In this document: piece after piece, positions 1-64,000 of the stretch
How the letters are laid out: each line of letters opens with the position of its first letter
Position numbering within the stretch: the first letter of the stretch is position 1
From: an uncultured Christensenellaceae bacterium
Lineage (GTDB): Bacteria > Bacillota > Clostridia > Christensenellales > SZUA-584
DNA length: 64,000 nt
Direction of reading: 5' to 3'
NCBI GenBank assembly: GCA_964441275.1
Contig: CAYTUG010000005.1
Coordinates: 8,791 to 72,790, forward strand
Program-made: the position numbers and the translations under genes
Notes under the pieces: generated by a model
Seen by the model: only the letters and a program-made list of their open reading frames with translations
Told to the model about the DNA's origin: nothing
Databases searched by the model: none

Positions 1-678
1 TTTTATACCTATGTGTTCAACATTTCCCAAATAATCATCCACGGCAATAAAATCGCCCACTTCAAACGGCCTATCTAAAAATATGGTAATAAAGCTGAAT
101 ATGTCTTCGAGTATTGCCTGTGCCGCAAAAGCGACCGCCAAACCGCCAATTCCAAGCCCGGCGATAAGAGCCGTTATGTTAACACCTATGTTCTCCATAA
201 ACAGCATCAAGGCAGCGCCCCAGATTATTATTTTTATGATAACAGACATCCACTTTGCCGCCACGTGCCCCGATTCGCCGGTCTTTTTCGTCCAGAATTT
301 GTCGGCAAGATATAACACTATAGCAATCACAATGCGCGCGCCTAAAAAAACAGCAACCGCAATAGTTGCTATTTTAATTATTTGCGCTATTGTTTCATGA
401 AGCGTAAGCATGCTTATACTTGCATAAAAAAGCCCCAAATATAAGACGGGCAGCAGATACCTGTGCACAATTCGAATAAGCATATCGTCAATATCGGTTT
501 TTGTTCTTTTTGCAGCCACGTAAACACGTTTTACTATTATTTTTTTTATAAGCGAGAGAATAAGCATCCCAAGCGTCAGCGTCACAATAAACAGCAAATA
601 ACTTTTAAGCGTATTGCCCAAAAACTTTGAGTTTAAAAAAGTGTTATCCAAAAACGAAAGATTAAAAAAATCGTCCAT
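1..678 (-). CDS. MscS-family mechanosensitive channel, N-terminal 226 codons (3' end runs off the window)
   Basis: Absent from the ORF track because it is open at the window edge. My translation from ATG 678..676 (GGAGG about 6 nt upstream) gives MDDFFNLSF..., then hydrophobic helices, then ITALIAGLGIGGLAVAFAAQAILEDIFSFITIFLDRPFEVGDFIAVDDYLGNVEHIGIK. That is the pore-helix G-rich/AFAAQ and PF.VGD.I signature of MscS/YggB-type channels. Confidence 0.75.
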   Translation of the reverse strand, partial: MDDFFNLSFLDNTFLNSKFLGNTLKSYLLFIVTLTLGMLILSLIKKIIVKRVYVAAKRTKTDIDDMLIRIVHRYLLPVLYLGLFYASISMLTLHETIAQIIKIATIAVAVFLGARIVIAIVLYLADKFWTKKTGESGHVAAKWMSVIIKIIIWGAALMLFMENIGVNITALIAGLGIGGLAVAFAAQAILEDIFSFITIFLDRPFEVGDFIAVDDYLGNVEHIGIK

Positions 679-737
679 TTTTAACCTCCAATTACGGTTT
701 CTTTTAGCTTACCACATATTAAACTTCACGTACAAAT

Positions 738-765
738 AAAAAAAGCCGGCTGTATTTTGCCGGCT
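738..765 (-). terminator. Rho-independent terminator of the 775..2070 gene
   Basis: On the minus strand, stem AGCCGGC / GCCGGCT (744-750 with 759-765) is followed by a U-run (A-run 738-744 on the plus strand), 10 nt after the stop codon. Confidence 0.8.
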
Positions 766-774
766 TGACTGCGG

Positions 775-2070
775 TTAAATATCGGAAGGTGCTTTTGCTT
801 TGTTCGCATTTTTAGCCTTTTTTGAAGATTGTGAAATTAATATTGTGCCAATAATGCCGATCATCAACGCACCAACTATTAAAGCGCTAAATTCAATTAT
901 TGATACCTCCAAACGCCCAATTGAGTGGTTCGTTTGCTGCGAAATCGGGACCGTTTGACTGTCGGATTCGCTTTGCTGGTCAGCTTGTTGTTTTTGCTCA
1001 ACCTTACGCTTTTCTGCCTCTGCCTTAAGCTTATCCTCAAGCAATGCAACTGCGGATTCAAGTTCTTTTATCTGCGCGGTTGCGCCGTCGTCAGCAGTGC
1101 TAAAAACCCCTAACGCACCTTCTATCACATCGTTAGACAAAAAATACGACGAACAATGCAATATAGTAAATTCTAAATCCCCGTTTTGATCTACAACTGA
1201 AGAAAGTTTCTCCTCAATTTTATCGGATAAGTCGTAATAATAGTATAAATAAAGTTTATCGCCGGGCACATTGTTGTTTGCCTTAATTGTAAACGTAACC
1301 GGCCCCGGAAGCATCCCTTTATGTCCGAAATGCAGCTGGTATGCGTCCGCCCCGCCCGCAGCGTCGGACAGCTTTTTAGTCTTTTCCATGCTAAGAGTAA
1401 GATCAAGCGTTTTTAGATCTTTCGGCATCTTAAATTTGTTGCCGTCAACCCGGCACGAGTATCCGGGAAATTTTAAATTCAGCACCGCTTTCTTTTTGGT
1501 TATATTGTCTAATACCGATGCCGGGACTTTGGCGTCCGTTATATCTATGTCTATAACTCCGCCGTCGTCCGCAAGCGCAATTTTATCCGCCGCTTTTTCC
1601 CACTGCGTAGGTTCTTTCACATTAACCGGCCTTGGGGTCAATTTGTCCACAACTGCCGCCGTATACGTTTTAGAAAAAGACTTTTTTGTCTCGTTATAAT
1701 TCGCGTCCAAATAGTTATAATAACCGCTGAGTTTTATAGTGCCTTTCGCACCCTTTGCCGCGCCCGCTTTAACTCTAACTTTTATGCTGCCCTTATAGCT
1801 TTTTGTTTTGTTTTTGGGCAGCGAATCGTGAAACAGGTTGGCGCCTCCCGAAACCTTTTCAAAGACTCCGCCCACGCTTACGTTTGCGTTTGCGACGCAT
1901 ACTCCCGATACTTTAAATGTATAGTTTATGGTGTACGTTTTACCCGCAAGCAATTCCTGCTTATAGGGACCGGAAAATGAAACGGATGCTGATGCCGCAT
2001 AAGCGGTGGTTATCTTAAAAACAGATGTTATAATCACAGCAGTTAAAAGTAGCGCTGTAAACTTTTTCAT
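775..2070 (-). CDS. Secreted, C-terminally membrane-anchored surface protein of unknown function
   Basis: Signal peptide MKKFTALLLTAVIITSVFKITTAYA, a beta-rich ectodomain, a charged coiled-coil stretch (ELESAVALLEDKLKAEAEKRKVEQKQQADQQ), then one TM helix and a Lys-rich tail. The ORF track starts at 2082 (MGGLMKKF). I prefer ATG 2070 because GGGAGGA sits just upstream, but the spacer is short, so 2082 remains possible. Confidence 0.7.
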   Translation of the reverse strand: MKKFTALLLTAVIITSVFKITTAYAASASVSFSGPYKQELLAGKTYTINYTFKVSGVCVANANVSVGGVFEKVSGGANLFHDSLPKNKTKSYKGSIKVRVKAGAAKGAKGTIKLSGYYNYLDANYNETKKSFSKTYTAAVVDKLTPRPVNVKEPTQWEKAADKIALADDGGVIDIDITDAKVPASVLDNITKKKAVLNLKFPGYSCRVDGNKFKMPKDLKTLDLTLSMEKTKKLSDAAGGADAYQLHFGHKGMLPGPVTFTIKANNNVPGDKLYLYYYYDLSDKIEEKLSSVVDQNGDLEFTILHCSSYFLSNDVIEGALGVFSTADDGATAQIKELESAVALLEDKLKAEAEKRKVEQKQQADQQSESDSQTVPISQQTNHSIGRLEVSIIEFSALIVGALMIGIIGTILISQSSKKAKNANKAKAPSDI

Positions 2071-2344
2071 AAGTCCTCCCATAAGGTGTAATCGGGCTGC
2101 AAAATACTACTGACGTGCGCGGAATAAAAAATAAATAGAACAGGCAATCTTGACAATTGAACTAACCAGTCCGGCACTTGTTGCCTTATTTTATTCATAA
2201 CCGCGCCCATATAGTTTTACAGCACAGCCCAAATGTTTTATAAACTCTTTATTACTTATTGTAACAGCCGGAAGAAAAGAATGCACATTTTTTTAACCGC
2301 CGGCTTTCATTTAGCGCTGCAATCCTCATGTTATTGTTATAACA

Positions 2345-2373
2345 TTGTAAATTAAAATGCGCAATGATATAAT
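2345..2373 (+). promoter_or_regulatory. Sigma-A-type promoter for the DUF3048 lipoprotein gene
   Basis: TTGTAA (2345-2350), 17-nt spacer, extended -10 TGaTATAAT (2365-2373), about 30 nt upstream of the RBS and ATG 2404. Confidence 0.5.
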
Positions 2374-2403
2374 TCCGATATCATTCGTTAACGGAGTTTT
2401 TTT

Positions 2404-3447
2404 ATGAAACGTTCACTTCTTATAGTTTCTGTTTTGCTCGTAGTTGCTTTTCTTATTTCTTGTGCGCCCGAAGTAAAACCTCCGGAGGCGTCTTCAAATC
2501 CAACGCCGGCGCCAACGCTTGCCCCCACGCCTGGGCCCACAATTGAAATAACCGCCGCGCCCACACCCGCGCCGCTTACCTCGTTTACCACGGGACTGCC
2601 GTTTGAAGGCGAGTATAAACCGGTTATGGTGGTTATTGAAAATTCGCCCGCTGCACGCCCTCAGTTGGGTTTGCAGACCGCCGATGTCGTATATGAAGTG
2701 CCTGTGGAAGGCAGCATTACCCGCTTTGTCTGCGTTTTTTCCGATAATGTCGCGGAAAAGGTGCAACCGGTAAGAAGCGCGCGCATTCCTTTTATTTATT
2801 TGCAAGGCGAGTGGGAAGGAATACTAATGCATTTTGGCGCAGCGGGCAGAAAAAAATCTCAATGGAATAGGGAATACAGCGTTTACGGCCATAAACTATA
2901 TAAAAAAAGCGGCATGGTGATGGACGGGCTTAGCGGTACTTGGAAGAATTACTTTTACCGCACTAAAACCGCCAAAGCTCCGCACAATGTGATTGGAAAA
3001 CCGTTAAATGCTGTACAATTGTATAACTACGAACCCGTTCCGCCCGGATGGTTGTTTGATAAATCCCACACATACGAAGCGGAAAACGCCGATACGGTTA
3101 ACCTGCCGATGTGCACAAAGAATAAAAATTTTGTTTCTTATTCTTACGATCAGGACAAAAGCGTTTATCTGCGCTTTATGAATAAAAAAGCGTTTATATC
3201 CGCCGAAACGGGAAAGCAAGTGAATGTAAAGAATATAATAGTGCAGCATAGTACATATAAATCTTCGTCCGGCCGCAAGCTTTGGAATCTTGTAGGCGGC
3301 GGCAAAGCCGAATTTTATATAAACGGCAAAAAAATTGACGGCAGTTGGGAACGGGAGTCCGACAACAAAAAAACCGTATTCCTCGATTCGGGCGGAAAAC
3401 AGATAATCTTATCGCCCGGTAACACATGGGTGCATATTTGCCCATAA
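2404..3447 (+). CDS. DUF3048 (YerB-like) lipoprotein
   Basis: Lipobox AFLISC and a Pro/Thr/Ala linker, followed by TGLPFEGEYKPVMVVIENSPAARPQLGLQTADVVYEVPVEGSITRFVCVF. This closely parallels the conserved core of B. subtilis YerB / DUF3048. Confidence 0.75.
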   Translation: MKRSLLIVSVLLVVAFLISCAPEVKPPEASSNPTPAPTLAPTPGPTIEITAAPTPAPLTSFTTGLPFEGEYKPVMVVIENSPAARPQLGLQTADVVYEVPVEGSITRFVCVFSDNVAEKVQPVRSARIPFIYLQGEWEGILMHFGAAGRKKSQWNREYSVYGHKLYKKSGMVMDGLSGTWKNYFYRTKTAKAPHNVIGKPLNAVQLYNYEPVPPGWLFDKSHTYEAENADTVNLPMCTKNKNFVSYSYDQDKSVYLRFMNKKAFISAETGKQVNVKNIIVQHSTYKSSSGRKLWNLVGGGKAEFYINGKKIDGSWERESDNKKTVFLDSGGKQIILSPGNTWVHICP

Positions 3448-3466
3448 CTTTTTTTAACAGGAGCGT

Positions 3467-4267
3467 TTGATGACCGAATTACGCGGATTGCAGCTGGCCG
3501 AGCTAAATATATTGCTTGATGTGGATGATTTTTGCCGGAAAAATGATATTCCGTATTTTTTAGCCGAAGGAACGTTATTAGGCGCTATCCGCCACAAAGG
3601 GTTTATACCCTGGGATGATGATTTAGATATAATGATGAAGCGCAGCGATTATAACAGGTTTCTTGAAATTGCGCCCAAAGAGCTTAAAGAAAAGTACGAA
3701 GTTCAGCATTCAACAACTGTAAAGAATTACTGGTCACCATTTATCAAGGTGCGGTTAGTGACCGGCGAGCAAAAATACCGTCAGCAGCACATCGCACACT
3801 TAACAAACAACAACGGGCCTTGCATAGACATATTTCCGATTGAATATGTCCCCCGGCAAAAGAGTTTAGCGCAAAAATTTCAAAGCAATTATATTAAATA
3901 TTTAAGAGGAATGCTAAGCCTTAAGCTAAAAATTGTTTGTCCAAAAAGCCTCAAGCGGCGCATGTTACGTTTTATTTCATTGTTTTACAGCATAGACGCA
4001 ATACATAGGCGATTAGAACGCACGTTTAACAAGTATAACAACAAAAAAGAAAACTTTATGGCCATACTCGCCAGCTACCAAAGAATAGAATGCCAAACCG
4101 TACCGGCACATATATACGACAATTTCGTATTTAGAGATTTTGAGGGTCATAAACTGCCCGTTCCAAAAGATTATGATTTTTTGCTAAAGCGCATATACGG
4201 CGATTACATGACTTTGCCGCCGGTTGAAGAAAGAGCAGTCAAGCATCATTATATGAAAGATAATTAA
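3467..4267 (+). CDS. licD: LicD-family phospho-headgroup transferase
   Basis: [50 protein letters not shown] is the canonical LicD N-terminal nucleotidyltransferase-fold motif ([17 protein letters not shown]). RBS AGGAG lies upstream. Confidence 0.85.
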
Positions 4268-5403
4268 GCATCAGCCGCCGCCAAAGGCGGGCAATCTGCA
4301 TCGGCTGCATTTGTTAATTTTTCGATAAACTCCACTACCCTTTCAGTCGAGTTTTCATCATGATAATCGAAATATTCTTGTTTTATTCTTTTTATCCTGC
4401 CGATATCCGGCTTAATATTGTTTATTTCATAAACAAGCTCGTCAAACGTTTTTGTAATTTTGCCGGGCACAAATTCCTCATAGTCCATATAAAAACCCCT
4501 GGCTTGCTTATAGTTATCAAGATCGGGAGCATGGAATATCATTGGACGTTCCAATATCGCATATTCGAACATAATAGTTGAATAGTCGCTCACCAGTAAA
4601 TCCGCGGCACACAGAACGGATATCAAATCCTCGTTTGTTAAATCAATAACATTTTCGGGACAACAAAAATCTCTTATCAAGGGATGAAGCCTGATGGCCA
4701 AAGTATATTTATCCTTAATTTTTTCCGCCAACCCTGCGATATCGATAGGAAGCATGGAAACATCGTCTATGCCTCCGCCTCGAAACGTTGGCGCATACAA
4801 AACAACTTTGCCGTTTGGAATGGCGTATTTATCCGAAATAATCTTTTTTAAGCTGTTTGTCCTCTCTTGATTAAAAAGCGCGTCCGCCCGGGGCGAGCCA
4901 AGCGCATACACATTTTTAATCGGTATATTAAGCGCATCGGCATAAATAGCGCGCACTTTTTCACAGCTTGAAATTGCAAAATCGCACGATTTGATATTAT
5001 AAAGCCTTTTTTTCGTGTCGCTTCCAAACTTTTTTAACGCGCCGCAGGCGTGCCAGATTTGCAGCACTATGGTTTTTCTTTTTTTGATTATTGCATTCAT
5101 AACAACGCTGTTAGCGTCAAGCACCACAACTTTTGCGGTGTTGAAAAAATAGGCTTGCTTTATAATATTTATAAAATACAGCAGTTTGCTTTTTAACGTG
5201 CCCTCGTACTTTTTTAAAAGCAGCACAACGTCATAGCCGCCTTTTTGTTCAACGGCTTCGCAAATGGCTTTAAAGTTCCCCTCCGGCTTGTTTGAAAAGT
5301 ACGAAATAAAAACGATCCTGTTTGCTTTAACGGGCATAAAGCGTGTAAAAATGTTTATTGTAAAAGCGATGGCGTATACGATTATTTTAAAAAGTTTTAG
5401 CAT
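4264..5403 (-). CDS. CDP-glycerol glycerophosphotransferase family protein (TagB/TagF-type)
   Basis: N-terminal membrane-association helix. It carries VLYAPTFRG and the ...[31 protein letters not shown]... motifs typical of Glyphos_transf enzymes. Its stop overlaps the licD stop (TTAA, convergent). Confidence 0.8.
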
Positions 5404-5431
5404 AGCGCCCCTTAAGCCGCTTCAAGCGTAT

Positions 5432-6163
5432 TTATTTCAAACTATTTATGTACTTTTCAACAATCTGATCTACATCCCCTTGGGCAATTAGTTTGCCCTT
5501 TTGCAAAAATATTGCCCGGTTGCAAAACTGTTTAATCGCATCGACGCTGTGGCTGACAAACAATACAGTTATCCCGCTTTCAATCATCTCTTGCACTCTG
5601 TCTTTGCATTTTTCCTGAAACTTATTGTCCCCAACGCTTAGAACCTCGTCAATAATCAGTATATCAGCGTCTATGTTAACGTTGATGGCAAACCCGAGCC
5701 TTGCCCGCATACCGCTTGAATACGTTCTTACAGGTTGATCTATATAATCTCCTATATCCGCAAACCTTATTATGGCCTCCTCAAGCTTTCCTATTTTCTC
5801 TTTCGTAAGCCCTAAGATATAGCCGCGAAGATATATGTTTTCACGCCCTGTCATCTCTATATCAAAACCTGCGGTAAGCTCTAAAAGAGCGCCGACTTGA
5901 CCGTCAACAAATATTTCGCCGCTTGTAGGGTATGTAACGCCGGTTATAAGCTTAAGAATAGTCGATTTGCCTGCGCCGTTTCTTCCTATAAACCCAACGC
6001 TTTCGCCCTTTTTTACCGTAAAGTTTATGTTGCTCAACGCAAGCACTTTTTTAGATTTGATTTGCTTTCTCAAAAACAAAGCTAAAAACCTTTGTTTGTC
6101 GTTTTTAAACAGTCTGTACGACTTTGTAACATTTTTAAATGATATAGCTATATCTTGTCCCAT
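5432..6163 (-). CDS. tagH: Polysaccharide/teichoic-acid export ABC transporter, ATP-binding subunit (TagH-like)
   Basis: Walker A GRNGAGKST, signature YSSGMRARLGFA, Walker B ILIIDEVLSVGD. It lies directly downstream of an ABC-2 permease gene. Confidence 0.85.
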   Translation of the reverse strand: MGQDIAISFKNVTKSYRLFKNDKQRFLALFLRKQIKSKKVLALSNINFTVKKGESVGFIGRNGAGKSTILKLITGVTYPTSGEIFVDGQVGALLELTAGFDIEMTGRENIYLRGYILGLTKEKIGKLEEAIIRFADIGDYIDQPVRTYSSGMRARLGFAINVNIDADILIIDEVLSVGDNKFQEKCKDRVQEMIESGITVLFVSHSVDAIKQFCNRAIFLQKGKLIAQGDVDQIVEKYINSLK

Positions 6164-6177
6164 CGATTACACCATTC

Positions 6178-6975
6178 CTATATAACGTCAAGCATACGTT
6201 TTCTTAACCTTCTATAAACAAGAGAACCTAAAACAACAACGAGCAACAGCAAACAGAGAAAGCCTATAAGCTCGTTAGGCGATTCGAAAAACCACTTCTT
6301 ATATAAAAAAGTGTTTCTGTAGCCGTCAATAATATAACTGACAGGGTTTAACTTCATAATTTTTCTCAACAGCCCTGGTTTTAACGATGCGGGGTCCCAT
6401 ATAATACCTGATAACCAGAATATTGCCGTAATAATAGATTTTAATAAGTTAATAAAATCTTTGCTGATACAGCTTAAGGGGGCTGTTATCCAAGTCAGGC
6501 ATGTAAAAAAAATATACATAACCGGCATATAGAACAATATTTGGATGTTATAAATAGACGGCGCATAACCGGCAAATATAAGTATAACATATGAAATAGC
6601 AATAAGCCCGATGTGCACATACAACCTTGAAAGCGTGACAAAAGTCATGATAGTTGAAACGGGAAAGGGCATTTTTGTTGCGAAATGATTATATCTTCTG
6701 ATTGAGTTCGCGCCGTCAATTATAGAATCCCGTATAAAAAACCAAGTGACAATACCAATCGTTAAAAATAATATGTTTGGCACCCCGCGCACGCTCGTGC
6801 TTGAGCGCAACCCAATCTCAATAGTAAACCAAAGCACAAATATTTGGACAAGCGGCCTTATTATCGCCCACAGTGGCCCAAGTGCAGAGCCTTTATATGT
6901 CTGAATAAGATCGCTTTTAGCTAACTTTAAAATTTGCCTAAAAAATTTTTTGTTCTCCCTAAGTATAAAAAGCAT
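6178..6975 (-). CDS. tagG: ABC-2 type polysaccharide/teichoic-acid export permease (TagG-like)
   Basis: 265 aa, about 6 TM helices, N-terminal ...DLIQTYKGSALGPLWAIIRPL... motif typical of TagG/Wzm permeases. It is paired with the TagH-like ATPase. Confidence 0.8.
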   Translation of the reverse strand: MLFILRENKKFFRQILKLAKSDLIQTYKGSALGPLWAIIRPLVQIFVLWFTIEIGLRSSTSVRGVPNILFLTIGIVTWFFIRDSIIDGANSIRRYNHFATKMPFPVSTIMTFVTLSRLYVHIGLIAISYVILIFAGYAPSIYNIQILFYMPVMYIFFTCLTWITAPLSCISKDFINLLKSIITAIFWLSGIIWDPASLKPGLLRKIMKLNPVSYIIDGYRNTFLYKKWFFESPNELIGFLCLLLLVVVLGSLVYRRLRKRMLDVI

Positions 6976-7100
6976 TTTGCCGCCGCCTCGCTAAATTACT
7001 TTTGCAATTATAATATATTTCTACCATTTTGCCAAGTTAAGCTTTGAATGCAAAAATAGCGTTTGCAAATTAAAGCGTTTTGGCGCGTATATCTTTTAAA

Positions 7101-7129
7101 TTGACCGAAAATTTTTACTATGATAAAAT
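7101..7129 (+). promoter_or_regulatory. Sigma-A-type promoter of the phosphonate operon
   Basis: TTGACC (7101-7106), 17-nt spacer, extended -10 TGaTAAAAT (7121-7129), 64 nt upstream of ATG 7193. Confidence 0.55.
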
Positions 7130-7192
7130 TCGTTTGGGTATTTAGTATCATAAAATTAGCAGATAAACGTTTTAGGAGTATATTATTAACAA

Positions 7193-8497
7193 ATGAAACA
7201 AAAGAAAGTATACATCGCAATGTCTGCCGATGTGCTGCACAACGGCCATATAAAAATAATCGAGGAAGGCGCAAAGCTTGGTGAGGTTACTATCGGCCTG
7301 CTGACAGACGAGGCAATCGCCACGTACAAAAGAATGCCCGTTTTCGGATACGAAGAGCGCCACCGCATACTTTCAAGCCTGCGCTATGTAAGCTGCGTTG
7401 TCAAACAAGCCACTCTTTCGTATGCGGACAATCTAAGGAAACTCAAACCCGATTATGTAGTACATGGAGATGATTGGAAGACGGGTATTCAAGCAATGGT
7501 AAGGGCGGAAGTTATCGATGTGTTGTCCGAATTCAAAGGCAAACTAATAGAAATACCGTATACTAAAGGCGTTACCGGAACTGAGATCGAAAAAACGTTG
7601 CGCCCTATACTAAATACTCCGGATATAAGGCGGGCAAAGCTTAGAAAGCTGCTTAAGCTAAAGCCATACTTGCGCGTACTTGAAGCCTCAAACGGACTAA
7701 CAGGCCTTATTGTTGAAAATGCTAAAATACAGGACGGCGTTTCAATAAAAGAATTTGACGCCATGTGGGTTAGCAGCCTTTGCGACTCTTCTTTTAAAGG
7801 CAAACCGGATATCGAGCTTGTAGATTTGACAAGCCGGATAAACACTATAAACGAAATAATGGAAGTTACAACAAAACCGATAATTCTTGATGCGGACACC
7901 GGCGGACGTGTCGAGCACTTTGCATATAACGTGAAAACTTTAGAACGTCTTGGGGTATCTGCGGTTATTGTTGAAGATAAGATAGGTTTAAAACAAAACT
8001 CGCTTTTCGGCACAGATGCCGTTCAAACTCTTGACGAGCCTTGCGAATTTGCGTATAAAATAAACTCCGGAAAGCGCTCTCAAGTTACCCGCGATTTTAT
8101 GATAATAGCAAGGCTTGAAAGCCTTATAGCAAAAGCAGGCATACAAGACGCGCTAAAGCGCGCTAAGCTTTATATAGAAAGCGGCGCGGACGGCATAATG
8201 ATCCACAGCAAAGAGAAAGACGGCAAAGAGATTGCACAGTTCTTAAAACTGTTCCGCAAATATTCCGCCGATGTTCCCGTAGTCCTTGTGCCGACTTCGT
8301 ACAATCATTTTACGGAAGACGAGCTGTGCGCCATGGGCGGCAATATAATAATTTACGCAAACCACATGCTGCGCAGCGCATACCCGGCGATGTTTCAAAC
8401 GGCGCAGTCGATACTTACGCATGGCAGAAGCAAAGAAGCGGATGAAATGTGCATGTCTATAAAAGAAGTGCTTAGCCTTATCCCCGGAGAGTGCTGA
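7193..8497 (+). CDS. pepM: Bifunctional cytidylyltransferase (TagD/HIGH-type) / phosphoenolpyruvate phosphomutase
   Basis: N-terminal domain: KVYIAMSADVLHNGHIKIIEEG...VVHGDDW (HxGH cytidylyltransferase fold). C-terminal domain: ...ILDADTGG...VIVEDKIGLKQNSLFG (EDKxxxxxNS PepM signature) within an isocitrate-lyase/PEP-mutase fold. Confidence 0.85.
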   Translation: MKQKKVYIAMSADVLHNGHIKIIEEGAKLGEVTIGLLTDEAIATYKRMPVFGYEERHRILSSLRYVSCVVKQATLSYADNLRKLKPDYVVHGDDWKTGIQAMVRAEVIDVLSEFKGKLIEIPYTKGVTGTEIEKTLRPILNTPDIRRAKLRKLLKLKPYLRVLEASNGLTGLIVENAKIQDGVSIKEFDAMWVSSLCDSSFKGKPDIELVDLTSRINTINEIMEVTTKPIILDADTGGRVEHFAYNVKTLERLGVSAVIVEDKIGLKQNSLFGTDAVQTLDEPCEFAYKINSGKRSQVTRDFMIIARLESLIAKAGIQDALKRAKLYIESGADGIMIHSKEKDGKEIAQFLKLFRKYSADVPVVLVPTSYNHFTEDELCAMGGNIIIYANHMLRSAYPAMFQTAQSILTHGRSKEADEMCMSIKEVLSLIPGEC

Positions 8498-8498
8498 T

Positions 8499-9623
8499 AT
8501 GATAAATCCCAAACAGTTTTATGATTATCTGCTAACAAAAGATATATCTCTTTTTACGGGAGTGCCCGACTCGCTGCTTAAAAACCTTTGCGCCTGCATA
8601 ACGGATAACAGCGCGCCGCATATAATTGCCGCCAACGAAGGAAACGCCGTGTCGATAGCGGCGGGGTTTCATATAGCCACCGGAAAATATGGAGCGGTGT
8701 ATATGCAAAATTCCGGCCAGGGCAACGCGGTAAACCCCTTGATTTCGCTTACCGATAAAGACGTGTACAATATCCCGCTGCTGCTTATCATAGGATGGCG
8801 GGGGCAGCCGGGCGTAAACGACGAGCCTCAGCACAAAAAACAGGGTAAACTCACCCTTGGTTTGCTCGATACAATGAAAATACGCCACTTTGTGCTTGAA
8901 GATAATTTCAAACCGCAAATAGACGCTTGCCATGAATACATGAAACAAGAAAACTTGCCGGTTGCAATTATCGTAAAGGCAGACAGTTTTTCGGAATACA
9001 AGCAAACCCCGGCCGCAAAAAAGTTTGATATGCTGCGCGAGCAGGCGCTGGAACAGATACTAAACCGCTTGGACGGAGACGATTTTATAGTATCTACAAC
9101 GGGCAAAACATCGAGAGAAATTTTCGAGCTGCGGGAAAAGAGAGGCGAAGGGCACGCCAACGATTTTTTAACCGTAGGCTCTATGGGGCACTCGGCTTCT
9201 ATTGCCTTAGGAATGGCGTTAGGCGCAAAACAAAACGTTTACTGCATAGACGGAGACGGCTCTTTGCTTATGCACATGGGCGGTTTGGCAATCGCGGCAC
9301 AAAGCGCTCTGCCTAATTATAAATACGTTCTCATTAACAACGGCTCGCACGAATCGGTGGGAGGACAGCCTACCGTGGGCTTTGATATAGACATAAAAGC
9401 CATACTCAAATCGCTCGGGTTCAAACGAGTTTACACCGCGTCAACTAAGCGGCAAACCGCAAACGCAATGCAAAAGCTAAAGGCAAGAAATTTTAGCGCA
9501 CTAATTATTAACGTGTCGCAAGGTTCGAGGCAAAATTTAGGCAGGCCCACAATACCGCCCGAGCAGAACAAGAAGGACATGATGCGGCTTTTCAACAGCA
9601 AAAACAATCTGGAGAATTTTTAA
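8499..9623 (+). CDS. ppd: Phosphonopyruvate decarboxylase (ThDP-dependent)
   Basis: ThDP motif GDGSLLMHMGG...LINNGSHESVGGQ, about 374 aa. It starts 1 nt after the PepM stop. The size and split-domain layout are typical of AepY/Fom2-type Ppd. Confidence 0.85.
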   Translation: MINPKQFYDYLLTKDISLFTGVPDSLLKNLCACITDNSAPHIIAANEGNAVSIAAGFHIATGKYGAVYMQNSGQGNAVNPLISLTDKDVYNIPLLLIIGWRGQPGVNDEPQHKKQGKLTLGLLDTMKIRHFVLEDNFKPQIDACHEYMKQENLPVAIIVKADSFSEYKQTPAAKKFDMLREQALEQILNRLDGDDFIVSTTGKTSREIFELREKRGEGHANDFLTVGSMGHSASIALGMALGAKQNVYCIDGDGSLLMHMGGLAIAAQSALPNYKYVLINNGSHESVGGQPTVGFDIDIKAILKSLGFKRVYTASTKRQTANAMQKLKARNFSALIINVSQGSRQNLGRPTIPPEQNKKDMMRLFNSKNNLENF

Positions 9624-11441
9624 TTGAAAGCAATCATTTTTAATTCCGGGATAGGCAAAAGAATGGGGGAGTTTACGCAAAGCAACCATAAATCGATGGC
9701 GCTTCTTGCGGACGGCGAAACCATATTTGAGCGGCAGATAAGAATACTTGGCGAATGCGGAATCAAAAGCTTTGTAGTCACAACCGGACCGTTTGAGGAG
9801 CAGTTAAAAAGCTGCGTGCAGCGCCGGTTTTCGCATTTGCGGTTTGAGTTTGTACGCAACCCTGTGTTTGACTCCACCAATTACATATATTCTATGCACC
9901 TCGCTAAAGGCTTTTTTGATGAAGCTGCGCTGCTGCTGCACGGCGATCTTGTGTTTAACCGCGCATTGATAACGGCGCTTATAAAAGCTCCCGAGCCTGA
10001 TTTGGCGTTAGCGGACAAGACAAAACCGCTGCCCGGCAAAGACTTTAAAGCGCGCATAAAAGAGGGCCGCTTGGCTCAGGTTTCGGTAAACATATTTGAT
10101 GAGGATTGTTTTGCTTTCCAGCCTTTATATAAGCTTAGCGTAAAAACGCTGGCGGCGTGGGCGGATCGCGTGGAAAAGTTTATAGCGGCAGGCAACGATA
10201 AGGTATACGCCGAAGACGCGCTCAACGAGATATTAAAAAGCCTCGATATTAAAATACACTCGTACGAAAACGACTTTATCGATGAAGTGGATACCCCGCA
10301 GGATTTGCAGCGCGTCTGCGAGCAGATCCGGCAGTTTGATTTTGACGAGCAGCAAATTTTCAATTCGGATTATGACTTTTTAAGAATACCCGAAATACTA
10401 AAAAAAAGCGGCGCCAAACGCCCGATGCTCGTATGCGGCAAATCTTTCGACAACCTGTTTATAAGCAGTTTCTTCGCAAACCTCAACATAGATTTTGTCA
10501 GGTTTTCGGGGTTCTCGCCCAACCCTAAGTATGAAGAAGTGGCTTTGGGCGTCGAGCTGTTTAAACGGCAGGGATGCGATTTTATCGTTTCGGTGGGCGG
10601 GGGAAGCGCTATCGACACCGCCAAAAACATCAAGCTTTTTTCCGCTCTCGACAGGGACAAAAACTATCTGGAACAGCCTTTGAAATACTCCCCCGTAAAG
10701 CATATAGCGATGCCCACCACCGCGGGGACGGGCAGCGAATCGACAAGATTCAGCGTGCTTTATTACAAAGGTGAAAAACAATCGATAGCGCACGATTGCA
10801 TACTGCCCGAATACGCGATACTTGAGCCCAAGCTTTTGGAAACGCTGCCGGACTACCATAAAAAAGCCGCCATGATGGACGCCTTGTGCCAGTGTATAGA
10901 GGCGATGTGGTCGGTAAACAGCAACGAAAAATGCCGCCAGTACGCCAAAGCCGGGATCGAGCTTGCGCTTTCAAATAAGATGGGGTATTTGAACGGCAAA
11001 AAGCAAAGCATGGCGGCAATGCTGCTTGCCGCCAATTACAGCGGCAGGGCAATAAACATCTCGCAGACCACTGCGGCGCACGCAATGAGCTATAAGCTAA
11101 CCTCCATGTACGGAATAGCGCACGGGCATGCGGCGGCGCTTTGTCTTTCGGCGGTGTGGCGATATATGTTAGGGAATAGCGAGGCTCTTGCAGACTCTTT
11201 TGACGCCATATCGTCGGCATTTGGCGTTAAAAGCGTAAATGCGGCGCTTAATATGTTCGACGATATGCTCGGTTTTCTTGAGCTTGAGGCGCCTGCTTTA
11301 ACCAACCCGGAAGATATCAATATGCTTTCAGATTCAGTTAATCCGGAACGGCTGTCCAACAACCCGGTCGCTTTAACTAAGGGGGTTATAAAAGAACTTT
11401 ATAAACAGATATTTAAAACAGTATCGCATTTAGCAACCTAA
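9624..11441 (+). CDS. Fusion of a LicC/MobA-type nucleotidyltransferase and an iron-containing alcohol dehydrogenase (phosphonoacetaldehyde reductase-like)
   Basis: TTG start abuts the ppd stop (GGAG 8 nt upstream). N-terminal domain: MKAIIFNSGIGKRMG (GxGxR NTP_transf_3-type). C-terminal domain: VSVGGGSAIDTAK and ...AHAMSYKL...IAHGHAAAL (Fe-ADH metal-binding His residues). Confidence 0.8.
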   Translation: MKAIIFNSGIGKRMGEFTQSNHKSMALLADGETIFERQIRILGECGIKSFVVTTGPFEEQLKSCVQRRFSHLRFEFVRNPVFDSTNYIYSMHLAKGFFDEAALLLHGDLVFNRALITALIKAPEPDLALADKTKPLPGKDFKARIKEGRLAQVSVNIFDEDCFAFQPLYKLSVKTLAAWADRVEKFIAAGNDKVYAEDALNEILKSLDIKIHSYENDFIDEVDTPQDLQRVCEQIRQFDFDEQQIFNSDYDFLRIPEILKKSGAKRPMLVCGKSFDNLFISSFFANLNIDFVRFSGFSPNPKYEEVALGVELFKRQGCDFIVSVGGGSAIDTAKNIKLFSALDRDKNYLEQPLKYSPVKHIAMPTTAGTGSESTRFSVLYYKGEKQSIAHDCILPEYAILEPKLLETLPDYHKKAAMMDALCQCIEAMWSVNSNEKCRQYAKAGIELALSNKMGYLNGKKQSMAAMLLAANYSGRAINISQTTAAHAMSYKLTSMYGIAHGHAAALCLSAVWRYMLGNSEALADSFDAISSAFGVKSVNAALNMFDDMLGFLELEAPALTNPEDINMLSDSVNPERLSNNPVALTKGVIKELYKQIFKTVSHLAT

Positions 11442-11546
11442 AAACAATCCTGCGTTTCGAAGACTTCCCAGCAGCTAAGTTTTATCAAAAATGCGAGATC
11501 TCCAAATGTTTTTTTGTTAGCATCAACAAAAATTAATAAGCCGCGT

Positions 11547-14099
11547 TTATTTAAACAGCGAATCAAACTGCGCTTTTGCTTCTCTATTGTATTGTGCGGC
11601 ATCAAAATGATAATCCATTTTCCGTCCACCTTCAATAAAGCATTTCATGCCCTTAAGTATACCTTCAGCCGAAAAATCAACCACTATCTGGCCGTTTTCT
11701 AAAAACAAGTCTTTTGCCGTGGTGAAGTTTGAAATAATTATAGGCATGTTAAGCACTCTTGCCTCAAGCACCGCCATGCCAAACCCTTCGTACAGAGAAG
11801 GAAATACAAAACAATCGCATCGTTTCATCAAACCGAAGGGGTTATTCATCATTCCCGTTAGGATAATTTTATCTTGCAAATTATGATACGCTATTATTTC
11901 TTCGAGCGCGGGCTTAAGGTCTCCCCCGCCTATAATATACAGGCGGCAGGCAGGATAAGTTTTTATCAAGCTGGAAAACGCCTCGATTAAGTTCAAATGG
12001 TTTTTTTCCGCCGACAGCCTGCCCATAGTCACAAAGTTAGTGTCGGCGCCGTCGGGAAGCGGTATTGACATAAGCGCCTTTTCAGCTTCGTCGGTGATCC
12101 GCTCGCAATAAAACTTTGCGCCGTCCCGCTCGTAAATCTCAAACGATCCCGATTTTTTCAGCACCCTTTTGTCGCCTATTAAATTGTTAACGTATGTGAA
12201 TTTTTCTTCGGTCTCTTCGTTCGCTAAGCTTTCTCTGTTGCGCTCCATAAGGCTTTTGCCTACCGATACAATCTTATCATACTGCCTGTAAGTTGAAACA
12301 GAACTAAAAATGTTTCTTCGGGATTGCGTATATGTTTTTTGTTTGGCTTTTTCAGAGTTGTTGGCGTCCGCAAGTAAATCAGTATGCTGCCAAATAATTT
12401 TTTTAGGCCCGGGCACAGCTGCGAAAAGATGAGCAAATAAAGCGGAATACCCCGAATAATTAATCAAATAGTCAAACCTTGCGTCTCCAATACAACGTGT
12501 TAATTCACGCTCAAACAACTTTTTTGGGTAAATCTTGCGCGCAAGCCGGCCTTTCATGCCGTGCTTGTGAATATAGTGCCACCGTAAAGCTTCTGTCAGC
12601 GTAACGCAAAATCCCCCCAAACGGCAGAACACCCGCACATTTTTGTTTATTTTTTCAAGGTTGGGATAATTCGCTCTTATATTAAAGGCGATAAGCGATA
12701 CGTCAAATTTTTTATAGTCTATGCTGTTGAGCCTGTTTATCAGCGTGGTGGTCACGCCATCGGTTTTCAGCACGCCGCCGTATATGAGGATTTTCTTTTT
12801 ATTGTTGTTCAAATTTACTGTTCGGTAACTATCACTGTTTTTGTTGAATACGCAGTCCACAATCCTGCTGGCCACTTTGCCGTCTTCATAGGCGCAAAGC
12901 TGCGTTTTGAATTCTTCGTACTTTTGTTTATACCGCGCATTAATATTTTCGATATCGTTAATCCACCCGGCTATCGTCTCGATATCGTCCGAGCCCGGCC
13001 CCGGCAATTCTTCCGGCTTGAAGCATATGCCTCTGTAACCCTCGTATTCTTTTAGATCGGGAATGTAGAACAACATCGGTTTGCCGGAATTCAGATAGTC
13101 GAAAGCAATGCTCGAATAATCGGATATTAAAATGTCAACGATTGATAAGACCTCGTTGGTATCCATACTTGCAGGTATAAACCTTTTCTTTTCACTTAAA
13201 GGCAAGCGAGCGTATACCAAATGGTGTGGTCTTGTCAATACCTGATATTTATCGCCCGTTTTCACCCGCAGTCTTTGTTCAAAGCTTAACAGGTCCGCTG
13301 CGTCAACCTCAGGGGCAGAGTGGTTTTTACCCTTCCATGTTGGCGCATACAAAATTATCTTTTTATTGCTGTCTACATCAATTCCATACTCTTTTAAACT
13401 GCGTAATATTTGTTCCTTGTTTGCATTTAACAGCAAATCGTTGCGGGGAAATCCTTCTTCGATAATTATCCCATCATACAACCCTTCAAGCTTATATGAT
13501 TTTTTAAATATCCCGCTCATAAACGCATTGGGCGACGTTATATAATCAGCCATCATAAAATTTCTTAGTATGTTCTGGCTTAAAATTATGCCTTGCGGCA
13601 TATCAAACCCTAAGGCTTTTAAAGTTGTGCTGTGCCACGTGTTTACGTAAACCTGCCCCTTTTTCTTGGCAAAATATGATGTAAAAGTGGTGTTGTTAAT
13701 CAGGTATTGCGCATTCGCCAGTTTTTTAAGGTATCTAAAGCCGAAGTACTTAATAAAAAAAACGTTGCTCTTCTTGTATGCTTTTTTAAGCCTGCGCAGC
13801 TCTTGTTTCTCTCTTATAGCCCAATAATGTTTATAGCCTTTAAAACTTTCGTCGTTTAACAGCTCTTTAAAGATGGCGTACGGGTTGCATATCATGCCCG
13901 CCCCGGCGTAAGATTCGTAAAGAATTGTGTTCGCCTTTATTTTTTGCGTTTTATGATAGCGCAGATACGCCAACCTTTTGAGATTGAAAGCTTTTAATCT
14001 TTTGCGCATAAATTTGTAAGGCCTGCGCAAAACTTTTTTGACCGGCCTTGGCAGCACTTTCGACAGTATTTTTTTGATAAACCTCATCCAAAACCTCAT
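11547..14099 (-). CDS. Fusion of a TagF-type CDP-glycerol glycerophosphotransferase and a GT4 glycosyltransferase
   Basis: 850 aa. N-terminal half: ILYAPTWKG and ...ILISDYSSIAFDYLNSGKPMLFYIPDLKEYEG (Glyphos_transf). C-terminal half: ...CFVFPSLYEGFGMAVLEARVLNMPII (GT4/Glycos_transf_1 EX7E region). Confidence 0.8.
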   Translation of the reverse strand: MRFWMRFIKKILSKVLPRPVKKVLRRPYKFMRKRLKAFNLKRLAYLRYHKTQKIKANTILYESYAGAGMICNPYAIFKELLNDESFKGYKHYWAIREKQELRRLKKAYKKSNVFFIKYFGFRYLKKLANAQYLINNTTFTSYFAKKKGQVYVNTWHSTTLKALGFDMPQGIILSQNILRNFMMADYITSPNAFMSGIFKKSYKLEGLYDGIIIEEGFPRNDLLLNANKEQILRSLKEYGIDVDSNKKIILYAPTWKGKNHSAPEVDAADLLSFEQRLRVKTGDKYQVLTRPHHLVYARLPLSEKKRFIPASMDTNEVLSIVDILISDYSSIAFDYLNSGKPMLFYIPDLKEYEGYRGICFKPEELPGPGSDDIETIAGWINDIENINARYKQKYEEFKTQLCAYEDGKVASRIVDCVFNKNSDSYRTVNLNNNKKKILIYGGVLKTDGVTTTLINRLNSIDYKKFDVSLIAFNIRANYPNLEKINKNVRVFCRLGGFCVTLTEALRWHYIHKHGMKGRLARKIYPKKLFERELTRCIGDARFDYLINYSGYSALFAHLFAAVPGPKKIIWQHTDLLADANNSEKAKQKTYTQSRRNIFSSVSTYRQYDKIVSVGKSLMERNRESLANEETEEKFTYVNNLIGDKRVLKKSGSFEIYERDGAKFYCERITDEAEKALMSIPLPDGADTNFVTMGRLSAEKNHLNLIEAFSSLIKTYPACRLYIIGGGDLKPALEEIIAYHNLQDKIILTGMMNNPFGLMKRCDCFVFPSLYEGFGMAVLEARVLNMPIIISNFTTAKDLFLENGQIVVDFSAEGILKGMKCFIEGGRKMDYHFDAAQYNREAKAQFDSLFK

Positions 14100-14247
14100 T
14101 TAACGCTATTCTAAAACACCGGGATGCTTTTTATAACAAACCGTTTCTTTGTTGCCAGACTTAAAAATAATTTGCAGTGTTTTATAATGTTACAGGTTAT
14201 ATTATCATAAGCGCATACTCAGTTCAACCGCACAACTCAGCCAAAAT

Positions 14248-14285
14248 AAAAAAAAAGGCGGCGGGTCCATTGTTTGCGCCAAGCC
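14248..14285 (-). terminator. Rho-independent terminator after the DtxR-family gene
   Basis: On the minus strand, GGCTTGGCG...CGCCGCC stem followed by a 9-nt U-run (A-run 14248-14256 on the plus strand). Confidence 0.75.
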
Positions 14286-14329
14286 TTTTTCATAAATACA
14301 ATAATCCAAGCGCGAATAGCAATTTAACT

Positions 14330-14704
14330 TTACTTGACGCGATTTAGGTATTGCTCTAACTTATTTGCCGTGTGCTCGCTTATCGCGTGTTCCATACGGC
14401 ACGCATCGTGTTGGGCAATCTTATTATCTACGTTTAGCACGTCTTTCAAAAATGTTTTTAACAGCTCGTTGCGCTTTTTCACCTTTCCGGCAGCGCATTT
14501 GCCCAACTCTGTAAGCATTATCGTGCCATATTTTTGTTTAGCAATATAGCCTGAATCAGCAAGAATATTCATTGCCCTGCTAACGCTGGCGCGCGACACA
14601 TTTACAGCCTGCGCAACTTGAAAAGAATGAACGGGCTCGCCGTTTTCGGATAGTTCAAGCAATGCTTTTAAATAATCTTGTGTGGACGGAGATATTTTTT
14701 TCAT
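14330..14704 (-). CDS. DtxR/MntR-family metal-dependent transcriptional regulator (short form)
   Basis: STQDYLKALLELSENGEPVHSFQVAQAVNVSRASVSRAMNILADSGYI is the winged-HTH region of iron/manganese-dependent repressors. It is the last gene of the NifX-like operon. Confidence 0.8.
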   Translation of the reverse strand: MKKISPSTQDYLKALLELSENGEPVHSFQVAQAVNVSRASVSRAMNILADSGYIAKQKYGTIMLTELGKCAAGKVKKRNELLKTFLKDVLNVDNKIAQHDACRMEHAISEHTANKLEQYLNRVK

Positions 14705-14730
14705 TGCAATCTTTCCGGCATTGTTATCGT

Positions 14731-15120
14731 TTAGCCATTATCATGCACATGATCGCATACTGTTTTTTCAATTCCAAACCCTCGGCCTGCACCCGGCGAA
14801 CACAGGCTTTCGCCGCCCATTAGCGCGCCGGTTGCGATTTTTTCAATTACATCTTCAACCGCGCCCTCTATGCCCGCTTTAACTTCTATATCGTACTGAC
14901 AAAACAAATCGATCGCCCTTGCGCCTATGCCGCCGCAAACAATTTGTTTTACCCCCCGTTTGAATAAAAACTCGGGTATTGCCCCCGGCGCATGCCCCGG
15001 GTTAGCTACCGTTTCTTTTTTTATTACCTTGTTATCTTCAACGTCCACAAGCGTATATGTCTGGCACCTTCCAAAGTGCGGTGAAACGCTGTCAAAATCG
15101 GTCGCTATTGCTATTAACAT
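14731..15120 (-). CDS. NifX/NifB-C-terminal-like (Nitro_FeMo-Co family) protein with a Cys/His-rich tail
   Basis: ...VSPHFGRCQTYTLVDVEDNKV...GVKQIVCGGIGARAIDLF... is the typical dinitrogenase FeMo-cofactor-binding fold. It has an extra C-terminal tail, CSPGAGRGFGIEKTVCDHVHDNG. Confidence 0.75.
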   Translation of the reverse strand: MLIAIATDFDSVSPHFGRCQTYTLVDVEDNKVIKKETVANPGHAPGAIPEFLFKRGVKQIVCGGIGARAIDLFCQYDIEVKAGIEGAVEDVIEKIATGALMGGESLCSPGAGRGFGIEKTVCDHVHDNG

Positions 15121-15992
15121 AATTCCTCCTTACCGTTATCTTTTATATGTTCTTTAAGCTTGCTCCAAAGCTCTTTTATTTGCTCAACCACATCAACAAG
15201 CCCCGCTTCAACGGGCGTCATCAAGCCCTGTAACGCTTTTATTATTGCAGGCTCAAACTTTATCTTGCCGATTACGGGAACATTGTTCTTTTTGCATTCG
15301 CTTTCTATTTGCGCGCTTATCTGCGGGTTCAAGTCGTACTTATTTATGCACACATAGGCGGGTATTCTAAAATGGCGGGCCACATCAAGCACCCTGAGCA
15401 AATCACTTTTACCCGACAGCGTAGGTTCGCTCACTACAACCGCAGCATCCGCGCCTGTGATTGAGGCTATTACGGTGCATCCTATTCCGGGCGAGCCGTC
15501 AATAAGCTGCCAAGCCTCACCTTTCTGGTATTCTTTTAGATTTTCTTTTACCTTTGCGACAAGCTTGCCTGAACCTTCTTCCCCTATATCAAGCAAAGCG
15601 TGGGAGAACGTACCTCTTTGGGTGCTGTCCACATAGGTTTCACCCGTCTTTACGTCAACAAGCGAAATGGCGTTTTCGGGGCACACAAGAAAACACGCGC
15701 CGCAACCTTCGCAGTTTATGCTGTCGATTTCAATATCCTCTGTTATTGCGTCAAAACGGCATACCTCTCTGCACAGCCCGCACATATTGCACAGTTTTTT
15801 ATCTATTTGCGCCCGTTTCATTGCGTAATAATCCTGTTGGGCAATCCGATTTCCCGGGACTATAATATGCAGATTCGGAGCTTCCACATCGCAATCGGCA
15901 AAAATTATATCATCCACCAAAAGGCTGAGCGATGCAACTATAGTGCTCTTTCCGGTGCCTCCCTTGCCGCTTATAAAAACAATTTGCTTCAT
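15114..15992 (-). CDS. MinD/ParA-superfamily P-loop ATPase with an inserted 2x[4Fe-4S] ferredoxin domain
   Basis: Deviant Walker A GKGGTGKST. Two CxxCxxCxxxC motifs (CNMCGLCREVC and CEGCGACFLVCP). N-terminal CDVEAPN motif. Confidence 0.8.
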   Translation of the reverse strand: MKQIVFISGKGGTGKSTIVASLSLLVDDIIFADCDVEAPNLHIIVPGNRIAQQDYYAMKRAQIDKKLCNMCGLCREVCRFDAITEDIEIDSINCEGCGACFLVCPENAISLVDVKTGETYVDSTQRGTFSHALLDIGEEGSGKLVAKVKENLKEYQKGEAWQLIDGSPGIGCTVIASITGADAAVVVSEPTLSGKSDLLRVLDVARHFRIPAYVCINKYDLNPQISAQIESECKKNNVPVIGKIKFEPAIIKALQGLMTPVEAGLVDVVEQIKELWSKLKEHIKDNGKEELC

Positions 15993-16816
15993 GTTACCGC
16001 TCCTGCTCTGATTGTTTCGTACAGTTTTAAAAACATTTTTTTATACGGCTTATCCGCATGAACAGGCAATATCCCTTTGGAATAATCCTGCGCTATTTTG
16101 CGCGAATAAGGTATTTTCATAAGTACGGGAATGCCGAGCCGCCCGCAATAATCTTCAATGCTTTTATCGTTTTCCATAGCTTTGTTAATAACTACTCCAA
16201 ATTTTATGCCCATTTTTGTAACAAGTTTTACGGCTATCTTTAAGTCGTTTAGGCCAAAAGGAGTAGGCTCGGTTACAAGCACGCAATAATCACAACCGCT
16301 TATTGTTTTTACAACAGTACATGATGCCCCCGGCGCACAGTCAAGTATCACTGGGGCATCGCTGCGCATCATTTGTTTTAGCCTGCTTATTATAGGTATG
16401 GTAATAAGCTCCCCTATGTTAAGCCTGCCCTGAAGAAACTTGTTTCCTCCGGCTTCAATAACGCCAACTTCTCTTGGCGTTTCGTATACCGCGCCTTTTT
16501 TGCACGCTATTGTGCACGCGCCGCAGTGGTGGCACATTTGCGGAAAAACAATTATTTTACGCTTAACCGCCGCAAGCGCATTAAACATGCATGCCTTAAC
16601 GCAATCCCCGCACCCATCGCACAGCGATTCTTTTATTTTAGGAACTTGCACATACACCTTTTCGGAATGGTCTATATTTGGTTTTAAAAAAAGCGCCCCG
16701 TTCGGCTCCTCTGCGTCGCAGTCGACGTACTGGCATTGCCCAATCGCCACCGCAAGGCTTGCCGATACGGTTGTTTTACCCGTACCGCCCTTTCCGCTTA
16801 AAACTGCTATTGTCAA
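15989..16816 (-). CDS. MinD/ParA-superfamily P-loop ATPase with an inserted 2x[4Fe-4S] ferredoxin domain (paralogue)
   Basis: GKGGTGKTT, CDGCGDCVKAC and CHHCGACTIAC, plus a CDAEEPN motif. It overlaps the downstream paralogue by 4 nt. Confidence 0.8.
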   Translation of the reverse strand: MTIAVLSGKGGTGKTTVSASLAVAIGQCQYVDCDAEEPNGALFLKPNIDHSEKVYVQVPKIKESLCDGCGDCVKACMFNALAAVKRKIIVFPQMCHHCGACTIACKKGAVYETPREVGVIEAGGNKFLQGRLNIGELITIPIISRLKQMMRSDAPVILDCAPGASCTVVKTISGCDYCVLVTEPTPFGLNDLKIAVKLVTKMGIKFGVVINKAMENDKSIEDYCGRLGIPVLMKIPYSRKIAQDYSKGILPVHADKPYKKMFLKLYETIRAGAVT

Positions 16817-16820
16817 TTTG

Positions 16821-17186
16821 TTATCCCCTTTGACCGTGCCGCGCGGGCCCCGGCGCAGTTATCTGTTCCAACGCCCCTTGTAAAAAAAGCTCAACATTCT
16901 CTTTTACCGAAATTTCTTTGCCCCTGTAAACTTTTACGCCGGCGGCGTTTAACACCCTGCTCGCATTAGGGCCGACATTTCCGGTTATGACCGCTTCAAC
17001 GTTTTTATCGACAACCGTTTGTGCGGCGGAAATTCCGGCGCCGCCTGCAGATGCCGCCGCGGCGTTTTCAAGCCCCTCGCCTTTTAACGTTTTTGTATCC
17101 ACAATAATAAAAGCCTTCGCTCTTCCAAACCTTAAATCTAACCGGCTGTCCATACCATTCCCTTCAGCTGATACCGCAATAATCAC
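16821..17186 (-). CDS. NifX/NifB-C-terminal-like (Nitro_FeMo-Co family) protein
   Basis: ...RFGRAKAFIIVDTKT...VEAVITGNVGPNASRVLNAAGVKVY. The ORF track begins at a TTG (17222). I prefer GTG 17186 because GGGAGG (17194-17199) lies 7 nt upstream. Confidence 0.7.
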   Translation of the reverse strand: MIIAVSAEGNGMDSRLDLRFGRAKAFIIVDTKTLKGEGLENAAAASAGGAGISAAQTVVDKNVEAVITGNVGPNASRVLNAAGVKVYRGKEISVKENVELFLQGALEQITAPGPARHGQRG

Positions 17187-17226
17187 AATTTTACCTCCCA
17201 ATGGTTTTTGTTTTATACCCAAAACT

Positions 17227-17255
17227 ATTGTATAACTCTAAAAGGCATATGTCAA
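17227..17255 (-). promoter_or_regulatory. Sigma-A-type promoter of the NifX-like/MinD-ferredoxin operon
   Basis: On the minus strand: TTGACA (17255-17250), 17-nt spacer, TACAAT (17232-17227). Confidence 0.55.
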
Positions 17256-17316
17256 TATCTTTGATGCGGTTGTTTGAAGCCGAATAAATTTGAAATGGAT
17301 GTTGTTGCTTGTAGGG

Positions 17317-17350
17317 GAGGCTGCGCGGTAAAGCCTTTATGCGCAGCCTC
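17317..17350 (-). terminator. Strong hairpin immediately after fabZ (terminator-like, no clear U-tract)
   Basis: Perfect 10-bp stem GAGGCTGCGC / GCGCAGCCTC with a 14-nt loop, 8 nt downstream of the fabZ stop. Confidence 0.5.
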
Positions 17351-17358
17351 TATGTGTA

Positions 17359-17796
17359 TCATTGTGAATCTGCTATGGCAAATACCAGCTCGCAGCTTGC
17401 GACAAGTTTGTCTCCCACGTATGCTTTGCCGCTTCCCGTTCCCACGCTGCCTTTTACCGTCTCTAATTGCGTTTCCAATATCAATGTATCGCCCGGCACG
17501 ACCATGTCATAAAACCTTGCGTTTTTAATCTTACCGAGGAACGCGAGCTTGCCCGACATATCGGGCATCATAAGCAAGGTTATTCCTCCCATTTGCGCCA
17601 TAGCTTCAACTATAAGCACTCCCGGCATAACCTTCTTGTCCGCAAAATGCCCCATAAAGAACCACTCGTTTCCGCTTATGGCTTTTCTGCCTTTTGCCAT
17701 AACGCCGGGATTGATTTCATCCACCCTGTCTACCATAAGGAACGGCTCTCTGTGTGGTAAGATTTTTTTAATTTCATCTATATTGAGCATTTTCAA
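17359..17796 (-). CDS. fabZ: 3-hydroxyacyl-ACP dehydratase
   Basis: ILPHREPFLMVDRV...GHF...PGVLIVEAMAQ hot-dog-fold FabZ motifs. Confidence 0.9.
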   Translation of the reverse strand: MKMLNIDEIKKILPHREPFLMVDRVDEINPGVMAKGRKAISGNEWFFMGHFADKKVMPGVLIVEAMAQMGGITLLMMPDMSGKLAFLGKIKNARFYDMVVPGDTLILETQLETVKGSVGTGSGKAYVGDKLVASCELVFAIADSQ

Positions 17797-19025
17797 CCCT
17801 CTTTTCTTTTAAGCACTATGCATGAATTGTGCCCGCCGAACCCGAAAGAATTGCTCAGCCCATAGAGCGTGTCCATTTTTTTTGCTTTGCCTTTTACATA
17901 ATCGAGGTTGCACCCTTCGCCTTCATGCAAAAGCCCGGCAGTGGGCGGTGCTATGCCTTCGTTTAATGCGCATGCGGTCATTATAACCTCAAACGCGCCC
18001 GCCGCACCCAGCAAATGTCCCGTCATGGATTTTGTTGAGCTGACCAGTAAATTTTTTGAATGCTCGCCAAAACAGAGCTCAATAGCTTTACTTTCGGTAA
18101 CATCGTTAAGCGGGGTGCTTGTGCCATGCGCATTTATGTACCCCACATCTTCGGGTTTGATGTTTGCATTGAGCATAGCTAATCTCATTGCCTCTATGGC
18201 GTATTTGCCTTCCGGCATCGGCGCTGTGATATGAAAAGCGTCACATGTTTGCGCGTACCCGGCAATCCGCCCAAAAGATTTTGCGCCCCGGGCTTTTGCA
18301 TGCCGTTCGCTTTCTATAAGCAAAAACGCGGCGCCTTCGCCCATGACAAAGCCCTGCCTGTCTTTGTCAAAAGGTATGCTTGCTCTTTTCGGGTCGCTCT
18401 CTTCGGATAACGCCTGCATCTGATGAAACCCCTGGACCGCAAGTTCGTTTAACGCCGATTCAACCCCGCCTACCAGCATTGCGTCCGCACGCCCTTCTTT
18501 TACGGCGTAATATGCATGGCCTATTGCATCCGCGCTTGATGAACATGCCGTAACTATGCTAAAACAAGGGCCATGCAATCCAAACCGGATAGCAATAAGC
18601 CCCGCGGCAGTATTTATAATTGCTTTCGGGATAAAAAGTGACGATATGGACCTTGGGCCTTGCCGGTTCATTTCATCGTACTGGCTGCAAATAATGTCAA
18701 GCCCGCCAATTCCGCATCCAAGCACAACCCCTATACGGTTCTCGTCAAAATCTTCTATCCCGCCTTGCTCCCACGCCTGAACGGCCGCCGCAACTGCAAG
18801 CTGTGCAAACCGCGCCATCCGGTTTGCTTCACGCTTAGGTATAACTCCAAACGGGTCAAAGTCCTTAACTTCCCCCGCCGCGATTATGCCCGTATATTCC
18901 GTATCAAAACGTTCCGCCTTTTTTATGCCGCACTCTCCCGCAACTGCGGCTCGAAACGAATCTTCTACATTGTGCCCAATGGGCGATATCGCCCCCATGC
19001 CGGTTATCAGTACTCTATTGCTCAT
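17793..19025 (-). CDS. fabF: Beta-ketoacyl-ACP synthase II
   Basis: MSNRVLITGMGAISPIG..., active-site ACSSS, HGTSTPLND and GHLLGAAG motifs. The ORF track starts at 19037 (MGGLMSN). ATG 19025 is preceded by GGGAGG. Confidence 0.9.
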   Translation of the reverse strand: MSNRVLITGMGAISPIGHNVEDSFRAAVAGECGIKKAERFDTEYTGIIAAGEVKDFDPFGVIPKREANRMARFAQLAVAAAVQAWEQGGIEDFDENRIGVVLGCGIGGLDIICSQYDEMNRQGPRSISSLFIPKAIINTAAGLIAIRFGLHGPCFSIVTACSSSADAIGHAYYAVKEGRADAMLVGGVESALNELAVQGFHQMQALSEESDPKRASIPFDKDRQGFVMGEGAAFLLIESERHAKARGAKSFGRIAGYAQTCDAFHITAPMPEGKYAIEAMRLAMLNANIKPEDVGYINAHGTSTPLNDVTESKAIELCFGEHSKNLLVSSTKSMTGHLLGAAGAFEVIMTACALNEGIAPPTAGLLHEGEGCNLDYVKGKAKKMDTLYGLSNSFGFGGHNSCIVLKRKEG

Positions 19026-19043
19026 AAGCCCTCCCATGTAAAA

Positions 19044-19778
19044 TCAGGTAACCATCCCGCCGTCTACCACTAAAACCTGCCCGGTAATATACGATGCGTC
19101 GTCGCTGCAAAGAAACCCGGTAAGCGCCGCAACATCTTCGGGCATTCCGAAACGACGCATGGGAATTGCGTCCAACATCTTTTTGCGTATGTCCTCCGCC
19201 AAGCGGTCTGTCATTGCGGTAGTGATAAACCCGGGCGCTATTGCGTTCACGCAAATACCGCGCGGCGCAACCTCCTTAGCGCACGACTTTGTAAATCCAA
19301 TAATAGCCGCTTTAGACGCTGCATAGTTGGTTTGCCCCGCATTTCCCGTCAAACCTACAACCGAGCTGATATTAACCACCCTGCCGCTGCGGGATTTGAT
19401 CATATACGCAATCGCCGCCCGCGTACAGTAAAAACAGCTGTCCATGTTGGTGCGCATCACTTCAATATACTGCTCGTCCGTCATGCGCATAATAAGCCCG
19501 TCATTTGTTGCGCCCGCATTGTTTACAAGCGTATGAATGCCCCCTAAGTTCTCTACGCACTGTTCAACCAAAGAGGCGCACTGCTCAGGTTTAGATAAAT
19601 CCGCCCCAAGCGCCGCCGCCCGCCTTCCCTGCGATTTAATCTTTTCCATCAGCTCTTTCGCCTTTGCCTCGCTTTTGTTGTAATGCAGCGCAATATCAAA
19701 CCCGTTTTGCGCCAGCCTTAAACAGATAGCCCGACCAATACCCCCGGACGAACCGGTAACCAACGCCACCTTGCTCAT
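19044..19778 (-). CDS. fabG: 3-oxoacyl-ACP reductase
   Basis: SDR motifs TGSSGGIGRA and YAASKAA, located inside the fab operon. Confidence 0.9.
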   Translation of the reverse strand: MSKVALVTGSSGGIGRAICLRLAQNGFDIALHYNKSEAKAKELMEKIKSQGRRAAALGADLSKPEQCASLVEQCVENLGGIHTLVNNAGATNDGLIMRMTDEQYIEVMRTNMDSCFYCTRAAIAYMIKSRSGRVVNISSVVGLTGNAGQTNYAASKAAIIGFTKSCAKEVAPRGICVNAIAPGFITTAMTDRLAEDIRKKMLDAIPMRRFGMPEDVAALTGFLCSDDASYITGQVLVVDGGMVT

Positions 19779-19779
19779 T

Positions 19780-20694
19780 CTAATACCTCTCTAAAAATTC
19801 CTCAAGCGTTTGCTTGTCCCGTACAGAGTAAACATCAGCTTGTTTTCCCAACCGGCGCTTTAACATCTTCGAGAGAACGGCAGAAGGGCCAATCTCCACA
19901 AATCGCCGCACGCCATTTGATATCATGTGTTCCACGCACTCATGCCAACGCACTCTTTTTATCATCTGCTGCGCAAGCAAATCCCGTATATCGGCATGCT
20001 CCGGATAAGGTTTTCCGAGCACATTAGAGTATGTTGTGCAATGCATTTTTGCCAAGTTAATCTGGTTAAGCTGCGCCCGAAATTGTTCGGCCGCCGAACA
20101 AAGCAAGGGAAAGTGCGAAGGGCCTTTAACGTCAAGCAGGGTGACCATCTTAGCACCCTTTTGTTTGAAAATTCGCTCAATAATTTCTAAATCTTTGGTC
20201 TTGCCGGCAATTACCGTTTGTAAATCGGATAAATGATTGGCAACATCGGCTTTGTCAAATCCTTCAATATCCTTTTCTACCTGGTTTACGGTAAATCCGA
20301 TTACCGAAAGCATTCCGCCCTCGCCTGCCGGAAATGCGCTGTCCATTATGCCGCCCCTTTTGGCAACTAAAGCCGCCCCCTGCTCTGCGCTAAAAACAGC
20401 TGCCGCACACAATGCGCTGTATTCGCCAAGCGAAAGCCCGGCGTAGTTTTGCGCAACAACCCCCCTGTTTTTTAAAACGCTAAACAGCGAGATGCTGTGC
20501 GCAAATATCGCCGGCTGCACAGTCTCACTTTCATCCATCCCGCGCCCTTCGAAACACGCGGATTTTAAATCCTTGTTTGATCCTCGTTGGCATTCATCAA
20601 AAGTGTTTTTATAATCGGTATAATAATCGTATAAGTCCAACCCCATGCCAACCGTTTGCGCCCCCTGTCCGGGAAACAAGAAGGCCGTATTCAC
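19780..20694 (-). CDS. fabD: Malonyl-CoA:ACP transacylase
   Basis: FLFPGQGAQ and GLSLGEYSAL active-site motifs. Confidence 0.9.
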   Translation of the reverse strand: MNTAFLFPGQGAQTVGMGLDLYDYYTDYKNTFDECQRGSNKDLKSACFEGRGMDESETVQPAIFAHSISLFSVLKNRGVVAQNYAGLSLGEYSALCAAAVFSAEQGAALVAKRGGIMDSAFPAGEGGMLSVIGFTVNQVEKDIEGFDKADVANHLSDLQTVIAGKTKDLEIIERIFKQKGAKMVTLLDVKGPSHFPLLCSAAEQFRAQLNQINLAKMHCTTYSNVLGKPYPEHADIRDLLAQQMIKRVRWHECVEHMISNGVRRFVEIGPSAVLSKMLKRRLGKQADVYSVRDKQTLEEFLERY

Positions 20695-20698
20695 CTAA

Positions 20699-21652
20699 TC
20701 ACCTCACCCGCAATTGCCCGGCTGCGCTGTCAAAAGTGGTTTTAAGACTTTTTGCATCGAACAGTTCGGCAATTATCTGTTTGGCGGGCATTATTTTATC
20801 CAACATACATGCGCACTGCCCCGCCATAAAGGAGCCTCGCTCCTTATCCGCGTTTAGTACCGCCGCCTGTAACGAGCCTTCGCCAAGCTTAACGATAATT
20901 TCCGCTGCGTTTTGCTCATATTCTAAGCTCATAAGCCGCCTGGCAAACGGGCTTAAAAGAAGCCTAACCGGATGTCCGGTAACGCGCCCCGTAACCTTGC
21001 TGTCTATATCCTTTGCCTTTATGATTCGCTCTTTGTATTGCCGGTGGGCAATGCATTCTTCCGCCAATATGAACCTTGTGCCGACTTGAACGCCCTTAGC
21101 CCCCAAGCAAAACGCGGCTGCCACTGTATTAGCGTCAAAAATGCCGCCTGCGGCAACCACCGGTATACTTACGCTTTGCACAATGTTGCGTACTAACACC
21201 AATGTAGACAGCTCGCCTATATGCCCCCCTGCCTCGCATCCCTCGGCTATTAAAAAATCCGCTCCCGCCTTTTGCAGCCTTAGCGCCAACGCACGGCTGG
21301 GCACGACCGGCGCCACAATAATGCCTGCATTTTTCCAGCTTTCAATGTACTGTGCGGGGTTGCCCGCCCCGGTTATCACCACCGGAACGCGCATATCTGT
21401 CGCAATCTGCGCAATTTCTTTAACAAACGGGCTTAGCATCATTATGTTTAGCCCAAAAGATTTGTCCGTTCTCTCCCTAACTAAATTTATCTGAGTTATA
21501 ACCCATTCGGGCGGCGCATTGCCTGCCGCGATAACCCCAAGCCCACCGGCTATCGATACGGCGGCTGCAAGATTAGCTTCAGAAACCCATGCCATACCGC
21601 CTTGAATTATCGGGTAGTCGATTTTAAGTAACTCTTTTATGCTGTCATGCAT
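20699..21652 (-). CDS. fabK: Enoyl-ACP reductase II (FMN-dependent, FabK type)
   Basis: DYPIIQGGMAWVS...GGLGVIAAGN...EAGGHIG of the NMO/FabK family. I place the start at ATG 21652 (MHDSIKEL), which overlaps the acpP stop as ATGCATGA. The ORF track extension to 21676 would run 32 nt into acpP. Confidence 0.85.
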   Translation of the reverse strand: MHDSIKELLKIDYPIIQGGMAWVSEANLAAAVSIAGGLGVIAAGNAPPEWVITQINLVRERTDKSFGLNIMMLSPFVKEIAQIATDMRVPVVITGAGNPAQYIESWKNAGIIVAPVVPSRALALRLQKAGADFLIAEGCEAGGHIGELSTLVLVRNIVQSVSIPVVAAGGIFDANTVAAAFCLGAKGVQVGTRFILAEECIAHRQYKERIIKAKDIDSKVTGRVTGHPVRLLLSPFARRLMSLEYEQNAAEIIVKLGEGSLQAAVLNADKERGSFMAGQCACMLDKIMPAKQIIAELFDAKSLKTTFDSAAGQLRVR

Positions 21653-21875
21653 CCTTCTTTTCTTCCAAGTACGCAATAAGTTGCCCCACTGTCGTTAAGT
21701 CTTTAACGTCGTCGTTTGGGATTTTAATGTCAGTTTGTTTTTCGAGATCGATTAACATCTCTACCATATCGAGCGAATCCATCTCAAAGTCTTCAACAAA
21801 ACGCGAATCCATTGTAATGTCTTCTTCTTTTAAATCGAGCTGCTCCACAAGATTTTTGATTATCATTTCCTTCAT
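21645..21875 (-). CDS. acpP: Acyl carrier protein
   Basis: FEMDSLDMVEMLIDLE contains the DSLD phosphopantetheine-attachment motif. I prefer ATG 21875 (MKEMIIKN), with GGAGGA 7 nt upstream. The ORF track extension to 21929 overlaps fabH. Confidence 0.85.
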   Translation of the reverse strand: MKEMIIKNLVEQLDLKEEDITMDSRFVEDFEMDSLDMVEMLIDLEKQTDIKIPNDDVKDLTTVGQLIAYLEEKKDA

Positions 21876-21895
21876 TTCGTTGTCCTCCATTGTTT

Positions 21896-22873
21896 TTATA
21901 TTGTCCAATCTATTACTACTCCGCCGCACGTTAGCCCTGAACCAAAACCTACAAGGGCAACCCTATCCCCTTTTTTAAGCCATCCTTGCTCATACGCATC
22001 GCACATGGCAATAGGTATGGTAGCGGAGGAAGTATTGGCATATTCATCGATATCAAGAAAGAATTGTTCTCTTCCTATATCCATCCTTCGTATTACTAAA
22101 TCAATTATCTTGGCATTCGCCTGATGTGGTATAACTTTATTAAAAGGCTTATCCCCGCACATGTCAAGAAGTTTTCTGAGGGTATCCTCTACGGCGCCGG
22201 TGGCGTACGTAAAAACTTCCGAGCCTTTCATCTGTAAATATCTTGCTCCTTCATTCGGCTTGAATCCAAACGGAGTCGGCTTAAGCTCTTTCTCCAACAG
22301 TATTACTTCTTCTCTATCGGGCGTTCCGCTCATCACCGGATAGCGCATACACGGCTGATCGCTTCTTTTGAGTACCGCAGCGCCTGCTCCATCGCCAAAC
22401 AGCACGCAAGTTGACCGATCCGTCCAGTCTATATAGCTCGATATAACCTCGCTCGCAACTACAAGCGCCGAGTTTATTTTAAGCGTATCCATAAGGCTTG
22501 CCGCCGTTATCAGCCCAAATACAAACCCTGTGCAGCCTGCAGATAAATCCATACAAGCGCAATCGTCAATGTCGAGCTGTTTTTGTATTAAGCTTGAAAC
22601 GGTTGGGGTTGCGCACTCGCCCGTAAAAGTGCTGGCTATAATCAGCTTAACATCGTCTTTATCTACCCGCGCCTGCTCAAGCGCCGCAAGCGCAACATCG
22701 CCGCCTAAGCTAACTGTAGTTTCGTCCGACACCAAGTAGCGCGTTTTAATCCCCGTCCGTTTTGTTATCCACTCGTCACTCGTATCCACAAGTTTTTCAA
22801 GTTCAAAGTTTGTTACTTTTCTTTTTGGCAGACTTTTCGCTATGCCTGCTATCTCTACCGGCGCAATCATCAA
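21896..22873 (-). CDS. fabH: Beta-ketoacyl-ACP synthase III
   Basis: ...DLSAGCTGFVFGL (active-site Cys), ...IPHQAN..., ...GFGSGLT. Confidence 0.9.
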   Translation of the reverse strand: MMIAPVEIAGIAKSLPKRKVTNFELEKLVDTSDEWITKRTGIKTRYLVSDETTVSLGGDVALAALEQARVDKDDVKLIIASTFTGECATPTVSSLIQKQLDIDDCACMDLSAGCTGFVFGLITAASLMDTLKINSALVVASEVISSYIDWTDRSTCVLFGDGAGAAVLKRSDQPCMRYPVMSGTPDREEVILLEKELKPTPFGFKPNEGARYLQMKGSEVFTYATGAVEDTLRKLLDMCGDKPFNKVIPHQANAKIIDLVIRRMDIGREQFFLDIDEYANTSSATIPIAMCDAYEQGWLKKGDRVALVGFGSGLTCGGVVIDWTI

Positions 22874-23700
22874 AGACCTCTCATATTTAAAAATTTTTCG
22901 TGTCTCATTTCCACCAACTTGCTAACAGGTATTTTTGTCAGCCTGTTTAGTATTGTAACGCATTCGTTTCTGATATCTTCCACGCTTTGCCGCATATTAA
23001 AACGGTCAAACCCTTCCGGCTCTTTTATCACCTTATCGACAATATTAAATTGCTTTAAATCTTTTGCGGTAAGCTTTAAATTTTCCGCAGCCGTCTCAGC
23101 AAGAGAGCTGTCTTTAAAAAGTATCGAAGCGCACCCCTCGGGAGATATAACCGAAAAGTAACTGTTTTCCATCATAACAAGCCTGTCCGATAAAGACAAA
23201 GCTAAAGCGCCCCCGCTTCCGCCTTCGCCTATGATTATTGTGATAAGCGGCGTTTTTAAGGTTGCCATAAGCCGCAGATGTTTGGCGATAATAAGCCCCT
23301 GCCCTCTTGCTTCGGCCTCAATACCCGGAAAAGCGCCCGGGGTATCCACAAAGCATATAACGGGCCTTGAAAACTTTTCCGCCTGATTAAGAGCGCGCAT
23401 AGACTTTCTGTATCCTTCAGGGTGTGGCATACCAAAATTACACAACATCCGCTCTTCAAGCGTGTGCCCTTTCTGCTGCCCTATAACGGTAACCGGCCAT
23501 TTTTCAAACCGCGCTATTGCGGTAATGATGGAAGGGTCGTCTCCGTAACAACGATCGCCCTTAGTTTCAAAAAAATCATGGAAAAGTTTATCTATATAGT
23601 CGTGCGCCTGCGGTCTGTTTTCTTTTCGGGCGTTGCACACTCTTTCCCAAGAGCTATCCTTTAAGTTTTCAATATTTACTTCTTCTCTTTTAACACTCAT
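22870..23700 (-). CDS. accA: Acetyl-CoA carboxylase carboxyltransferase, alpha subunit
   Basis: ...PHPEGYRK..R....A.KF.RPVICFVDTPGAFPG..AE.RGQ... and IGEGGSGGALAL motifs. Confidence 0.9.
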   Translation of the reverse strand: MSVKREEVNIENLKDSSWERVCNARKENRPQAHDYIDKLFHDFFETKGDRCYGDDPSIITAIARFEKWPVTVIGQQKGHTLEERMLCNFGMPHPEGYRKSMRALNQAEKFSRPVICFVDTPGAFPGIEAEARGQGLIIAKHLRLMATLKTPLITIIIGEGGSGGALALSLSDRLVMMENSYFSVISPEGCASILFKDSSLAETAAENLKLTAKDLKQFNIVDKVIKEPEGFDRFNMRQSVEDIRNECVTILNRLTKIPVSKLVEMRHEKFLNMRGL

Positions 23701-23722
23701 TATCTTAAACCCTTTTCAATTA

Positions 23723-24565
23723 CTAAAGTAATCGCGGCGTATCAGCTTTACAATGAAGCGAAAGTATTCTCGCCAATGTGTCACGCATATCCATCCTGTC
23801 AACAATTCTGTCGATCAACCCGTGCTCATAAAGAAACTCAGCAGTCTGAAAACCTTCGGGCAGCTCGTCTTTTACCGTCTGCTGGATAACGCGCGGCCCC
23901 GCAAATCCAATAAGCGCTTTGGGTTCGGCTATTGTAATATCCCCTTGCATTGCAAAACTTGCGGTTACGCCCCCCGTAGTCGGGTGAGTAAGCACGTTAA
24001 GGTGCAGCAGCTTATGCCTGCTGTGGCGCGCAAGAGCTATTGTGGTTCGCGACATCTGCAAAAGCGAATGTATTCCTTCCTGCATACGCGCTCCGCCCGA
24101 TGCGCAGAAAATGATAAGCGGAAGTTCGTTTATAATTGCGAATTCGGTAATAATAACAATTTTTTCACCCACGACTGTTCCCATGCTGCCCATCATAAAG
24201 TATGAATCCATAACTGCCATTGCAGTTCTTAATCCTTTTATTGTTGCCTTGCCTATAACGACGCCTTCCTGAACGTTGGATTTTGTTTTTTCACTCGCAA
24301 TTTTTGTTTTGTACCCCGGAAATGAAAGAGGATCTTTGCTTTCGGCTTCACGCTCAATCTCAATAAAACTGCCCGAGTCCGCAATCATATCAATCCTGTT
24401 GTACACGGGTTGCCGGAACAAAAACCCGCAGAAAGGACAGATAGAATAATTCGCATGTATTACGTCAGCTATCATTTCTTTGCCGCACTCACCGCAACGC
24501 AGCAGTTCAATACCATTTGGGGCATCCGAAACAAATCCCTTAACTTCTTCTTTAAACAGATTCAT
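23723..24565 (-). CDS. accD: Acetyl-CoA carboxylase carboxyltransferase, beta subunit
   Basis: N-terminal Zn ribbon CGECGKE...CPFCG, then GGARMQEG. ATG 24565 has GGAGG 5 nt upstream and lies inside the end of accC. The ORF track begins at 24577. Confidence 0.9.
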   Translation of the reverse strand: MNLFKEEVKGFVSDAPNGIELLRCGECGKEMIADVIHANYSICPFCGFLFRQPVYNRIDMIADSGSFIEIEREAESKDPLSFPGYKTKIASEKTKSNVQEGVVIGKATIKGLRTAMAVMDSYFMMGSMGTVVGEKIVIITEFAIINELPLIIFCASGGARMQEGIHSLLQMSRTTIALARHSRHKLLHLNVLTHPTTGGVTASFAMQGDITIAEPKALIGFAGPRVIQQTVKDELPEGFQTAEFLYEHGLIDRIVDRMDMRDTLARILSLHCKADTPRLL

Positions 24566-25922
24566 TTGAACCTCCAAAAAAGCGGCTGTAAAATTTATGT
24601 TCTATCCATTTTGTGTGAATGTTTCCGGTTAAAAAATCATCATCGCATAAAATTGCGCGTGCAAAAGCCGCGTTGTGGTTTATGCCTTCGATTTCCAATT
24701 CATCGAGCGAAGCTATGCTTTGTGCAATAGCCTCTTTTCTGCTATCACCAAAACATACGAGCTTTAACACCATTGAATCGTAAAAAGGCGGAATTTGATC
24801 GCCCGCGCAATAGCCCGTATCAACGCGCACGCCATGTCCGCCCGGAAGGCGCAGGTTTTTGATAACCCCCGGGGACGGCCTGAATTTTTCAGATACATCT
24901 TCAGCATTTATCCGGCATTCTATTGCGTGCCCTTTTTGCACAAGCATATCTTGCGCAACATCGATTTTATGCGAAAGCGCAGCCTGAATTTGAGCCTTTA
25001 TCAGGTCTATACCGTATATGCACTCGGTTACGGGATGCTCAACCTGTATACGGGTGTTCATTTCCATGAAATAGTACTTATTATCGTCAGTCAAAAGGAA
25101 TTCTATAGTTCCCGCATTTTTATAGCCAACAATTTTAGCTATTTTAACAGCGGTATTTTGAATTTTATCTAAAATGCCCGGGGCAACATTAGGCGCCGGC
25201 GCTTCTTCTATAAGCTTTTGATTTCTGCGCTGCAGGCTGCATTCCCTTGTACCCAAATGCAGTGTGTTTCCATACTCATCGGCTAATATTTGCACCTCTA
25301 TATGCCTTGTGTTTACAAGGCAAGCCTCAATGTAAACCGATTTGTCGCCGAAAGCAAGCTCTGCTTCACGGCAAACCAATGCAAATTCGTGTTCAAGCTC
25401 CGCCAAATTGTTAACTACGCGTATGCCTTTTCCCCCGCCGCCTTTCGCGGCTTTTATCATAAGCGGAAAGCCGACTTTTTGCGCAACTTCAACCGCAGCT
25501 TTAAGGTTCTCCACCACGCCGTCGGAACCCGGCACAACGGGGATTGCGTTTTCAATCATCAACTGGCGCGCTTTTTGTTTATCGCCCAGCAAGCGCATAA
25601 CCTGCGCATCCGGACCTACAAAGCGCAGCCCCGCGTCCTTGCAGCTTTGGGCGAAATCTGCATTTTCGGATAAAAAGCCTACCCCCGGATGAATTAATTC
25701 CGCGTTATAAGCGTTTGCGGCAGCAATCAAAGCCTTTATATTCAAATAGCTTTTTTTTGCTTCCCTCGGGCCTATGCACACCCTGTAATCGGCAAGCCTT
25801 GTATGCATGCTCCCTTCGTCATTTTCGGAAAAAACGGCCACTGTTTTAAGATTTAGCTTTTTACAGGTGCGAATTATGCGCACGGCTATCTCGCCCCTGT
25901 TGGCAACAAGCACGGTACCCAT
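24552..25922 (-). CDS. accC: Biotin carboxylase
   Basis: VLVANRGEIAVRIIR, ATP-grasp GGGGKGIR, EMNTRIQVEHPVTE. Confidence 0.92.
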   Translation of the reverse strand: MGTVLVANRGEIAVRIIRTCKKLNLKTVAVFSENDEGSMHTRLADYRVCIGPREAKKSYLNIKALIAAANAYNAELIHPGVGFLSENADFAQSCKDAGLRFVGPDAQVMRLLGDKQKARQLMIENAIPVVPGSDGVVENLKAAVEVAQKVGFPLMIKAAKGGGGKGIRVVNNLAELEHEFALVCREAELAFGDKSVYIEACLVNTRHIEVQILADEYGNTLHLGTRECSLQRRNQKLIEEAPAPNVAPGILDKIQNTAVKIAKIVGYKNAGTIEFLLTDDNKYYFMEMNTRIQVEHPVTECIYGIDLIKAQIQAALSHKIDVAQDMLVQKGHAIECRINAEDVSEKFRPSPGVIKNLRLPGGHGVRVDTGYCAGDQIPPFYDSMVLKLVCFGDSRKEAIAQSIASLDELEIEGINHNAAFARAILCDDDFLTGNIHTKWIEHKFYSRFFGGSNESV

Positions 25923-25923
25923 G

Positions 25924-26367
25924 CTATTCTTCCTTTGCGTATATAAAGAGCGATTCGTCCGCCGAGACTACCTGCCCGTCAGAGGCAAGCACGCACTCAA
26001 TCGTTCCGGGTTTTGGCGCACACACTTCGTTCATCATCTTCATTGCTTCTATAATGCAAACGGTGTCGCCTTTGTTAACTGTGTCTCCCGCTTTAACAAA
26101 AGGTTCTGCCCCCGGCTCTTTCGCAACATAGAAAACCCCTGCAATAGGAGACTTGATTACCTCGTCTTTCGCGGTTTGCCGCTCAACCGCTTTATCGTTT
26201 ACCAGGCTTTCATTAAACGGCGAAACATTATCCTGCGCATTCTTCAAACCCCCTGCGGCGCAATTTTTAGTCAGGGACAGTTTGATGTCCTGCGTTTGTA
26301 TTTCAATTCTATCAAATGAAGTATCTTCAACTTTTTTTATAAGACTAAATATCTTTTCGATATCCAT
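25924..26367 (-). CDS. accB: Biotin carboxyl carrier protein
   Basis: Biotinyl-lysine motif IIEAMKMMNEV. AGGAG RBS. First gene of the acc-fab operon. Confidence 0.9.
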   Translation of the reverse strand: MDIEKIFSLIKKVEDTSFDRIEIQTQDIKLSLTKNCAAGGLKNAQDNVSPFNESLVNDKAVERQTAKDEVIKSPIAGVFYVAKEPGAEPFVKAGDTVNKGDTVCIIEAMKMMNEVCAPKPGTIECVLASDGQVVSADESLFIYAKEE

Positions 26368-26410
26368 CCAATCGCTCCTTTCAGCTTAGAAAAGCTATTT
26401 ACCGGCTTTA

Positions 26411-26427
26411 TGTTAGCAATGCTAACA
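26411..26427. promoter_or_regulatory. Perfect palindromic operator candidate in the acc-fab leader
   Basis: TGTTAGC-AAT-GCTAACA (7-bp arms, 3-bp spacer). It lies between the predicted -10 box and the accB RBS. Confidence 0.45.
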
Positions 26428-26441
26428 AGCATGTCTACGCA

Positions 26442-26470
26442 ATAATATAATGCGCTTGGAAATCTGTCAA
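26442..26470 (-). promoter_or_regulatory. Sigma-A-type promoter of the acc-fab operon
   Basis: On the minus strand: TTGACA (26470-26465), 17-nt spacer, TATTAT (26447-26442). Confidence 0.55.
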
Positions 26471-26743
26471 TGTTGCATATTAGTATTTTGTAACGAAATA
26501 GTCAGATTTTATTTTTAGATGTTACAAATTATTTGTGTTTATTTGCACTTGTCAGTTTTTATAAGCATAATAACCGGATAATTGACAGCCAATTTTGATC
26601 TGCGCTTTGCATTAATCACCCACGTTTTTTAATACTTTTTTAAAATAAGCTTCTTTTTTTCTTTTGCTATTGCCAATACACAGCAATATTATAATTGAAA
26701 ACCCTGAATGTGTCACTACATTTATATTCCAAATAATCATTTC

Positions 26744-27336
26744 ATTGCAAGTTTAATTGTCTACCGTATAATACCAACTACACCTAAGACGCAAATACTT
26801 CATTCGCCGTTCTGTATCCAAACATGCGCCTCGGATAGTTATTCGTCCAGTGTTCGATACGCTGTCCATCCGTCTTTGTCAGCTTATTAGCCACCTCCTC
26901 TTGTTTTTTTTGCTTTCAGCTTGAATATCTGTTCCTTCCTGCTTGCCCTCTCCGGCATCACTTAGAGACACCGCTCTGACATTTCCAACGACACAATCCA
27001 TTTCCCAGTGACCCATTTCTTGACGATTATCAATACTTTTAGGCCGCTCTTCTATGCTTTGCCATTTAAGATTATTTAAGGCTAACTTGTGTATACGTCT
27101 GTCTCGTCTAAGACGCTTGTTTATCTCTATTGGCGTTTGCTTGTCCTTAAGCAATATCTCAATTTGATACTGCTCCTTTTCACTTAACTGTTTCCATTTT
27201 CTCGGCTTTGTGTTACTCTGCTCTTGACCAATCAAATCACCTCGGTTGCTTTGTTGTTGCAACTTTCAGTGTAACCGGTTTATAACCTTGATGGGTCACT
27301 TTCTTTTTACTTTGGGCAATTCATTTTACAGCTTGC
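26744..27336 (-). mobile_element. IS30-family insertion sequence remnant (internally deleted, non-autonomous)
   Basis: It contains the transposase fragments described in the next feature. The low-coordinate end carries the core CAATTAAACTTGCAAT (26744-26759, minus strand). The high-coordinate end carries a related GGGCAATT...GCTTGC sequence (27314-27336). Confidence 0.6.
26784..27262 (-). pseudogene. IS30-family transposase pseudogene (HTH, first catalytic motif and C-terminus retained; DDE core deleted; frameshift)
   Basis: The 127-aa ORF has LSEKEQYQIEILLKDKQTPIEI (HTH) joined almost directly to IEERPKSIDNRQEMGHWEMDCVVG (the GHWEGD motif). After an A8 run the frame shifts to ...LTKTDGQRIEHWTNNYPRRMFGYRTANEVFAS* (IS30 C-terminal motif, stop at 26784). 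Confidence 0.6.
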
Positions 27337-27519
27337 CAGTACGCTTATAAGTTCTGCAGATGCAAATAGAAAATATTTAAAAATGCCTACTAATTGTGGC
27401 ATTAAGCGTTTCAATAAATGATTAATACGGTATAGTATAATATGTAATCCGAATTATATCTATTGATCATGATAATTAATAGACAATAAATATATAAAAT
27501 GTCTGAAGGAATTAAAGAA

Positions 27520-29655
27520 ATGATTTTTAAAAAGAAGCGTATCGGCAGAAAAAGAATTCGTTTCTTGAGCAACATTAAACTTGCGCCCAAACTTTTGATG
27601 GGTTTTCTTTTCATTGCTTTTTTAGGTACGGTAATGGGGTTATATTCGCTCGCCAATTTGCGTTCGGTAAGCGACTCGTCAAGCAAGCTCTACACCGATA
27701 TATTGCTGCCGTTAGAGACGATATCTGATTTTCAGGAACGATTTCAAACTATAGGTAATTCGTTTAGACAGATGCTGCTTAATGCGGATAAGGGTGTGGA
27801 TCATTCAAATTTCAAAGCGGTAGAAGCCGGCTTAGCTGAAACGACATCACGGATTAGCATAGTAGAGGCGCTGATGTCGAAAGAAGTTGCAGAACAGGTG
27901 GAGGAATTTAAAAGCCTATATGAAGAATACCATACCGTAATGAGCGATGCTGTTGAAAAATGCAAACAAGGAAATATTGAGCAGGTTATTGATAACCTTT
28001 TGAGCCATAGCGATTTGCGAACAAAAGAAGAAAATATGAAAAATTCGATAATTAATTTAAAACTTGCGATAACAAGCAATGCCTCTACCATAAACAGTAA
28101 AAATACTGCAACCGCAGAAAGTGTTATGTCTATAACCATAATTCTCGTATGCGTTGTTTTGGCATTGTCAATATTAATCGGTATATTGACTTCCCGCAAT
28201 ATTAGCAAACCGATAAGGCGCTTAACAAACAATGCCAAATTGCTTGCTTCAGGTGAAACCGCTATAACGCTTACGGCAATAACAGCAAAGGACGAAGTAG
28301 GGCAAATGGAAGAATCTTTCCGAACCATCCTATCTTCTATCAGATACTTGATAGAAGACACGAAAATGCTGATAAAAGCCGCAGTAGAAGGGACGCTTTT
28401 AACAAGGGCAAATGCCAGCAATCATGACGGCGCATATAGGGAAATTGTAGAAGGTATTAATGAAACGCTTGATGCCATGGTTGCGCCAATCCAGGAAGCA
28501 GCACGGGTTTTAGGCGAACTTTCCGCAGGGAACTTGAATCTGATAATGGAAGGAAACTTTAAAGGAGACTTTGCAATTGTTAAGGATGCTTTAAACGGTA
28601 CTATAAAGTCAATTAAAGGGTATATAGATGAAATAACTGATGTAATGGATTCCGTGGCGCAAAGCAACCTTGATGTAGGAATTAAATCCGAATTCGACGG
28701 TGATTTTATTGCATTAAAAATATCGATTAATAAGAGTATAAGTGCATTTAATGGTGTGTTAAAGAATATAAACCTTGCGGCAGAGGAAGTTGCGCAAGGG
28801 GCGGCGCAATTATCTTCGGGCAGTCAGGTTATTTCAAAAGGCGCATTAGAGCAAATGGTTGCGCTTGAACAGCTTGTCATGTCTGTAACAGAAATATCGG
28901 GACAAACTCAAAACAATGCGCAAAGCGCGGATGAAGCTAATCTATTGTCATTAGCGGCAAAATCCGATGCCGAGATAGGCGATAAAAAGATGAATGAGCT
29001 TCAGAAAGCCATGGAAGAGATAGAAATATCTTCTGCAAGCATATCGAAAATAATAAAGGTAATCGATGACATTGCATTCCAGACAAACATTTTGTCATTG
29101 AATGCCGCCGTTGAGGCCGCAAGGGCAGGAGTTCACGGCAAAGGCTTTGCGGTTGTAGCCGAAGAAGTGCGAAACCTTGCCGCCCGTAGCGCTAAGGCGG
29201 CCAGAGAGACAACTGCGTTGATCGAAAACTGTACGGTCAAAACAGCCGCGGGTACGGCGATTGCGAACGAAACCGCCGCCGCATTGGCAAATATTATGGA
29301 TGGGGTTGATAAAACAGTTGTCATTTCGGGCAGAATTGCGTCCGCATCGAATGAACAGTCGGCGGGAATTGTTCAGGTGAACAAGGGTATTGAACAGCTT
29401 TCGCATGTTATCCGGGAAAGCTCAGCAACTGCGCAGCAAGCGGCTGCTTCTTCACAAGAGCTTGCAACGCAGGCAGAACGACTAAAAGAGATGGTCAGAC
29501 GGTTTGAGCTTAAACAAGATGCTGATATTGAAGAAAATATTAGCGTGCAAAATCTTGGGTTTGATGAAAAACCGAATGAGGATTTTCTTTGTGCTAAAGG
29601 CGAAAATGGGGGTTCCGATGTGGTTTCGGACGATAACGGGTTTGGCAAGTACTAA
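27520..29655 (+). CDS. Methyl-accepting chemotaxis protein (two TM helices, HAMP repeats, MCP signalling domain)
   Basis: ...[41 protein letters not shown] is the highly conserved MCP hairpin tip. I prefer ATG 27520 (GAAGGA 9 nt upstream) over the ORF-track ATG 27499. The protein ends in ...GFGKY. Confidence 0.9.
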
Positions 29656-30075
29656 ATTTATTAAAACTTAACAAGCCTGTAATGACGGATAAAAACAAAT
29701 GCCAGAGTGCAATAATTTAAGCGCATATCCGGTATTTGTTGTTTTTTATGTAGTTGTGGCATAAAAAGTTTAGTACGCAAGGCGGCAAAAGCTTAGAAGT
29801 TTTTTTATGGATAAATCAAAAAGGTTGTTTATGCCGCTTTGTTATAAGATTGACAACTGCAGACAAATAATTTAGCATTTAGTGCAGAGTTCGTTTACTG
29901 TAGCATTAACGATTATAAATGCTATGACGCGTATATGATTAAGGTTGCTGACAACGAAGTAAGAGTATGCAAATCGATATAAAACTTTGATGTGTGAAAA
30001 AACATTGGCGCCAATGATATAAAACGCAACATAGGGTTAATCATGTACAACAAGCCAGCGAAACGAGGGAAGAAA

Positions 30076-31038
30076 ATGAATTTTTTCAGCATAGGCGAAG
30101 CTTTAATTGATATGATACCCAATAAAAGCGGGGTATTGTTGAAAGAGGTTACCTCCTTTACACGAACCGCCGGGGGAGCGCCGGCGAATGTATGCGCATG
30201 TGTTGCCAAGCAGGGTTTAAACGCACATTTTATAGGCAAACTTGGCGCCGATGCATTTGGAGATTTTCTTATCGATCAAATGATTAAAGCCGGCGTTGGC
30301 ACGGAACATGTTTTTAGAACTTCCAAAGCAAACACTGCTTTAGCTTTTGTTTCTTTAAAAGCCGACGGTGACCGTGATTTTTCCTTTTACAGAAATCCCG
30401 GGGCCGATATGTTGTTAGACAAGAACGAAATCGACAAGAGTTGGTTTAACAAAGGTGACTTTCTGCATTTTTGCAGTTTAGGGTTAGTTGAATCGCCTGC
30501 CAAATATGCACATAAAAAAGCTGTCAAACTTGTAAAAAATAAAGGCGGCACTGTAGTTTTCGACCCGAATTTGAGATTGCCTTTGTGGAATAACATGAGC
30601 GAGCTAAAAAATGTAGTTTTGGAGTATATTAAGTATTCGGATATTGTAAAAATTAGCGATAATGAAATAGAATTTCTGTTTGGCACAACCGATGTTACAC
30701 AAGCTGCAAACAGCGTGCTTAGCATGGGGGCAAAGGCTTTCGTGCTTACGTCGGGCAGCGGGGGAGCAAGGCTGGTAACAAAGGCAGTTGATGTGTTTTG
30801 TCCTGCTTTTGGCGTTAAAGCGATAGATTCCACCGGCGCAGGGGATGCGTTTAACGGAGGTTTGATTTCTTTTATGATAAAGAACAACCTAAATATAGGC
30901 ATGGTGAGCGGGAAAATGGCGTATGAGATGTTGCAATACGCAAATGCGTGCGGCGCAATTTTAGTAACTAAACATGGCACAATTGAGTCTATGCCGAGCG
31001 AAAAGCAAGTGCGCCAATTTTTAGCCGATAACAAATAA
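30076..31038 (+). CDS. PfkB-family carbohydrate kinase (fructokinase-like)
   Basis: MNFFSIGEALIDMIP...GGAPANV... and C-terminal DSTGAGDAFNGG motif. ATG 30076 is preceded by GAGGGAAG. The ORF track starts at 30043. Confidence 0.8.
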   Translation: MNFFSIGEALIDMIPNKSGVLLKEVTSFTRTAGGAPANVCACVAKQGLNAHFIGKLGADAFGDFLIDQMIKAGVGTEHVFRTSKANTALAFVSLKADGDRDFSFYRNPGADMLLDKNEIDKSWFNKGDFLHFCSLGLVESPAKYAHKKAVKLVKNKGGTVVFDPNLRLPLWNNMSELKNVVLEYIKYSDIVKISDNEIEFLFGTTDVTQAANSVLSMGAKAFVLTSGSGGARLVTKAVDVFCPAFGVKAIDSTGAGDAFNGGLISFMIKNNLNIGMVSGKMAYEMLQYANACGAILVTKHGTIESMPSEKQVRQFLADNK

Positions 31039-31069
31039 CGATACAAGTATTTCCATTTTAATTTTCTTG

Positions 31070-31093
31070 CACCCTGACAAGGGTGTTTTTTTT
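31070..31093 (+). terminator. Rho-independent terminator of the kinase gene
   Basis: CACCCT-GACA-AGGGTG hairpin followed by T8. Confidence 0.85.
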
Positions 31094-31136
31094 CTTGATT
31101 AGCAGAAATGATATAAAATGAATATGATAATTTATA

Positions 31137-32168
31137 ATGAGATGGATGCTTTTAATAATCGGAAATACAATTGAAATATGTGCAGCAGCAGGAAAGCAAA
31201 ATGACAACGTAAGCGGTGATAATTGGTGGATGTATCTTTTGATTGCGTGTGCCGCGATTTTTATTTTGCTTTGCATTGCTAATTTTACAAAGCTTATTAA
31301 ATGGTCAATAAAGCTTAGAAGCGGATTGAAGACAACAATAGCCGGTAAAAATGCAAACGCAAAAGAAGTTGATGAGCTAAACAGACTTATCGAGAAATCC
31401 GGATTTGCCTACGATAAGAATCACGATATATTCTATTCGAAAATTGACGCATGGCAAAGAAAGTTTGGATATTGCAGGCTATACGATGAAATGTGCGCCG
31501 TTTTAGGAATGGTTATCGACTGTGAGCCGATATATTTTGAATATGATAACAAACGGTGGCTCATTGAGCTTTGGAAAGGGCAATACGGAATGACAACGGG
31601 CGGCGAGGTGGGCGTCTACAATACAAACGCTCCGGATATCAATCTGCCCGGGATTTTTAACGGCACGTTCTATGACTGCGCGGATGACAATAACCTACTC
31701 TATATATCGGTTACGCTAATCAAGAATAACAGAAAGATAATGGAAAGAAAAGCAAAGCATTGGTGGCTCTGCGGTTTTATATTGGGAGAATTCTCCGATA
31801 CATCGGAGTTAAAAATGTTTGTTAGGATTGGTTTTCCAAACATTGAAATGCGCGACAGGTTTGTAAAAGCCATTATTGAGTTGGGGTATGCAGAGTTTGG
31901 GGTTTATCAAAATACGGTAAACATGTTATTTGACAAGCCGCTGACTGCTCAGCCGCTTATGCGTATAAAAGAGCTTGAACGCATAACCCAAGAGAAAAAT
32001 AAATATTTATGCGATGAATTTAAAAGGCTGACGAGCGGATACAATGGGTTGCCGCAAAAGCTTAAAGCTGTTAGGGAACAGTCGCCGAAACTGTATAAGG
32101 CAATAGCTTTAGGCAAACCCAATAACGTTTTTAAAAAGCATGAAAGATTAATAAAAAGAGTAAAATGA
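31137..32168 (+). CDS. DUF4474-like membrane-anchored protein of unknown function
   Basis: One N-terminal TM helix (YLLIACAAIFILLCIANF), then ...FAYDKNHDIFYSKIDAWQRKFGYCRLYDE...RWLIELWKGQYGMTTGGEVGVY. I recognise this as the DUF4474 core from memory. The start is uncertain; ATG 31230 is an alternative. Confidence 0.55.
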   Translation: MRWMLLIIGNTIEICAAAGKQNDNVSGDNWWMYLLIACAAIFILLCIANFTKLIKWSIKLRSGLKTTIAGKNANAKEVDELNRLIEKSGFAYDKNHDIFYSKIDAWQRKFGYCRLYDEMCAVLGMVIDCEPIYFEYDNKRWLIELWKGQYGMTTGGEVGVYNTNAPDINLPGIFNGTFYDCADDNNLLYISVTLIKNNRKIMERKAKHWWLCGFILGEFSDTSELKMFVRIGFPNIEMRDRFVKAIIELGYAEFGVYQNTVNMLFDKPLTAQPLMRIKELERITQEKNKYLCDEFKRLTSGYNGLPQKLKAVREQSPKLYKAIALGKPNNVFKKHERLIKRVK

Positions 32169-32178
32169 GGGGAAACAA

Positions 32179-33078
32179 GTGTATGGAATAAGGCGTATAT
32201 CGTCTTTGTACCAAAAAGCAAACAGGGTTGTTATGGACAACAATTCGAAAATTGTACTGATGAGCGATTGCCACCGGGGCGACGGAAGCCATGCGGATAC
32301 TTTTCTGAAAAATAAGAATATTTATTTTGCAGCTTTAACGCAATACTTTCAAGAAGGCTATATTTATATCGAGCTTGGCGACGGTGACGAGCTTTGGGAG
32401 AATAAGGATATTAGCGATATAATATATGTGCACAAAGACGTATACGCATTGTTGTTTAAATTCTACCAGAAAAAAAGATTGTATATGCTGTTTGGCAACC
32501 ATGACATTATCAAACGTAAAAGCAAATATAACGAGCGCAACCTGTTTGAATACTTCGATATGCGCAAATCAATAAGATTACCTCTTTTTCCGCAGATTAA
32601 GATTTATGAAGGGTTGGTGTTGGTTCACAAGATAACGGCAAACGAGATATTTCTTTTGCACGGGCATCAGGCGGATTTTTTTAACGGCTGTCTTTGGAGG
32701 TTGGCAAGAATGCTTGTGAGGTATTTTTGGAGGCCATTGGAGCTTTTCGGGGTTAACGACCCGACGAGCACCGCGAAAAACTACAAGAGAAAAAAGAGCG
32801 TGGAAGAGAGAATTAAAAGGTGGACGGAAAACAAAGAGCTGATTGTTGTTGCGGGGCATACGCACAGGCCGATGTTCCCGAATGCAAAAGAGGCGCGGTA
32901 TTTTAACGACGGTAGCTGCGTACATCCGCGCTGCATAACGGCAATTGAGATAAACAAGGGGAATATTGAGCTCGTCAAATGGAGCATTAAGACAAAGTTA
33001 GACGGAACCTTATACATTGGCAAGGATACGTTGGCGGGGCCGGCAAGATTAGCGGATTATTATAATAATGCTAATTAA
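32179..33078 (+). CDS. Calcineurin-like metallophosphoesterase
   Basis: Motifs SDCHRGDG, GDGDELWE, GNHD, GHQAD, GHTHRP. GTG start with GAGGGG 7 nt upstream, 10 nt after the DUF4474-like stop. Confidence 0.8.
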   Translation: MYGIRRISSLYQKANRVVMDNNSKIVLMSDCHRGDGSHADTFLKNKNIYFAALTQYFQEGYIYIELGDGDELWENKDISDIIYVHKDVYALLFKFYQKKRLYMLFGNHDIIKRKSKYNERNLFEYFDMRKSIRLPLFPQIKIYEGLVLVHKITANEIFLLHGHQADFFNGCLWRLARMLVRYFWRPLELFGVNDPTSTAKNYKRKKSVEERIKRWTENKELIVVAGHTHRPMFPNAKEARYFNDGSCVHPRCITAIEINKGNIELVKWSIKTKLDGTLYIGKDTLAGPARLADYYNNAN

Positions 33079-33412
33079 AATATAAAAAAAGCAAACCCAA
33101 GCCGTACCGGAATAACATTCCAAAATTTGCCGGCGGCAAGCGGCAAAAAGACAGAATTGATTGAAAAACTTTTTTTAATTCATGTTAATTATGAAGGATT
33201 TTTTGCACAGTCTTGCATACATGATAGAAAACACATTATTTTTGTAACCATACGAAGTATAACAGAATAAGCTATTATCGTGAATATACTCATCAAATAG
33301 GCATATTTGCACAAAAATCATTAAAAACTAATGTATAAATGCTTTACTATTTTGAAAGATTAGTATATGCTAATGGCAATTCAATTTTCAAAAATTGCGA
33401 AAGGTAATGATT

Positions 33413-35209
33413 ATGACTAAACACAAAAGACTGCTTAAATGGATACAAGAAGTTAAAGATTTATGTCAACCGGACAGAGTATACTGGTGCGACGGCTCGG
33501 AAGAAGAAAACGAGCGCCATCTTCGTGAAACGGTGAAAAGCGGCGCTTCAATACAGCTGGATTCGGAAAAACTGCCCGGGTGTTACCTGTTTAGGAGCGA
33601 TCCTTCCGATGTGGCGCGCGTTGAGGACAGAACATACATATCATCAAAAACGCAGGACGCGGCAGGTTTAACTAATAACTGGATTGATCCTAAGGAGCTA
33701 AAACAGACCATGTCGCAGCTCTACAAGGGGTGCATGCGCGGGCGGACTATGTATGTTATTCCGTTCTCGATGGGGCCTATAGGCTCGCCGATATCGAAAA
33801 TTGGCATAGAGGTTACCGACAGCCTTTATGTTGTGACAAACATGCGCATTATGACTAGAATGGGCAAACAGGTTCTTGATTGCCTCGGTGATGACGGAAA
33901 GTTTGTTCCATGTTTACACTCAATCGGAGCTCCTCTTGAAAAGGGGCAGAAAGATGTAAGCTGGCCTTGCGCGCCGATGGAGAAAAAGTATATCAGTCAC
34001 TTTCCGGAAGAGCGTTTGATATGGTCTTACGGCTCCGGCTACGGCGGCAACGCTTTGTTGGGCAAGAAATGTTTTGCGTTAAGAATAGCATCAGTTATGG
34101 CGAGAGACGAAGGATGGCTTGCGGAGCATATGCTGATACTGCGCTTGACCGACCCGGAAGGCAACAAAAAATATATAACCGGGGCTTTTCCGAGCGCATG
34201 CGGAAAGACGAACTTGGCTATGCTTATACCCACTATTCCGGGGTGGAAGGTTGAAACAATCGGGGATGATATAGCATGGATGAAATTTGGAGAGGACGGA
34301 CGCTTGTATGCCATAAACCCCGAATACGGTTTCTTCGGGGTTGCACCGGGAACATCCGACGATTCTAACCCTAACGCCATGCAAACGATAAACCGCAACA
34401 CCATTTATACAAATGTGGCTCTAACGGACGATAACGATGTATGGTGGGAAGGTATAGGCAAAGATGCGCCCGAACACTTGATAGACTGGAAAGGGAACGA
34501 TTGGACGCCGAAAAGCAGCGAAAAGGCGGCGCACCCAAATGCGCGATTTACCGCTCCTGCGGCACAGTGTCCCGTTATTGCCCCGGAATGGGAAGACCCG
34601 GCGGGGGTACCTATTTCGGCGATACTTATTGGCGGACGCCGTCCGCACACCATACCGCTGGTGCACGAGAGTTTCGATTGGAATCATGGGGTTTTTGTGG
34701 GCTCGATAATGGGTTCGGAGATAACCGCAGCTACAATTTCTTCAAAAATCGGTCAAGTGCGCAGAGATCCATTTGCGATGCTGCCTTTTTGCGGGTATAA
34801 CATATGTGACTATTTGCAACACTGGCTCAATATCGGCAGTAAAGCGGACGCCGATAAACTGCCAAAAATCTTTTACGTTAACTGGTTTAAGAAAGACGAC
34901 AAAGGCAATTGGCTATGGCCCGGTTTTGGAGAGAACAGCCGCGTGTTAAAGTGGATTTTTGAACGGGTATCTGGAGTTGGGAAGGCAGTCGCCACGCCGA
35001 TTGGATTTATGCCAACTAAAGATGCGCTTTATTTAGAAGGGCTTGATGTAAGCGAAGCGAATGTGCAAGAATTGCTAAAGGTTGATAAGAACGAATGGAC
35101 GGAAGAGATTGAATCGATAAAACAGCATTATGCGCAATTCGGCGATAGGATGCCGCAAGAACTTAAAAATCAACTAAACGCGTTGGAAGAACGTATTAAA
35201 AACTTGTAA
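33413..35209 (+). CDS. pckG: Phosphoenolpyruvate carboxykinase (GTP)
   Basis: ...[15 protein letters not shown] (kinase-1a), ...GDDIAWM..., ...NARFT.P. About 598 aa. ATG 33413 is preceded by GAAAGG. The ORF track starts at TTG 33395. Confidence 0.9.
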
Positions 35210-35256
35210 GAGCAATTGCAGTAAAACAGGGCACTTTGTGTCCTGTCATTAACCTG

Positions 35257-35280
35257 AGCCCGCAGTTTGTGGGCTTTTCT
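35257..35280 (+). terminator. Rho-independent terminator after pckG
   Basis: AGCCC-GCAGTTTGT-GGGCT followed by TTTTCT. A second hairpin without a U-tract lies at 35226-35246. Confidence 0.7.
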
Positions 35281-35339
35281 GTATCTTATTAAGCCATGTT
35301 TTCACTTTCTTCTAACCGCAGTTTCCAGAAATTCTTAAA

Positions 35340-35709
35340 ACCGGCATACCAAACGGTGGCCGCATCCGTTATTTTGATATCCTGCCGGCGTTGCGCCTTG
35401 CACCTAGCGGGAAGGGAGTTACAAGAGCGTGTGGCGGTGTACCAACCGGCTGGAATCCACCTGATTATGCGGACATTCGCCCGCATTGAGAAAACCACAC
35501 TACATGACGCGCTGTTGTGGGCGATCAATCAGGTGTTGGAGCAAGATGAGCTGATAGAAGCTGATGTAGAACAAAGCTTGGCGAAGCCCATTGCCAAACA
35601 GGAAAGCGCGGACGATGAGGCTATGTTAGAGAATAGGCTCTCAAAGCTTGATGAGGATTTCATGCTACAGGGAATGCGGAAAAACAAAATCAGGAGTTCA
35701 TCCGGATAG
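35340..35709 (+). pseudogene. C-terminal remnant of a large serine recombinase (frameshifted, 5'-truncated)
   Basis: Across two frames it reads ...GSYKSVWRCTNRLES... then ...ARIEKTTLHDALLWAINQVLEQDELIE...LENRLSKLDEDF... This resembles the zinc-ribbon (vW.C.nR) and coiled-coil tail of clostridial large serine recombinases. No catalytic N-terminal domain lies upstream; the pckG terminator is there instead. Confidence 0.4.
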
Positions 35710-36258
35710 CTAAAGACAAAGATCGAACCAAAGATACCCTTAAACGGGTAAAAGACGTATTATGGTTTCAAAAAAGGCTTGCGCCAAATGCCGGTTTCGG
35801 GTATTATTTCATTAAATAATACGTCATCTAAGTATTCAAAGCATTACACCAGAATGAGATAGACTCATATTCACAAATTGTTTCGGTGGTGGGCTTTTAT
35901 GCTCCCCTGCCGGTGTGTATTGTTGTTTTGCCACTAAGGAAAGCGATAGTTTGCAAACCATTCGTGACGCTACGGCTTATCCCGCGTGTTTTACATAGAA
36001 GCAGGAGGCTGTAAAAGCGCAAATTATCGGGAACTTCGATTTCCTGCCCGAGACATTTATAGATAATACCAACGCCGTGCACAGGCTTTATTCGATGCAA
36101 CAAACAAGGCATGGGGAGAGTACTTTTGTTACAAAACTGACGTTGACAGCATAATAGACAAACCGAAAGACTACCTTGGAAAAACGGGGATGAAATCCGA
36201 TAATGCCGGGCATTCAATGCAATCGAAAGAACAAATAATTTTTAAGGGAGAGTTGGGT

Positions 36259-36732
36259 ATGACTACAAAAAAAGGAATCTTTTTAATGGGCGTAATACTG
36301 CTCATATCGGCGTTGCTTTGTGCTTGTCAAACGGAAGAAGAACTGCCGCGATGGTCTTTCGGCGTCAAGGGCGCACAAACCAAGGTGTTCTCAACTTTTG
36401 ATTATGCCAAGCTGGATAAAGCGAATATAACGGTGGAGAGGCAGCAGACAGACGGAAGCACCGCTTCGGATAAACTGCGGGGCGTTTATCTGAAGGACGT
36501 ACTTGACTATCTTGATGCAGCTGAATATTCTTCCATAACTTTGACCTCGCAAAACGGTTCTTCTGTTCAGTACACGCCGGAAATAATAGAAGATCCCGCC
36601 ACCCTGCTTGTATTTGAGGTGAACGGCGAGACGCAATGGGAAAACGGCGTTGAAATCGTACAGACAGTCGCAGGCGGCCAGCCGGAGGATATGTGGCTGC
36701 GGAATATTAAAACCCTGACGGTAAACCCCTAA
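36259..36732 (+). CDS. Small lipoprotein of unknown function (possibly a molybdopterin-oxidoreductase-like fold)
   Basis: MTTKKGIFLMGVILLISALLCAC lipobox. GGGAGAG RBS before ATG 36259. The ORF track starts at 36190. Confidence 0.6.
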   Translation: MTTKKGIFLMGVILLISALLCACQTEEELPRWSFGVKGAQTKVFSTFDYAKLDKANITVERQQTDGSTASDKLRGVYLKDVLDYLDAAEYSSITLTSQNGSSVQYTPEIIEDPATLLVFEVNGETQWENGVEIVQTVAGGQPEDMWLRNIKTLTVNP

Positions 36733-36840
36733 CACGCTATCCGGGCTTATTCCCCGCTTATAGTTGGATGCGGCAAATAAATTCATTTTCACAGCATAAA
36801 CTTGGCGGCAGCAATGGTTAGCTTATGCTCTGCGCCCTTT

Positions 36841-37236
36841 TTATATCTGCCGCAAAGCAGCGCTTCTTTTGCGGTGTATTGCAAGTATTATAAGCAGCGC
36901 CAGCAAAAGAACAAACCCGGCCGCGCAAAAAAGAATCCATGTCCACGGGCTTTCCGCCGGCGCCTTCTCTATGCTAACGATTTGGAACCTGCTGAACCGG
37001 CTGATATCGAAGCGAATATGGAAGGGCATATTGTCTGCGTATATTTCTGATATTGTACCATAATTGAGCATAAAAATAAGCATTCCTGCACCTTTATGCA
37101 AAAATGCAACATTTGTCGAAATCATAGTCATAAACCGCGGGTTGCAGTATAAATAATATGGTACATCATAAGACCGGAGTGTTACGGATGTCACAAAAAC
37201 GCCTTTTATGATTCCATGGATATACACATGTTCCAA
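36841..37236 (-). other. Questionable chimeric ORF spanning a repeat junction (the C-terminal TM segment may be a gene remnant)
   Basis: The C-terminal part (36841 to about 37085) encodes ...PWTWILFCAAGFVLLLALLIILAIHRKR (TM helix plus basic tail). The N-terminal part lies inside the IS-end-like repeat, and its DVPYYLYCNPRFMTMISTN segment recurs at 41.97-42.03 kb. Confidence 0.25.
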
Positions 37237-37391
37237 TTAATTTCTGATGTGTATTTTGAATGCAGACCTGAACCGGTTTTATCAGATTTGTAAGCGCCAT
37301 GTTTCGATGGGTTTCAAATATTTTGGAGGATTATGTATCATGTATTAGATAAATCAGGTTTTCGCTTTGGGCAATTAAACTTGCAATTTAG
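37085..37391 (+). repeat. IS30-end-like repeat, copy 1 (left flank of the adhesin-sortase cassette)
   Basis: Roughly 80% identical by eye to 41951-42154, apart from an insertion of about 105 nt. It ends in GGCAATTAAACTTGCAATTTA (37370-37390). Confidence 0.65.
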
Positions 37392-37515
37392 AAAAGTTGT
37401 AAACCATTTGTGAAAATTCTTGACTTAATCTACTTAATATAATATATGTTTAATAAATATAGCTATTTATAATATCATTAATTTACATAGAAATCTGACA
37501 TCACAGGAGACTTAA

Positions 37516-40500
37516 ATGAAAAACCGATTGATTTTTATAACTTTAATTGCACTTATTATCACGCAGCTAATCCTTCCTTTTCCAAATGCTTATGCTGACG
37601 ATGAGAGAAACGTAATGGATTTAGACCCACCTCTTGCGGGAATTACAGGTTCAATTTTTAAAGCATATGACAACATAACCGGGGAAGAAGTAGAAGATTA
37701 TAATAATATCCCTCAAAACGCAACAATACTGATTAGCTATGAATTTGTCGTTTACGATGCTGCAAACCCTGCCGATGATGTAAAGTCGGGCGACTTTTTC
37801 TCTATTGCTCTTCCAGCTTCTCTGACCGATATCGCAAGTTTTGACCCTATTACTGACCGGCCAATTGAAATTGAATGGCAAGGCGATACTTACACCATTG
37901 CATATTTAAACATAACCGCTTCAGGTATTGCAACAATTACGTTTGCGCCAGATGTTGAAACCCTTTCAGATGTTAGCGCAAACTTTTTGATAGACGGGCA
38001 TTTTTTAGAAGAAAACATAGGCAATGAAAGCGGCGGCAGCTTTCAGCTGCATGCCGAGGGCACCATATTTGAAATCGGGTTTGAGCAAGACTCTTTGCCC
38101 CCCGAGCCTATACAAGCCACAATAGAAAAAACCGGCGACTATAACCCGGCTGCCAATGAAATTACCTGGACCGTTACCGTAAATACAGGCGATGACGCAT
38201 CGTTAGACGATGTCGTAGTAGTAGATAGGTTAGGGCCTAACCAGATATTCAAATCAACATCAATTGACAGCGATAAAGTTAGCATCAATGATGATGGCGA
38301 TTATGTTTTTGATTTGGGAAGCGTTGCTTCCACGAAAACTTTTTTTATAAAAACAACGCCCACCGAAGAAGCGTTTGGTGCCGAGCGGACAACTAAAATT
38401 TTAACAAACGAAACAGATTTATACGTAGGCGCTTTAGATAAACCCACAGATACTGATGACGCACAGGTAAGTATAACAACCGATTGGTTGCGAAAAAGCG
38501 GCACTGCGAGACAGGTTGACGGCGTATATTACATTGACTGGACTATTACGCTTAACAACAATAACCGTATAATTCCCGCCGGTTCCACAGTTACCGATTC
38601 AATTCCGGCATATCTTGAGTTAGATCTGTCAACTTTTAAAAGAAACGGACAAGAACCCGCTACTTTCAACGATTCGGTATCGTTTAACGCACCTGCGTTT
38701 ACATATACTTTTAATCCGGAAGGCGGCGACATTGAGGGTATACAAACAATTAGCTTTACAACCAAGGTGGCGGACAGCTATTTTCAACAGCAGTCCCAAA
38801 CATACTTTTTTAATACAGGAACGCTCAATATAGGTGATGATTCTTACAGCGATGCATCGGGTAATGTATCAGTGGGCACAAGCTTGCTTTACAAAAGCGG
38901 CAAAGGATATGACGCTTCCAATCAACTTATCACATGGGAGTTAGAGGTTAACAGAAACGGCAGAGAAATCACCAACGCTACTATTGTAGATACTTTAGGA
39001 AACAAACAAATATTGTTTGAAGATTTTATCATAACACGCCGCGATGGCGCAATAACCCAAGACCTAACGAGAGTGTATACGGAATCAGAAGTCAATCATT
39101 CTGCCAACCAATATTATTATAATCAAGTTGATAAGGTTGTAACAATATTTCTCGGTGATTTGACGGGCGATGATCATCCATATATTACGTTTAAAACCAA
39201 AGTTACAGACCCGAATGACTTTGCAAACAATAAATCAACAACATACCGTAATAACTCGGCCGTGCTTACCGGCGGGGGTATTATGCAATCCGCAATTACC
39301 AATACAAGTCAAAACGTTAACAGCCAAGTAATCGCAAAAACTTCAACGGGCTACGATTACGTAACGCGCATATTATCGTGGAAAATAGTTGTCAATCAAA
39401 ACAATATGGTAATGCCCGATGCTGTTATCACCGATACTGTTCCGGACGGCCAGGCGTTTATCGAAGGCTCTTTTCTTATCGACTCGATAGAGCCGGGTGA
39501 CCAACTCGAACTGGACGGAAACAACTTTACAATACATTTGGGTGAGATATCAAACCAGGTCGTTATCACTTTTGATACCATAGTAACAGATTTAAGCGTG
39601 TTTCTCAGCACGAACGGCAATGTCGTTTTCCAAAACGACGCCACGCTAAATTCAGGCATTGCAGGGGCGCCAAGCGTGACTGTTCGTGGAACGCGAGAGG
39701 TTTTAAACAAGGCTATTGAAAAGAATCTGTTAACTGAGTATAACGCGATTAACGGTTTTATCGGTTGGGAAGTTTTTATAAATTCAAACCAAGTGATGAT
39801 GGAAAATGCTTGCCTTGCGGACACGCTTGAAGAGGGCCTTGAATTAGATACCGAGTCTATCGAGCTATACTATTGGAATCAAGATTCTGCAGGAAATCAT
39901 ACAATTGGCGGGCAAGTGCCGGCCGAAGATTTTAGCTTTACATATGATTTTAGCACTCGGCTATTTTTGATGTTCTTGCCTGACGGCGCGCAAGGCTATT
40001 ATATGAAGTTTAACACGGATGTGCTTGCGCCTGGCAAATACAGCAACACGATTAGCTTTACAGGTTCGTATATAGGTTCAGATTCGGCTTCATCGGGCTA
40101 TACTGTAACCGGCGGCGATATAACTGCAAGCGGAAGCGGGTGGAACGGAAGCGTAATTATCCAAAAGAGCGACGAAAATGGCGTGCCCATCGCTGAGCCC
40201 GCAGAATTTGAGCTGCTCGACAGCATGAAAATTGTTAAAGCAGCACTTATGACAGATTCTAATGGCAGGGCAACATTTAACAGGCTTAAGCTTCGGACTT
40301 ATTATATTCGTGAAGTTAAGGCGCCTTTGGGTTATGTATTAGACGACAGTGAAATTGAAGTTGTATTAACCAACGATACCCCCGAAACAAGAAATCAAAC
40401 TATAAATGTACGCAACTATATGCTTCGCGCAGATATCATTATGCAAAAGCAAGACGAGCAAGGAAACGTTCTTTCCGGAGGGTTGTTCTCAATATACGAT

Positions 40501-41118
40501 TCCGCGGACACCGATTTTTCAGTCCCGCTGCAAACGGTAAGTGCAGAAAATGGGTTGGTGCGGTTCTCTAATCTGTTACCCGGAGAATACAATATTAAAG
40601 AAATACTGCCGCCGCAAGGCTATTATCTGACCGATACCGTAATAAATGTGTCTTTGTTGTTGGATACGCAAAACAACATGCTTGATGATTTAGAATTAGA
40701 TGAGCCGCTAATAAACAACAGAATAATAGGAGCAATTGAACTGCAAAAAGTAGACACAAATAACAAGCCGCTTCAAGGCGCCCGCTTCGGGCTGTATAAC
40801 GGCTCTGGAGTTTTTGTTGACGAAGCTGTTTCCGACGATGAAGGCATCGTTCTGTTTAGCGATGTCCCCTACGGGACATACACTGTTAAAGAACTTGCAG
40901 CTCCTGACGGATACAGGCTTACGGGGCAGACAATATCCGTTAATGTGGTATCAGATGGCATAACTAAAGCCGTTCCGTACAATATTATAAACGTCTCTTC
41001 GAAGTTGCCCAAAACCGGCGGTTTTTGGGACACTGCTTTATTTGTTACGCTCGGAGCATTGCTTATTGTGGCAGGCAATGTTATTCTGCTTTACCGAAAA
41101 CTAAAGAATGAACAATAA
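37516..41118 (+). CDS. LPXTG-anchored adhesin with tandem Collagen_bind-like domains and three CnaB-type domains
   Basis: Signal peptide ...PFPNAYA. Five repeats of the W.(V/I).(V/I)N motif (ITWTVTVN, IDWTITLN, ITWELEVN, LSWKIVVN, IGWEVFIN). Three CnaB-like modules (...IQKSDENG..., ...MQKQDEQGN..., ...LQKVDTNNKPL...Y.VKE..AP.GY). C-terminal LPKTGG, TM helix and basic tail. Confidence 0.9.
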   Translation: MKNRLIFITLIALIITQLILPFPNAYADDERNVMDLDPPLAGITGSIFKAYDNITGEEVEDYNNIPQNATILISYEFVVYDAANPADDVKSGDFFSIALPASLTDIASFDPITDRPIEIEWQGDTYTIAYLNITASGIATITFAPDVETLSDVSANFLIDGHFLEENIGNESGGSFQLHAEGTIFEIGFEQDSLPPEPIQATIEKTGDYNPAANEITWTVTVNTGDDASLDDVVVVDRLGPNQIFKSTSIDSDKVSINDDGDYVFDLGSVASTKTFFIKTTPTEEAFGAERTTKILTNETDLYVGALDKPTDTDDAQVSITTDWLRKSGTARQVDGVYYIDWTITLNNNNRIIPAGSTVTDSIPAYLELDLSTFKRNGQEPATFNDSVSFNAPAFTYTFNPEGGDIEGIQTISFTTKVADSYFQQQSQTYFFNTGTLNIGDDSYSDASGNVSVGTSLLYKSGKGYDASNQLITWELEVNRNGREITNATIVDTLGNKQILFEDFIITRRDGAITQDLTRVYTESEVNHSANQYYYNQVDKVVTIFLGDLTGDDHPYITFKTKVTDPNDFANNKSTTYRNNSAVLTGGGIMQSAITNTSQNVNSQVIAKTSTGYDYVTRILSWKIVVNQNNMVMPDAVITDTVPDGQAFIEGSFLIDSIEPGDQLELDGNNFTIHLGEISNQVVITFDTIVTDLSVFLSTNGNVVFQNDATLNSGIAGAPSVTVRGTREVLNKAIEKNLLTEYNAINGFIGWEVFINSNQVMMENACLADTLEEGLELDTESIELYYWNQDSAGNHTIGGQVPAEDFSFTYDFSTRLFLMFLPDGAQGYYMKFNTDVLAPGKYSNTISFTGSYIGSDSASSGYTVTGGDITASGSGWNGSVIIQKSDENGVPIAEPAEFELLDSMKIVKAALMTDSNGRATFNRLKLRTYYIREVKAPLGYVLDDSEIEVVLTNDTPETRNQTINVRNYMLRADIIMQKQDEQGNVLSGGLFSIYDSADTDFSVPLQTVSAENGLVRFSNLLPGEYNIKEILPPQGYYLTDTVINVSLLLDTQNNMLDDLELDEPLINNRIIGAIELQKVDTNNKPLQGARFGLYNGSGVFVDEAVSDDEGIVLFSDVPYGTYTVKELAAPDGYRLTGQTISVNVVSDGITKAVPYNIINVSSKLPKTGGFWDTALFVTLGALLIVAGNVILLYRKLKNEQ

Positions 41119-41821
41119 GCATTGTAAAGATTGCATAACAATAAAAAAATATAATATGCCGGTTTCTCATAACAACGAGAGGTTGCGTAGGCGCAAACTA
41201 TTGCCGGTTATCATTTCTGTTGTTTTAATTCTGTCCGGCGTTATAATAATTGTTTTTGCGCTTGAGGCTAAATTAAAGGAATGCGCTGTACAATCCAATC
41301 TGCGCAGCATTTATGCAAAACAGGCTAAACCGGCCGAAACAACGCCTGCAGCCGGCTTTACACCAATAATTTTACCCGGCGATAATATGGAATACGATGA
41401 GATGGACGACAGTTTATCATCGCCGCTTAAACCCGTGTGTTTGTTGAAAATCCCAAAGATATCGCTTGATGTCGCAGTAGCGCAGGGTACAAACAATTCC
41501 GTGCTGCGTTATGCAGTAGGCCATTTTGAAGGAACGGCATTTCCGGGCGATACGGGCAACTTTTGCCTTGCGGGGCATAGAAGTTACACTTCGGGACAAT
41601 TTTTTAATCGGTTGGATGAGATTGAAATTGGCGATGAGCTAATTATAGATTACTTCGACAATACTTACACCTATATCGTTTCCGATATATTTGTCGTCAG
41701 GCCGGACGATATTTGGGTTCTCGACCCTACTTCCGATTCACAGATAACGTTGGTTACATGCACTCCAATCCGCGTTTCTACGCACAGGCTTATAATAAGA
41801 GGTTTTTTACAGCCAAAATGA
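41108..41821 (+). CDS. Sortase-family transpeptidase
   Basis: N-terminal TM anchor, ...FCLAGHRSY (catalytic His region), QITLVTCTP (TLxTC Cys), ...RLIIRG (Arg). The start may be ATG 41156. The track start overlaps the adhesin gene by 11 nt. Confidence 0.85.
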   Translation: MNNKHCKDCITIKKYNMPVSHNNERLRRRKLLPVIISVVLILSGVIIIVFALEAKLKECAVQSNLRSIYAKQAKPAETTPAAGFTPIILPGDNMEYDEMDDSLSSPLKPVCLLKIPKISLDVAVAQGTNNSVLRYAVGHFEGTAFPGDTGNFCLAGHRSYTSGQFFNRLDEIEIGDELIIDYFDNTYTYIVSDIFVVRPDDIWVLDPTSDSQITLVTCTPIRVSTHRLIIRGFLQPK

Positions 41822-41950
41822 ACACTTTTCCGTCAGGTTTTTTGTTTGTAATAATTACTTCAAATGTAAAATATCTTACCCGCCCGCTCGGGTGGCAACC
41901 GCCAACAAATTTCCTTAAACACTACACTGTCCAATATGTTTGACAAACCT

Positions 41951-42154
41951 ACATGCCCCTTCGTGCCAAAAATCAATATTTGTCGAAATCACAATCATAA
42001 ACCTTGGGTTACGGTATAAATAATACGGTATATCAGAAGGACAGAGTGTTTTTGTAAGCACCACATTTCGATGGGCTTTAAATGTTTGGAGAATTACATA
42101 TCGAGTATTGGATTAACCGGGTTTTTGTGTTAGGCAATTAAACTTGCAATTTAG
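41951..42154 (+). repeat. IS30-end-like repeat, copy 2 (right flank of the adhesin-sortase cassette)
   Basis: Same orientation as copy 1. It ends in GGCAATTAAACTTGCAATTTA (42133-42153). Confidence 0.65.
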
Positions 42155-42179
42155 ACAGATTAAAAAACAGAATTATACC

Positions 42180-42208
42180 TTGACAGGCGATGTAATCTGT
42201 AATATTAT
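42180..42208 (+). promoter_or_regulatory. Sigma-A-type promoter of the PadR operon
   Basis: TTGACA (42180-42185), 17-nt spacer, TATTAT (42203-42208), just downstream of the repeat end. Confidence 0.55.
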
Positions 42209-42254
42209 ATATCTAATTCAACCAACTATATCAGCTATTGAAGGGGGTGCTTTG

Positions 42255-42587
42255 GTGTCAATAACGTCTGATATTATAAGAGGGCATACCGAAACAATCA
42301 TTTTGGCACATCTGATAAAAGGTGACAGCTATGGATACGAAATAAACAAATCGATTCAACAGAAATCGCAAAATCAATATGAGTTTAAGGAGGCAACCCT
42401 CTACACTGCTTTCAAGCGGCTTGAGGAAGCCGGCAGCGTAAACTCGTATTGGGGAGATGAACTTAGCGGTGCGCGGCGAAAATATTATTCTATCACCAAC
42501 TATGGAAGGCAAACGTATGCGCGGCTTAAAGAAGAATGGCGTACAGCTAAAATAATAATTGATAATCTGATAAATATGAAAGGATGA
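42255..42587 (+). CDS. PadR-family transcriptional regulator
   Basis: ...RGHTETIILAHLIKGDSYGYEINKSI...EATLYTAFKRLEEAGSVNSYWGDE...RRKYYSITNYG. GTG 42255 lies 7 nt after AAGGGGG. The ORF track start (42144) lies upstream of the predicted promoter. Confidence 0.85.
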   Translation: MSITSDIIRGHTETIILAHLIKGDSYGYEINKSIQQKSQNQYEFKEATLYTAFKRLEEAGSVNSYWGDELSGARRKYYSITNYGRQTYARLKEEWRTAKIIIDNLINMKG

Positions 42588-43240
42588 TAAAAATGAAAGA
42601 TAAACTTCGCGATTATATTGAAGAACTTTTCAAGGATGCGCCTCCAACAAAAAAGACGGTTGATATGAAAGAAGAAATTCTGCAAAATCTTAACGAAAAA
42701 TATAAAGACCTCGTATCCGAAGGCAAAAGCGAGCAAGCGGCTTATAACATTGCCGCGGCCAGTATTGGGGATATCAGCGAACTTATAAGGGAATTAAAAG
42801 GAGCCGACGGTGCGCAGTTCGGAGCCGCAATCGAAGAAAATAAGTATATACGCCGCAGCGCACTGCTTACTGCAATCGCCGTGGGCATTTATATACTCAG
42901 TATTGTGCCCCTGTTTTTGCTTGGCAACCATATTGGCTTAATTTTGCTGTTCGTGTTCGCCGCAATTGCAACCGCCATTCTAATTTTCAACAATATGACT
43001 AAACCGGAAAGCGTTAAAACCGCTAACACAATCGCCGAAGAATTCAAAGAATGGCGCGAATCCACCGGCGAAAAGAGAAGGGCGTATAAATCCATCAGCT
43101 CCGCTGTGTGGGCGCTTACGGTTGTTGTGTATTTTTTAATCAGCTTTACCACACATGCGTGGCACATCACATGGATTATATTTTTGGTTGCCGGCGCAAT
43201 AAACAGCATCGTAAAAGCTATATTCGATTGGAAAGCTTAG
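42584..43240 (+). CDS. PadR-associated membrane protein (DUF1700 / permease-prefix-like N-terminal domain)
   Basis: ...LRDYIEELFKDAPPTKKTVDMKEEILQNLNEKYKDLVSEGKSEQAAYNIAAASIGDISELI, then 4 TM helices. It overlaps the padR stop by 4 nt. Confidence 0.6.
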   Translation: MIKMKDKLRDYIEELFKDAPPTKKTVDMKEEILQNLNEKYKDLVSEGKSEQAAYNIAAASIGDISELIRELKGADGAQFGAAIEENKYIRRSALLTAIAVGIYILSIVPLFLLGNHIGLILLFVFAAIATAILIFNNMTKPESVKTANTIAEEFKEWRESTGEKRRAYKSISSAVWALTVVVYFLISFTTHAWHITWIIFLVAGAINSIVKAIFDWKA

Positions 43241-43250
43241 GAGGGAACGT

Positions 43251-44114
43251 ATGAAAACTTCGGTATTATTGAGAATTATCATTTGGTCTATAGTCACGGT
43301 GCTGCTCGTTGCCATTTTGGTGTTTTTCGTAACCGTGAAGCCATCGTGGTTAAGTTTGCCTGAATGTTTTTGCTACTCAAACAGTGATCTGTACACAGCC
43401 GGCCCGGGCAGCGTACAAGCGCGCAGTATCAGCGAAGTAGAAATACATTGGGTTGCCGGCAGTGTTAACGTTTCAACTTATTCCGGCGACCAAATAGTGT
43501 TTAGCGAATCGGCAAACAGACAGCTTGATTTGAATGAGCAGATGCAGTATTACATTAAAAACGAAAAGCTGATAATTCAATATTGCAAGCAAATAAAATT
43601 TTTCGGCTGGACAAATTTAGAATCCCCAAAGGTCCTCGATATCAAAATCCCGGCGGCTACTGTGCTGAAAAACATTCAAGTTGAATCTGTCTCTTCTTCC
43701 GTAAATATACAAGAGGTAAGCGCAGATATCATCTCTACTGAAAGCGTATCGGGTTCAGCCTGTTTTTCTAACATTATCTGCACCCGGCTTGATTCTAAAA
43801 CTGTATCCGGTTTATTAAACGTTACCGGCGATATTGATACTGCAAATATTGTGAGCGTATCGGGCAGCATAGACTTAGCCCCCGGAAAGAATGCTAAAAG
43901 CATTAATGCGGAAACGGTAAGCGGGGCAATCAATGTTACCCTTCCGGAAAACGACGGCTTTACAGTGCATTATTCATCATTAAGCGGCGGCTTCCGATGT
44001 TATTTCCCCACCGTATCAACCGCCAAAAACACAGCAACCTATAAAGACGGCAAAATTCAAATTAATACCTCGACTATAAGCGGCGATACAACCGTTAAAC
44101 AACAATTTTTTTAA
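43251..44114 (+). CDS. DUF4097-family beta-strand-repeat protein (LiaG-like), N-terminal TM anchor
   Basis: Repeated ...VSG(S/A)(I/V)... strands (VSSSVNIQ, VSGSACFS, VSGLLNVT, VSGSIDLA, VSGAINVT, LSGGFRCY, ISGDTTV). This is the usual third gene of PadR-DUF1700-DUF4097 modules. Confidence 0.65.
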   Translation: MKTSVLLRIIIWSIVTVLLVAILVFFVTVKPSWLSLPECFCYSNSDLYTAGPGSVQARSISEVEIHWVAGSVNVSTYSGDQIVFSESANRQLDLNEQMQYYIKNEKLIIQYCKQIKFFGWTNLESPKVLDIKIPAATVLKNIQVESVSSSVNIQEVSADIISTESVSGSACFSNIICTRLDSKTVSGLLNVTGDIDTANIVSVSGSIDLAPGKNAKSINAETVSGAINVTLPENDGFTVHYSSLSGGFRCYFPTVSTAKNTATYKDGKIQINTSTISGDTTVKQQFF

Positions 44115-44208
44115 TTAGCTATCGCTGTTTAAGCAAAATTTTAATATTTTTGATGACAAAGAAGCGAAAACTGCCGCATCCGGTTCATCGGAACGTCGGC
44201 AGCATCGT

Positions 44209-44391
44209 TCAGTACTTGCCAAACTCCGGCTTGATGCAGTCCATGTCGATCTGTGCTTCAGTCAGAATGTTTGGAATCTCTGGACTGTCAGGCAATACCG
44301 CATCTCCAGTTCGCAGCAGGAATCTGCAGACCATTTGGTTGAGCATCTCGGCCTGCCCCGACAGCTGTTCGTTAGCAGCGGCGGCCTCCTG
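44209..44391 (-). pseudogene. 3' fragment of a methyl-accepting chemotaxis protein gene
   Basis: QEAAAANEQLSGQAEMLNQMVCRF...KPEFGKY* parallels the C-terminus of the intact MCP ([24 protein letters not shown]...DNGFGKY*). No signalling domain lies upstream. Confidence 0.6.
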
Positions 44392-44688
44392 CCTTGGCAT
44401 CGTGAACGCGTTTACTGCAAATTTGGAAGAACGCAAACGTCAGATCGGGCTGCTGCGCGCGGTAGGCGCGACAAGAAAGCAAATACGCGGCACATTCGGA
44501 CGGGAGGCGCTAATCGCGCAGGCATCTTTATACCTTTGGGAGCGCTTCTGGTATGCCTCACCGAGTGGAGCATAACGGGGCTGCTTGGCGAAAACTATAC
44601 ATTCGCCCCGGATGTTTTTATTATTTTCGCGTTGGGGTTTTCGGCATACGGTTATACTATTATCAGTTGTCTGGTTGATATTTCTTAA
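44390..44688 (+). pseudogene. 3' fragment of an FtsX/MacB-type ABC permease gene, frameshifted
   Basis: CLGIVNAFTANLEERKRQIGLLRAVGATRKQIRGTFGREALI (FtsX loop motif). After a frameshift near 44520 it continues ...IPLGALLVCLTEWSITGLLGENYTFAPDVFIIFALGFSAYGYTIISCLVDIS*. Confidence 0.6.
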
Positions 44689-44887
44689 TATGTTAGCTCT
44701 GCATTCGCAATTTTTGAATATAACAAATAAGAAGCAAGTTTTACTTGATTCATTCGATTAGCTCAAGTACCACAAAATCTGATACATCAAGCAGATAGTT
44801 AGCAAATAAGAAACCAAAACCCGCAAAACAAATGTTGATTCCTTCAGTTACATAGACCAGCTCTTTGCTCTATGGCTTATTTGCGGC

Positions 44888-45166
44888 TTAGGTGGTACCC
44901 GCTTCCGTGCTCAGACTACCAGTATTTTTTATATCAATAATGATTTTATCTGAATTGTTACGGTATTTTTCTTTGGCGTTGATAACATCAAGGAAAAACT
45001 CCACCCTCTCAACACTTGTTATGCCGCTGGCTTCAAAATTTGTATCGACAATGCAGATGAAATCTCTCATTGCCCTTCCTGATGCAACCCTCGTATCGGA
45101 ACCAACGGTGAACGCTATTCCGTTGGCTGAAAAATCGTATGCATAAACGCTTATCTCTATGTTCAT
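44888..45166 (-). CDS. Hypothetical protein, possibly a gene fragment
   Basis: The reading frame stays open upstream to 45262 without an ATG (AKVIIYDEDEVRVYYLGYAIDSLSG...). There is no convincing RBS, and the ORF sits among other gene fragments. Confidence 0.3.
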   Translation of the reverse strand: MNIEISVYAYDFSANGIAFTVGSDTRVASGRAMRDFICIVDTNFEASGITSVERVEFFLDVINAKEKYRNNSDKIIIDIKNTGSLSTEAGTT

Positions 45167-45412
45167 ATCGTTCTCTATATACAGCTTTACCTGCGGACCG
45201 GAAAGCGAATCTATGGCATACCCGAGATAATAAACCCGAACTTCATCCTCATCATAAATGATAACCTTTGCTTAGCTTCCTCGCCCTGCGGGGCAGCCGC
45301 CGTTACCGGCGGCGTGTTCGCTCGATTGTGTGTCGGGGCGGAAACGCCGCAAGCCGCGGGGAAAGCGTGTGCAAGAGCGGCAGCTCAATCGCCACCATCA
45401 TTTTCATTCCTT

Positions 45413-47281
45413 CTACTCCTTTTGAGTATTGTTGGAGTGTCCCTTCTCTTTCTTTCTTATAACTACAAAGGCCACCCCGCAGCCGATAGCAACTATCGCC
45501 AACCCGATAAGCACAACCCACATCCAGTTAAAACCATTCTTATTTTCGCCGTCCATTTCGCTAAAGGTAAGCCCGGATTCGTCTTCCGGCGCGATTATAT
45601 CATCGTCCGATACGGTTGCGCTGCCGTCCGGTGCTAAGATATCCTCGTCCGATGTAGCCGAAGGCGTTGGTGCTAAAGTGGGCGTCGGTACCGGCGTAGG
45701 CGTGGGTTTTTCCGCATTGACATTGATTCCGCTTATCGAAAAGAAACCTTTGTTCGAACCGTTTTTATAGTCGATTCCGGATTTGCTGCCACTTTTGCCC
45801 CATTTTGCAGCCGCGCCGGAATTGGCGGTCAGGCCGGTTGCCGAACCTTTTGTATATGCCGGAGTTCCGCCCGGGTTGTTCCACGCACAGACCACGGCTT
45901 TACCGCCAATTGCGGGCGAACCGCCGTCTATTTGGATAACATTACCCGCACCGGCAAGAGCTGTGCCATAGGCGAACACAAACCCGCCGCTCGCTTTGAG
46001 GGAACCCGCGCCGCTGATACTGATCGCAAACCCGCTCTTAGCGCAAACGGTACCGCCTTTTACATCCGCCGATTTCGCTTCAATGGCGTTTCCTTTTCCC
46101 GTGGCTTCCACTGTGCCGCCGGTTACATCCGCCGATAAAGTGCCGATAGTATATTTTGCCCCCGCAGCGCTCACCGTACCGCCGCTTATGGTTACAGTAT
46201 AAGCCTTGATGGCGCCTCCGTCTTTGGCGCTGACAGTGCCGCCTTTTACTTGTACATCCACATCGTTTCCCAAGATAGCGTCCCCCGCCCCCGTGTTTTT
46301 GACCCTACCTTTTCCGCTCAATCTGACGGTGGAAGTTTCGCCTCTTATATTGACGGTTCCGAGCGTGCCTTTGGACGCCGCCGTACCGCCGCTGATTTCA
46401 ACCTTGGTGCTCACACCGTCGCTGCAGACGGCATGATTATGCTCGGCTCCTATAGCCTTGATAGTACCTCCGCTTACGTTCACTGCAGTATTAGCGCTTG
46501 CGGCAGTAATATAGATTGCGCTGCCTATCAATGGCCCGTTGGATTCTATCGTTCCGCCGCTCACTTTGACAACAGAGCTTGCACCGGCAACACGGATAGC
46601 ATCTCTCATAGCTTTTACTTCGCCGCCGCTCACAGTGATAGAGACGTTCGCGCCGCCGCTGTAGATGGCATTCCCGCTTTCGCTGTTTGCCCCCACGTCC
46701 ACCAAACCGCCGCTGACCGTCATTTTAGAACCCGCACCCCCAAGGCTTATTGCTGTTGCGTTCATTCCCGTGGCGGTTACCTGTCCTCCGCTTACCGAAA
46801 CCTTAGCGTTTGCGGCTTTTGTCCTTATGGCAATTCCGTCTTTTGCCGTATTGTCCACCTTCCCGCCACTCACAATGATGGAGCAGCTGCTGATCGACGG
46901 ATTATAGATGGTGAACTTATCGCTGCTTGAGATGGCGCCGCCTTTCGCAACCTCAAAAACACCCTTGCCGCTCCCCGCCAAATTTACCAAACCATTCGCC
47001 GATCCTGTGAGTACGGCCTTCCATATTACCTTTACATCCGCATCAATACTAAGGCTCAGCGGTTCCGTTGCGTTGGCAACAGAGCCTGTAACGGTAACGG
47101 TTTTGCCGGATTGCACTGCGGACAGACTGCCGCTGCCGCCATGGCTATATTGGTGGTTAATTTGAAAAGTTAGAGCATCGGCATTCGCCGCGTGCGCCGT
47201 AAGCGGCATAGCTATAGGCAGAGCGAGAATCAGCGCCGCCGCCAGCAAAGCCGATATGATCTTTTTTGTTATGGTTTTCAT
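45413..47281 (-). CDS. Secreted parallel-beta-helix-type repeat protein, C-terminal TM anchor
   Basis: Signal peptide ...PLTAHA. About 15 tandem units of roughly 22-25 aa built on (V/I)SGG.V.A (VSGGQVTATG, VSGGLVDVG, VSGGEVKAM, VSGGTIESN, VSGGTIKAI, ISGGTAASK, VKGGTVSAK, ISGGTVSAA, VTGGTVEAT, VKGGTVCAK...), with GGAI-like elements. Then a PTPTPVPTPTLAPTPS linker, a TM helix and a basic tail. Confidence 0.85.
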   Translation of the reverse strand: MKTITKKIISALLAAALILALPIAMPLTAHAANADALTFQINHQYSHGGSGSLSAVQSGKTVTVTGSVANATEPLSLSIDADVKVIWKAVLTGSANGLVNLAGSGKGVFEVAKGGAISSSDKFTIYNPSISSCSIIVSGGKVDNTAKDGIAIRTKAANAKVSVSGGQVTATGMNATAISLGGAGSKMTVSGGLVDVGANSESGNAIYSGGANVSITVSGGEVKAMRDAIRVAGASSVVKVSGGTIESNGPLIGSAIYITAASANTAVNVSGGTIKAIGAEHNHAVCSDGVSTKVEISGGTAASKGTLGTVNIRGETSTVRLSGKGRVKNTGAGDAILGNDVDVQVKGGTVSAKDGGAIKAYTVTISGGTVSAAGAKYTIGTLSADVTGGTVEATGKGNAIEAKSADVKGGTVCAKSGFAISISGAGSLKASGGFVFAYGTALAGAGNVIQIDGGSPAIGGKAVVCAWNNPGGTPAYTKGSATGLTANSGAAAKWGKSGSKSGIDYKNGSNKGFFSISGINVNAEKPTPTPVPTPTLAPTPSATSDEDILAPDGSATVSDDDIIAPEDESGLTFSEMDGENKNGFNWMWVVLIGLAIVAIGCGVAFVVIRKKEKGHSNNTQKE

Positions 47282-47312
47282 GTTTTTTTCTCCTTATAAT
47301 AATAGAGTGCGA

Positions 47313-48746
47313 TCAGGGAAGATAAGTCCACTCAATCTTTACAATGCTGTCTCCTGAAACGATGACTTTCACAAATGTAATCCACGTTTCATTATTTTCT
47401 ATGGCAGGAATCATCTTATTTCTAAAAGAATCATAATTAACTTTAATAGGTTTAGCGGACATAATCTCGTCGGGCATATAATACACTGTCTTTTCCGTTG
47501 TAGTAAACCATCTGAGCTGCGGATTGACGTTGCGGACATATCCGTATTCTTCCACATCGTTTTGTGCATCCTCTTGTGAAATTCCCGGGTGATCCTGCAT
47601 ATACTTTTCTAATGCCTTTTTGCCGGTCAGCCAATCTACATAGTCAAAAGCAAGATCTGTCTGTCCGTCCATTCGCATACCCCAGTTTGTAATATAGGCA
47701 TATGAAATCTCCTTTTCTTGCGCGGGAGCCGCAGTGCTTGCCGGGGTTGGCGAGGGCGTGGCGGGCGGCGCAACGGATGCGGCGGGCTCTGCCGGAGGAT
47801 AAAGCGTTTCTGTTGGCTCGGCAGTAAGAACGGGCTTAGCCGTTATAAGAGGCGTTGGTTCCAACTGTGCGTTAGGTTCACTGCGAGGATGACTGCCGGT
47901 TGTAAGAATCACCGCTAACACAACCACAGCGCCAACAGCCGCAACCGCCGATGCCCCGGCTATTATTTTGGCTTTTAAAGATAGTTTTTTAAACATTGTC
48001 ATACCCTCCATTTTTTGAGTTTCTGCGGCGTATGGCACAGCGTCTGAAATAGAATCCATTATCGTGCGCAACGAAGCGTTAGCCGCGCTTTGGCCTATAG
48101 ACAAAGACTGCGCATGCGATTGCATCAATTTTCCAAACGGCAGCAGAGGAATTCCGGCAACACCGTAAAACTTCTCGCCGCTCTTGCGTTCCTGTTCTTC
48201 AATCTCTGAGCGGATAGCCTTTCGCGCAAGAAACAGCCGGGTTTTGACCGTGTTGACGCTGCACTCCATAACGTCAGAAATTTCATCCACGCTCAATTCA
48301 TTGAAATAATAGAGCGCGATTGCCTGACGCTGTACGTCGGAGAGACCATCAATAATCCTGCCGAGCCGCTCTTGCAAGTCCGCTCTTTCGGCATAGACAG
48401 CCGGCAACGATTCTTCGGATTCTTCAGCATCAAAATTTTCGATGTCTTGTTCGGCATCCAGCAATATTGCCATGTTTTTCTTTCTAAGCCGTGCTTTACA
48501 AACGTTTTTTGCGATAATCTGAATCCAAACCGAAAAAGCCGATGGCGCTTTAAGAGTATTGAGCTTCCCCCATGCAGTTATAAACGCTTCCTGCAGAACA
48601 TCCTCGGCGTCATTGGCGTTTTTTGTTATCATTCTTGCCAAAGCGTACACTTTTTCGTGGTAAATTGCGAAAAGCTCTTCAAAGCTTTTGATATCACCTT
48701 TCTGCGCTTCTATAACCAGCTGCGTTTGCTGCTCTGTCATACCCAT
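47313..48746 (-). CDS. ECF-type sigma-70 factor fused to a transmembrane segment and an extracytoplasmic domain
   Basis: Sigma-2: NDAEDVLQEAFITAWGKL...FSVWIQIIAKNV. Sigma-4: LSDVQRQAIALYYFNELSVDEISDVMECSVNTVKTRLFLARKAI. Then a TM helix (IIAGASAVAAVGAVVVLAVILTT), a Pro-rich linker and a C-terminal domain of about 150 aa. It ends 31 nt upstream of the beta-helix gene. Confidence 0.85.
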   Translation of the reverse strand: MGMTEQQTQLVIEAQKGDIKSFEELFAIYHEKVYALARMITKNANDAEDVLQEAFITAWGKLNTLKAPSAFSVWIQIIAKNVCKARLRKKNMAILLDAEQDIENFDAEESEESLPAVYAERADLQERLGRIIDGLSDVQRQAIALYYFNELSVDEISDVMECSVNTVKTRLFLARKAIRSEIEEQERKSGEKFYGVAGIPLLPFGKLMQSHAQSLSIGQSAANASLRTIMDSISDAVPYAAETQKMEGMTMFKKLSLKAKIIAGASAVAAVGAVVVLAVILTTGSHPRSEPNAQLEPTPLITAKPVLTAEPTETLYPPAEPAASVAPPATPSPTPASTAAPAQEKEISYAYITNWGMRMDGQTDLAFDYVDWLTGKKALEKYMQDHPGISQEDAQNDVEEYGYVRNVNPQLRWFTTTEKTVYYMPDEIMSAKPIKVNYDSFRNKMIPAIENNETWITFVKVIVSGDSIVKIEWTYLP

Positions 48747-49156
48747 AAGTTCGTTTCCCCTTTCATTACATAGATGCGAAAATGCACATTTAGGTTTTAC
48801 GCTTAAATACTATGATGACATATGAAAGCTGCTGTTCTCTAAAGAGGCAATGTTTAGCACTCTTAATTCATTCCCGTTCTATAAGAGGGTTTACTTAATC
48901 CCGGGATCTTGCGCAAAGATATCATGCTTTAGAGGCTATTATTTGTGGTGGCAAGTTTGTGAGCTTCTGCCTTATCTATTGTATATATAATATTTGTTGA
49001 ATAGTCAACTGCCTAAATATTGGTTGCACAAATGTAATATTTTCTATATTAGAAGTACAGCCCGGGCAATAATCTGATCAGTTTAGTTGTGTATCACATT
49101 TCGGAAATCATGATGCACCAATGTTAATGTACTGTTTTTTGATGCGCTTACACCTG
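48179..49156. repeat. Segmental duplication, copy A (5' third of the sigma gene plus about 410 nt of upstream region)
   Basis: Aligned by eye base-for-base with 50364-51159. Near-identical except for scattered substitutions, a 184-nt segment present only here (48449-48632) and two 1-nt indels. Confidence 0.85.
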
Positions 49157-49214
49157 CTCTACCTTAAATTGATTTCAGTCCTTCGCAACTTTAAAATCTA
49201 CATCATCCAATGCG

Positions 49215-49440
49215 GCAAAATGCTTTTTTCCATACTTTATCTTCAAGTCCTCTCAGCCGCACAAATCAAAGCGCCGCAAGGAGCCTTTCATCAATAGACT
49301 GGCAAAGGCGGATGGGCGATGTATCAAGCACTGGATGAACAACTATCCAAGAAGGATGTTTGGATACAGAACAGCAGACGAGGTGTTTGCGGCTTAAAAT
49401 GGACTGGGTTCTTATGGTGGGCAATTAAACTTGCAATTTA
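49215..49440 (+). mobile_element. IS30-family 3' end remnant (transposase C-terminus plus terminal repeat)
   Basis: ...RKEPFINRLAKADGRCIKHWMNNYPRRMFGYRTADEVFAA* (stop 49395-49397), then GGCAATTAAACTTGCAATTTA at 49420-49440. Confidence 0.6.
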
Positions 49441-49577
49441 TAAAACGTAGAGAACCAGTGCTATTCTCATTGTTTTGGACTTATTTATGTGGTAAAATAC
49501 ATATTAATTCTTTGCTTAACAACATTTGCTTGTTCTAATGAATAAGCAGTATTCTTCGTATATTATGGAGGTGAAAC

Positions 49578-50222
49578 ATGAAAATCAAATGTGCGTTTTT
49601 GTGTATAGCATTATCTGTGATTATTTTACTGTCAGGTTGTGCTAACAGCAAAAGTGATTTGTATGAACAGCAAGCAGGGTTGTCAAACTCGATAATAGGA
49701 ACAGATGATGGAGTGGACGAGTTTGTTTCTTTACAAAAGGGTTTTATGTCGGAATACGATACTGATGTTTGCTACAATATAACGCCTAAATATGTACTTG
49801 AAAATTCAGATTTTCTCATTTACAAGTATGAGAATTCCTGCGCAACATTTTTGTTGTATGATAATGAAATATTTCCTTTGGGTGGATGGTTTGGTGGTTT
49901 CGGTGTAACTGATATTAAATTAGCTGATGTCGATAATGATCGTAAAATGGAATTGTACTTTACGTTTTCTTGGGGTTCAGGCATCCATCGTTCACATGCA
50001 GCATATTTTAACCAAAAGTCAAAAGAAATTGTGATTTTTGATTATGTATACATGCATGGTGATATGATGATTATTTCTAATGGGCAAGGAGGGCTATCTC
50101 TATACAAAGCTACAATATCAAATATGGAAAGTTTCGTGAATTTTACAATAGAGGCAGACGAATACGTTTCTGATATTGTTTTTGAAAATAATAGCATAGT
50201 GTTATCGTCTCCTATACAATAG
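49578..50222 (+). CDS. Lipoprotein of unknown function
   Basis: MKIKCAFLCIALSVIILLSGC lipobox. GGAGG RBS. Contains a ...DVDNDRKMELYF... FG-GAP-like element. Confidence 0.7.
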   Translation: MKIKCAFLCIALSVIILLSGCANSKSDLYEQQAGLSNSIIGTDDGVDEFVSLQKGFMSEYDTDVCYNITPKYVLENSDFLIYKYENSCATFLLYDNEIFPLGGWFGGFGVTDIKLADVDNDRKMELYFTFSWGSGIHRSHAAYFNQKSKEIVIFDYVYMHGDMMIISNGQGGLSLYKATISNMESFVNFTIEADEYVSDIVFENNSIVLSSPIQ

Positions 50223-50295
50223 ATATATTGAATATAATTTTTGGGTGCTTTCTAAAAATATTTGGGGAGTAAACTCAAGTTATCCGTCAACTTTT

Positions 50296-50748
50296 TTACA
50301 ACTCCACATCACCTCTTTTCTGCTGTTGATTTTTTAGTTGCTCTTGCTTCAAAATACTGTAAACGCTCTTGCATTCCTGTTCTTCAATCTCTGTGCGGAT
50401 AGCCTTTCGCGCAAGGAACAGCCAGGTTTTGACTGTGTTGGCGCTGCACTCCATAACGTCAGAAATTTCATCCACGCTCAATTCATTGAAATAATAAAGC
50501 GCGATTGCCTGACGCTGTACATCGGAAAGACCATCAATAATCCTGCCGAGCCGCTCTTGCAAGTCCGTCCTTTCGGCATAGACAGCCGGCAACCGATTCT
50601 TCGGATTCTTCAGCATCAAAATTTTCGATGTCTTTCTTGCCAAAGCGTACACTTTTTCGTGGTAAATTGCGAGAAGCTCTTCAAAGCTTTTGATATCACC
50701 TTTCTGCGCTTCTATAACCAGCTGCGTTTGCTGCTCTGTCATACCCAT
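50296..50748 (-). CDS. Truncated paralogue of the ECF sigma fusion (N-terminal 38 aa plus sigma-4 only); possibly a pseudogene
   Basis: Identical start MGMTEQQTQLVIEAQKGDIKSFEEL.... It lacks the whole sigma-2 region because of the 184-nt deletion. A 14-codon out-of-frame stretch (KTSKILMLKNPKNR) ends at a +1 C insertion (about 50593) that restores the sigma-4 frame. A novel 25-aa tail follows the duplication boundary. Confidence 0.5.
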   Translation of the reverse strand: MGMTEQQTQLVIEAQKGDIKSFEELLAIYHEKVYALARKTSKILMLKNPKNRLPAVYAERTDLQERLGRIIDGLSDVQRQAIALYYFNELSVDEISDVMECSANTVKTWLFLARKAIRTEIEEQECKSVYSILKQEQLKNQQQKRGDVEL

Positions 50749-51159
50749 AAGTTCGTTTCCCCTTTCATTACATAGATGCGAAAATGCACATTTAGGTTTT
50801 ACGCTTAAATACTATGATGACATATGAAAGCTGCTGTTCTCTAAAGAGGCAATGTTTAGCACTCTTAATTCATTCCCGTTCTATAAGAGGGTTTACTTAA
50901 TCCCGGGATCTTGCGCAAAGATATCATGCTTTAGAGGCTATTATTTGTGGTGGCAAGTTTGTGAGCTTCTGCCTTATCTATTGTATATATAATATTTGTT
51001 GAATAGTCAACTGCCTAAATATTGGTTGCACAAATGTAATATTTTCTATATTAGAAATACAGCCCGGGCAATAATCTGATCAGTTCAGTTGTGTATCACA
51101 TTTCGGAAAGCATGATGCACCAATGTTAATGTACTGTTTTTTTGATGCACTTACATCTG
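50364..51159. repeat. Segmental duplication, copy B
   Basis: See copy A. The deletion junction lies at 50634|50635 (tctt|tctt). Confidence 0.85.
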
Positions 51160-51774
51160 GTGCCAGTGCTTCTCTAATTTGTTGTTTGATTCTCCCTTGT
51201 GTCGTCAATAGCGTCTGTGCTCTTGAGCGCTTTAAATTGTGGGGCTACAATACATATTGGGCACTGAACCACAAAAATAAAATATGCGGGTGCCGGCTAA
51301 TGGGACATTGTTAAGTTGGGAACAAAAACATACCGAAAGGAATATGTTGAAAAGCGCGACACCTATTCTTTTGCCGTGTTACTTAAACATGTGGTGAGAT
51401 TCTTCAGATTCCCCGCAGGATGCGTGCAGACCGGCAACAGTTTTGGGTTCGCCGCTATATGGTGCCTAAACGCAATTTGCCCACTCTCTTTGAGCACTAA
51501 GTCATGTGGGTAGGCATCCGGCATAAGCTCATCCGCCCCTGCACGCCACAACGGCAAGATCGAGCGCAGTCACAGAAAAAATCAGTAGCGGTTTTACCCA
51601 AAGACAGCCTTCCATTCTTTTCTCTGACTTTAAGCACCAGCCTAAAGCTTTCCGATACCACTCAAACAATATACCCGCTCGTTTGCGCACGCAAGCCGGC
51701 TACCTCAAACACAAACAGGTTTAATAACCTACACAACGGGTTTAGCGTGCCGTTGTCTTATAATACCATTTTGG

Positions 51775-52866
51775 CTATTGAGACAAAATATCTGCAATTC
51801 TTTTTGATGCAAACCCGTCTCCGTAAGGGTTTGCCGCAACGCTCATAGATTCATAGGCTTGATTATCCGTCAACAGCCTTTTGAATTCGTTGTAGATATT
51901 TTGCCTGTCCGTTCCGACTAACTTTAACGTTCCCGCCAATATTCCTTCAGGCCTTTCTGTAGTGTCGCGCAGCACCAAAACGGGCTTACCTAAAGACGGC
52001 GCCTCTTCCTGTATGCCTCCGCTGTCCGTCAGCACAATATGTGCGCGCGCAATAAAATTGTGAAAGTCGATCACGCTCAGCGGTTTTATTATGCGAATCC
52101 TGTCCGCTCCCGCCAACACTTTATTTACCGCATCATTGATTGCAGGGTTTAAATGCACCGGATATATAACTTTCAGATCATCAAACTCCTCAACCGCATC
52201 CCTTATAGCCCAAAATATATTTTCCATGGGTTGTCCTATGTTTTCCCGTCTGTGAGCGGTTAAGAGAATTAACCTGCTCCCCTTAGCCCAATCAAGAAGC
52301 GGATGGCTGTACTCTTTCTTTACCGTTGTTTTTAGCGCGTCAATGGCTGTGTTGCCCGTAACATATATGTCTTTTTCGTTTTTCTTTTCTTCGATAAGGT
52401 TTTGTTTCGCCCGTTGCGTAGGCGCAAAATGATATTTCGTAACTATGCCTACCGCCTGCCTGTTAAATTCTTCGGGGTAAGGCGAAAAGATATTATGGGT
52501 TCTAAGCCCGGCCTCGACATGCCCCACGGGTATCTGCAGATAAAAGCAAGCAAGCGCGCTTAAAAATGTTGTTGACGTATCACCATGCACCAGCACAACA
52601 TCGGGTTTAGCTTCCGCCAATACCGGCTGTATCCTTTTAAGCACTTTTGTAGCAATATCAAAAAGCGTTTGATTATGCTCCATCGTCCTCAAATCGTAAT
52701 CTGGAACAACATCAAAAACGTTAAGAACCTGGTCAAGCATCTCTCTGTGCTGGCCTGTCACACACACAACCGTGTTTATAGCTTTTCTTCTTTTTAGCTC
52801 GCTCACCAACGGACACATTTTTATTGCTTCGGGTCTTGTTCCGAAAATTAACATTATCGTCTTCAC
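51775..52866 (-). CDS. wecB: UDP-N-acetylglucosamine 2-epimerase (non-hydrolysing)
   Basis: MLIFGTRPEAIKM..., ...VHGDTSTT..., ...HVEAGLRT..., ...DSGGIQEEAPSLGKPVLVLRDTTERPEG are canonical WecB/MnaA motifs. Confidence 0.9.
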   Translation of the reverse strand: MKTIMLIFGTRPEAIKMCPLVSELKRRKAINTVVCVTGQHREMLDQVLNVFDVVPDYDLRTMEHNQTLFDIATKVLKRIQPVLAEAKPDVVLVHGDTSTTFLSALACFYLQIPVGHVEAGLRTHNIFSPYPEEFNRQAVGIVTKYHFAPTQRAKQNLIEEKKNEKDIYVTGNTAIDALKTTVKKEYSHPLLDWAKGSRLILLTAHRRENIGQPMENIFWAIRDAVEEFDDLKVIYPVHLNPAINDAVNKVLAGADRIRIIKPLSVIDFHNFIARAHIVLTDSGGIQEEAPSLGKPVLVLRDTTERPEGILAGTLKLVGTDRQNIYNEFKRLLTDNQAYESMSVAANPYGDGFASKRIADILSQ

Positions 52867-52895
52867 TTTTTGCCTGCTTTCAGTCGTCTTACCTG

Positions 52896-54500
52896 TTATT
52901 TTGCCGCATAATCATCATACCACGGCAATTCGTCTAATGTAATTATTCTATCGTGATTGAAAACCTTAACAAAATGCTCTAAAGAATTATGCTTATCTGA
53001 AATTTTTTTATCTTGAACCACATACTCTCCGTTCCATATAATAAAAAACGACCAGCACACATTTTCCTCGTACATAAGATCGGGATCGGGTATTGAGCCG
53101 ATTTCGGAAAGTCCCGTTATCGTCTTTTTGTCTGTATAGTTCAACGCCTTTTCAAACCGGTTTAAACGGCTGTCGTAATCATACGGTTTCGTGTACGCGT
53201 CCTCGGCTATAATATCGACATACCCGTCTCCGGGGTACCACTCTTTATCCTCTCCGCTGTATACCCAAATCAAATTGTTCAGATTATGATAACCCGTTAA
53301 ACGATTATACATAAGCTTCCAAAGCTTTTTGTAATTCTCGGCCCCGTGAGCGCCCCACCAAAACCATCCTCCGCAAGCCTCATGCAAGGGCCTCCACAAA
53401 ACAGGTATGTCTTTTTCGGCAAGCGCTCTAAGCTGTTTGGCGATTACATCGATGTCCCGAATTATCAAATCATAGCCGGCACTATCACGCCCGTTTAGCG
53501 CATCGTCCAAATTAAAATTTGTGGCTTGCGTGTAGAAACCTTTCCACCAAGGCGCTGTTTCCGAGTTTATTAAACCTTTAGGGGCATTCCAATGCCACAT
53601 AAAAGTTACAATGCCGCCCATCTCGTGCCATTGCATTGCATATTGCGTCTGTTTAGATTTCGTCCCGTGTTCCACCCTTGTAGGCGAATAATCCACAAAA
53701 TCAAAACCCATAATTGCCGGATATTTGCCCGTGAGCTTATAAAGCTCTTTTACTTCGGGAGATTTAATTCCTAAATCGTTATTGTATTGTCCGGATAAAG
53801 TATATTTGCCGTATTGGTTTACCATATAGCCAAACAGCCTTTTTGTGCTTTCTGTCGCGTTTTTATTGACCAAGCCTTTTTCGACGCAGTACACGTTGGA
53901 ATCTATGGCTTCACTCGATTTTATATTAAGATAGTCAATATAAATATAACCCCAGCCTTTTTGAACAACTACGGAGTTTAAACCTTTTTCGAGCTTTGTT
54001 TTGATTGTGCTTAATGCAAAATCCGCCCCCTTTGTGTACAGCGTGTTGTACAATATTCTTTCGTTTACTATTACAGTGTTATAGCTTTCGTTGTTTATTG
54101 CAGCTGTACAAAAAGCAAGCTCATAAAAACCCGCTTTTGGCACCTGCACGTAAAAAACAATCCTGCTTTTATCGCTGTCTAATTTGCCGACATAGCCGCC
54201 GCTTATGTTTTTGATATTTTCATCCGCATCTTTACCGTAACGGTTAAGGGCTTCTAACTCTGCGTCTTCGGCCTCGTAAATTAAATCAACCAGCGTTTCA
54301 AAATATATTTGGTCGTTATCCTCATGCTGTTTGCGGCCGGGTTCTTCTGCGCTCCCGTTTGGCGACCCGTTTGGTATTACACTATTTTTCGCTTGGTTTA
54401 TTTCGGGTTTATCCATGATGCACCCCCAAAGCAGTTCGGAAAAAAGTATAAACAGCGTAACCGCTAACAAGGATGCCGCAAATATACAAACCCTTCGCAT
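52896..54500 (-). CDS. Membrane-anchored GH26-family glycoside hydrolase with an N-terminal CBM35/CBM6-like module
   Basis: TM anchor. CBM-like YEAEDAEL...ISGGYVGKLD...AGFYEL.... GH26 signature WRPLHEACGGWFWWG, plus WHWNAP and ...DIIAEDAY. Confidence 0.8.
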   Translation of the reverse strand: MRRVCIFAASLLAVTLFILFSELLWGCIMDKPEINQAKNSVIPNGSPNGSAEEPGRKQHEDNDQIYFETLVDLIYEAEDAELEALNRYGKDADENIKNISGGYVGKLDSDKSRIVFYVQVPKAGFYELAFCTAAINNESYNTVIVNERILYNTLYTKGADFALSTIKTKLEKGLNSVVVQKGWGYIYIDYLNIKSSEAIDSNVYCVEKGLVNKNATESTKRLFGYMVNQYGKYTLSGQYNNDLGIKSPEVKELYKLTGKYPAIMGFDFVDYSPTRVEHGTKSKQTQYAMQWHEMGGIVTFMWHWNAPKGLINSETAPWWKGFYTQATNFNLDDALNGRDSAGYDLIIRDIDVIAKQLRALAEKDIPVLWRPLHEACGGWFWWGAHGAENYKKLWKLMYNRLTGYHNLNNLIWVYSGEDKEWYPGDGYVDIIAEDAYTKPYDYDSRLNRFEKALNYTDKKTITGLSEIGSIPDPDLMYEENVCWSFFIIWNGEYVVQDKKISDKHNSLEHFVKVFNHDRIITLDELPWYDDYAAK

Positions 54501-54545
54501 TATTCCGCGTATTCCGTCAGCCGCTTTTTATTGTACCTGCCTTTT

Positions 54546-55394
54546 TCAAACATCGTACTGCATTTCCTGCTTGGCTGTGTCAAGCAACTCGAGAGCATTT
54601 TTATTTCCATCGTCAAACGCCATACCTATTCTCATGTCTAATATAAGCTGCTTTGTATTTAGAACCTCATTTGTGTCTATTTGTGCAATCTTTTCTTTTA
54701 GCCTGTTGCGTATAACCTTAATGTCTTCTTTTTTTGTCAACATAAGCATCCCAAACGTTATTTCATCATCGTCAATCTGATATAGTTCGTCTTCAGCCCT
54801 TGTCGCGCTTCTAACAACTTTTGTAACCTGCGTTACAATCTGCATCATGCCTTCTTTTTTCGAGAGCCTTTCAATTTCCTTTTGGTGTCTAAATTTTATC
54901 AAAAGCACCCCGAAATCAACCTTATAGCGTTTTGCAATGCTCATGTAAATCTTAGCGTCATTTTCAAACGCCCTTAAGTTTTTCAGCTTGGTGACCTCGT
55001 CTAATGTTGATATTGATACCAGCTTCTTTTTCAGATCTTTAACTTGACTTGAAAGAGTGGCCGTTTCCGTAGTAAACAAAGAAAACGCGGTTGTAAGCGC
55101 AGGGGACATAAATACCCAAAAATACACATAGGGTTTAATCAATACCCCCTTTGTAAAGCTAAGCACTATAATATAGGTGATGCTGACCAACAGCAACATA
55201 GTGTTGATAATCAACCCGGTTGTCAAATTCGTAAAGTATGTTATCAAAACTATTATAAAAACAGCCGCGGCAATTATAAAGTTGTCAATAAGATTTTCTT
55301 TCTGGTAAATTAAAAATATAAAGTATATGAAAATCAATACAATCAACGCTATGAAGCTTATATCGGTCTGCATGTTTCTATCTTTCTTTTTCAT
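54546..55394 (-). CDS. Polytopic membrane protein with a degenerate GGDEF domain that keeps an RxxD I-site (YdaK-like c-di-GMP receptor candidate)
   Basis: Four to five TM helices, then DEVTKLKNLRAFEND... (GGDEF-fold start). DDDEI replaces GG(D/E)EF. RAED sits exactly five residues upstream. AGGAGG RBS. Confidence 0.75.
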   Translation of the reverse strand: MKKKDRNMQTDISFIALIVLIFIYFIFLIYQKENLIDNFIIAAAVFIIVLITYFTNLTTGLIINTMLLLVSITYIIVLSFTKGVLIKPYVYFWVFMSPALTTAFSLFTTETATLSSQVKDLKKKLVSISTLDEVTKLKNLRAFENDAKIYMSIAKRYKVDFGVLLIKFRHQKEIERLSKKEGMMQIVTQVTKVVRSATRAEDELYQIDDDEITFGMLMLTKKEDIKVIRNRLKEKIAQIDTNEVLNTKQLILDMRIGMAFDDGNKNALELLDTAKQEMQYDV

Positions 55395-57618
55395 GGCTAT
55401 TCTTCCTCCTGTATCTAATTACTAAAAATACTACCGCCGTAAGCAATATCACAAGTATAGCGGCCGCCACATAGAACAAATTCAATATGTCTTTTCTTTC
55501 AAATATCGATTCGGGCACCTCTTCAAGTTTAGCGTTATCCTCTTTAAATCTGTAAAGGAATATCTCGCTGTTATCCGCCACAAAACCATCTCCGTACAGT
55601 TTCCAAAGCTCTTTGGTGTCTGTGAAATATTTAAGCGAATTTACAAGATAGCCCTTATTTACGCTCGATAAAACAAGAATCGCATTTTTTACGCTTGAAT
55701 ACGGAGATTGTATTATCTGAGCCGCAGATAAAGTTGTTGAATATGCCGGTTCTATCAGCAGCTTTTCGTTTGACATTATTCCTGCGCCGTTATCATAAAA
55801 CTTAAAAAACAGCTTGTCGTTTAGCTTGGCAATAAACTGGTTGTTCTGAAACGTTCCGATTGCGATAACGTTCTTTTTATCAAGATACCCGGTGTCTGAG
55901 GCTCTCACAACCTTAAACTCTCCCGTGTTGTATTTTAAAAATTGCCCGAGAGTTAGCATAAAGCCGCCGACAAGGTTTAAATCCATATCGTTGTTGCCGT
56001 CGGGTATCACCAATACTAAATTATTAAACTCTCCTGCCGATATAAAAGGGTATGGATAATTTTCGAAAAGATAATAAGGCACCTCGACCGAATTAAGTTT
56101 GAGCATAGACTCATCGGAAACATAAGCCCACGGCGTTTCGCCCTGTCTTAACGTGCACCACAAATCCTTTATTTCAAGATCGAACGCCACCGTCAGCGTG
56201 AAGCTTCCCGTTACTTTTGTGTCGGTTGGAATATTTAAAACAATATTGTCGCCCTCTGCTTTTGCCAAAGACAGTTTCTGACTTCCTATAGGGACATCGT
56301 TCACATAAACCGAAACCAACGAACGGTCAAAATCGAGGTTTTTTGAGTATCTGAAATGCAGGTCAATCTCGCTTCCGTAAGCTAACCTTCTGTTGTTTTC
56401 AAAATCTATAAAGTAATCGGCTTTTTGTCTGAACGGACCGTCTAAATATGTTCCGGTTTCGGTAAGCTTTGTATATTGTTTAACGCCTTCTCTTTGCACA
56501 TAAACGTCTTCATCAATTCCCACCATTTTAATATTACCCTTGAGCTGATTCATCGTAACCGGATTTGATAACACGGCGGCGGCTTTTTCAAGCGTTGATT
56601 GGTCTTTACCCGTTACCACCAAAAAATTCGTCTCGCCCGGCAATAGCAATATGCCTGCGTTGGAATCGTCGATTTTCAAGCTTTTTTCAACCTCGGCTGC
56701 CAGTTCGGCGGGCAGTTTGTTAAACCTTGCGATATACATCACATATTTATAAGCCCTTAACTGCGAAGCGCCGCCGGCGATTAAGTTTATATTCTGATAG
56801 TTCTTTGTTGCCTGTTTTGAAATTCCTGCGAGCGCCGTAAGCGCGGCGTCAAGCTCGTCGGTATCGAACGCAGCCGGTATCACAACGGCGCTTTGGTTGT
56901 TTTCCAAAGCGTCTATCGACACGAAGCACGAATAGAAATCGTCAATGCAATCACACCTTTGCGCCGGGCGGTAGGATATTTCCACAAATGATTCTTTAAA
57001 TATATTCATCCAGTTTGCGGTTGTTACATCATCCACGCAGGGATACCCGCTATAAGTTCGAATATATCCTTCAATCCCAATAACATTGTAGCCCTTTTTC
57101 AAATGCTCAATGGGTATCTTTACCGTCAGCTGCCGCCTTGTTCCGTCCGTAACGGGCACCTTCTCGGAATAAAACCTAACTCCGTTTATCAGAATAGTGA
57201 TATCTGATAACAGTTCGGATACCAGTTGAGTTGTGGAAAAACTTAACGTGAACTGAGCGTCGTCTATGTCCCATTCCCCCATGTTAAAGCCTTCCGTTAC
57301 CCTCGAAAAGAGCCCTACCATGTAATGGTCTTTAGAAAAAGACGAAACCGATACCAACCCTCCTTCGCCGACAAACAACACCGGATCAACCGGTTTTGGC
57401 GGCTCAACAATGCTTGGAATCTCGCCCGGTATCTGACCGCTCGGTTCGGATATTGTGGCTTTAGTTTGTTCGTCCGGCTGTGCAGTTTTTTGATCTGCGC
57501 TTTCTAATTCTCCGGCGCCTAAAACAACGTTTTGAGCGGCCGCAGGAAATAATGGAGTTGTTGCCACAAGGCAAACGATGACAATCACAAGTATAATTCT
57601 TTTTTTCAATTGCTTCAA
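55378..57618 (-). CDS. BcsB/YdaN-like periplasmic-type synthase subunit (signal peptide, large beta-rich ectodomain, single C-terminal TM)
   Basis: 746 aa. N-terminal signal peptide ...LFPAAAQN. C-terminal LFYVAAAILVILLTAVVFLVIRYRRK. It lies immediately downstream of the processive GT2. Its size and topology match BcsB-family partners. Confidence 0.6.
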   Translation of the reverse strand: MKQLKKRIILVIVIVCLVATTPLFPAAAQNVVLGAGELESADQKTAQPDEQTKATISEPSGQIPGEIPSIVEPPKPVDPVLFVGEGGLVSVSSFSKDHYMVGLFSRVTEGFNMGEWDIDDAQFTLSFSTTQLVSELLSDITILINGVRFYSEKVPVTDGTRRQLTVKIPIEHLKKGYNVIGIEGYIRTYSGYPCVDDVTTANWMNIFKESFVEISYRPAQRCDCIDDFYSCFVSIDALENNQSAVVIPAAFDTDELDAALTALAGISKQATKNYQNINLIAGGASQLRAYKYVMYIARFNKLPAELAAEVEKSLKIDDSNAGILLLPGETNFLVVTGKDQSTLEKAAAVLSNPVTMNQLKGNIKMVGIDEDVYVQREGVKQYTKLTETGTYLDGPFRQKADYFIDFENNRRLAYGSEIDLHFRYSKNLDFDRSLVSVYVNDVPIGSQKLSLAKAEGDNIVLNIPTDTKVTGSFTLTVAFDLEIKDLWCTLRQGETPWAYVSDESMLKLNSVEVPYYLFENYPYPFISAGEFNNLVLVIPDGNNDMDLNLVGGFMLTLGQFLKYNTGEFKVVRASDTGYLDKKNVIAIGTFQNNQFIAKLNDKLFFKFYDNGAGIMSNEKLLIEPAYSTTLSAAQIIQSPYSSVKNAILVLSSVNKGYLVNSLKYFTDTKELWKLYGDGFVADNSEIFLYRFKEDNAKLEEVPESIFERKDILNLFYVAAAILVILLTAVVFLVIRYRRKNSHEKER

Positions 57619-57648
57619 ATCCTTTCTACAATTATTGTCGCAGCAAGT

Positions 57649-58944
57649 TTAGAAACGTTCGGTCTTGTACCATTTTGTTTTTCTTTTAAATATCACATCC
57701 AACAGGTACTGCCCAAGACCGTAAACCGCCACTACCATCCAAAGTTTGCAGTATGTAAAATACATAAGCAATGTAATAAACAAGTTTGAAAGGCGCATTT
57801 CGCCTTTTTCGGTGGTCAATGTGATAAACACCGATAGTGTAAACAAAAATATGGCCATCAGCCAAAGCAGCGAGCTAAGGCTTGCCAAAGACAGATGCAC
57901 AAGCCCAAGCGTATTTAACAGGAACAGTGTATCTGATACTATCAGCGCGCCCAACAGTATAAAATAAACGGATAGAAAGTAAAGCATATCAAATTTTATT
58001 CTATGTTCTTTTAACGTGAACAGTTTTGGCATGTGCTTTACCATCACGTATATATTCCCCTTCACCCATCTGACCCTTTGCCTGAACCAAACCTTATAGG
58101 TCTGCGGCTCTTGCTCCCAGGTAACGGAAAGCGGCATAATCTTAATCTTATATCCCAAAGCGTATATTCGAAAACTTAACTCTGTATCTTCGGCTATCGC
58201 GTCAATATCCCAACCGCCGATTTCGTCTAAAACATCTCGTCTTATAACAAAATTAGTGCCCGGGATTGTGCATAAATTAAACAGCTGCCACCTTCCCGCC
58301 TGCGCTAACCACTGAAAAGATAACGTTTCAATATTTATAAAACGGGTTAACAGATTAACGTCCCTGTTCCTTGTCCTGAATTTGCCTATAACGGCTGCGA
58401 GCTTATCGTCGCTTTGTATCTCTGCAACAAGATATTTAAGAGCATCGCGTTCCGGGGTGTTATCGGCATCATATACGGCTATATACTCGCCCTTAGCCTG
58501 TCGCAAGCCGATATTAAGCGCGTTGGATTTGCCTTTTCCGCCTGTTTGGCTATCGGTGTTAATAATTTTCAGCGCCCTGTGCGGATTTTTTCCCCGAATC
58601 CGCTCAAGCACGTTGTTGCTATCGTCAGTGGAATTGTCGTTGATTACTATTATTTCGTATCTGTCAATTGGATAGTTTAAATCCAGCAACGAATCCACCG
58701 TAGCCGTTATTACCTTAGCTTCGTTGTGCGCGGGCACAAGAATGCTAACTACCGGAAAGATTTTAATCTCTTTGGTTTTGGATTTGACGGTTTTAATATA
58801 ATACAAATAACCCGCCACCACCAACACCTGGTTTATAAGCAGCAAAGCCCAAATGCATATTAAAGCAATCAAACCCAACAAATCTATATTCAAAAGCCTA
58901 TTTCCTTTTCTTGATAAACTTTTCTCTGTACAATTTATATCCAA
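57649..58944 (-). CDS. Processive family-2 glycosyltransferase (cellulose/PNAG-synthase-like, YdaM-like), no PilZ domain
   Basis: VPAHNEAKVI, GGKGKSNALN, VYDADNT (DxD), IAEDTELSFR (TED), QRVRWVKG (QxxRW), with flanking TM helices. The protein ends after the last TM bundle. Confidence 0.85.
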   Translation of the reverse strand: MDINCTEKSLSRKGNRLLNIDLLGLIALICIWALLLINQVLVVAGYLYYIKTVKSKTKEIKIFPVVSILVPAHNEAKVITATVDSLLDLNYPIDRYEIIVINDNSTDDSNNVLERIRGKNPHRALKIINTDSQTGGKGKSNALNIGLRQAKGEYIAVYDADNTPERDALKYLVAEIQSDDKLAAVIGKFRTRNRDVNLLTRFINIETLSFQWLAQAGRWQLFNLCTIPGTNFVIRRDVLDEIGGWDIDAIAEDTELSFRIYALGYKIKIMPLSVTWEQEPQTYKVWFRQRVRWVKGNIYVMVKHMPKLFTLKEHRIKFDMLYFLSVYFILLGALIVSDTLFLLNTLGLVHLSLASLSSLLWLMAIFLFTLSVFITLTTEKGEMRLSNLFITLLMYFTYCKLWMVVAVYGLGQYLLDVIFKRKTKWYKTERF

Positions 58945-60181
58945 ACAAAATAAGGGTAATAATAATCGCGCCGCTTATAATTACAATAACCGTCAACACC
59001 CGGTTGCCGGCGTCCACCAAAAATTCAAACTGGATTTCATCCTTTCGCCTGTAAGCAAAATTACCGTCAATTTCAGCCTGCATAAAAATATACTCGTCAC
59101 CGGTGACGTTGCGCCTGTAGTCGCCTATCTGGATCCACTTTTTATTAATTTCATTCACTGCCTTTGCAAGCTCGTTTTCATCTTTAAAAACTTCGTATTT
59201 GATAACGGTATCGATTGGAAGGCTTATAAACAGCTCGTTTTGCGGATGAATCGCCGCCAGCATCTTTAAAGAGACCTCGTATGGATGCATACTTTCATCA
59301 AAAACGTGTACGCCGTTTTGCTTGAACGTTTCAAAAACCTTGGGCATTCTAACGTCAATATCTTCCCCAACCAATTCGTTTCCCGTTACTATCGGCTCAT
59401 GCATAATCAGCGAGCCGTTTTTTGATTGTATGTATCTTAATACGTTTACGTAGCGCTTGAATGAGGGATAGTCGGTGTTGTAATAAACCGGCATTATGCT
59501 CATAACAAACGGAATGCCTGCCGAGTAAAAACTCTCGGCAATGGATTCGAGCATTTTTACGCTGTCAAACGGGGACACCTTGTCTATCAAAACGTACATA
59601 AACCCTTCGTCTTTGCGGCCGAAATATTCATTGAGCATTTTAGCCACCGCGAATACGGTAATATCGTCTTTACAAAAATGAGGCGCAAACATTATTCTTT
59701 CGGTAATAACGCCTATCGGATACTCGTTGCCTTCAAAACCGATGCTTCCGATCGCTTCTCCGCAGTATGACTTTATGTGGGTGAGCTCCTTTTCAATTAT
59801 CACGGATTGGGTGTTGTTGTATACGCTTATCTTGGCATGCATTTTTCTTTTAACCGTCTCTGTTTGCACCCCCGGAATCACATTGAAACCATCCCCCAAG
59901 CATACGAATTTTTTGTTTGTCTGCAGCATATCTTTTAGCGGCGCCGTATCCTGCAGCACCACATATTGATATTGCTCTGCCATGCTGCTCGAATACTCCA
60001 CGTTGCTGACAGCCACAGGCTGCATTCCGCAAGCCTTTATTAAATCGGAGATGATCGCCATTTTGTCCTTGTCGTCATACACCAATAATACCCGGTCAGA
60101 TTCCGCAAAAACAATACCCGCGGGCAGAGCGCAAGTGAAAGCGGCTATCAACAGTATAACAATCAAACACTTCTTTATCAT
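58898..60181 (-). CDS. Extracytoplasmic protein with signal peptide and C-terminal TM anchor (YdaL position; possibly DUF2334/deacetylase-like)
   Basis: Signal peptide ...ALPAGIVFAE. C-terminal VLTVIVIISGAIIITLILFGY. It overlaps both neighbours (4 nt and 47 nt). My family assignment is tentative. Confidence 0.6.
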   Translation of the reverse strand: MIKKCLIVILLIAAFTCALPAGIVFAESDRVLLVYDDKDKMAIISDLIKACGMQPVAVSNVEYSSSMAEQYQYVVLQDTAPLKDMLQTNKKFVCLGDGFNVIPGVQTETVKRKMHAKISVYNNTQSVIIEKELTHIKSYCGEAIGSIGFEGNEYPIGVITERIMFAPHFCKDDITVFAVAKMLNEYFGRKDEGFMYVLIDKVSPFDSVKMLESIAESFYSAGIPFVMSIMPVYYNTDYPSFKRYVNVLRYIQSKNGSLIMHEPIVTGNELVGEDIDVRMPKVFETFKQNGVHVFDESMHPYEVSLKMLAAIHPQNELFISLPIDTVIKYEVFKDENELAKAVNEINKKWIQIGDYRRNVTGDEYIFMQAEIDGNFAYRRKDEIQFEFLVDAGNRVLTVIVIISGAIIITLILFGYKLYREKFIKKRK

Positions 60182-61299
60182 TGTATTTCCTTCGTCCTGT
60201 ATGCCAACAGCGCCATAAGGTTGTCAAACGCGTAAAGCTTCAACGTATCGGCATCCGCAAACGCGCCGTACACCTTGCTTTGTTCATCGGTCACCTGAAA
60301 GGCGTTCATTTTGTTTATACATGCCTTAAGCATTTGCGCATCCTCAAGCTCGTCTGCTATCAAAGCGCATATGGCATAGACTGCCGTTGATTGTATTTGG
60401 TTTTTCGGCTTACCGTCACTTTCGTACAAGCCGTAAAAACAGCCGTTTTGAACGGTAGTTTTAACATAGTCAATAGTGGTATCTGGGCACTCGCCTATAC
60501 TTGCTAAGTTAAGAACGCTCAACAACGCCTCAATCATATTGATGTCTCCCGCGCTGTACCTATTTGCAGAATAGCTGTACGAAGCCGCAAATACGGGGAA
60601 TTCGTCGCTTATGTATCCGTTCTTTAGTATTTCGAGCATTGTTTCAAATACTCTTTCCCACTTTTGGTCGTATTTTTCGAGCAACCGAACAGTTTTCAAA
60701 TCTATATAACACAAGGTGATAAAATCGTTGTTCTGGTTGTAACGCTCATCGAACATATCGTACATTCGATTGGCTGTTATGTTGGTATTATACAGCCTGT
60801 CCGCGTACATAATCGCGCTGTTTATGTAGTCGTCACTAAATTTTTCATCCGCTAAAATCAAAGCTCTTACTATCCTTATATCGTCTATAAATGCATTAAC
60901 GCCGTATGCTTCGCCTTTTTGAGACAATCTGTACGATATAATATTTCCGGTATCAAGATGCCGCTCAACAAATTCAAATAAACGCTTAAACAACATCTCA
61001 TCGCCAATATCAACGGCGTACAGCATCAGCAATCCAACAGATTCCGATAAAACTTCGGCGCCGGTCGCAATATCGGCTTCGGTCATACTGTCTGTATAGT
61101 TGGTCCTAATGCCTCCCTCCGGCGTGAGCATATTTTCTTTTAAAAAGTTAAAGCACATCATTTCGCGCGTTGACGTTTTTATGTCTGCGGTTTCGCTTTG
61201 GTAAACGTTTGAGCCGTCCGCCATATTGCCGTTATTTGCGTTTGGTACGCATGAGATGCAAAGCAGCACCAAAGCTATTGCAGCGGCCGCCTTTCTCAT
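60178..61299 (-). CDS. GH8-like (alpha/alpha)6 glycoside hydrolase lipoprotein (YdaJ-like)
   Basis: Lipobox LLCISC. ...VLSESVGLLMLYAV... and ...FIDDIRIVRALILADEKF... resemble the SEGQ.YGM and DGD..IA.AL segments of GH8 enzymes. Confidence 0.5.
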   Translation of the reverse strand: MRKAAAAIALVLLCISCVPNANNGNMADGSNVYQSETADIKTSTREMMCFNFLKENMLTPEGGIRTNYTDSMTEADIATGAEVLSESVGLLMLYAVDIGDEMLFKRLFEFVERHLDTGNIISYRLSQKGEAYGVNAFIDDIRIVRALILADEKFSDDYINSAIMYADRLYNTNITANRMYDMFDERYNQNNDFITLCYIDLKTVRLLEKYDQKWERVFETMLEILKNGYISDEFPVFAASYSYSANRYSAGDINMIEALLSVLNLASIGECPDTTIDYVKTTVQNGCFYGLYESDGKPKNQIQSTAVYAICALIADELEDAQMLKACINKMNAFQVTDEQSKVYGAFADADTLKLYAFDNLMALLAYRTKEIQ

Positions 61300-62837
61300 A
61301 AAGCCCCCCGTTCAAGCCGTTTACAGCTCTCGCCTTCAACATCCGCCACGATTTCAGACGCTTTGCACTTGCTTGTTTGATATCTCCTATCGAAAAAAGC
61401 TACAATGTGTGATATCATAATCACGTTAACCAAGTCGAAAGCCACGTTGTATAAAAACATATGCTTTGCAAGATCGGCGTCCCCCGCGCCGATAACGGGC
61501 ACAATTATTTGAGACAGCCCAATAATTATCAACGCGCCTATTGTAATCTGCTTTAACCTTTTTTTGTACAATAAAGCAAGCGCAACGAACATCCAGATTA
61601 TTATAAATCCAAATGTTTTAGGAGCGCCTATTTCTTTAATGTGGCTGTAATTTGAGAAACTCTCACATTTCGTTTCGGGAGGCAATCCGGTCGAATGCTC
61701 GAAATTGCCCAAATCGGGACGTATTATGTACGCATTTTTTGCCGCGGTTTTCATCATTTCCATGAAAGCGTCCGGATTTGATACATAATGCCCGACAACG
61801 GACAGCACATTGTATTTACTATAAAATTCTTCTTTCAGCTTTTGGTCCTCGGGATCTATTACCGGATACTTATCAAAATATATGTTCTTGTTTAGCAATT
61901 CATATTTATCGTCAATGCCAAACGTTTCCAAGGTTTGCGGAGGGTTGTCGGAAGTCATCATCACCCCTCGGGTCATGGAATGAAAAAGATTTATATTAGT
62001 AAACTCAACGGAGATCAAAGAATAGGTGAAAATGCCCATTACAATCAACACTGCCGATGAAAGCGCTATCAAAGATTTGTACAATCGGCCGTGCGCCCTT
62101 ATAAAAAAGAACAAACACAGTATGCCTAATATTACGCCTACGGGGGCGTACTGCTGTTTGGAAAATGTCAGAATAGCGCCGTTGACTAAAAACCAAGCTA
62201 ATAAAGGGTATTTGTTGCGCCTTCCTTCCGCAATTAAAAGCGCGCATGTAATGGCTGCCATCAAAGAGATATACGCTATTGATTCGGCAAAAAAAGAGCT
62301 GAAATAAGCGGTATATCCCGTATCGGCAAAAATAAAAGTGCAGACGGCGGTTATAAGCAGCACGCTGCCCAAGCGCAATTTATGCGTTAAATAATCCACC
62401 AAAAAGTACAGCACAACCAAAAAATAGATTGTCATTACAAGCCCCAAAAAGCGCAAGTCAAATATGTTGCTGTTTCCGGTAAAAAGCTTGTTGAGCCAAA
62501 TGGCAGGCTGAATAAATATAAACTGAGAAGTAAAAACGGAATTGCTGTATTCGTTATAATACTGGGCTATACCATATTCTTTAATGAAATACCCGTTATA
62601 TAAAAGTTCGCTGTTCTCGGGCAAATCGTACAGACCTTCGCCATATATAATCCTTGCATAGTCTCCGTTATCTTCCATCCCGACATATGGCGGTAAAAAG
62701 AGCACTGAAACTATAATAATTCCGGACAAAAGCACAGCGACAAGAGGCCCTATTGGATGCCGTTTTGTTACTCCTGCAAGCCTTTTGCGTATAGATTGCA
62801 GTTTAGTTTTTAAATTATGCGCTCTTTTGTTTTCCAC
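61296..62837 (-). CDS. Polytopic integral membrane protein of unknown function (about 11 TM helices; GT-C-like or polymer-modifying candidate)
   Basis: 513 aa with multiple hydrophobic helices and two soluble loops. It overlaps the downstream gene by 4 nt. Confidence 0.6.
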   Translation of the reverse strand: MENKRAHNLKTKLQSIRKRLAGVTKRHPIGPLVAVLLSGIIIVSVLFLPPYVGMEDNGDYARIIYGEGLYDLPENSELLYNGYFIKEYGIAQYYNEYSNSVFTSQFIFIQPAIWLNKLFTGNSNIFDLRFLGLVMTIYFLVVLYFLVDYLTHKLRLGSVLLITAVCTFIFADTGYTAYFSSFFAESIAYISLMAAITCALLIAEGRRNKYPLLAWFLVNGAILTFSKQQYAPVGVILGILCLFFFIRAHGRLYKSLIALSSAVLIVMGIFTYSLISVEFTNINLFHSMTRGVMMTSDNPPQTLETFGIDDKYELLNKNIYFDKYPVIDPEDQKLKEEFYSKYNVLSVVGHYVSNPDAFMEMMKTAAKNAYIIRPDLGNFEHSTGLPPETKCESFSNYSHIKEIGAPKTFGFIIIWMFVALALLYKKRLKQITIGALIIIGLSQIIVPVIGAGDADLAKHMFLYNVAFDLVNVIMISHIVAFFDRRYQTSKCKASEIVADVEGESCKRLERGAL

Positions 62838-62921
62838 AGCCCGTTACCTAAAACTCTCCCAAGTATCGCAATATCGAAATTTTAAAACAAATGGGATGTA
62901 TTTGTTCTAACTTACAGTTAT

Positions 62922-64000
62922 TTATTCCGCCGTAACCATACCGGTGTTTTTGTATACCTCTAACGTCTGCCCGGCGGTTTGGCCCGCTAACGCCCCTATG
63001 CGTATAGCGTTATCATCGATAACCTCGAGCACCTTAGTAAGAGTGCCGCGTTTTACATTTCTTATCCAATCGCCTTGCGACAGCCCATGTGCCGTACACT
63101 TTATTATTTGGTCGGTAGTCCCCGCCTCACAAATCAAATCCGGCTGCCTTTTGAGCATTATTATCTGATCGCCCGCCGCCTGGCCTAATATATCTTCGTC
63201 ATTTAATTCTACCAGATATGCGTTTACCACTTTAACGTACCTTATCTGATTGTTTCTTGTGATGTTTATTATGACGTCGTTATCGTCAAGAAGGTGATAC
63301 GCCTTTTTGATATAATGCGAATTTGTAGAGATCCCTTGCGCATAAGCCGTCGTATTTAGATCTTTAGTCGTGTTGAAAGGCAGCACCGGCAGCCCTTGCT
63401 GATCAAACAGACATGCGCAAGGATAGTTTGCCCATGCGTATCTTACGCCTTTGGGCTCCGCGGTATATTCGTCCCAAACCAGCACCGTATTGCCTTGCGT
63501 TTTTGCCTGCGCGGGTATCCACTGTCCGCCGGCATTGAGTATCTCGAACGATACGCTTCCAAAAGCGTCCTGCTTTATTGAAAGCTCTTGCGCGGCTACG
63601 GTTATCCTATAAACATTGCCGTCAAGCGCGTAATCCGTCATACTTGGGCTTTGTTTTGCATATTCCTGTCCGTAAATTAAGTTCATGGCAAGATAAGCAA
63701 GCCTTTCGCCTATCGGTTTTTTGTTTGTTGGATGAATATCAAAAGGGTCTGCGTCTGATAAATCGATTGCCGTTACCAATCCTATGTTATCGTCCGTATT
63801 GGCGACGCGCATCTGAATCTCTCTTATTATCGGCCACGAATCGTTTTCCTGCCCATGGTTTTCTCCGTATCCGGTAAGCTGCACAAGCATTACGGGCAGC
63901 GATGAGTCGCAAAACTCCTCTCTTATTGCTTCGATATAATCCCTCAACAACTGTTCATAATGATATTTGATATGCGCGCTGTTCTCCCCCTGATAATAGA
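62922..64000 (-). CDS. SGNH/sialate-O-acetylesterase-like carbohydrate esterase (5' end outside the window)
   Basis: The frame stays open to the window edge: ...YYQGENSAHIKYHYEQLLRDYIEAIREEF...MLVQL...WPIIREIQ...DIHPTNKKPIGERLA. These are the YQGE(S/N), QL...W..iRe.Q and D.iHP.nK..vG.RL motifs of the 9-O-acetylesterase family. A C-terminal beta-rich extension is present. Confidence 0.65.
   Translation of the reverse strand, partial: YYQGENSAHIKYHYEQLLRDYIEAIREEFCDSSLPVMLVQLTGYGENHGQENDSWPIIREIQMRVANTDDNIGLVTAIDLSDADPFDIHPTNKKPIGERLAYLAMNLIYGQEYAKQSPSMTDYALDGNVYRITVAAQELSIKQDAFGSVSFEILNAGGQWIPAQAKTQGNTVLVWDEYTAEPKGVRYAWANYPCACLFDQQGLPVLPFNTTKDLNTTAYAQGISTNSHYIKKAYHLLDDNDVIINITRNNQIRYVKVVNAYLVELNDEDILGQAAGDQIIMLKRQPDLICEAGTTDQIIKCTAHGLSQGDWIRNVKRGTLTKVLEVIDDNAIRIGALAGQTAGQTLEVYKNTGMVTAE

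Follow-up and report, generated by a model that had tools for sequence, protein, structure and literature searches.

The locus at positions 3467-14099 of the window, that is, of the whole 64-kb stretch of DNA analysed, may assemble a surface glycopolymer of teichoic-acid-like design in which 2-hydroxyethylphosphonate (HEP) plays the classical role of glycerol phosphate; we give this reading a probability of about 0.45. The new point is an altered catalytic motif in the polymerase that is tied to HEP cassettes; given this link, HEP may serve as a unit of the backbone and not just as a decoration. The phosphonate may thus be an integral component of the wall polymer. The sequence-only reading had placed the cassette within a teichoic-acid-type locus, feeding a surface glycopolymer via a cytidine donor and LicD, and our in silico results support this. 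The C-P head group that it proposed also stands as a phosphonate, now specified as HEP (with CMP-HEP as the predicted donor), whereas a role in decoration only is in doubt. Moreover, the chemistry had been presented as little described; since the Pnt pathway, in which PepM, a cytidylyltransferase and LicD tailor the cell surface, is already published (Rice 2019, PMC6697681), the idea of phosphonate decoration is less novel than was implied.

Eight ORFs span the locus with coordinates and families as previously assigned (ORF list and Pfam), and profile-HMM searches (Pfam, NCBIfam) upheld these families, including those of the flanking TagG/TagH-like, TagB/F-type, TagF plus GT4 and LicD genes. 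The source is a gut-type Clostridia bacterium. The cassette comprises three back-to-back plus-strand genes (7193-11441), namely a CT-PepM fusion (7193-8497; CTP_transf_like and PEP_mutase), Ppd (8499-9623; TPP_enzyme_N/C) and an NT-FeADH fusion (9624-11441, TTG start; NTP_transf_3 and Fe-ADH); as described earlier, 1 nt separates PepM from Ppd, and the Ppd stop abuts the TTG start of NT-FeADH. A 98% identical contig (L081) carries the same genes in the same order according to an independent gene caller, and E-values as low as 1e-131, along with collinear conservation in dozens of genomes, exclude chance. Between the two operons lies a divergent intergenic region (6976-7192) that holds the two top-scoring sigma-70-like promoter matches from a 12.8-kb scan (by consensus only), one facing each operon: 7035-7007 on the minus strand (TTGGCA-17-TATAAT, 11/12) and 7101-7129 on the plus strand (TTGACC-17-TAAAAT, extended TG).

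The PepM and Ppd families could be assigned in silico. The PEP mutase domain (7628-8497, +), which would convert PEP to phosphonopyruvate, scores 384 bits against TIGR02320 (PEP mutase; curated NCBIfam equivalog cut-off 319.6), versus 95 bits against methylisocitrate lyase and 137 bits against phosphonopyruvate hydrolase; it matches the PDB PEP mutase 1M1B at E=2e-39 and methylisocitrate lyases at about 1e-12. Hence, it falls in the mutase group rather than among the lyases, and it contains the EDK signature noted before (EDKIGLKQNS, residues 261-270, nt 7973-8002). Ppd, a ThDP enzyme as proposed, reaches 439 bits against TIGR03297 (phosphonopyruvate decarboxylase; curated NCBIfam equivalog cut-off 312.5) and possesses GDGS-X24-NNG (residues 252-282). 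Its predicted product is phosphonoacetaldehyde (PnAA), and its activity would pull the unfavourable mutase equilibrium. The iron-type alcohol dehydrogenase domain, likewise confirmed (group III, Fe/Zn; 10374-11441, +; PF00465 and PF25137), is the putative PnAA reductase that would yield HEP; judged by its 132 bits against TIGR03405 (Phn_Fe-ADH), below the 423.7 cut-off, it does not qualify as an equivalog of known PnAA reductases.

HEP would then be converted to CMP-HEP by either of two nucleotidyltransferase domains, or by both. The cytidylyltransferase domain of CT-PepM (7193-7612, +; PF01467) is Fom1-CyTase-like: it matches the Fom1 CyTase domain (PDB 5X3D, residues 2-137) at E=6e-48 and TagD far more weakly (E=1e-9 to 4e-10), shares about 58% identity with the Fom1 HEP cytidylyltransferase, and its HxGH motif reads HNGH (residues 16-19). 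The predicted reaction, HEP and CTP to CMP-HEP, is the one reported for the Fom1 CyTase (Rice 2019, PMC6697681, citing Cho 2017). The LicC/PntC-like domain of NT-FeADH (9624-10343, +; PF12804), a second predicted HEP cytidylyltransferase, matches LicC 1JYK at E=5e-6 and PntC 6PD1 at E=9e-6, has a G-x-G-x-R signature (GIGKR) and K23 invariant in 31 homologues, and is the sole NTase domain detected by a tblastn scan in Lachnospiraceae-type loci. Two cytidylyltransferase domains in one cassette are counted against the HEP-backbone reading. Given that the locus has no aminotransferase, that an Fe-ADH follows Ppd and that the CT domain is Fom1-like, CMP-HEP is the predicted end product of the cassette.

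At least 405 species genomes contain the HEP cassette, often fused to LicD, and conservation of the module amounts to 50-88% amino-acid identity in hundreds of species. In 80 loci seeded on the NT-FeADH protein only, Ppd is found in 79 and PepM in 74 (of the six loci lacking PepM, at least five run into a contig end), and NT-FeADH keeps a collinear order with PepM-Ppd in almost every one of the 80, across Bacillota and Actinomycetota. The cassette also co-occurs with LicD (41/80, of which 19 have an in-frame fusion of LicD to NT-FeADH and 10 have LicD directly next to it) and with TagF-like genes (19/80). The NT-FeADH-LicD fusion appears in 20 of the 120 best protein matches, and relatives encode NT-FeADH-LicD-GT2 (1244 aa) and FeADH-TagF-like-MptE (1518 aa) proteins. 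Two relatives complete the pathway: in L169, Bac_transf, GT2, the cassette, an FeADH-LicD fusion, TagF and the polymerase form one operon, and L082 has an operon with two LCP genes and TagGH. Since TagO, TagA, TagD and LCP genes were not found in the 64-kb window, wall linkage of the polymer is presumed from relatives only, such as L082.

The polymerase gene (11547-14099, -; 850 aa; Glyphos_transf PF04464 and Glycos_transf_1 PF00534) combines a TagF-like (CgoT-like) domain (about 12843-13967, -) with a full GT-B/GT4 (CgaT-like) domain (about 11550-12812, -); its N-terminus is basic, and it lacks a TPR domain. Its residues 45-849 match residues 375-1139 of the Cps3D chain (PDB 8QOY) at E=1e-102; the match to TagF 3L7I is E=2e-41. 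By this architecture the protein is a Cps3D-type bifunctional polymerase, aligning over its full length with the poly(galactosyl-glycerol-phosphate) capsule polymerase of A. pleuropneumoniae. In that capsule system, CpsA belongs to PF04464, CpsC to the LicD family and CpsD is the polymerase, while a glycerol-3-phosphate cytidylyltransferase is predicted in the region and an ABC transporter performs export. The window mirrors the CpsA/CpsC/CpsD set, with the HEP cassette filling the slot of the CDP-glycerol synthase (cytidylyltransferase).

Both TagF and Cps3D carry the canonical motif WHGTP, whereas the catalytic loop of the window's TagF-like domain reads WHSTT (W155-H156-S157-T158-T159; 13623-13637, -; translation confirmed). 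The corresponding Cps3D residues G480, T481 and P482 are key residues of the CDP-glycerol site (PMC11666461). Among 72 non-redundant homologues, the variant motif occurred 14 times with and 3 times without an HEP cassette, and the canonical motif 0 times with and 55 times without (Fisher p=2e-12, a statistic that ignores phylogeny); variant-motif sequences lie in three separate clades of a crude NJ tree, and as few as one to three independent events may underlie the association. In the alignment, columns 157 and 159 alone separate HEP-linked from other polymerases perfectly (S versus G in 56/56 others; T/L/A versus P in 55/56 others). Position 64 (Cps3D F391) likewise ranks with the most discriminating columns, and all three are named CDP-glycerol-site residues. 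In a prospective check, five of six previously unseen WHS-type homologues shared an operon with CT-PepM and Fe-ADH; the WHS-type polymerase of L167 has no cassette within 10 kb. The variant motif is present in GT2-TagF fusions and stand-alone TagF proteins too, all HEP-linked.

We propose that CMP-HEP, a structural analogue of a CDP-alcohol, could serve as the donor for three CDP-alcohol-type transferases. The first, a TagB/TarF/CpsA-like member of the glycerophosphotransferase family (TagF1; 4264-5403, -; 379 aa; PF04464, E=1.5e-80), is the predicted priming (transition) transferase; it has an N-terminal hydrophobic helix and scores below all equivalog cut-offs for TarL, TarF and TarB (NCBIfam). 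The second, LicD (3467-4267, +; 266 aa; PF04991, E=2e-46), keeps the WDDDLD motif, matches FKRP 6KAJ weakly and is a predicted CDP-alcohol-type phosphotransferase. It may act as a HEP-phosphonyl transferase, placing HEP on a glycan hydroxyl as linker or branch, or as a CpsC-like linker/oligomer builder. Its orthologues (47-59% identity) directly follow the cassette in L006, L010, L012, L019, L029, L035 and L036, and the LicD domains of the 19 in-frame NT-FeADH fusions are its paralogues. The two domains of the Cps3D-like polymerase would work in turn, the variant TagF-like one transferring HEP-phosphonyl groups and the GT4 one glycosylating the hydroxyl left free on HEP, giving poly(glycosyl-hydroxyethylphosphonate), whose sugar, lipid anchor and peptidoglycan attachment we infer. 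The lipid-linked polymer would be exported by a TagGH-type ABC transporter. Its ATPase (5432-6163, -; 243 aa; PF00005) is of the short TagH/Wzt type, best matching PRK13545 (259 bits) and PRK13546 (220 bits), both below the NCBIfam cut-offs; these two models describe teichoic-acid export ATPases. The ABC-2 permease (6178-6975, -; 265 aa; PF01061, E=2e-16) is of the TagG/Wzm/KpsM type, with weak NCBIfam matches to Wzm/RfbD and KpsM and about 6-7 hydrophobic segments (Kyte-Doolittle).

It is possible, if somewhat doubtful, that HEP is a decoration only. CDP-glycerol, with tagD elsewhere in the genome, would then be the substrate from which the polymerase and TagF1 make an ordinary poly(glycosyl-glycerol-phosphate) or glycerol-phosphate polymer, and LicD alone would use CMP-HEP to esterify HEP head groups onto sugar or glycerol hydroxyls, like phosphocholine on pneumococcal teichoic acid. 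This fits the published Pnt/Lic logic and the fusions of the HEP-forming enzyme, whose most frequent partner domain is LicD. The TagF1 motif WHACGALK is of the canonical TagB type, indistinguishable from that of TagD-containing loci, which also speaks against the HEP-backbone reading. Furthermore, the window polymerase keeps 10 of 12 mapped Cps3D/TagF active-site residues (11 of the CDP-glycerol site and the second catalytic His), and a switch of acceptor, not of donor, could lie behind the S157/T159 change. However, decoration leaves unexplained the G-to-S and P-to-T changes beside the catalytic His, found almost only in HEP-linked polymerases, and the FeADH-TagF-like fusion. Also set against decoration, TagD is missing from the window and from 13 of the 14 HEP-linked variant-motif loci, but its absence near the polymerase is uninformative: of 18 canonical loci whose flanks are complete, 10 have no TagD either (p=0.25). 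In L004, L057 and L068 a genuine TagD accompanies the cassette within one locus, together with TagF-like genes, so CDP-glycerol and CMP-HEP can coexist.

It is unlikely that CMP-HEP goes instead into phosphonolipids, into glycolipids or glycans on proteins, or into secreted small-molecule phosphonates, with the Tag-like genes as mere neighbours serving an unrelated polymer. Fom1-like CyTase-PepM fusions are known from fosfomycin biosynthesis, and in Lachnospiraceae loci the NT-FeADH cassette serves another type of pathway, accompanied by CDP-alcohol phosphatidyltransferase, acyltransferase, B12-radical-SAM and AMP-binding enzymes and by neither LicD nor TagF. The window, however, contains no CDP-OH_P_transf, Fom3/Fom4-like, NRPS or other tailoring genes; the cassette has LicD, TagF-like and ABC-2 exporter genes interleaved with it to either side and shares a divergent promoter region with them, and fusions tie HEP synthesis directly to LicD, GT2 and TagF-like domains. 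Least probable, and disfavoured, is a catabolic or inactive locus, with the Fe-ADH acting as a HEP dehydrogenase in phosphonate degradation, as PhpC-type enzymes are catabolic in some clusters (PMC13576164), or with the cassette a decaying remnant: PepM and Ppd are enzymes of biosynthesis, Pfam and NCBIfam profile searches found neither phnX, phnA, phnY or phnW nor an importer of phosphonates, and the ORFs are all intact with their catalytic motifs kept in a module conserved this widely.

All eight open reading frames that the sequence-only reading had described at 3467-14099 were found, and Pfam and NCBIfam profile searches provided their domain assignments: a LicD-family transferase (PF04991; 3467-4267, plus strand), a 379-aa Glyphos_transf protein of the small TagB/CpsA-like type (TagF1; 4264-5403, minus strand), an ABC ATPase (PF00005; 5432-6163, minus strand) and an ABC-2 permease (PF01061; 6178-6975, minus strand), followed by three tightly packed plus-strand genes for CT-PepM, in which a cytidylyltransferase domain (CT, PF01467) and the PepM domain (PF13714) share one ORF (7193-8497), for Ppd (8499-9623) and for NT-FeADH, a fusion of a LicC/PntC-like NTP_transf_3 domain (NT) to a group III alcohol dehydrogenase (9624-11441), and finally an 850-aa protein with Glyphos_transf and GT4 domains, the putative polymerase (11547-14099, minus strand). 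The same gene set was called independently on a 98%-identical contig of a separate assembly. The two best promoter-like sites of the region, defined by consensus matches only, lie within the 217 bp that separate pepM from the permease gene (6976-7192) and face outward; terminator-like sites occur at background frequency (18 found, 17.5 expected), and an Rfam scan of the whole window returned zero matches to riboswitches or other RNAs at the gathering threshold. Throughout, we infer function from the 64 kb of sequence seen, and missing pathway genes may sit elsewhere in the genome.

The PepM domain scores 384 bits against TIGR02320 (NCBIfam; curated equivalog cut-off 319.55), compared with 137, 95 and 42 bits against its sister families phosphonopyruvate hydrolase, prpB (methylisocitrate lyase) and CPEP mutase, respectively. 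Hence, its earlier identification as a PEP mutase stands (E=2e-39 to PepM in the PDB versus ~1e-12 to methylisocitrate lyase), and both motifs quoted with it are present, EDKIGLKQNS in PepM (residues 261-270, nt 7973-8002) and the ThDP-binding GDGS-X24-NNG in Ppd (residues 252-282). [quoted passage not shown] The window's PepM domain is predicted to turn PEP into phosphonopyruvate. Ppd reaches 439 bits against TIGR03297 (cut-off 312.5). The CT domain, whose HxGH signature reads HNGH, aligns with the crystallised CyTase domain of Fom1 (PDB 5X3D) at E=6e-48 over 136 residues with ~58% identity; the Fom1 domain reportedly converts HEP (2-hydroxyethylphosphonate) and CTP to CMP-HEP (available sections of Rice 2019, PMC6697681, citing Cho 2017). 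An assignment of the CT domain as a TagD-like CDP-glycerol synthase was rejected as the primary reading, given its match to TagD at ~1e-9 versus 6e-48 to Fom1 CyTase, and is also disfavoured by the real TagDs of relatives, which are separate 130-aa genes.

Pfam detected no aminotransferase in the locus, and the Fe-ADH domain stands in that place. It scores 132 bits against TIGR03405 (cut-off 423.7), i.e., below the equivalog level of the known PnAA reductases (PhpC/FomC/DhpG), and PhpC-type enzymes are themselves very divergent (PMC13576164). Since it possesses the group III ADH fold and is linked to PepM-Ppd by conserved fusion and collinearity, we infer that Fe-ADH, the only candidate in the locus, is the predicted phosphonoacetaldehyde reductase. 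At window 10878-10892 (NT-FeADH residues 419-423, DALCQ), Gln423 occupies the second metal-ligand site. The His of DALTH is the second metal ligand in classical group III ADHs; an alignment of 31 homologues has Gln as the majority residue at the position equivalent to 423, with D419, H486 and H500 invariant, and Gln423 suggests a three-ligand site, perhaps of the Zn type. Both nucleotidyltransferase domains keep their catalytic signatures (HNGH in CT; GIGKR...K23 in NT), and both are candidates for CMP-HEP synthesis, CT by its 58% identity to Fom1 and NT as the sole nucleotidyltransferase domain detected in the Lachnospiraceae-type loci among the relatives. NT is only distantly akin to PntC (E ~1e-5), and its solitary occurrence in these loci, along with the analogy to PntC fused to AEP transaminase, points to HEP as its substrate. 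The same redundancy of two nucleotidyltransferases is described for AEP clusters in the accessible text of Rice 2019 (PMC6697681). Given the Fe-ADH in place of an aminotransferase and the Fom1-like CT domain, the cassette would encode a route from PEP through phosphonopyruvate, phosphonoacetaldehyde and HEP to CMP-HEP.

The logic of this cassette is already published, being that of the Pnt pathway except that an Fe-ADH substitutes for the AEP transaminase; it amounts to the first four steps of fosfomycin biosynthesis. As far as the sections of PMC6697681 at hand extend, the Pnt pathway of Atopobium rimae, Olsenella uli and Treponema denticola shares with the window the PepM-nucleotidyltransferase fusion, Ppd, PntC as a second, LicC-like cytidylyltransferase that is either part of the phosphonoacetaldehyde-converting enzyme or encoded next to it, LicD-like transferases or glycosyltransferases nearby and two nucleotidyltransferases per cluster, and is predicted to decorate cell-surface glycans via CMP-phosphonate. 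All of the Pnt components (PepM, Ppd, LicC-like cytidylyltransferase, LicD/glycosyl transferases) lie within a single 10.6-kb stretch of the window. According to the same sections, Pnt clusters employ an aminotransferase to form AEP and CMP-AEP, whereas the window carries an Fe-ADH with HEP as predicted product; the replacement of the aminotransferase marks the window locus as a predicted HEP variant of the Pnt pathway. Moreover, these sections describe neither a TagF/Cps3D-like polymerase nor a TagGH-type exporter in the Pnt module, whereas the window has both. Fom1 (CyTase-PepM), Fom2 (Ppd) and FomC (Fe-ADH) of Streptomyces wedmorensis perform the same first four steps to CMP-HEP as are predicted for the window, with the CyTase-PepM fusion in the same architecture. 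Fom3 (B12 radical-SAM methyltransferase), the Fom4 epoxidase and FomD were found neither among ORFs of >=80 aa at 1-26367 nor elsewhere in the window. CMP-HEP is a transient antibiotic intermediate in the fosfomycin pathway, whereas in the window it is the predicted donor for polymer assembly; an extra LicC-like nucleotidyltransferase fused to the ADH also sets the window apart from the fosfomycin cluster.

With the NT-FeADH fusion as the only search seed, relatives were found on at least 405 stretches of a collection comprising one genome per species, with taxa that include Christensenellaceae, Oscillospiraceae, Acutalibacteraceae, Eubacterium, uncultured Bacilli, Propionibacteriaceae, Tessaracoccus and Arachnia. 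The window's nearest relatives are uncultured Christensenellaceae MAGs, and the best match, from Christensenellaceae, has 71% identity and is syntenic with the window; cultured carriers include Yeguia hominis, Tessaracoccus caeni, Butyrivibrio sp. and Anaerosporobacter mobilis, and in Yeguia hominis NSJ-40 (locus L014) the cassette, polymerase and LicD genes stand in a row. The Tessaracoccus caeni carrier is strain HF-7 (L058) and that of Anaerosporobacter mobilis is DSM 15930, whose locus (L071) is of the lipid type. Gene context was counted in the best 80 of these at least 405 loci, a partly redundant and crudely de-replicated set. Ppd is present in 79/80 and PepM in 74/80 (at least five of the six loci without it are cut by contig ends), and PepM bears a CT domain in 65/80; LicD occurs in 41/80, being fused in frame to NT-FeADH in 19/80 and immediately adjacent in 10/80, and TagF-like and TagH-like genes occur in 19/80 and 16/80, respectively. 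Thus, the co-occurrence of the cassette with LicD or Tag genes in related genomes, on which the sequence-only reading depended, is clearly borne out. A LicD domain is also present in 20 of the 120 best NT-FeADH protein matches, and larger fusions comprise NT-FeADH-LicD-GT2 (1244 aa), FeADH-LicD and FeADH-TagF-like-MptE (1518 aa).

The window's LicD protein scores 159 bits against PF04991 (gathering cut-off 22.6), and its acidic motif IPWDDDLD aligns with IPWDYDVD of FKRP. The in-frame LicD/NT-FeADH fusions, seen at 19 loci, favour CMP-HEP as its donor, and several LicD paralogues per locus are common among the relatives. Pneumococcal LicD enzymes transfer a head group from a cytidine nucleotide to teichoic-acid sugars. 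The window resembles the pneumococcal Lic pathway (LicA/LicC/LicD1/LicD2) in that a LicC-fold cytidylyltransferase would activate a small head group, and differs from it in that the head group would be made de novo from PEP, would be a phosphonate and not imported choline, and would need no kinase step. A LicD-family enzyme able to use CDP-glycerol has a precedent in CpsC (PMC11666461). PF04464 occurs twice in the locus, along with PF01061 and PF00005, i.e., TagB/TagF-family transferases accompany an ABC-2 exporter. The best NCBIfam names for the exporter ATPase are teichoic-acid export ATPases, at scores below the equivalog cut-offs, and the exporter is indistinguishable from the Wzm/Wzt or KpsMT types. 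With the Gram-positive wall teichoic acid (WTA) pathway (TagO/A/B/D/F/G/H plus LCP) the window shares TagB/TagF-family transferases retaining the catalytic His and the TagGH-type ABC-2 exporter, and it differs by a TagH of the short type and by a predicted polymer with C-P bonds. No TagO, TagA, TagD/TarIJ or LCP gene was found among the Pfam-scanned ORFs of the 64-kb window, and genes for TagO, TagA, TagD and LCP may be located elsewhere in the genome. Among the relatives, locus L082 has two LCP ligase genes and TagGH within its operon, the L168 and L170 operons include Dlt-like MBOAT, carrier-protein and AMP-binding genes, both being WTA-like traits, and the L169 operon carries an initiating Bac_transf, a GT2 and a Wzy_C protein. 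Some HEP/polymerase operons also encode choline-binding-type cell-wall repeat proteins (PF01473/PF19127, faint to moderate matches; L166:14157-16022, L168:8310-10004 and L170:8310-10004), alongside NeuB-like and CMP-sugar synthetase genes, TagF-MptE giant proteins and Dlt-like genes; these repeat proteins could be surface proteins docking on a phosphonate polymer.

The window contains the same enzyme set as the CpsA/CpsB/CpsC/CpsD capsule system of Actinobacillus pleuropneumoniae serotypes 3/7 (Litschko 2018, PMC5974469; Litschko 2024, PMC11666461), its counterparts being TagF1, LicD, the polymerase and TagGH. In that system, CpsA is a small PF04464 TagB-like primer, CpsC is a LicD-family Gro3P transferase and export relies on an ABC transporter (PMC11666461), while a glycerol-3-phosphate cytidylyltransferase is predicted in the capsule gene region and the product is a teichoic-acid-like poly(glycosyl-polyol-phosphate) (PMC5974469, PMC11666461). 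The slot of the CDP-glycerol synthase is held in the window by the HEP cassette; the Cps system combines CDP-glycerol with a WHGTP polymerase, whereas the window combines the HEP cassette with a WHSTT polymerase. Unlike the window, the A. pleuropneumoniae system belongs to a Gram-negative organism, uses poly-Kdo lipid as its anchor and exports through KpsMT, and the N-terminal TPR domain of CpsD, needed for linker elongation, is missing from the window protein. By analogy, the assembly genes would correspond, in a Gram-positive setting, to the teichoic-acid-like CpsA/C/D capsule system and to WTA type II.

Residues 45-849 of the polymerase align with chain residues 375-1139 of Cps3D (PDB 8QOY; E=1e-102), so that both domains are covered, and the 'linker' between its two Pfam matches is the N-terminal Rossmann half of the GT-B domain. 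The CgoT domain of Cps3D transfers Gro3P from CDP-glycerol, alternating with galactosylation by CgaT, and the product is a teichoic-acid-like polymer (PMC5974469, PMC11666461). The TPR domain, reported in all CpsD homologues analysed (PMC11666461), is absent from the window polymerase, which starts at approximately Cps3D residue 375 after a basic N-terminus of 44 residues. Conserved residues of the CDP-glycerol site in Cps3D are F391, H479, G480, T481, P482, R542, A573, R607, S647, S648 and D652 (Litschko 2024, PMC11666461). In TagF and Cps3D the catalytic base His lies within W-H-G-T-P, and the window polymerase reads W-H-S-T-T (nt 13623-13637). Both catalytic His residues are kept (H156 and H292, for Cps3D H479 and H609), as are T158, R219, A252, R290, S329, S330 and D334, and the changes are F391 to Y64, G480 to S157 and P482 to T159. 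When 9 HEP-linked polymerase domains were compared column by column with 56 others (all non-redundant), only two columns discriminated perfectly, 157 (S versus G in 56/56) and 159 (T/L/A versus P in 55/56), and position 64, which corresponds to F391, ranked among the best discriminators as well. Moreover, among 72 non-redundant polymerase-type domains from all loci compared, the variant motif coincided with a HEP cassette in the locus in 14 cases and occurred without it in 3, whereas the canonical WHG.P was found 0 times with and 55 times without the cassette (Fisher's exact p=2e-12, shared ancestry ignored).

WHS-type sequences make up 30 of the 120 closest polymerase homologues. In a prospective check, five of six previously unseen WHS-type homologues shared an operon with CT-PepM and Fe-ADH and one did not; a canonical homologue (P0227) belongs to a classical TagD/TagF locus without PepM. 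The variant motif is also present in GT2-TagF fusions and stand-alone TagF proteins, all of them HEP-linked, and a related WHATT form is found in the small TagFs of two HEP loci. The HEP-linked domains are barely more alike among themselves (44%) than to the rest (38%), and they fall into three separate clades of a crude NJ tree (Clostridia, Actinomycetota, Bacilli). TagD and the HEP cassette showed no significant complementarity, TagD being present in 2/10 variant and 8/18 canonical loci (non-redundant, full flanks; p=0.25), a comparison that is uninformative because a nearby TagD is missing from many canonical loci too. Two relatives carry second TagF-GT4 polymerase copies (L090:15084-16244; L170:15064-17823) with Asn for the catalytic base His (WNSTA, WNGTA), the same change as in the engineered TagF H444N crystallised in 3L7J/3L7K; the TagF-like half of these copies may be a pseudo-enzyme or follow another mechanism.

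Our collective results support CMP-HEP as the cytidine-nucleotide donor for the CDP-alcohol-type transferases of the locus, for LicD by the repeated gene fusion and for the polymerase by the donor-site motif switch, the one-to-one match to CpsABCD and the chemistry, since HEP has a free hydroxyl, as does glycerol phosphate, and would be polymerisable by alternating phosphonyl transfer and glycosylation. Both the switched motif and the linkage to HEP speak for a polymerase donor other than CDP-glycerol. We favour, with a probability of roughly 0.45, the reading that HEP is a building block of the polymer, including its backbone, and rank it slightly ahead of decoration. Somewhat more tentatively, we propose that HEP replaces the polyol phosphate of the backbone and is not a decoration, that WHS-type polymerases use CMP-HEP and that the product is poly(glycosyl-2-hydroxyethylphosphonate). 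In this scheme, CMP-HEP would replace CDP-glycerol as the donor of the WHS-type TagF-like domain, and the GT4 domain fused to it would add a sugar to the free hydroxyl of HEP, yielding a 'phosphono-teichoic acid' with one C-P bond in every repeat.

Possibly, HEP is instead a head group added by LicD only, a competing account that we consider slightly less probable and nonetheless serious. It finds support in three relatives (L004, L057 and L068) that combine a true TagD with the cassette in one locus, and in TagF1, whose motif is of the ordinary TagB type; furthermore, the variant residues of the polymerase could tune the acceptor and not the donor, the lack of a nearby TagD is not diagnostic, and the motif statistics take no account of common descent. 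The perfect discrimination at columns 157 and 159, next to the catalytic His, is among the points that speak for the backbone reading. A third destination is indicated by the Lachnospiraceae-type loci (L059, L063, L067, L069-L071, L073, L074 and L080), which combine PepM without a CT domain, Ppd and NT-FeADH, have neither LicD nor TagF, and carry a CDP-alcohol phosphatidyltransferase, an acyltransferase, a B12-binding radical-SAM enzyme (the enzyme class of Fom3) and an AMP-binding enzyme (examples at L080:6675-7361, L059:5295-6689, L071:3608-5314 and L073:2964-3620). These loci are probably a lipid-directed (phosphonolipid) branch, possibly including methylation of CMP-HEP; for the window locus, with its LicD and TagF-like genes, a lipid or small-molecule destination is unlikely. 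A catabolic role for the cassette is very unlikely.

From genome data, bacterial surfaces are predicted to be commonly tailored with phosphonates. To our knowledge, the steps past CMP-phosphonate and the final structures are essentially undescribed. The available sections of Rice 2019 (PMC6697681) report 1,485 motif-bearing PepM proteins, of which ~60% carry fused domains, nucleotidyltransferases in nearly every case. Li and Horsman 2022 assign 8.5% of pepM clusters to HEP-type neighbourhoods; only two of ten families have yielded isolated products. In the accessible portions of PMC8942020 and PMC13576164 (citing Yu 2014), the phosphonoglycans of Glycomyces sp. and Stackebrandtia nassauensis, both actinomycete exopolysaccharides from the PhpC-type HEP branch of PepM clusters, are the only chemically proven cases of HEP in a bacterial polysaccharide. 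In the literature searched, mostly outside subscription journals, no teichoic-acid-type polymer is described as containing a phosphonate, the nearest accounts being Rice 2019 and Li and Horsman 2022, and neither the NT-FeADH fusion nor the WHS-type polymerase is reported.

The locus and its relatives represent a compact, recurrent and tractable module of CMP-HEP cassette, LicD, TagB-like primer and Cps3D-like polymerase with a diagnostic variant, and this module occurs in Clostridia, Bacilli and Actinomycetota from gut and environmental sources. Should the polymerase use CMP-HEP, its product would be the first teichoic-acid-type polymer with C-P bonds in the backbone and its motif the first donor-specificity determinant defined for the TagF family, with bearing on phage and antibody recognition of gut Firmicutes, the phosphodiesterase resistance of wall polymers, phosphorus cycling in the gut and rumen, and the chemo-enzymatic synthesis of non-hydrolysable teichoic-acid mimics. 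If the backbone reading is true, the G-to-S and P-to-T changes beside the catalytic His would constitute a donor switch in the TagF family, one of the two P-O ester links per repeat would become a hydrolysis-resistant C-P bond, with a changed susceptibility to phosphodiesterases to be expected, and most neighbours would be unable to scavenge the phosphorus locked up in this way. Should HEP be no more than a head group attached by LicD, it would still parallel the phosphocholine decoration of pneumococci, and would do so in uncultured gut lineages that are abundant. The resulting prediction, on the donor specificity of a defined polymerase subfamily, is specific and cheaply testable, and cultured strains can be named for wall chemistry.

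The genes flanking the locus are unrelated to it, with a DUF3048 lipoprotein and a signal-peptide surface protein on the left and a DtxR-type repressor, Fe-S/NifB-like genes and a fab/acc operon on the right. In L001, the locus of a Christensenellaceae MAG that is the closest species-level relative, both flanks and the LicD-TagF1-TagHG-cassette part are syntenic with the window, and the polymerase gene (window 11547-14099) is replaced at L001:13091-17709 by genes for a polysaccharide-deacetylase/GH16 protein, a GT2 and an alanine-racemase-like protein; L001 also has a second LicD, fused to NT-FeADH. Signs of a genomic island were absent from the window locus, namely flanking direct repeats, a tRNA and a marked GC deviation. 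Given this synteny around an exchanged polymerase and the absence of island signs, the window locus is a putative variable surface-polymer locus with serotype-like variation, not a discrete mobile island. In another relative (L165), the HEP, LicD and polymerase module includes an extra TylF-like methyltransferase gene and is bracketed by serine recombinase genes (373-2088; 15375-16751), which suggests that the module can travel on a mobile element.

Several neighbouring features deserve mention. The left-flank surface protein (775-2082, minus strand) is a 435-aa protein with a signal peptide, a C-terminal transmembrane anchor and no Pfam match, adjoined by the DUF3048 lipoprotein with its Pro/Thr/Ala-rich linker (2404-3447, plus strand); the pair is kept beside the locus in L001, L008 and L081, the last being the 98%-identical contig, with no sign of pathway membership. 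Directly right of the locus, the block at 14330-17222 (minus strand) encodes the DtxR-type metal repressor, two small Nitro_FeMo-Co (NifB/NifX-like) proteins and two MinD/ParA-type ATPases with 4Fe-4S ferredoxin inserts, and is likewise kept next to the locus in L001. A separate exopolysaccharide-type cluster (51775-58944, minus strand) encodes a UDP-GlcNAc 2-epimerase (MnaA-like), a GH26 protein with CBM35, a GGDEF protein, a BcsB-like subunit and a family-2 glycosyltransferase, and is followed by four ORFs without Pfam matches (58898-63950). Finally, a 1200-aa surface protein with SpaA/collagen-binding domains is encoded ahead of a sortase (37516-41821, plus strand), a pair that represents Gram-positive-style wall anchoring and is thus consistent with a monoderm envelope.

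Follow-up and report, generated by a model that had tools for sequence, protein, structure and literature searches.

The question raised by this locus is what a bacterium would make with two different nucleotidyltransferase folds, each joined to an enzyme of phosphonate metabolism, within one short operon. The sequence analyzed, hereafter the window, is a 64 kb stretch from an uncultured Christensenellaceae bacterium. We consider it fairly probable that the genes at 7193-11441 make up an operon for the biosynthesis of CMP-activated 2-hydroxyethylphosphonate (CMP-HEP), with both nucleotidyltransferases acting on HEP and a LicD-family enzyme transferring the activated group to a glycopolymer. 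The first-pass annotation had also proposed HEP as the end product, CMP-activated for LicD, and given the PhpC-type residues, the likeness to Fom1, the LicD fusions in relatives and the lack of a match to an AEP transaminase in the window, this part of its interpretation stands as the most likely one; its view of the architecture as unusual and its suggestion of CDP-glycerol synthesis do not stand.

The three ORFs (7193-8497, 8499-9623 and 9624-11441, all on the forward strand) lie exactly where they had been placed earlier, are tightly packed and are translationally coupled. A ribosome-binding site (AGGAG) precedes the ATG at 7193, and the third ORF has a TTG start immediately after the stop codon of the second, with GGAGAA 8 nt upstream. 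The divergent intergenic region 5' of the operon holds a weak sigma-70-like promoter candidate on the forward strand (7101..7129; TTGACC-17-TAAAAT with a TG extension), a consensus match only.

The first ORF (434 aa) encodes the cytidylyltransferase-PEP mutase fusion that had been described. Its Fom1-type (HIGH/PF01467) cytidylyltransferase (CyT) domain (7193..7612; aa 1-140) matches PF01467 (CTP_transf_like) at aa 13-105 and carries HNGH at aa 16-19, and its PEP mutase (Ppm/AepX) domain (7628..8497; aa 146-434) matches PF13714 at aa 150-408, contains the Ppm-specific motif EDKIGLKQNS (EDKxxxxxNS) at aa 261-270 and scores 384 bits on TIGR02320 (cut-off 319.55). The second ORF (8499..9623) encodes a TPP-dependent phosphonopyruvate decarboxylase (Ppd/AepY; TIGR03297, 439 bits, cut-off 312.5), which all 70 related genome loci with sufficient sequence upstream also have. 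Judged by family membership above these curated cut-offs, the Ppm domain would rearrange PEP to phosphonopyruvate and Ppd would irreversibly decarboxylate it to phosphonoacetaldehyde.

The other predicted fusion is likewise present in the third ORF (605 aa), where a LicC/PntC-like (MobA-fold) nucleotidyltransferase domain (9624..10328; aa 1-235; PF12804, NTP_transf_3, at aa 3-124) is followed by a Group III (Fe-ADH fold) dehydrogenase domain, a predicted phosphonoacetaldehyde reductase of the PhpC/FomC type (10359..11441; aa 246-605; PF00465 and PF25137 at aa 251-596). The AF2 model of the fusion (pLDDT 92.7, pTM 0.90) indicates a fixed two-domain assembly. The top PDB match of the Fe-ADH domain, by both sequence and fold, is the sulfoacetaldehyde reductase 6JKO, an enzyme that reduces the sulfonate analogue of phosphonoacetaldehyde. 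The metal ligands are D419, Q423, H486 and H500, and 76 homologues all have the PhpC-type residues Y490, K385 and R576. K385 and R576 hold the places equivalent to the phosphonate clamp of PhpC (Lys157/Arg349), and Tyr490 occupies position His+4, where PhpC enzymes have Tyr and sulfoacetaldehyde reductases have Phe (PMC13576164). The domain shares 46% identity with a Segatella copri protein that PGAP names phosphonoacetaldehyde reductase; on TIGR03405 (Phn_Fe-ADH) it scores 132 bits against a cut-off of 423.7, about equal to its scores on unrelated Fe-ADH models. Signature residues and gene context together predict that it would use NAD(P)H to reduce phosphonoacetaldehyde to HEP.

The next step would be the conversion of HEP and CTP to CMP-HEP, and we propose that both nucleotidyltransferase domains are capable of it. 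The Ppm-fused domain aligns with the CyTase domain of Fom1 (5X3D) at 165 bits and 53% identity, and HxGH, KR and HGDDW are kept in at least 95% of 57 homologues. By sequence it is a close relative of the Fom1 enzyme, a demonstrated HEP cytidylyltransferase, and not a TagD; it would have the activity shown for Fom1. Fusions of PF01467 with Ppm are also known from AEP clusters, for instance in Bacteroides fragilis (PMC8942020), so this likeness alone does not fix the substrate. The LicC-like domain has PDB matches to LicC (1JYK) and Tde1415 (6PD1), and its catalytic motifs are fixed, all 77 homologues having G9-x-G11-x-R13, K23, D108, E221 and D223; it would activate the HEP made by the reductase fused to it, much as Tde1415 activates AEP. 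In 9 Lachnospiraceae-type loci it is the sole nucleotidyltransferase, beside a CDP-alcohol phosphatidyltransferase and a B12 radical SAM enzyme, and so has to be the source of activated phosphonate in those loci. The LicC-like subfamily is not confined to phosphonate loci, as no phosphonate genes lie within 8 kb in L084, which is 97% identical to a stand-alone LicC-like member.

The arrangement had been called an unusual architecture, but the LicC-like/Fe-ADH fusion is common in public genomes and metagenomes: it occurs in at least 357 species genomes, and among Ppm enzymes as a whole 23.6% are fused to CyT (Rice 2019, PMC6697681). The five-domain module is found in hundreds of gut and rumen bacteria, with PntC-like, CyT, Ppm, Ppd and Fe-ADH recurring together in many fusion permutations, some of which add LicD and TagF-like domains. 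Examples are PntC-ADH-LicD, PntC-ADH-LicD-GT2-TagF (1844-1847 aa), PntC-CyT-Ppm and PntC-CyT-ADH. Of 70 genome loci, 60 have both nucleotidyltransferases, as do at least 55 of 80 metagenome loci.

The genes around the operon suggest where the activated group would go. A DUF3048 lipoprotein-like protein with an N-terminal hydrophobic segment (2404..3447, forward; PF11258, PF17479) is encoded directly 5' of a LicD-family phosphotransferase (3467..4267, forward; PF04991, 159 bits), a predicted CMP-HEP:glycan phosphonyl transferase that shares about 41% identity with LicD domains joined to the nucleotidyltransferase/Fe-ADH protein in L002-L005, and such physical fusion is seen in many relatives. 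LicD-family enzymes transfer other phospho-alcohols too, which counts against the CMP-HEP reading. On the reverse strand follow a 379-aa TagF/TarF-like protein of the CDP-glycerol glycerophosphotransferase family (4264..5403; PF04464, 271 bits) and a TagGH-like ABC-2 exporter (5432..6975; ATPase 5432-6163, PF00005; permease 6178-6975, PF01061). The synteny of these genes, from DUF3048 to TagGH, is kept in L001 and L083, and the TagGH-like pair adjoins the cassette in L004, L022, L027, L038, L047 and L056. Downstream and convergent with the operon lies the gene for an 850-aa bifunctional TagF-like and GT4 glycosyltransferase protein (11547..14099, reverse; PF04464 at aa 48-419, PF00534 at aa 686-825), with homologues (41-47% identity) next to the cassette in Yeguia hominis (L014), L022, Propionicimonas (L055) and Arachnia (L067). 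A single ORF in each of L003 and L005 combines a Glyphos_transf (TagF-like, Pfam) domain with the nucleotidyltransferase, Fe-ADH and LicD domains, and a C-terminal stretch in it matches the GT4 half of the 850-aa protein at about 30% (tblastn). From homology to characterized enzymes and from domain fusions in relatives, we infer both the activation step and a final one, in which LicD would move the hydroxyethylphosphonyl group to a hydroxyl of a teichoic-acid-like glycopolymer that the two TagF-like enzymes make and the TagGH-like transporter exports.

Could the end product instead be 2-AEP, made by an aminotransferase elsewhere in the genome, with the Fe-ADH acting on a different substrate or having a side role? 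No surface phosphonate is commoner than AEP, PF01467-Ppm fusions are found in AEP clusters and the window covers just 64 kb of the genome, but we regard this as very unlikely. The first-pass annotation had found no AepZ-type aminotransferase, and no aminotransferase family, class V included, matched among the window ORFs scanned (all those of 150 aa or more, unless nested antisense within a longer gene). An aminotransferase beyond the window is possible. Among 160 related loci (80 genome and 80 metagenome) no AEP-type or class V aminotransferase recurs, the recurring ones being DegT-type sugar aminotransferases only (3 and 6 loci, respectively). Furthermore, the Fe-ADH carries the PhpC signature, accompanies Ppm-Ppd in practically every related locus and sits where Tde1415 has its AEP transaminase, and the Glu104 that binds the AEP amine in Tde-PntC is replaced here by an invariant His (H106). 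Least probable of all is a catabolic Fe-ADH that oxidizes HEP to phosphonoacetaldehyde: degradative PhpC-type enzymes are known, Bacillota included (PMC13576164), but this gene is translationally coupled to biosynthetic Ppm and Ppd, its product carries a nucleotidyltransferase domain and, among relatives, LicD as well, and PhnX, PhnY, PhnA and PhnW were not found in the window.

As for the two nucleotidyltransferases, we give very little credence to the earlier suggestion that the Ppm-fused domain is a TagD supplying CDP-glycerol to the two TagF-like enzymes. Two TagF-family genes do flank the operon, the fold and HxGH motif are common to TagD and the PF01467 domain and, as previously noted, the window has no stand-alone tagD (tblastn finds only the fused domain). 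Against this, on the TagD model TIGR01518 (cut-off 165.4) the PF01467 domain reaches 50.8 bits versus 184.6 bits for the genuine TagD of L004, and it scores 41 bits to TagD (1COZ) versus the 165 bits to Fom1. L004 and L056 have a separate genuine tagD beside their TagF genes as well as CyT-Ppm, in 4 further loci a TagD-like domain is joined to an oxidoreductase, and Ppm is CyT's fusion partner in 60 of 70 loci with or without TagF genes, TagF-like genes being present in only 19 of 70. A rival that we hold to be unlikely, though worth serious consideration, is that one domain makes CMP-HEP and the other takes a different substrate (phosphonoacetaldehyde before reduction or modified HEP, for example) or a different NTP, so that two distinct activated donors would result, of which LicD might use one and the TagF-like enzymes the other. 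It would be surprising for both domains to be kept if they catalyzed the same reaction; yet both folds co-occur with Fe-ADH in Clostridia, Actinomycetota and Bacteroidota-type loci in many permutations, both are on Ppm in 51 complete triple fusions and on the reductase in 4 loci, and both are under strong purifying selection, CyT being better conserved (median identity 62%) than PntC (55%) or ADH (47%). In addition, the S. copri locus combines both nucleotidyltransferases with a TagF-like enzyme, LicD and tagD being absent within 8 kb. Weighing against this rival are apparently working variants with a single nucleotidyltransferase of either kind: (i) Fulvitalea pFA2 has CyT-Ppm, Ppd, reductase and LicD; (ii) the Lachnospiraceae-type loci have PntC-ADH only and (iii) the fosfomycin pathway has Fom1 only. 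The nearest characterized relatives also use the final C2 phosphonate (HEP for Fom1, AEP for PntC).

We favor CMP-HEP synthesis by both domains, and the architecture of the locus has a direct precedent that the first-pass annotation did not mention. The closest characterized analogue is Tde1415 of Treponema denticola, a fusion of PntC and an AEP transaminase whose operon likewise holds a second nucleotidyltransferase. The Christensenellaceae operon would represent a variant of this known phosphonyl-tailoring pathway in which a reductase takes the place of the transaminase.

The predicted phosphonate module at 7193-11441 comprises three ORFs, found at the same coordinates as in the first-pass annotation and with their fusions confirmed by Pfam and equivalog models. 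These encode a 434-aa fusion of a cytidylyltransferase (CyT) domain to a PEP mutase (Ppm; 7193-8497), to which Pfam assigns PF01467 at aa 13-105 and a PEP mutase domain at aa 150-408; a phosphonopyruvate decarboxylase (Ppd; 8499-9623) with the N- and C-terminal TPP domains PF02776 and PF02775; and a 605-aa protein (9624-11441) in which a LicC/PntC-like nucleotidyltransferase domain (PF12804, NTP_transf_3; aa 3-124) precedes an iron-containing alcohol dehydrogenase (Fe-ADH) domain at aa 251-596. The TTG start of the last ORF abuts the Ppd stop codon and has GGAGAA 8 nt upstream. With gaps of 1 and 0 nt, the three genes form a single operon; promoter-like hexamers are present in the divergent intergenic region from which it is read, and a terminator scan downstream of 11441 gave no convincing candidate. 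Around the operon lie a DUF3048 protein (2404-3447), a LicD gene (3467-4267; 159 bits on PF04991 against a gathering threshold of 22.6), a TagF-like gene (4264-5403), a TagGH-like ABC-2 exporter (5432-6975) and an 850-aa TagF-like protein with a GT4 domain (11547-14099).

We favor a pathway in which Ppm would convert PEP to phosphonopyruvate and Ppd would convert this to phosphonoacetaldehyde, two steps predicted from membership in curated families, after which Fe-ADH would reduce phosphonoacetaldehyde to 2-hydroxyethylphosphonate (HEP), as suggested by signature residues and gene context. Homology and the gene fusions further point to activation of HEP as CMP-HEP by a nucleotidyltransferase and to LicD-mediated transfer of the HEP group onto a wall polymer that would be built by TagF and exported by TagGH; LicD is the obvious candidate to take CMP-HEP. 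Both early enzymes pass their equivalog cut-offs, Ppm with 384 bits on TIGR02320 (cut-off 319.55) and Ppd with 439 bits on TIGR03297 (cut-off 312.5), and Ppm carries the sequence EDKIGLKQNS at aa 261-270, an instance of the EDKxxxxxNS motif by which Ppm is told apart from the rest of the isocitrate lyase family. The earlier observation that the 64 kb hold no aminotransferase was borne out: a Pfam scan of window ORFs of at least 150 aa found none, including the class V (PF00266) type of 2-aminoethylphosphonate (AEP) transaminases, and no gene of the AEP transaminase type recurs in 160 related loci, where the only recurring aminotransferase is of the DegT sugar type (3 and 6 loci). Equivalents of Fom3, Fom4 and FomD are likewise absent from the window, which argues against fosfomycin as the product.

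In sequence and fold, the Fe-ADH domain resembles a phosphonoacetaldehyde reductase. PF00465 and PF25137 matches place it in the group III ADH fold, and its closest solved structure is the Bifidobacterium sulfoacetaldehyde reductase 6JKO (122 bits; Foldseek TM 0.86, target-normalised), an enzyme that reduces the sulfonate analogue of phosphonoacetaldehyde. The metal site D419/Q423/H486/H500 aligns with D192/Q196/H261/H275 of 6JKO. According to a 2026 study of the phosphonoacetaldehyde reductase PhpC (PMC13576164), a Tyr is strictly conserved there at the fourth position beyond the first metal His, sulfoacetaldehyde reductases having Phe instead, and the phosphonate is clamped by a Lys/Arg pair. 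In the window protein Y490 occupies the His+4 position, opposite the Phe of 6JKO; K385 falls on the Lys in the alignment, and R576 is assigned to the clamp Arg, less certainly, by spacing only. None of the three varies among 76 homologues, which include two Bacteroidota proteins that PGAP names phosphonoacetaldehyde reductase. The domain failed TIGR03405 (Phn_Fe-ADH/PsrA), the sole curated model for phosphonate Fe-ADHs, with 132 bits against a cut-off of 423.7. The PGAP-named reductases of S. copri and Fulvitalea also fall below this cut-off (133 and 166 bits, respectively), which indicates that the model is limited to one narrower subclade. Compared with PhpC, FomC, DhpG and the structures 6JKO/6JKP, the window reductase thus shares the fold, has the D/Q/H/H metal site of 6JKO and combines it with the Tyr and Lys/Arg clamp of PhpC; it differs in being fused to a nucleotidyltransferase, and in having Gln where His195 is a reported ligand of the P. 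fungorum PhpC (His in 14 of the 76 homologues).

The first-pass annotation had described the N-terminus of 7193-8497 as TagD/HIGH-type and had raised the possibility that it supplies CDP-glycerol. The HxGH motif (H16, G18 and H19, conserved among homologues) and the PF01467 fold stand, but the family assignment does not: we regard the domain as Fom1-type, a predicted HEP cytidylyltransferase rather than a TagD. In a PDB search its aa 2-137 matched the Fom1 CyTase domain (5X3D) without gaps at 165 bits and 72 of 136 identical residues (53%), as against approximately 41 bits for the B. subtilis and S. aureus TagD structures, and according to Cho 2017, as cited in PMC6697681, the Fom1 domain makes CMP-HEP. 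A role as CDP-glycerol supplier is further disfavoured by a score of 50.8 bits on the TagD model TIGR01518 (cut-off 165.4) and by two related loci, L004 and L056, that carry the same cassette plus a separate, true stand-alone tagD (184.6 bits on TIGR01518 in L004). As had been noted, no stand-alone tagD is present in the 64-kb window, the only tagD-like sequence being the fused CyT domain. The choice between HEP and AEP is a separate matter. Two plasmid cases of PF01467-Ppm fusions that we examined in this respect were both HEP-type, but the same kind of fusion is found in an AEP cluster of Bacteroides fragilis (PMC8942020), so that the CyT-Ppm architecture alone leaves the substrate unfixed and the PF01467 domain by itself does not discriminate between the two.

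Four further loci, in which a TagD-like domain is fused to an oxidoreductase, also speak against the CDP-glycerol role. Such proteins of 450-477 aa, in which a TagD-like CTP_transf_like domain is joined to a GFO_IDH_MocA oxidoreductase, occur at L025 5330-6682, L040 5331-6683 and L061 15473-16906, and represent another cytidylyltransferase-reductase fusion close to the HEP cassette.

The N-terminal domain of the 605-aa protein gave weak but full-length matches to LicC (1JYK, the top PDB match) and to Tde1415 of Treponema denticola (6PD1; aa 2-228). Its catalytic residues, namely the GxGxR loop (G9, G11 and R13), the Lys K23 and the acidic metal ligands D108, E221 and D223, are invariant in 77 sequences. 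In Tde-PntC, Glu104 and Glu196 contact the AEP amine (Rice 2019, PMC6697681). An alignment at approximately 20% identity, anchored on the LLxxDL motif, keeps only the second of this pair (Glu196 as E197) and places His106 opposite Glu104; all 77 sequences have this His, as do 143 of 146 representatives of clusters within the LicC-like subfamily. Such an exchange of an acid for His would suit a substrate that has a hydroxyl in place of an ammonium group, and is only suggestive. An AF2 model of the whole fusion (pLDDT 92.7, pTM 0.90) suggests that the two domains are held in a fixed geometry, in keeping with a handover of HEP from the reductase to the nucleotidyltransferase; a Foldseek search with this model returned Fe-ADH matches only. 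We also observed, at 8001-8723 of L084 (Ga0129310_1001602), a LicC-like protein of this subfamily that stands alone and shares 97% identity with the related protein P0197. This 15.7-kb contig stretch contains no Ppm, Ppd, Fe-ADH or LicD, so the subfamily is not exclusive to phosphonate loci.

Of the two architectures for which a database survey had been suggested, the nucleotidyltransferase/Fe-ADH fusion is widespread, occurring in at least 357 GTDB species genomes, and is not the unusual architecture it had been taken for. Carriers include Clostridia, Bacilli-type MAGs, Propionibacteriaceae, Eggerthellaceae, Muribaculaceae and Chloroflexota. The 120 best matches in a collection of 5.8 billion proteins all span the fusion (44-98% identity), with PF12804 and Fe-ADH both present in every one except P0033 and P0066 and with a C-terminal LicD domain added in many. 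The best genome match is a 71%-identical protein from a Christensenellaceae MAG, and a 98%-identical copy in the same synteny is present in the Logan assembly SRR8925810. The databases name the protein only 'iron-containing alcohol dehydrogenase', and our literature search found no paper describing the fusion. The CyT-Ppm fusion is ordinary as well, since PF01467 is found on 23.6% of Ppm enzymes, as compared with 33% for PF12804 and 2.8-2.9% for both (Rice 2019, PMC6697681).

Linkage of the reductase to ppm and ppd, which are translationally coupled to it in the window, is nearly constant. In the 70 top-ranking genome loci whose upstream sequence is long enough, Ppd is present in all 70 and Ppm in 69 (60 with and 9 without a CyT domain), LicD in 36 and a TagF-like gene in 19; TagF-GT4 proteins flank the cassette in three phyla. 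The domains are also joined in several permutations. The PntC and ADH parts are separate neighbouring genes in L025, L038, L040 and L045, and PntC-ADH-LicD fusions exist among the relatives. In two independent Oscillospiraceae/Clostridia MAGs (L003 3255-8798 and L005 10001-15535), one ORF of 1844-1847 aa directly follows CyT-Ppm and Ppd and unites NTP_transf_3, Fe-ADH, LicD, GT2 and a TagF-like Glyphos_transf domain, with a C-terminus that is GT4-like by blast. A metagenome scan with 12 stand-alone nucleotidyltransferase sequences as queries revealed 51 complete PntC-CyT-Ppm triple fusions in rumen and gut loci, nearly always with Fe-ADH, and PntC-CyT-ADH proteins in four loci (L146, L104, L147 and L163). 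That of L146 (8001-10286; 761 aa) is Pfam-confirmed as NTP_transf_3, CTP_transf_like and Fe-ADH; Ppm lies elsewhere on the contig in three of these loci, and none is visible in the 8.4 kb of L147. By Rosetta-stone logic, the five domains, often plus LicD and TagF, would act in one pathway.

Two plasmids extend this picture. In S. copri DSM 18205, a Gram-negative gut bacterium, the module (L081; plasmid NZ_CP085933, 7293-12767) consists of a triple-fusion aepX (669 aa), Ppd, a free phosphonoacetaldehyde reductase and a TagF-like gene, and is located inside an O-antigen/capsule locus with no LicD or tagD within 8 kb. Plasmid pFA2 of Fulvitalea has CyT-Ppm, Ppd, reductase and LicD, and no LicC-like domain. 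Conversely, CyT is absent from nine Lachnospiraceae-type loci (L058, L062, L066, L068, L069, L070, L072, L073 and L079), leaving the LicC-like domain as the sole possible activating enzyme there. Upstream of Ppm (positions of about 3000-8000), most of these have genes for an acyltransferase, an AMP-binding enzyme, a B12-binding radical SAM enzyme, a CDP-alcohol phosphatidyltransferase and a 215-aa protein, and look like phosphonolipid clusters, the head group of which may be a methylated HEP. The radical SAM enzyme, possibly Fom3-like, has generic class B methyltransferase similarity in NCBIfam, with all scores below cut-off (HpnR 143 bits, PhpK family 70 bits).

Why should two unrelated nucleotidyltransferases persist in one module? 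That phosphonate clusters carry more than one has been noted, but not explained (Rice et al. 2019, PMC6697681). We give moderate weight to the reading that both make CMP-HEP. CyT and PntC co-occur in most loci, across very different lineages, and both are well conserved, with median identities across loci of 62% and 55%, respectively, compared to 47% for ADH; this argues against simple redundancy. The same observations are what speaks for an alternative in which the two enzymes supply two distinct activated donors, an explanation that we consider unlikely given that variants with a single nucleotidyltransferase, of either kind, exist.

A more elaborate scenario starts from the fact that HEP has a phosphonyl group and a free hydroxyl and could therefore be an in-chain building block. 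TagF-family enzymes, besides LicD, would then use CMP-HEP as donor, HEP would sit within the chain of a teichoic-acid-like polymer with phosphonate linkages (glycosyl-HEP or poly-HEP) and not at its end as a decoration, and the nucleotidyltransferase pair would serve two donors or transfer routes. There are hints in this direction: S. copri combines the two nucleotidyltransferases and the reductase with a TagF-like gene in the LicD- and tagD-free neighbourhood described, L003/L005 place the activities on a single polypeptide, the TagF-GT4 flanking genes recur across the three phyla and the window lacks tagD. Even so, we hold this to be a long shot, and we continue to favor CMP-HEP as the product of both enzymes, with LicD as its user.

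The remainder of the window has the look of a Clostridia-type chromosome, with fab and acc operons, a GTP-dependent PEPCK, a GH26 enzyme with CBM35 and a sortase-dependent adhesin. G+C content is 46-47% over the phosphonate operon (window 8001-12000) and 38-42% in the flanking wall-polymer genes; this contrast and the occurrence of the cassette in different phyla at 50-60% identity would be compatible with its horizontal acquisition. Several other regions merit mention in their own right. On the minus strand at 14731-17222, two small Nitro_FeMo-Co (NifB/NifX-like) proteins surround two CbiA/MinD-type ATPases with 4Fe-4S ferredoxin inserts, and an iron-dependent repressor (14330-14704) adjoins them; these genes may be a metal-cluster carrier or assembly operon. 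An exopolysaccharide-type operon at 54546-63950 (minus strand) encodes a GGDEF protein, a BcsB-like subunit (746 aa), a GT2 synthase (431 aa), a DUF2334-like protein and three more ORFs without a Pfam match, one of them 513 aa long with about nine hydrophobic segments. A 1200-aa surface protein with Collagen_bind/SpaA repeats is followed by a sortase at 37516-41821 (plus strand), and two more proteins that have a signal peptide and a hydrophobic segment at the C-terminus, but lack a Pfam match, are encoded at 775-2082 and 45413-47281.

Surface phosphonates are thought to make up most bacterial C-P bond synthesis and, to our knowledge, only the AEP branch of phosphonyl tailoring has a characterised activating enzyme. 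The window provides a clean example of the HEP branch, with a LicC-like activating domain joined to a predicted phosphonoacetaldehyde reductase and not to an AEP transaminase, in a family that occurs widely in Clostridia of gut and rumen, Bacilli-type MAGs, Propionibacteriaceae and Bacteroidota. Should this be correct, many commensals would carry hydrolysis-resistant hydroxyethylphosphonate on their wall polymers, and this would matter for phage receptors, for recognition by the immune system and for the question of where environmental HEP comes from, its catabolic pathways having been described only in 2026 (PMC13576164). The fusion permutations, moreover, offer cultured carriers and single-polypeptide constructs with which to ask why both nucleotidyltransferases are kept. 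Besides S. copri DSM 18205, the cultured carriers include Yeguia hominis NSJ-40 (L014), Anaerosporobacter mobilis DSM 15930 (L070), Butyrivibrio sp. LB2008 (L062) and Tessaracoccus caeni HF-7 (L057).

Several known systems resemble parts of this design. The order CyTase-Ppm fusion, Ppd and Fe-ADH phosphonoacetaldehyde reductase is common to the window and to Fom1/Fom2/FomC of Streptomyces; in contrast to the fosfomycin pathway, the window genes lie among wall polymer genes rather than in an antibiotic cluster, and the reductase has an extra LicC-like nucleotidyltransferase. With pneumococcal LicC/LicD phosphocholine decoration the window shares the logic of CMP-activation of a small head group by a LicC-fold enzyme and LicD transfer onto a teichoic-acid-type polymer. 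The differences are that the head group would be made de novo from PEP and contain a C-P bond, with no choline kinase or transporter, and that export is TagGH-like rather than by the TacF flippase. In the CDP-ribitol synthases Bcs1 and TarI-TarJ a reductase and a cytidylyltransferase are likewise joined or paired, the first reducing an aldehyde or ketone precursor and the second CMP-activating the product for use by a teichoic-acid or capsule transferase; these systems differ in their SDR/MDR reductase fold, IspD-type nucleotidyltransferase and phosphate rather than phosphonate substrate. The S. copri aepX (WP_006848642.1; PF12804, PF01467 and Ppm) is part of an operon with the same five catalytic domains, the LicC-like domain sitting on Ppm there and on the reductase in the window (39% identity over 235 aa for this domain, 46% for the reductase).

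The closest parallel is Tde1415, a solved protein (6PD1/6PD2) with an N-terminal PntC and a C-terminal AEP transaminase, whose cluster also has a Ppm-fused nucleotidyltransferase (Rice 2019, PMC6697681). Both proteins fuse an N-terminal PF12804 domain to an enzyme turning phosphonoacetaldehyde into the nucleotidyltransferase substrate, both clusters have the second, Ppm-fused nucleotidyltransferase, and LicD-type or glycosyltransferase genes are nearby in each. The nucleotidyltransferase domains themselves are of low similarity (30 bits), with the amine-contacting Glu104 replaced as described, and the C-terminal domain is Fe-ADH instead of a class V aminotransferase, which makes HEP, not AEP, the predicted substrate. 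The fused family is known from sequence alone, and on that footing the module appears as a variant of a known phosphonyl-tailoring pathway and not as a new kind of system: the window operon is the Tde1415 design with the transaminase exchanged for a reductase.

What the first reader, a model, noticed from the sequence alone, without database searches (positions are those of the whole stretch)
54546..61299. Clostridial counterpart of the B. subtilis ydaJKLMN exopolysaccharide machine (GH8-like, YdaL-like, GT2, BcsB-like, degenerate GGDEF), whose polymer is still unidentified
Seen in sequence: five consecutive minus-strand genes with 4-47 nt overlaps or short gaps. They encode:
- a GH8-like lipoprotein;
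- a secreted, TM-anchored protein;
- a processive GT2 with DxD/TED/QRVRW motifs and no PilZ domain;
- a 746-aa BcsB-like subunit with a C-terminal TM helix;
- a polytopic degenerate-GGDEF protein.

Established knowledge: the same five functions make up the B. subtilis ydaJ-N operon. There YdaK (degenerate GGDEF with an intact I-site) is a c-di-GMP receptor needed for YdaLMN-dependent production of an EPS of unknown structure.

Inference: this is a Yda-type, c-di-GMP-gated synthase-dependent EPS system. Here the receptor gene has moved to the 3' side of the synthase genes. The product, its linkage and its role are unknown in any organism.
Basis: partly seen in the sequence, partly recalled or inferred. 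Interest (0 to 1): 0.62.

Follow-up and report, generated by a model that had tools for sequence, protein, structure and literature searches.

The report
Listeria-type Pss exopolysaccharide operon in Clostridia
This is an intact clostridial copy of the c-di-GMP-switched sugar-polymer machine best known from Listeria (pssA-E plus pssZ), whose product is already known there, so it is a new member of a known system and not a machine with an unidentified polymer.

Summary
The five minus-strand genes are real and carry the stated motifs. The unit has a sixth gene: a 513-aa membrane glycosyltransferase (61296-62837) overlaps the first gene by 4 nt.

All six proteins match the Listeria Pss system in order: PssA 34%, PssZ-type GH126 hydrolase, PssB 25%, PssC 65.5%, PssD 34%, PssE 33%. 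Bacillus Yda proteins are much more distant (YdaM 46%, YdaN 23%, YdaK 20%, no PssA). In a synthase tree, a 100/100 branch separates the Yda type from 82 Pss-type loci that include the window. Having the receptor gene last is the normal Pss order.

The Listeria polymer is known: a beta-1,4-ManNAc chain with alpha-1,6-galactose branches. The genome's only UDP-GlcNAc 2-epimerase gene lies in this cluster, and the PssA homologue belongs to the WsfD family, which branches ManNAc. I therefore predict a Pss-like ManNAc polymer, switched on when c-di-GMP binds the RAED I-site of the degenerate GGDEF protein. This prediction is inferred, not shown.

Verdict: observation confirmed; interpretation partly supported; new member of a known kind. 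Modest extras are a co-inherited CBM35-GH26 enzyme and a 1255-aa surface O-acetylesterase.

The parts
61296..62837 (-). pssA homologue. A 513-aa polytopic GT-C-type glycosyltransferase of the WsfD family. Predicted to add the alpha-1,6-hexose branch to ManNAc outside the membrane.
   Evidence: NCBIfam NF051875 glycan_WsfD at 2.4e-139, 465 bits against a cut-off of 80. 34% identity over 507 aa to L. costaricensis PssA, E 1e-95. About 9-10 TM segments and a conserved DNGD loop after TM1. The AF2 model (pLDDT 80.8) has only GT-C enzymes among its top 25 PDB matches: STT3, PglB, AglB, DPY19, ALG3/9, PMT and ArnT. It is the single copy in the genome. It overlaps the next gene by 4 nt.
60178..61299 (-). 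pssZ-type GH126 glycoside hydrolase. 373 aa, with a signal peptide and a lipobox-like LCISC.
   Evidence: PDB 3REN at 3.6e-53 and 6R2M (PssZ) at 1.3e-12. The GH126 invariants E84/D136/R139/Y194/Y307 (PMC7479077) correspond to E86, D139, R142, Y198 and Y308 here. 26% identity to YdaJ, E 1e-25.
58898..60181 (-). pssB homologue. 427 aa: signal/TM anchor, a flavodoxin- or GATase-like domain, a CE4-like (DUF2334) domain and a C-terminal TM helix.
   Evidence: Pfam DUF2334 at 3.4e-8. 25% identity over 303 aa to PssB, E 5e-23. AF2 model pLDDT 83.5. Foldseek matches Agd3 6NWZ, SpPgdA 2C1G and other CE4 deacetylases, plus GATase domains. The Asp-His-His metal triad is not conserved in the family alignment.
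57649..58944 (-). pssC homologue. Processive membrane GT2 synthase with no PilZ domain. The likely start is TTG at 58893 (414 aa).
   Evidence: Pfam GT2 families. DADN, EDTE and QRVRW motifs. 65.5% identity over 412 aa to PssC (561 bits), against 45.9% to YdaM. Tree placement in the Pss clade. The PgaC_IcaA and CelA models score far below their cut-offs. RBS and start at 58893.
55378..57618 (-). pssD homologue. 746-aa BcsB-like extracytoplasmic subunit with a C-terminal TM anchor.
   Evidence: PF03170 at 7.8e-39. 34% identity over 656 aa to PssD, E 1e-115, against 22.7% and E 4e-10 to YdaN. TM segment at 716-734. Only BcsB-family gene in the genome.
54546..55394 (-). pssE homologue. 282 aa, about 4 TM segments followed by a degenerate GGDEF domain (DDDEI) with an intact RxxD I-site (R199-D202). 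Predicted c-di-GMP receptor.
   Evidence: PF00990 at 1.7e-10. 33% full-length identity to PssE, E 4e-55, against 20% to YdaK. RxxD is kept in 78 of 79 Pss-type and 11 of 11 Yda-type homologues, while the GGDEF motif is degenerate in all.
52896..54500 (-). Membrane-anchored CBM35 + GH26 enzyme, 45 nt downstream of pssE. Co-inherited with the cluster in this clade; its role in the polymer is unproven.
   Evidence: PF02156 at 3.8e-79 and CBM_35 at 4.4e-13. PDB 3ZM8 endo-beta-1,4-mannanase at 5.5e-88. Catalytic HEA and SEIG motifs and an N-terminal TM segment. Present between E and wecB in 13 related loci. Among 61 relatives, close orthologues occur only in the 3 genomes that have the cluster, on the same contigs.
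51775..52866 (-). wecB/mnaA, a non-hydrolysing UDP-GlcNAc 2-epimerase that supplies UDP-ManNAc. Last gene of the co-oriented block.
   Evidence: TIGR00236 at 3.3e-151. Only copy in the genome. wecB lies next to pss-type clusters in 32 loci, in at least four different arrangements.
62922..64000 (-). 3' end of a 1255-aa gene that runs off the window. It encodes a TM-anchored surface protein with a sialate-O-acetylesterase-like (SASA) domain, 84 nt upstream of pssA.
   Evidence: Full ORF is L084:113-3880. PF03629 at 4.6e-17. PDB 7KMM at 2.2e-48. Conserved directly upstream of pssA in 12 of the closest loci, L002-L013 except L010 whose flank is cut short.

Best explanation
Window 54546-62837 (minus strand) is a six-gene orthologue of the Listeria Pss exopolysaccharide system, in the order pssA-pssZ-pssB-pssC-pssD-pssE.

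Proposed mechanism. Component identities are shown by homology; the steps themselves are inferred.
1. WecB converts UDP-GlcNAc to UDP-ManNAc.
2. The membrane GT2 PssC polymerises and translocates a beta-1,4-ManNAc chain, working with the BcsB-like PssD on the outer face.
3. Synthesis is off until c-di-GMP, made by one of the genome's roughly 7 canonical GGDEF proteins, binds the RAED I-site of the catalytically dead GGDEF domain of membrane protein PssE. PssE then activates PssC/D.
4. Outside the membrane, the WsfD-family GT-C enzyme PssA adds alpha-1,6-hexose branches (galactose in Listeria). The donor would be a polyprenyl-phosphate hexose, probably made by the single GtrB-like enzyme encoded elsewhere in the genome.
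5. The CE4-like PssB and the GH126 hydrolase PssZ process or trim the nascent polymer and are needed for cell-associated EPS.

B. subtilis ydaJKLMN is a more distant sister type of the same kind of machine.
For: - Homology to all five L. costaricensis Pss proteins, in the same gene order: A 34% (E 1e-95), B 25% (5e-23), C 65.5% (561 bits), D 34% (1e-115), E 33% over the full length (4e-55).
- In a tblastn search of the whole genome, every Pss protein has its best hit in this cluster.
- The GH126 protein matches PssZ and CPF_2247 structures and keeps all family-invariant residues.
- 82 loci from Clostridia, Acetobacterium, Paenibacillus, Vagococcus and Listeria share A + B-C-D-E with E last.
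- In the GT2 tree, the Yda type (Z-E-B-C-D, no A) is split off by a 100/100 branch, and the window sits in an A-Z-B-C-D-E clade.
- In Velocimicrobium the A, Z and B homologues are fused in one 1254-aa ORF.
- RxxD is conserved in 78 of 79 PssE homologues, with a degenerate GGDEF motif in all.
- The genome has 9 GGDEF hits, 7 of them strong.
- wecB is the genome's only copy and lies in the block. It is linked to pss-type clusters in several independent arrangements.
- PssA belongs to the WsfD family and has a GT-C fold. P. alvei WsfD is the putative alpha-1,6-glucosyltransferase acting on ManNAc with a lipid-linked donor (PMC2943079).
- There is one GtrB/ArnC-like gene in the genome.
[quoted passage not shown] The Pss polymer structure is known (PMC10172500, PMC13492145). 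PssB is needed for cell-associated EPS (PMC6307706).
Against: - Nothing here is biochemical. c-di-GMP binding, polymer composition and activity are all inferred from homology.
- PssB, PssD and PssE are only 25-34% identical to the Listeria proteins.
- The window GH126 is closer to CPF_2247, annotated as a possible amylase, than to PssZ.
- The branch sugar cannot be read from sequence. WsfD itself is proposed to transfer glucose, not galactose.
- The PssB family lacks a conserved CE4 metal triad, so its role may not be deacetylation.
- The extra GH26 and O-acetylesterase genes suggest the polymer may be modified differently from the Listeria one.
- No promoter, terminator or riboswitch could be assigned, so the extent of the operon is inferred from gene spacing and synteny alone.
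Confidence: 0.82

Rival explanations
1. One reading: this is a Yda-type (B. subtilis ydaJKLMN) machine with a relocated receptor gene, making a polymer that is unidentified in any organism.
For: The five domain types are shared. YdaJ, YdaL and YdaM find their best genomic hits in this cluster. YdaK-type proteins keep the same RxxD and degenerate-GGDEF logic. The B. subtilis polymer is still structurally unsolved (PMC5422440, PMC13274460).
Against: - The Yda proteins are far more distant than the Pss proteins.
- YdaK's best hits are other GGDEF genes, and YdaN finds nothing at 1e-3.
- The Yda type is a separate 100/100 clade with a different gene order.
- The Yda type has no PssA. The WsfD family is absent from the B. 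subtilis control genome.
- The polymer of the closer Listeria system is known.
Confidence: 0.08
2. The machine is Pss-type, but the polymer differs from the Listeria one. It could carry a glucose or other hexose branch, or O-acetyl groups, or be remodelled by the co-inherited GH26 and O-acetylesterase. This is a variant of the best explanation and not exclusive of it.
For: - WsfD, the family's named member, is proposed to add glucose (PMC2943079).
- A nine-gene block, esterase-A-Z-B-C-D-E-GH26-wecB, is conserved in the closest relatives and is absent from Listeria, Paenibacillus and Acetobacterium.
- GH26 orthologues occur only alongside the cluster among 61 relatives.
- The accessory proteins are only 25-34% identical to those of Listeria.
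Against: The synthase is 65.5% identical to PssC, and wecB linkage points to the same ManNAc backbone. Co-inheritance of GH26 and the esterase within one clade could be a single historical accident. GH26 looks like an ordinary CBM35-mannanase.
Confidence: 0.3
3. The cluster is a PNAG (PgaC/IcaA-type) or cellulose (BcsA/B-type) synthase.
For: The best NCBIfam hit of the GT2 is PgaC_IcaA (185 bits), with CelA also hit. The partner protein is BcsB-like. PssB has a CE4-like fold, as do the PNAG deacetylases.
Against: The scores are far below the curated cut-offs: 185 against 422 for PgaC_IcaA, and 95 against 699 for CelA. There is no PilZ domain and no PgaD/IcaD. The GT2 is 65.5% identical to PssC, whose product is neither PNAG nor cellulose. 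The cluster carries a dedicated wecB.
Confidence: 0.03

Closest known systems
Listeria monocytogenes Pss system (pssA-E, lmo0527-0531, plus pssZ lmo1913). c-di-GMP-induced ManNAc-Gal exopolysaccharide.
   Same: All six proteins have homologues here, and A, B, C, D and E are colinear with the receptor gene last. The GT2 is 65.5% identical. PssE is the same kind of protein: a TM region plus a degenerate GGDEF domain with RxxD. PssZ is GH126 in both.
   Different: - pssZ lies inside the operon, between A and B; in Listeria it sits in the dgcAB-pdeC operon.
- wecB is in the cluster and is the genome's only copy.
- A CBM35-GH26 enzyme and a 1255-aa O-acetylesterase flank the core.
- PssB is about 80 aa shorter.
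- The host is an uncultured anaerobic member of Clostridia with a 1.8-Mb genome, and only 4 of 23 genomes of the same genus carry the cluster.
Bacillus subtilis ydaJKLMN (YdaK-gated EPS of unsolved structure).
   Same: The same five protein types: GH126-like YdaJ, I-site receptor YdaK, DUF2334 YdaL, GT2 YdaM and BcsB-like YdaN. The c-di-GMP gating logic is the same.
   Different: The gene order is J-K-L-M-N, with the receptor second. There is no PssA/WsfD homologue. Identities are much lower: 46% (M), 23% (N), 20% (K), 26% (J), and 28% over 95 aa (L). The GT2 forms a separate clade with 100/100 support.
Paenibacillus alvei WsfD/WsfH branching system of the S-layer glycan.
   Same: The 513-aa protein scores 465 bits on the WsfD model. 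WsfD is proposed to add an alpha-1,6-hexose to ManNAc from a lipid-linked donor. That is the same linkage and acceptor as the Gal branch of the Pss EPS.
   Different: WsfD acts on an O-glycan built on a lipid carrier, not on a synthase-made EPS, and the proposed sugar is glucose. No WsfH-like gene lies in this cluster. One GtrB-like gene lies elsewhere in the genome.
Clostridium perfringens CPF_2247 (PDB 3REN), founding member of GH126.
   Same: It is the closest solved relative of the 373-aa hydrolase (E 3.6e-53), with identical invariant residues.
   Different: CPF_2247 was described as a probable alpha-amylase. Here the context argues for an EPS-specific hydrolase like PssZ.

Membership tests
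Listeria-type Pss EPS system | PssC-type processive GT2 synthase (D, D, D, QxxRW; multi-TM; no PilZ) | tested here: met
   65.5% identity over 412 aa to PssC. DADN, EDTE and QRVRW motifs. No PilZ domain. Lies in the Pss clade of the GT2 tree.
Listeria-type Pss EPS system | BcsB-like PssD encoded directly after the synthase, anchored by a C-terminal TM helix | tested here: met
   PF03170 at 7.8e-39. 34% identity and E 1e-115 to PssD. TM segment at 716-734.
Listeria-type Pss EPS system | PssE: membrane protein with a degenerate GGDEF domain and an intact RxxD I-site, encoded last | tested here: met
   RAED-ELYQI-DDDEI. 33% full-length identity to PssE. RxxD is kept in 78 of 79 family members. 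It is the last gene of the core.
Listeria-type Pss EPS system | PssA (polytopic, WsfD/YfdI-like) and PssB (DUF2334) encoded upstream of the synthase | tested here: met
   A: 34% identity, E 1e-95. B: 25% identity, E 5e-23. Both match the expected folds.
Listeria-type Pss EPS system | Dedicated GH126 hydrolase (PssZ) | tested here: met
   PDB 6R2M at 1.3e-12 and 3REN at 3.6e-53. All five GH126 invariant residues are kept.
Listeria-type Pss EPS system | The PssE homologue binds c-di-GMP and is required for synthesis | not testable with these tools
   Only the I-site motif and the presence of GGDEF cyclases in the genome could be checked.
Listeria-type Pss EPS system | Product is a beta-1,4-ManNAc chain with alpha-1,6-Gal branches | not testable with these tools
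   Indirect only: the genome's sole wecB lies in the cluster, and PssA is in the WsfD family.
B. subtilis Yda-type system | Gene order ydaJ-K-L-M-N (receptor second) and no PssA-type gene | tested here: not met
   The window order is A-Z-B-C-D-E. Eleven Yda-type loci, including L085 with its lrpC-topB ... kimA-ydaP flanks, have Z-E-B-C-D. The WsfD family is absent from the B. subtilis control genome.
B. subtilis Yda-type system | Reciprocal best similarity of all five proteins to YdaJ-N | tested here: not met
   YdaJ, L and M hit the cluster. YdaK's best hits are other GGDEF genes, and YdaN has no hit at 1e-3. Pss proteins score higher than Yda proteins for all four families present in both reference sets (B, C, D, E); the GH126 protein scores higher against YdaJ (96 bits) than against PssZ (51 bits).
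Cellulose synthase (BcsA/BcsB) | BcsA-type synthase with a C-terminal PilZ domain that reaches the CelA/BcsA model cut-offs | tested here: not met
   No PilZ domain. TIGR03030 scores 95 bits against a cut-off of 699; NF008558 scores 86 against 992.
PNAG synthase (PgaC/IcaA) | Reaches the TIGR03937 cut-off, with PgaD/IcaD and PgaB/IcaB partners | tested here: not met
   185 bits against a cut-off of 422. No PgaD/IcaD partner; the partner is BcsB-like.
CAZy GH126 | Invariant Glu84, Asp136, Arg139, Tyr194 and Tyr307 (CPF_2247 numbering) | tested here: met
   E86, D139, R142, Y198 and Y308 in the window protein, from the HMMER alignment to 3REN (residue list from PMC7479077).
CE4 polysaccharide deacetylase (for the PssB homologue) | Asp-His-His metal triad and catalytic Asp/His | tested here: inconclusive
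   The fold matches CE4 enzymes. The candidate Asp, Glu and His columns are kept in only 16-19 of 28 family members, and the window protein has K in place of the common E.

The most novel reading that the evidence does not exclude
In this clade of Clostridia the Pss core is part of a nine-gene unit. Within it, the membrane-anchored CBM35-GH26 'mannanase' and the 1255-aa surface O-acetylesterase would act on the ManNAc polymer itself. That would make the GH26 enzyme a beta-1,4-N-acetylmannosaminidase, a new specificity for the family, and the polymer an O-acetylated or otherwise remodelled Pss variant. By extension, GH126 enzymes such as CPF_2247 would be EPS hydrolases and not amylases.
Probability: 0.2. 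Interest if true: 0.55.

Novelty: new member of a known kind. Interest (0 to 1): 0.3.

Why it matters
It replaces 'a machine whose polymer nobody knows' with a testable prediction: a Listeria-type ManNAc-hexose exopolysaccharide, gated by c-di-GMP, in an uncultured anaerobe of the Clostridia.

It also shows three wider points.
- Pss-type clusters are spread thinly across Bacillota. BcsB-like hits occur in about 3.5% of sampled Clostridia genomes, and also in Acetobacterium, Paenibacillus and Vagococcus.
- The B. subtilis Yda operon is a diverged side branch that lacks the branching enzyme.
- PssA can be assigned to the WsfD family of ManNAc-branching GT-C transferases.

Existing tools for the Listeria polymer, such as PssZ and the PssZ-E72Q fluorescent probe, could be tried directly on such organisms.

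Tried and rejected
- A word-based homologue search with the GT2 returned 4988 hits. The top 120 were all at 65% identity or above, so it never reached B. subtilis.
  - I obtained a Yda locus another way: profile search of 401 evenly drawn Bacilli genomes, fetching 12 loci, and recognising L085 by its flanks lrpC-topB ... kimA-like-ydaP-like (flanks as described in PMC13274460).
  - L085 is from the B. subtilis group but is not strain 168. Its YdaK motif is SAERF, not SDERI.
- The 'of' argument of the genome search needs a G handle (error).
- Rfam found no riboswitch or other RNA in 48000-64000, or upstream of the esterase gene.
- Promoter and terminator consensus scans were only slightly above shuffled expectation (promoters 44 against 32.3, terminators 18 against 13.7) and gave no usable operon boundaries.
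- I looked for a CE4 catalytic triad in PssB and found it not conserved, so I do not call PssB a deacetylase.
- The apparent A-Z fusion in L030 contains a stop codon and was dropped. The Velocimicrobium A-Z-B fusion is real.
- I did not fetch the genomic context of CPF_2247.

Full report
**Observation**

The ORF listing shows five consecutive minus-strand ORFs at the coordinates given:

| Coordinates | Length |
|---|---|
| 60178-61299 | 373 aa |
| 58898-60181 | 427 aa |
| 57649-58944 | 431 aa |
| 55378-57618 | 746 aa |
| 54546-55394 | 282 aa |

Pfam gives, in that order: weak Glyco_hydro_8, DUF2334, GT2 families (2.8e-32, no PilZ), BcsB (7.8e-39) and GGDEF (1.7e-10). The translations carry DADN, EDTE and QRVRW in the GT2. 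The GGDEF protein reads RAED-ELYQI-DDDEI, which is an RxxD I-site five residues before a dead GGDEF motif. Hydropathy supports the stated topologies.

1. The 'GH8-like' protein is GH126.
   - It matches PDB 3REN (C. perfringens CPF_2247, founding GH126 member) at 3.6e-53 and 6R2M (Listeria PssZ) at 1.3e-12.
   - It keeps all five family-invariant residues listed in PMC7479077 (E86, D139, R142, Y198, Y308).
2. The 47-nt overlap disappears if the GT2 starts at TTG 58893, behind AAGGAAA. That start gives the 414-aa protein on record.
3. A sixth gene, 61296-62837 (513 aa), overlaps the GH126 gene by 4 nt and belongs to the system.

**What it is**

Three points in the surroundings matter.
- The 513-aa protein scores 465 bits (cut-off 80) on NCBIfam's WsfD model.
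- The gene after the GGDEF gene encodes a CBM35-GH26 enzyme.
- The next gene is wecB (TIGR00236, 3.3e-151).

The literature points to the Listeria pssA-E operon. There, pssC (GT2), pssD (BcsB-like) and pssE (degenerate-GGDEF I-site receptor) lie in this order (PMC4125290).

I fetched the pss locus of L. costaricensis through a PssD-like hit and compared proteins. For a Yda reference I searched 401 evenly drawn Bacilli genomes with a BcsB-like profile and fetched 12 loci. One of them, L085, has lrpC-topB-[361, 282, 574, 420, 709 aa]-kimA-like-ydaP-like. This is the B. subtilis ydaJKLMN neighbourhood described in PMC13274460.

| Window protein | vs Listeria Pss | vs Bacillus Yda |
|---|---|---|
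| 513 aa | PssA 34% over 507 aa, 1e-95 | no counterpart |
| 427 aa | PssB 25%, 5e-23 | YdaL 28% over 95 aa, 2e-8 |
| GT2 | PssC 65.5%, 561 bits | YdaM 46%, 386 bits |
| BcsB-like | PssD 34%, 1e-115, 354 bits | YdaN 23%, 52 bits |
| GGDEF | PssE 33% full length, 4e-55, 170 bits | YdaK 20%, 44 bits |
| GH126 | PssZ 1.3e-12 (PDB) | YdaJ 26%, 1e-25 |

Searched against the whole genome, every Pss protein has its best hit in this cluster. By contrast, YdaK's best hits are other GGDEF genes, and YdaN finds nothing at 1e-3.

**Synteny and phylogeny**

A profile scan of species-representative genomes found 294 loci that encode relatives of the BcsB-like protein, and the best 80 were fetched. Gene orders by lineage:

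| Lineage | Order |
|---|---|
| Clostridia labelled Christensenellaceae or Oscillospiraceae | A-Z-B-C-D-E |
| Paenibacillus | Z-A-B-C-D-E |
| Acetobacterium | A-B-C-D-E, then wecB and Z |
| Listeria | A-B-C-D-E (Z elsewhere) |
| Bacillus Yda type (11 loci) | Z-E-B-C-D, no A |

A maximum-likelihood tree of 93 GT2 sequences separates the 11 Yda-type loci from the 82 Pss-type loci by a 100/100 branch. The window sits in an A-Z-B-C-D-E clade. So receptor-last is the rule, and Yda is the rearranged, diverged branch that lacks PssA. The WsfD family is also absent from the B. subtilis control genome. In Velocimicrobium porci the A, Z and B homologues form one 1254-aa ORF, which argues that these three act together.

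**Distribution**
- 4 of 23 genomes of the same genus carry the cluster, and none of 38 other relatives in the family or order.
- 14 of 400 evenly drawn Clostridia have a BcsB-like hit.
- 34 of 401 Bacilli have one: 10 strong, Pss-like, and the rest weak, Yda-like.

**Mechanism**

Shown by homology: the identity of each component.

Taken from the literature on the homologues:
- YdaK needs its RxxD motif (PMC5422440).
- The Listeria polymer is {4)-b-ManpNAc-(1-4)-[a-Galp-(1-6)]-b-ManpNAc-(1-} (PMC10172500, PMC13492145).
- PssZ hydrolyses that polymer.
- A pssB mutant lacks cell-associated EPS (PMC6307706).

Inferred here:
- c-di-GMP comes from the genome's own cyclases. There are 9 GGDEF hits, 7 of them strong, and the cluster's is the weakest.
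- It binds R199/D202 of the PssE homologue. RxxD is kept in 78 of 79 homologues, while the active-site motif is degenerate in all. This switches on PssC/PssD.
- The backbone is predicted to be ManNAc. The synthase is 65.5% identical to PssC. wecB is the only copy in the genome and sits in the block. wecB has also become linked to pss-type clusters in at least four different arrangements.
- The PssA homologue is a GT-C enzyme. Its AF2 model has pLDDT 80.8, and its top 25 PDB matches are all lipid-linked-donor GT-C transferases. An invariant DNGD follows TM1. It belongs to the WsfD family.
- P. alvei WsfD is the putative alpha-1,6-glucosyltransferase that acts on ManNAc using a lipid-linked sugar made by WsfH (PMC2943079). 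This is the same linkage and acceptor as the Gal branch of the Pss polymer. I therefore assign it the branching step.
- One GtrB/ArnC-like gene (G000:C2:81344-82267) is a candidate to make the donor.
- The PssB homologue models (pLDDT 83.5) as a flavodoxin- or GATase-like domain plus a CE4-like domain. The CE4 metal triad is not conserved, so deacetylase activity is doubtful.

**Accessory genes**

In the closest relatives (L002-L013) the block esterase-A-Z-B-C-D-E-GH26-wecB is largely conserved; nine of those twelve loci show all nine genes.
- The GH26 protein resembles CBM35-GH26 endo-beta-1,4-mannanases (3ZM8, 5.5e-88). It keeps the catalytic motifs and has an N-terminal TM segment. Among 61 relatives, close orthologues occur only in the three genomes that carry the cluster, next to it.
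- The upstream gene, of which the window holds only the last 342 codons, encodes a 1255-aa TM-anchored protein with a sialate-O-acetylesterase-like domain.

Whether these two act on the polymer is open. This is the most novel reading that the evidence leaves standing.

**Comparison and verdict**

This is a member of the Listeria-type Pss family by every sequence-testable criterion. It is not a Yda-type operon, a cellulose synthase or a PNAG synthase. The PgaC_IcaA model scores 185 bits against a cut-off of 422, and the CelA model 95 against 699.

It is wrong on three points: the nearest relative, the 'moved' receptor gene, and the claim that the product is unknown in any organism.

Novelty: a new member of a known kind. 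Interest is modest.

**Limits**
- There is no biochemical or expression evidence.
- No promoter, terminator or riboswitch could be assigned.

Noticed in passing
window 62922-64000, continuing to G000:C5:75479 (L084:113-3880): The ORF that looks like a 342-aa 'SASA-like' gene in the window is the 3' end of a 1255-aa gene. The protein has an N-terminal TM anchor, a long middle region with no family hit, and a sialate-O-acetylesterase-like domain (PDB 7KMM, 2e-48). It is conserved directly upstream of pssA in 12 of the closest loci (L002-L013 except L010, whose flank is cut short).
   Followed up: partly
window 52896-54500: A membrane-anchored CBM35-GH26 enzyme lies between pssE and wecB, with gaps of 45 and 29 nt. 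Among 61 relatives, close orthologues occur only in the genomes that carry the pss cluster, adjacent to it. It may be a hydrolase for the beta-1,4-manno-configured polymer, or simply a co-inherited mannanase.
   Followed up: partly
L034:3784-7548 (Velocimicrobium porci): The homologues of PssA, the GH126 hydrolase and PssB are fused in a single 1254-aa ORF without stops. wecB precedes it, and C, D and E follow.
   Followed up: yes
L023, L028, L035 (e.g. L023:6009-11834): Three Clostridia loci carry two tandem BcsB-like + GGDEF-receptor pairs (D-E-D-E) after a single synthase gene.
   Followed up: no
L094 (G020:C55:55000-71000): One Bacilli genome has an intermediate arrangement, A-E-B-C-D-Z, with a GT2 59% identical to the window's. 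In the tree it branches at the base of the Pss-type clade, on a long branch.
   Followed up: no
window 60178-61299 vs PDB 3REN: The cluster's GH126 enzyme is far closer to CPF_2247 (3.6e-53), described as a probable alpha-amylase, than to PssZ (1.3e-12). This raises the question of whether CPF_2247 is really an EPS hydrolase. Its genomic context was not examined.
   Followed up: no
G000:C2:81344-82267: This is the single GtrB/ArnC-like polyprenyl-phosphate glycosyltransferase gene in the genome (307 aa, E 1.6e-53 to NF007986, below its cut-off). It is a candidate maker of the lipid-linked hexose donor for the PssA homologue. Its neighbouring genes were not informative.
   Followed up: partly
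whole genome G000: The cluster is accessory. Only 4 of 23 same-genus genomes have it, and none of 38 other relatives in the family or order. It lies next to a region that another first-stage note describes as a decayed island with IS30 remnants.
   Followed up: partly
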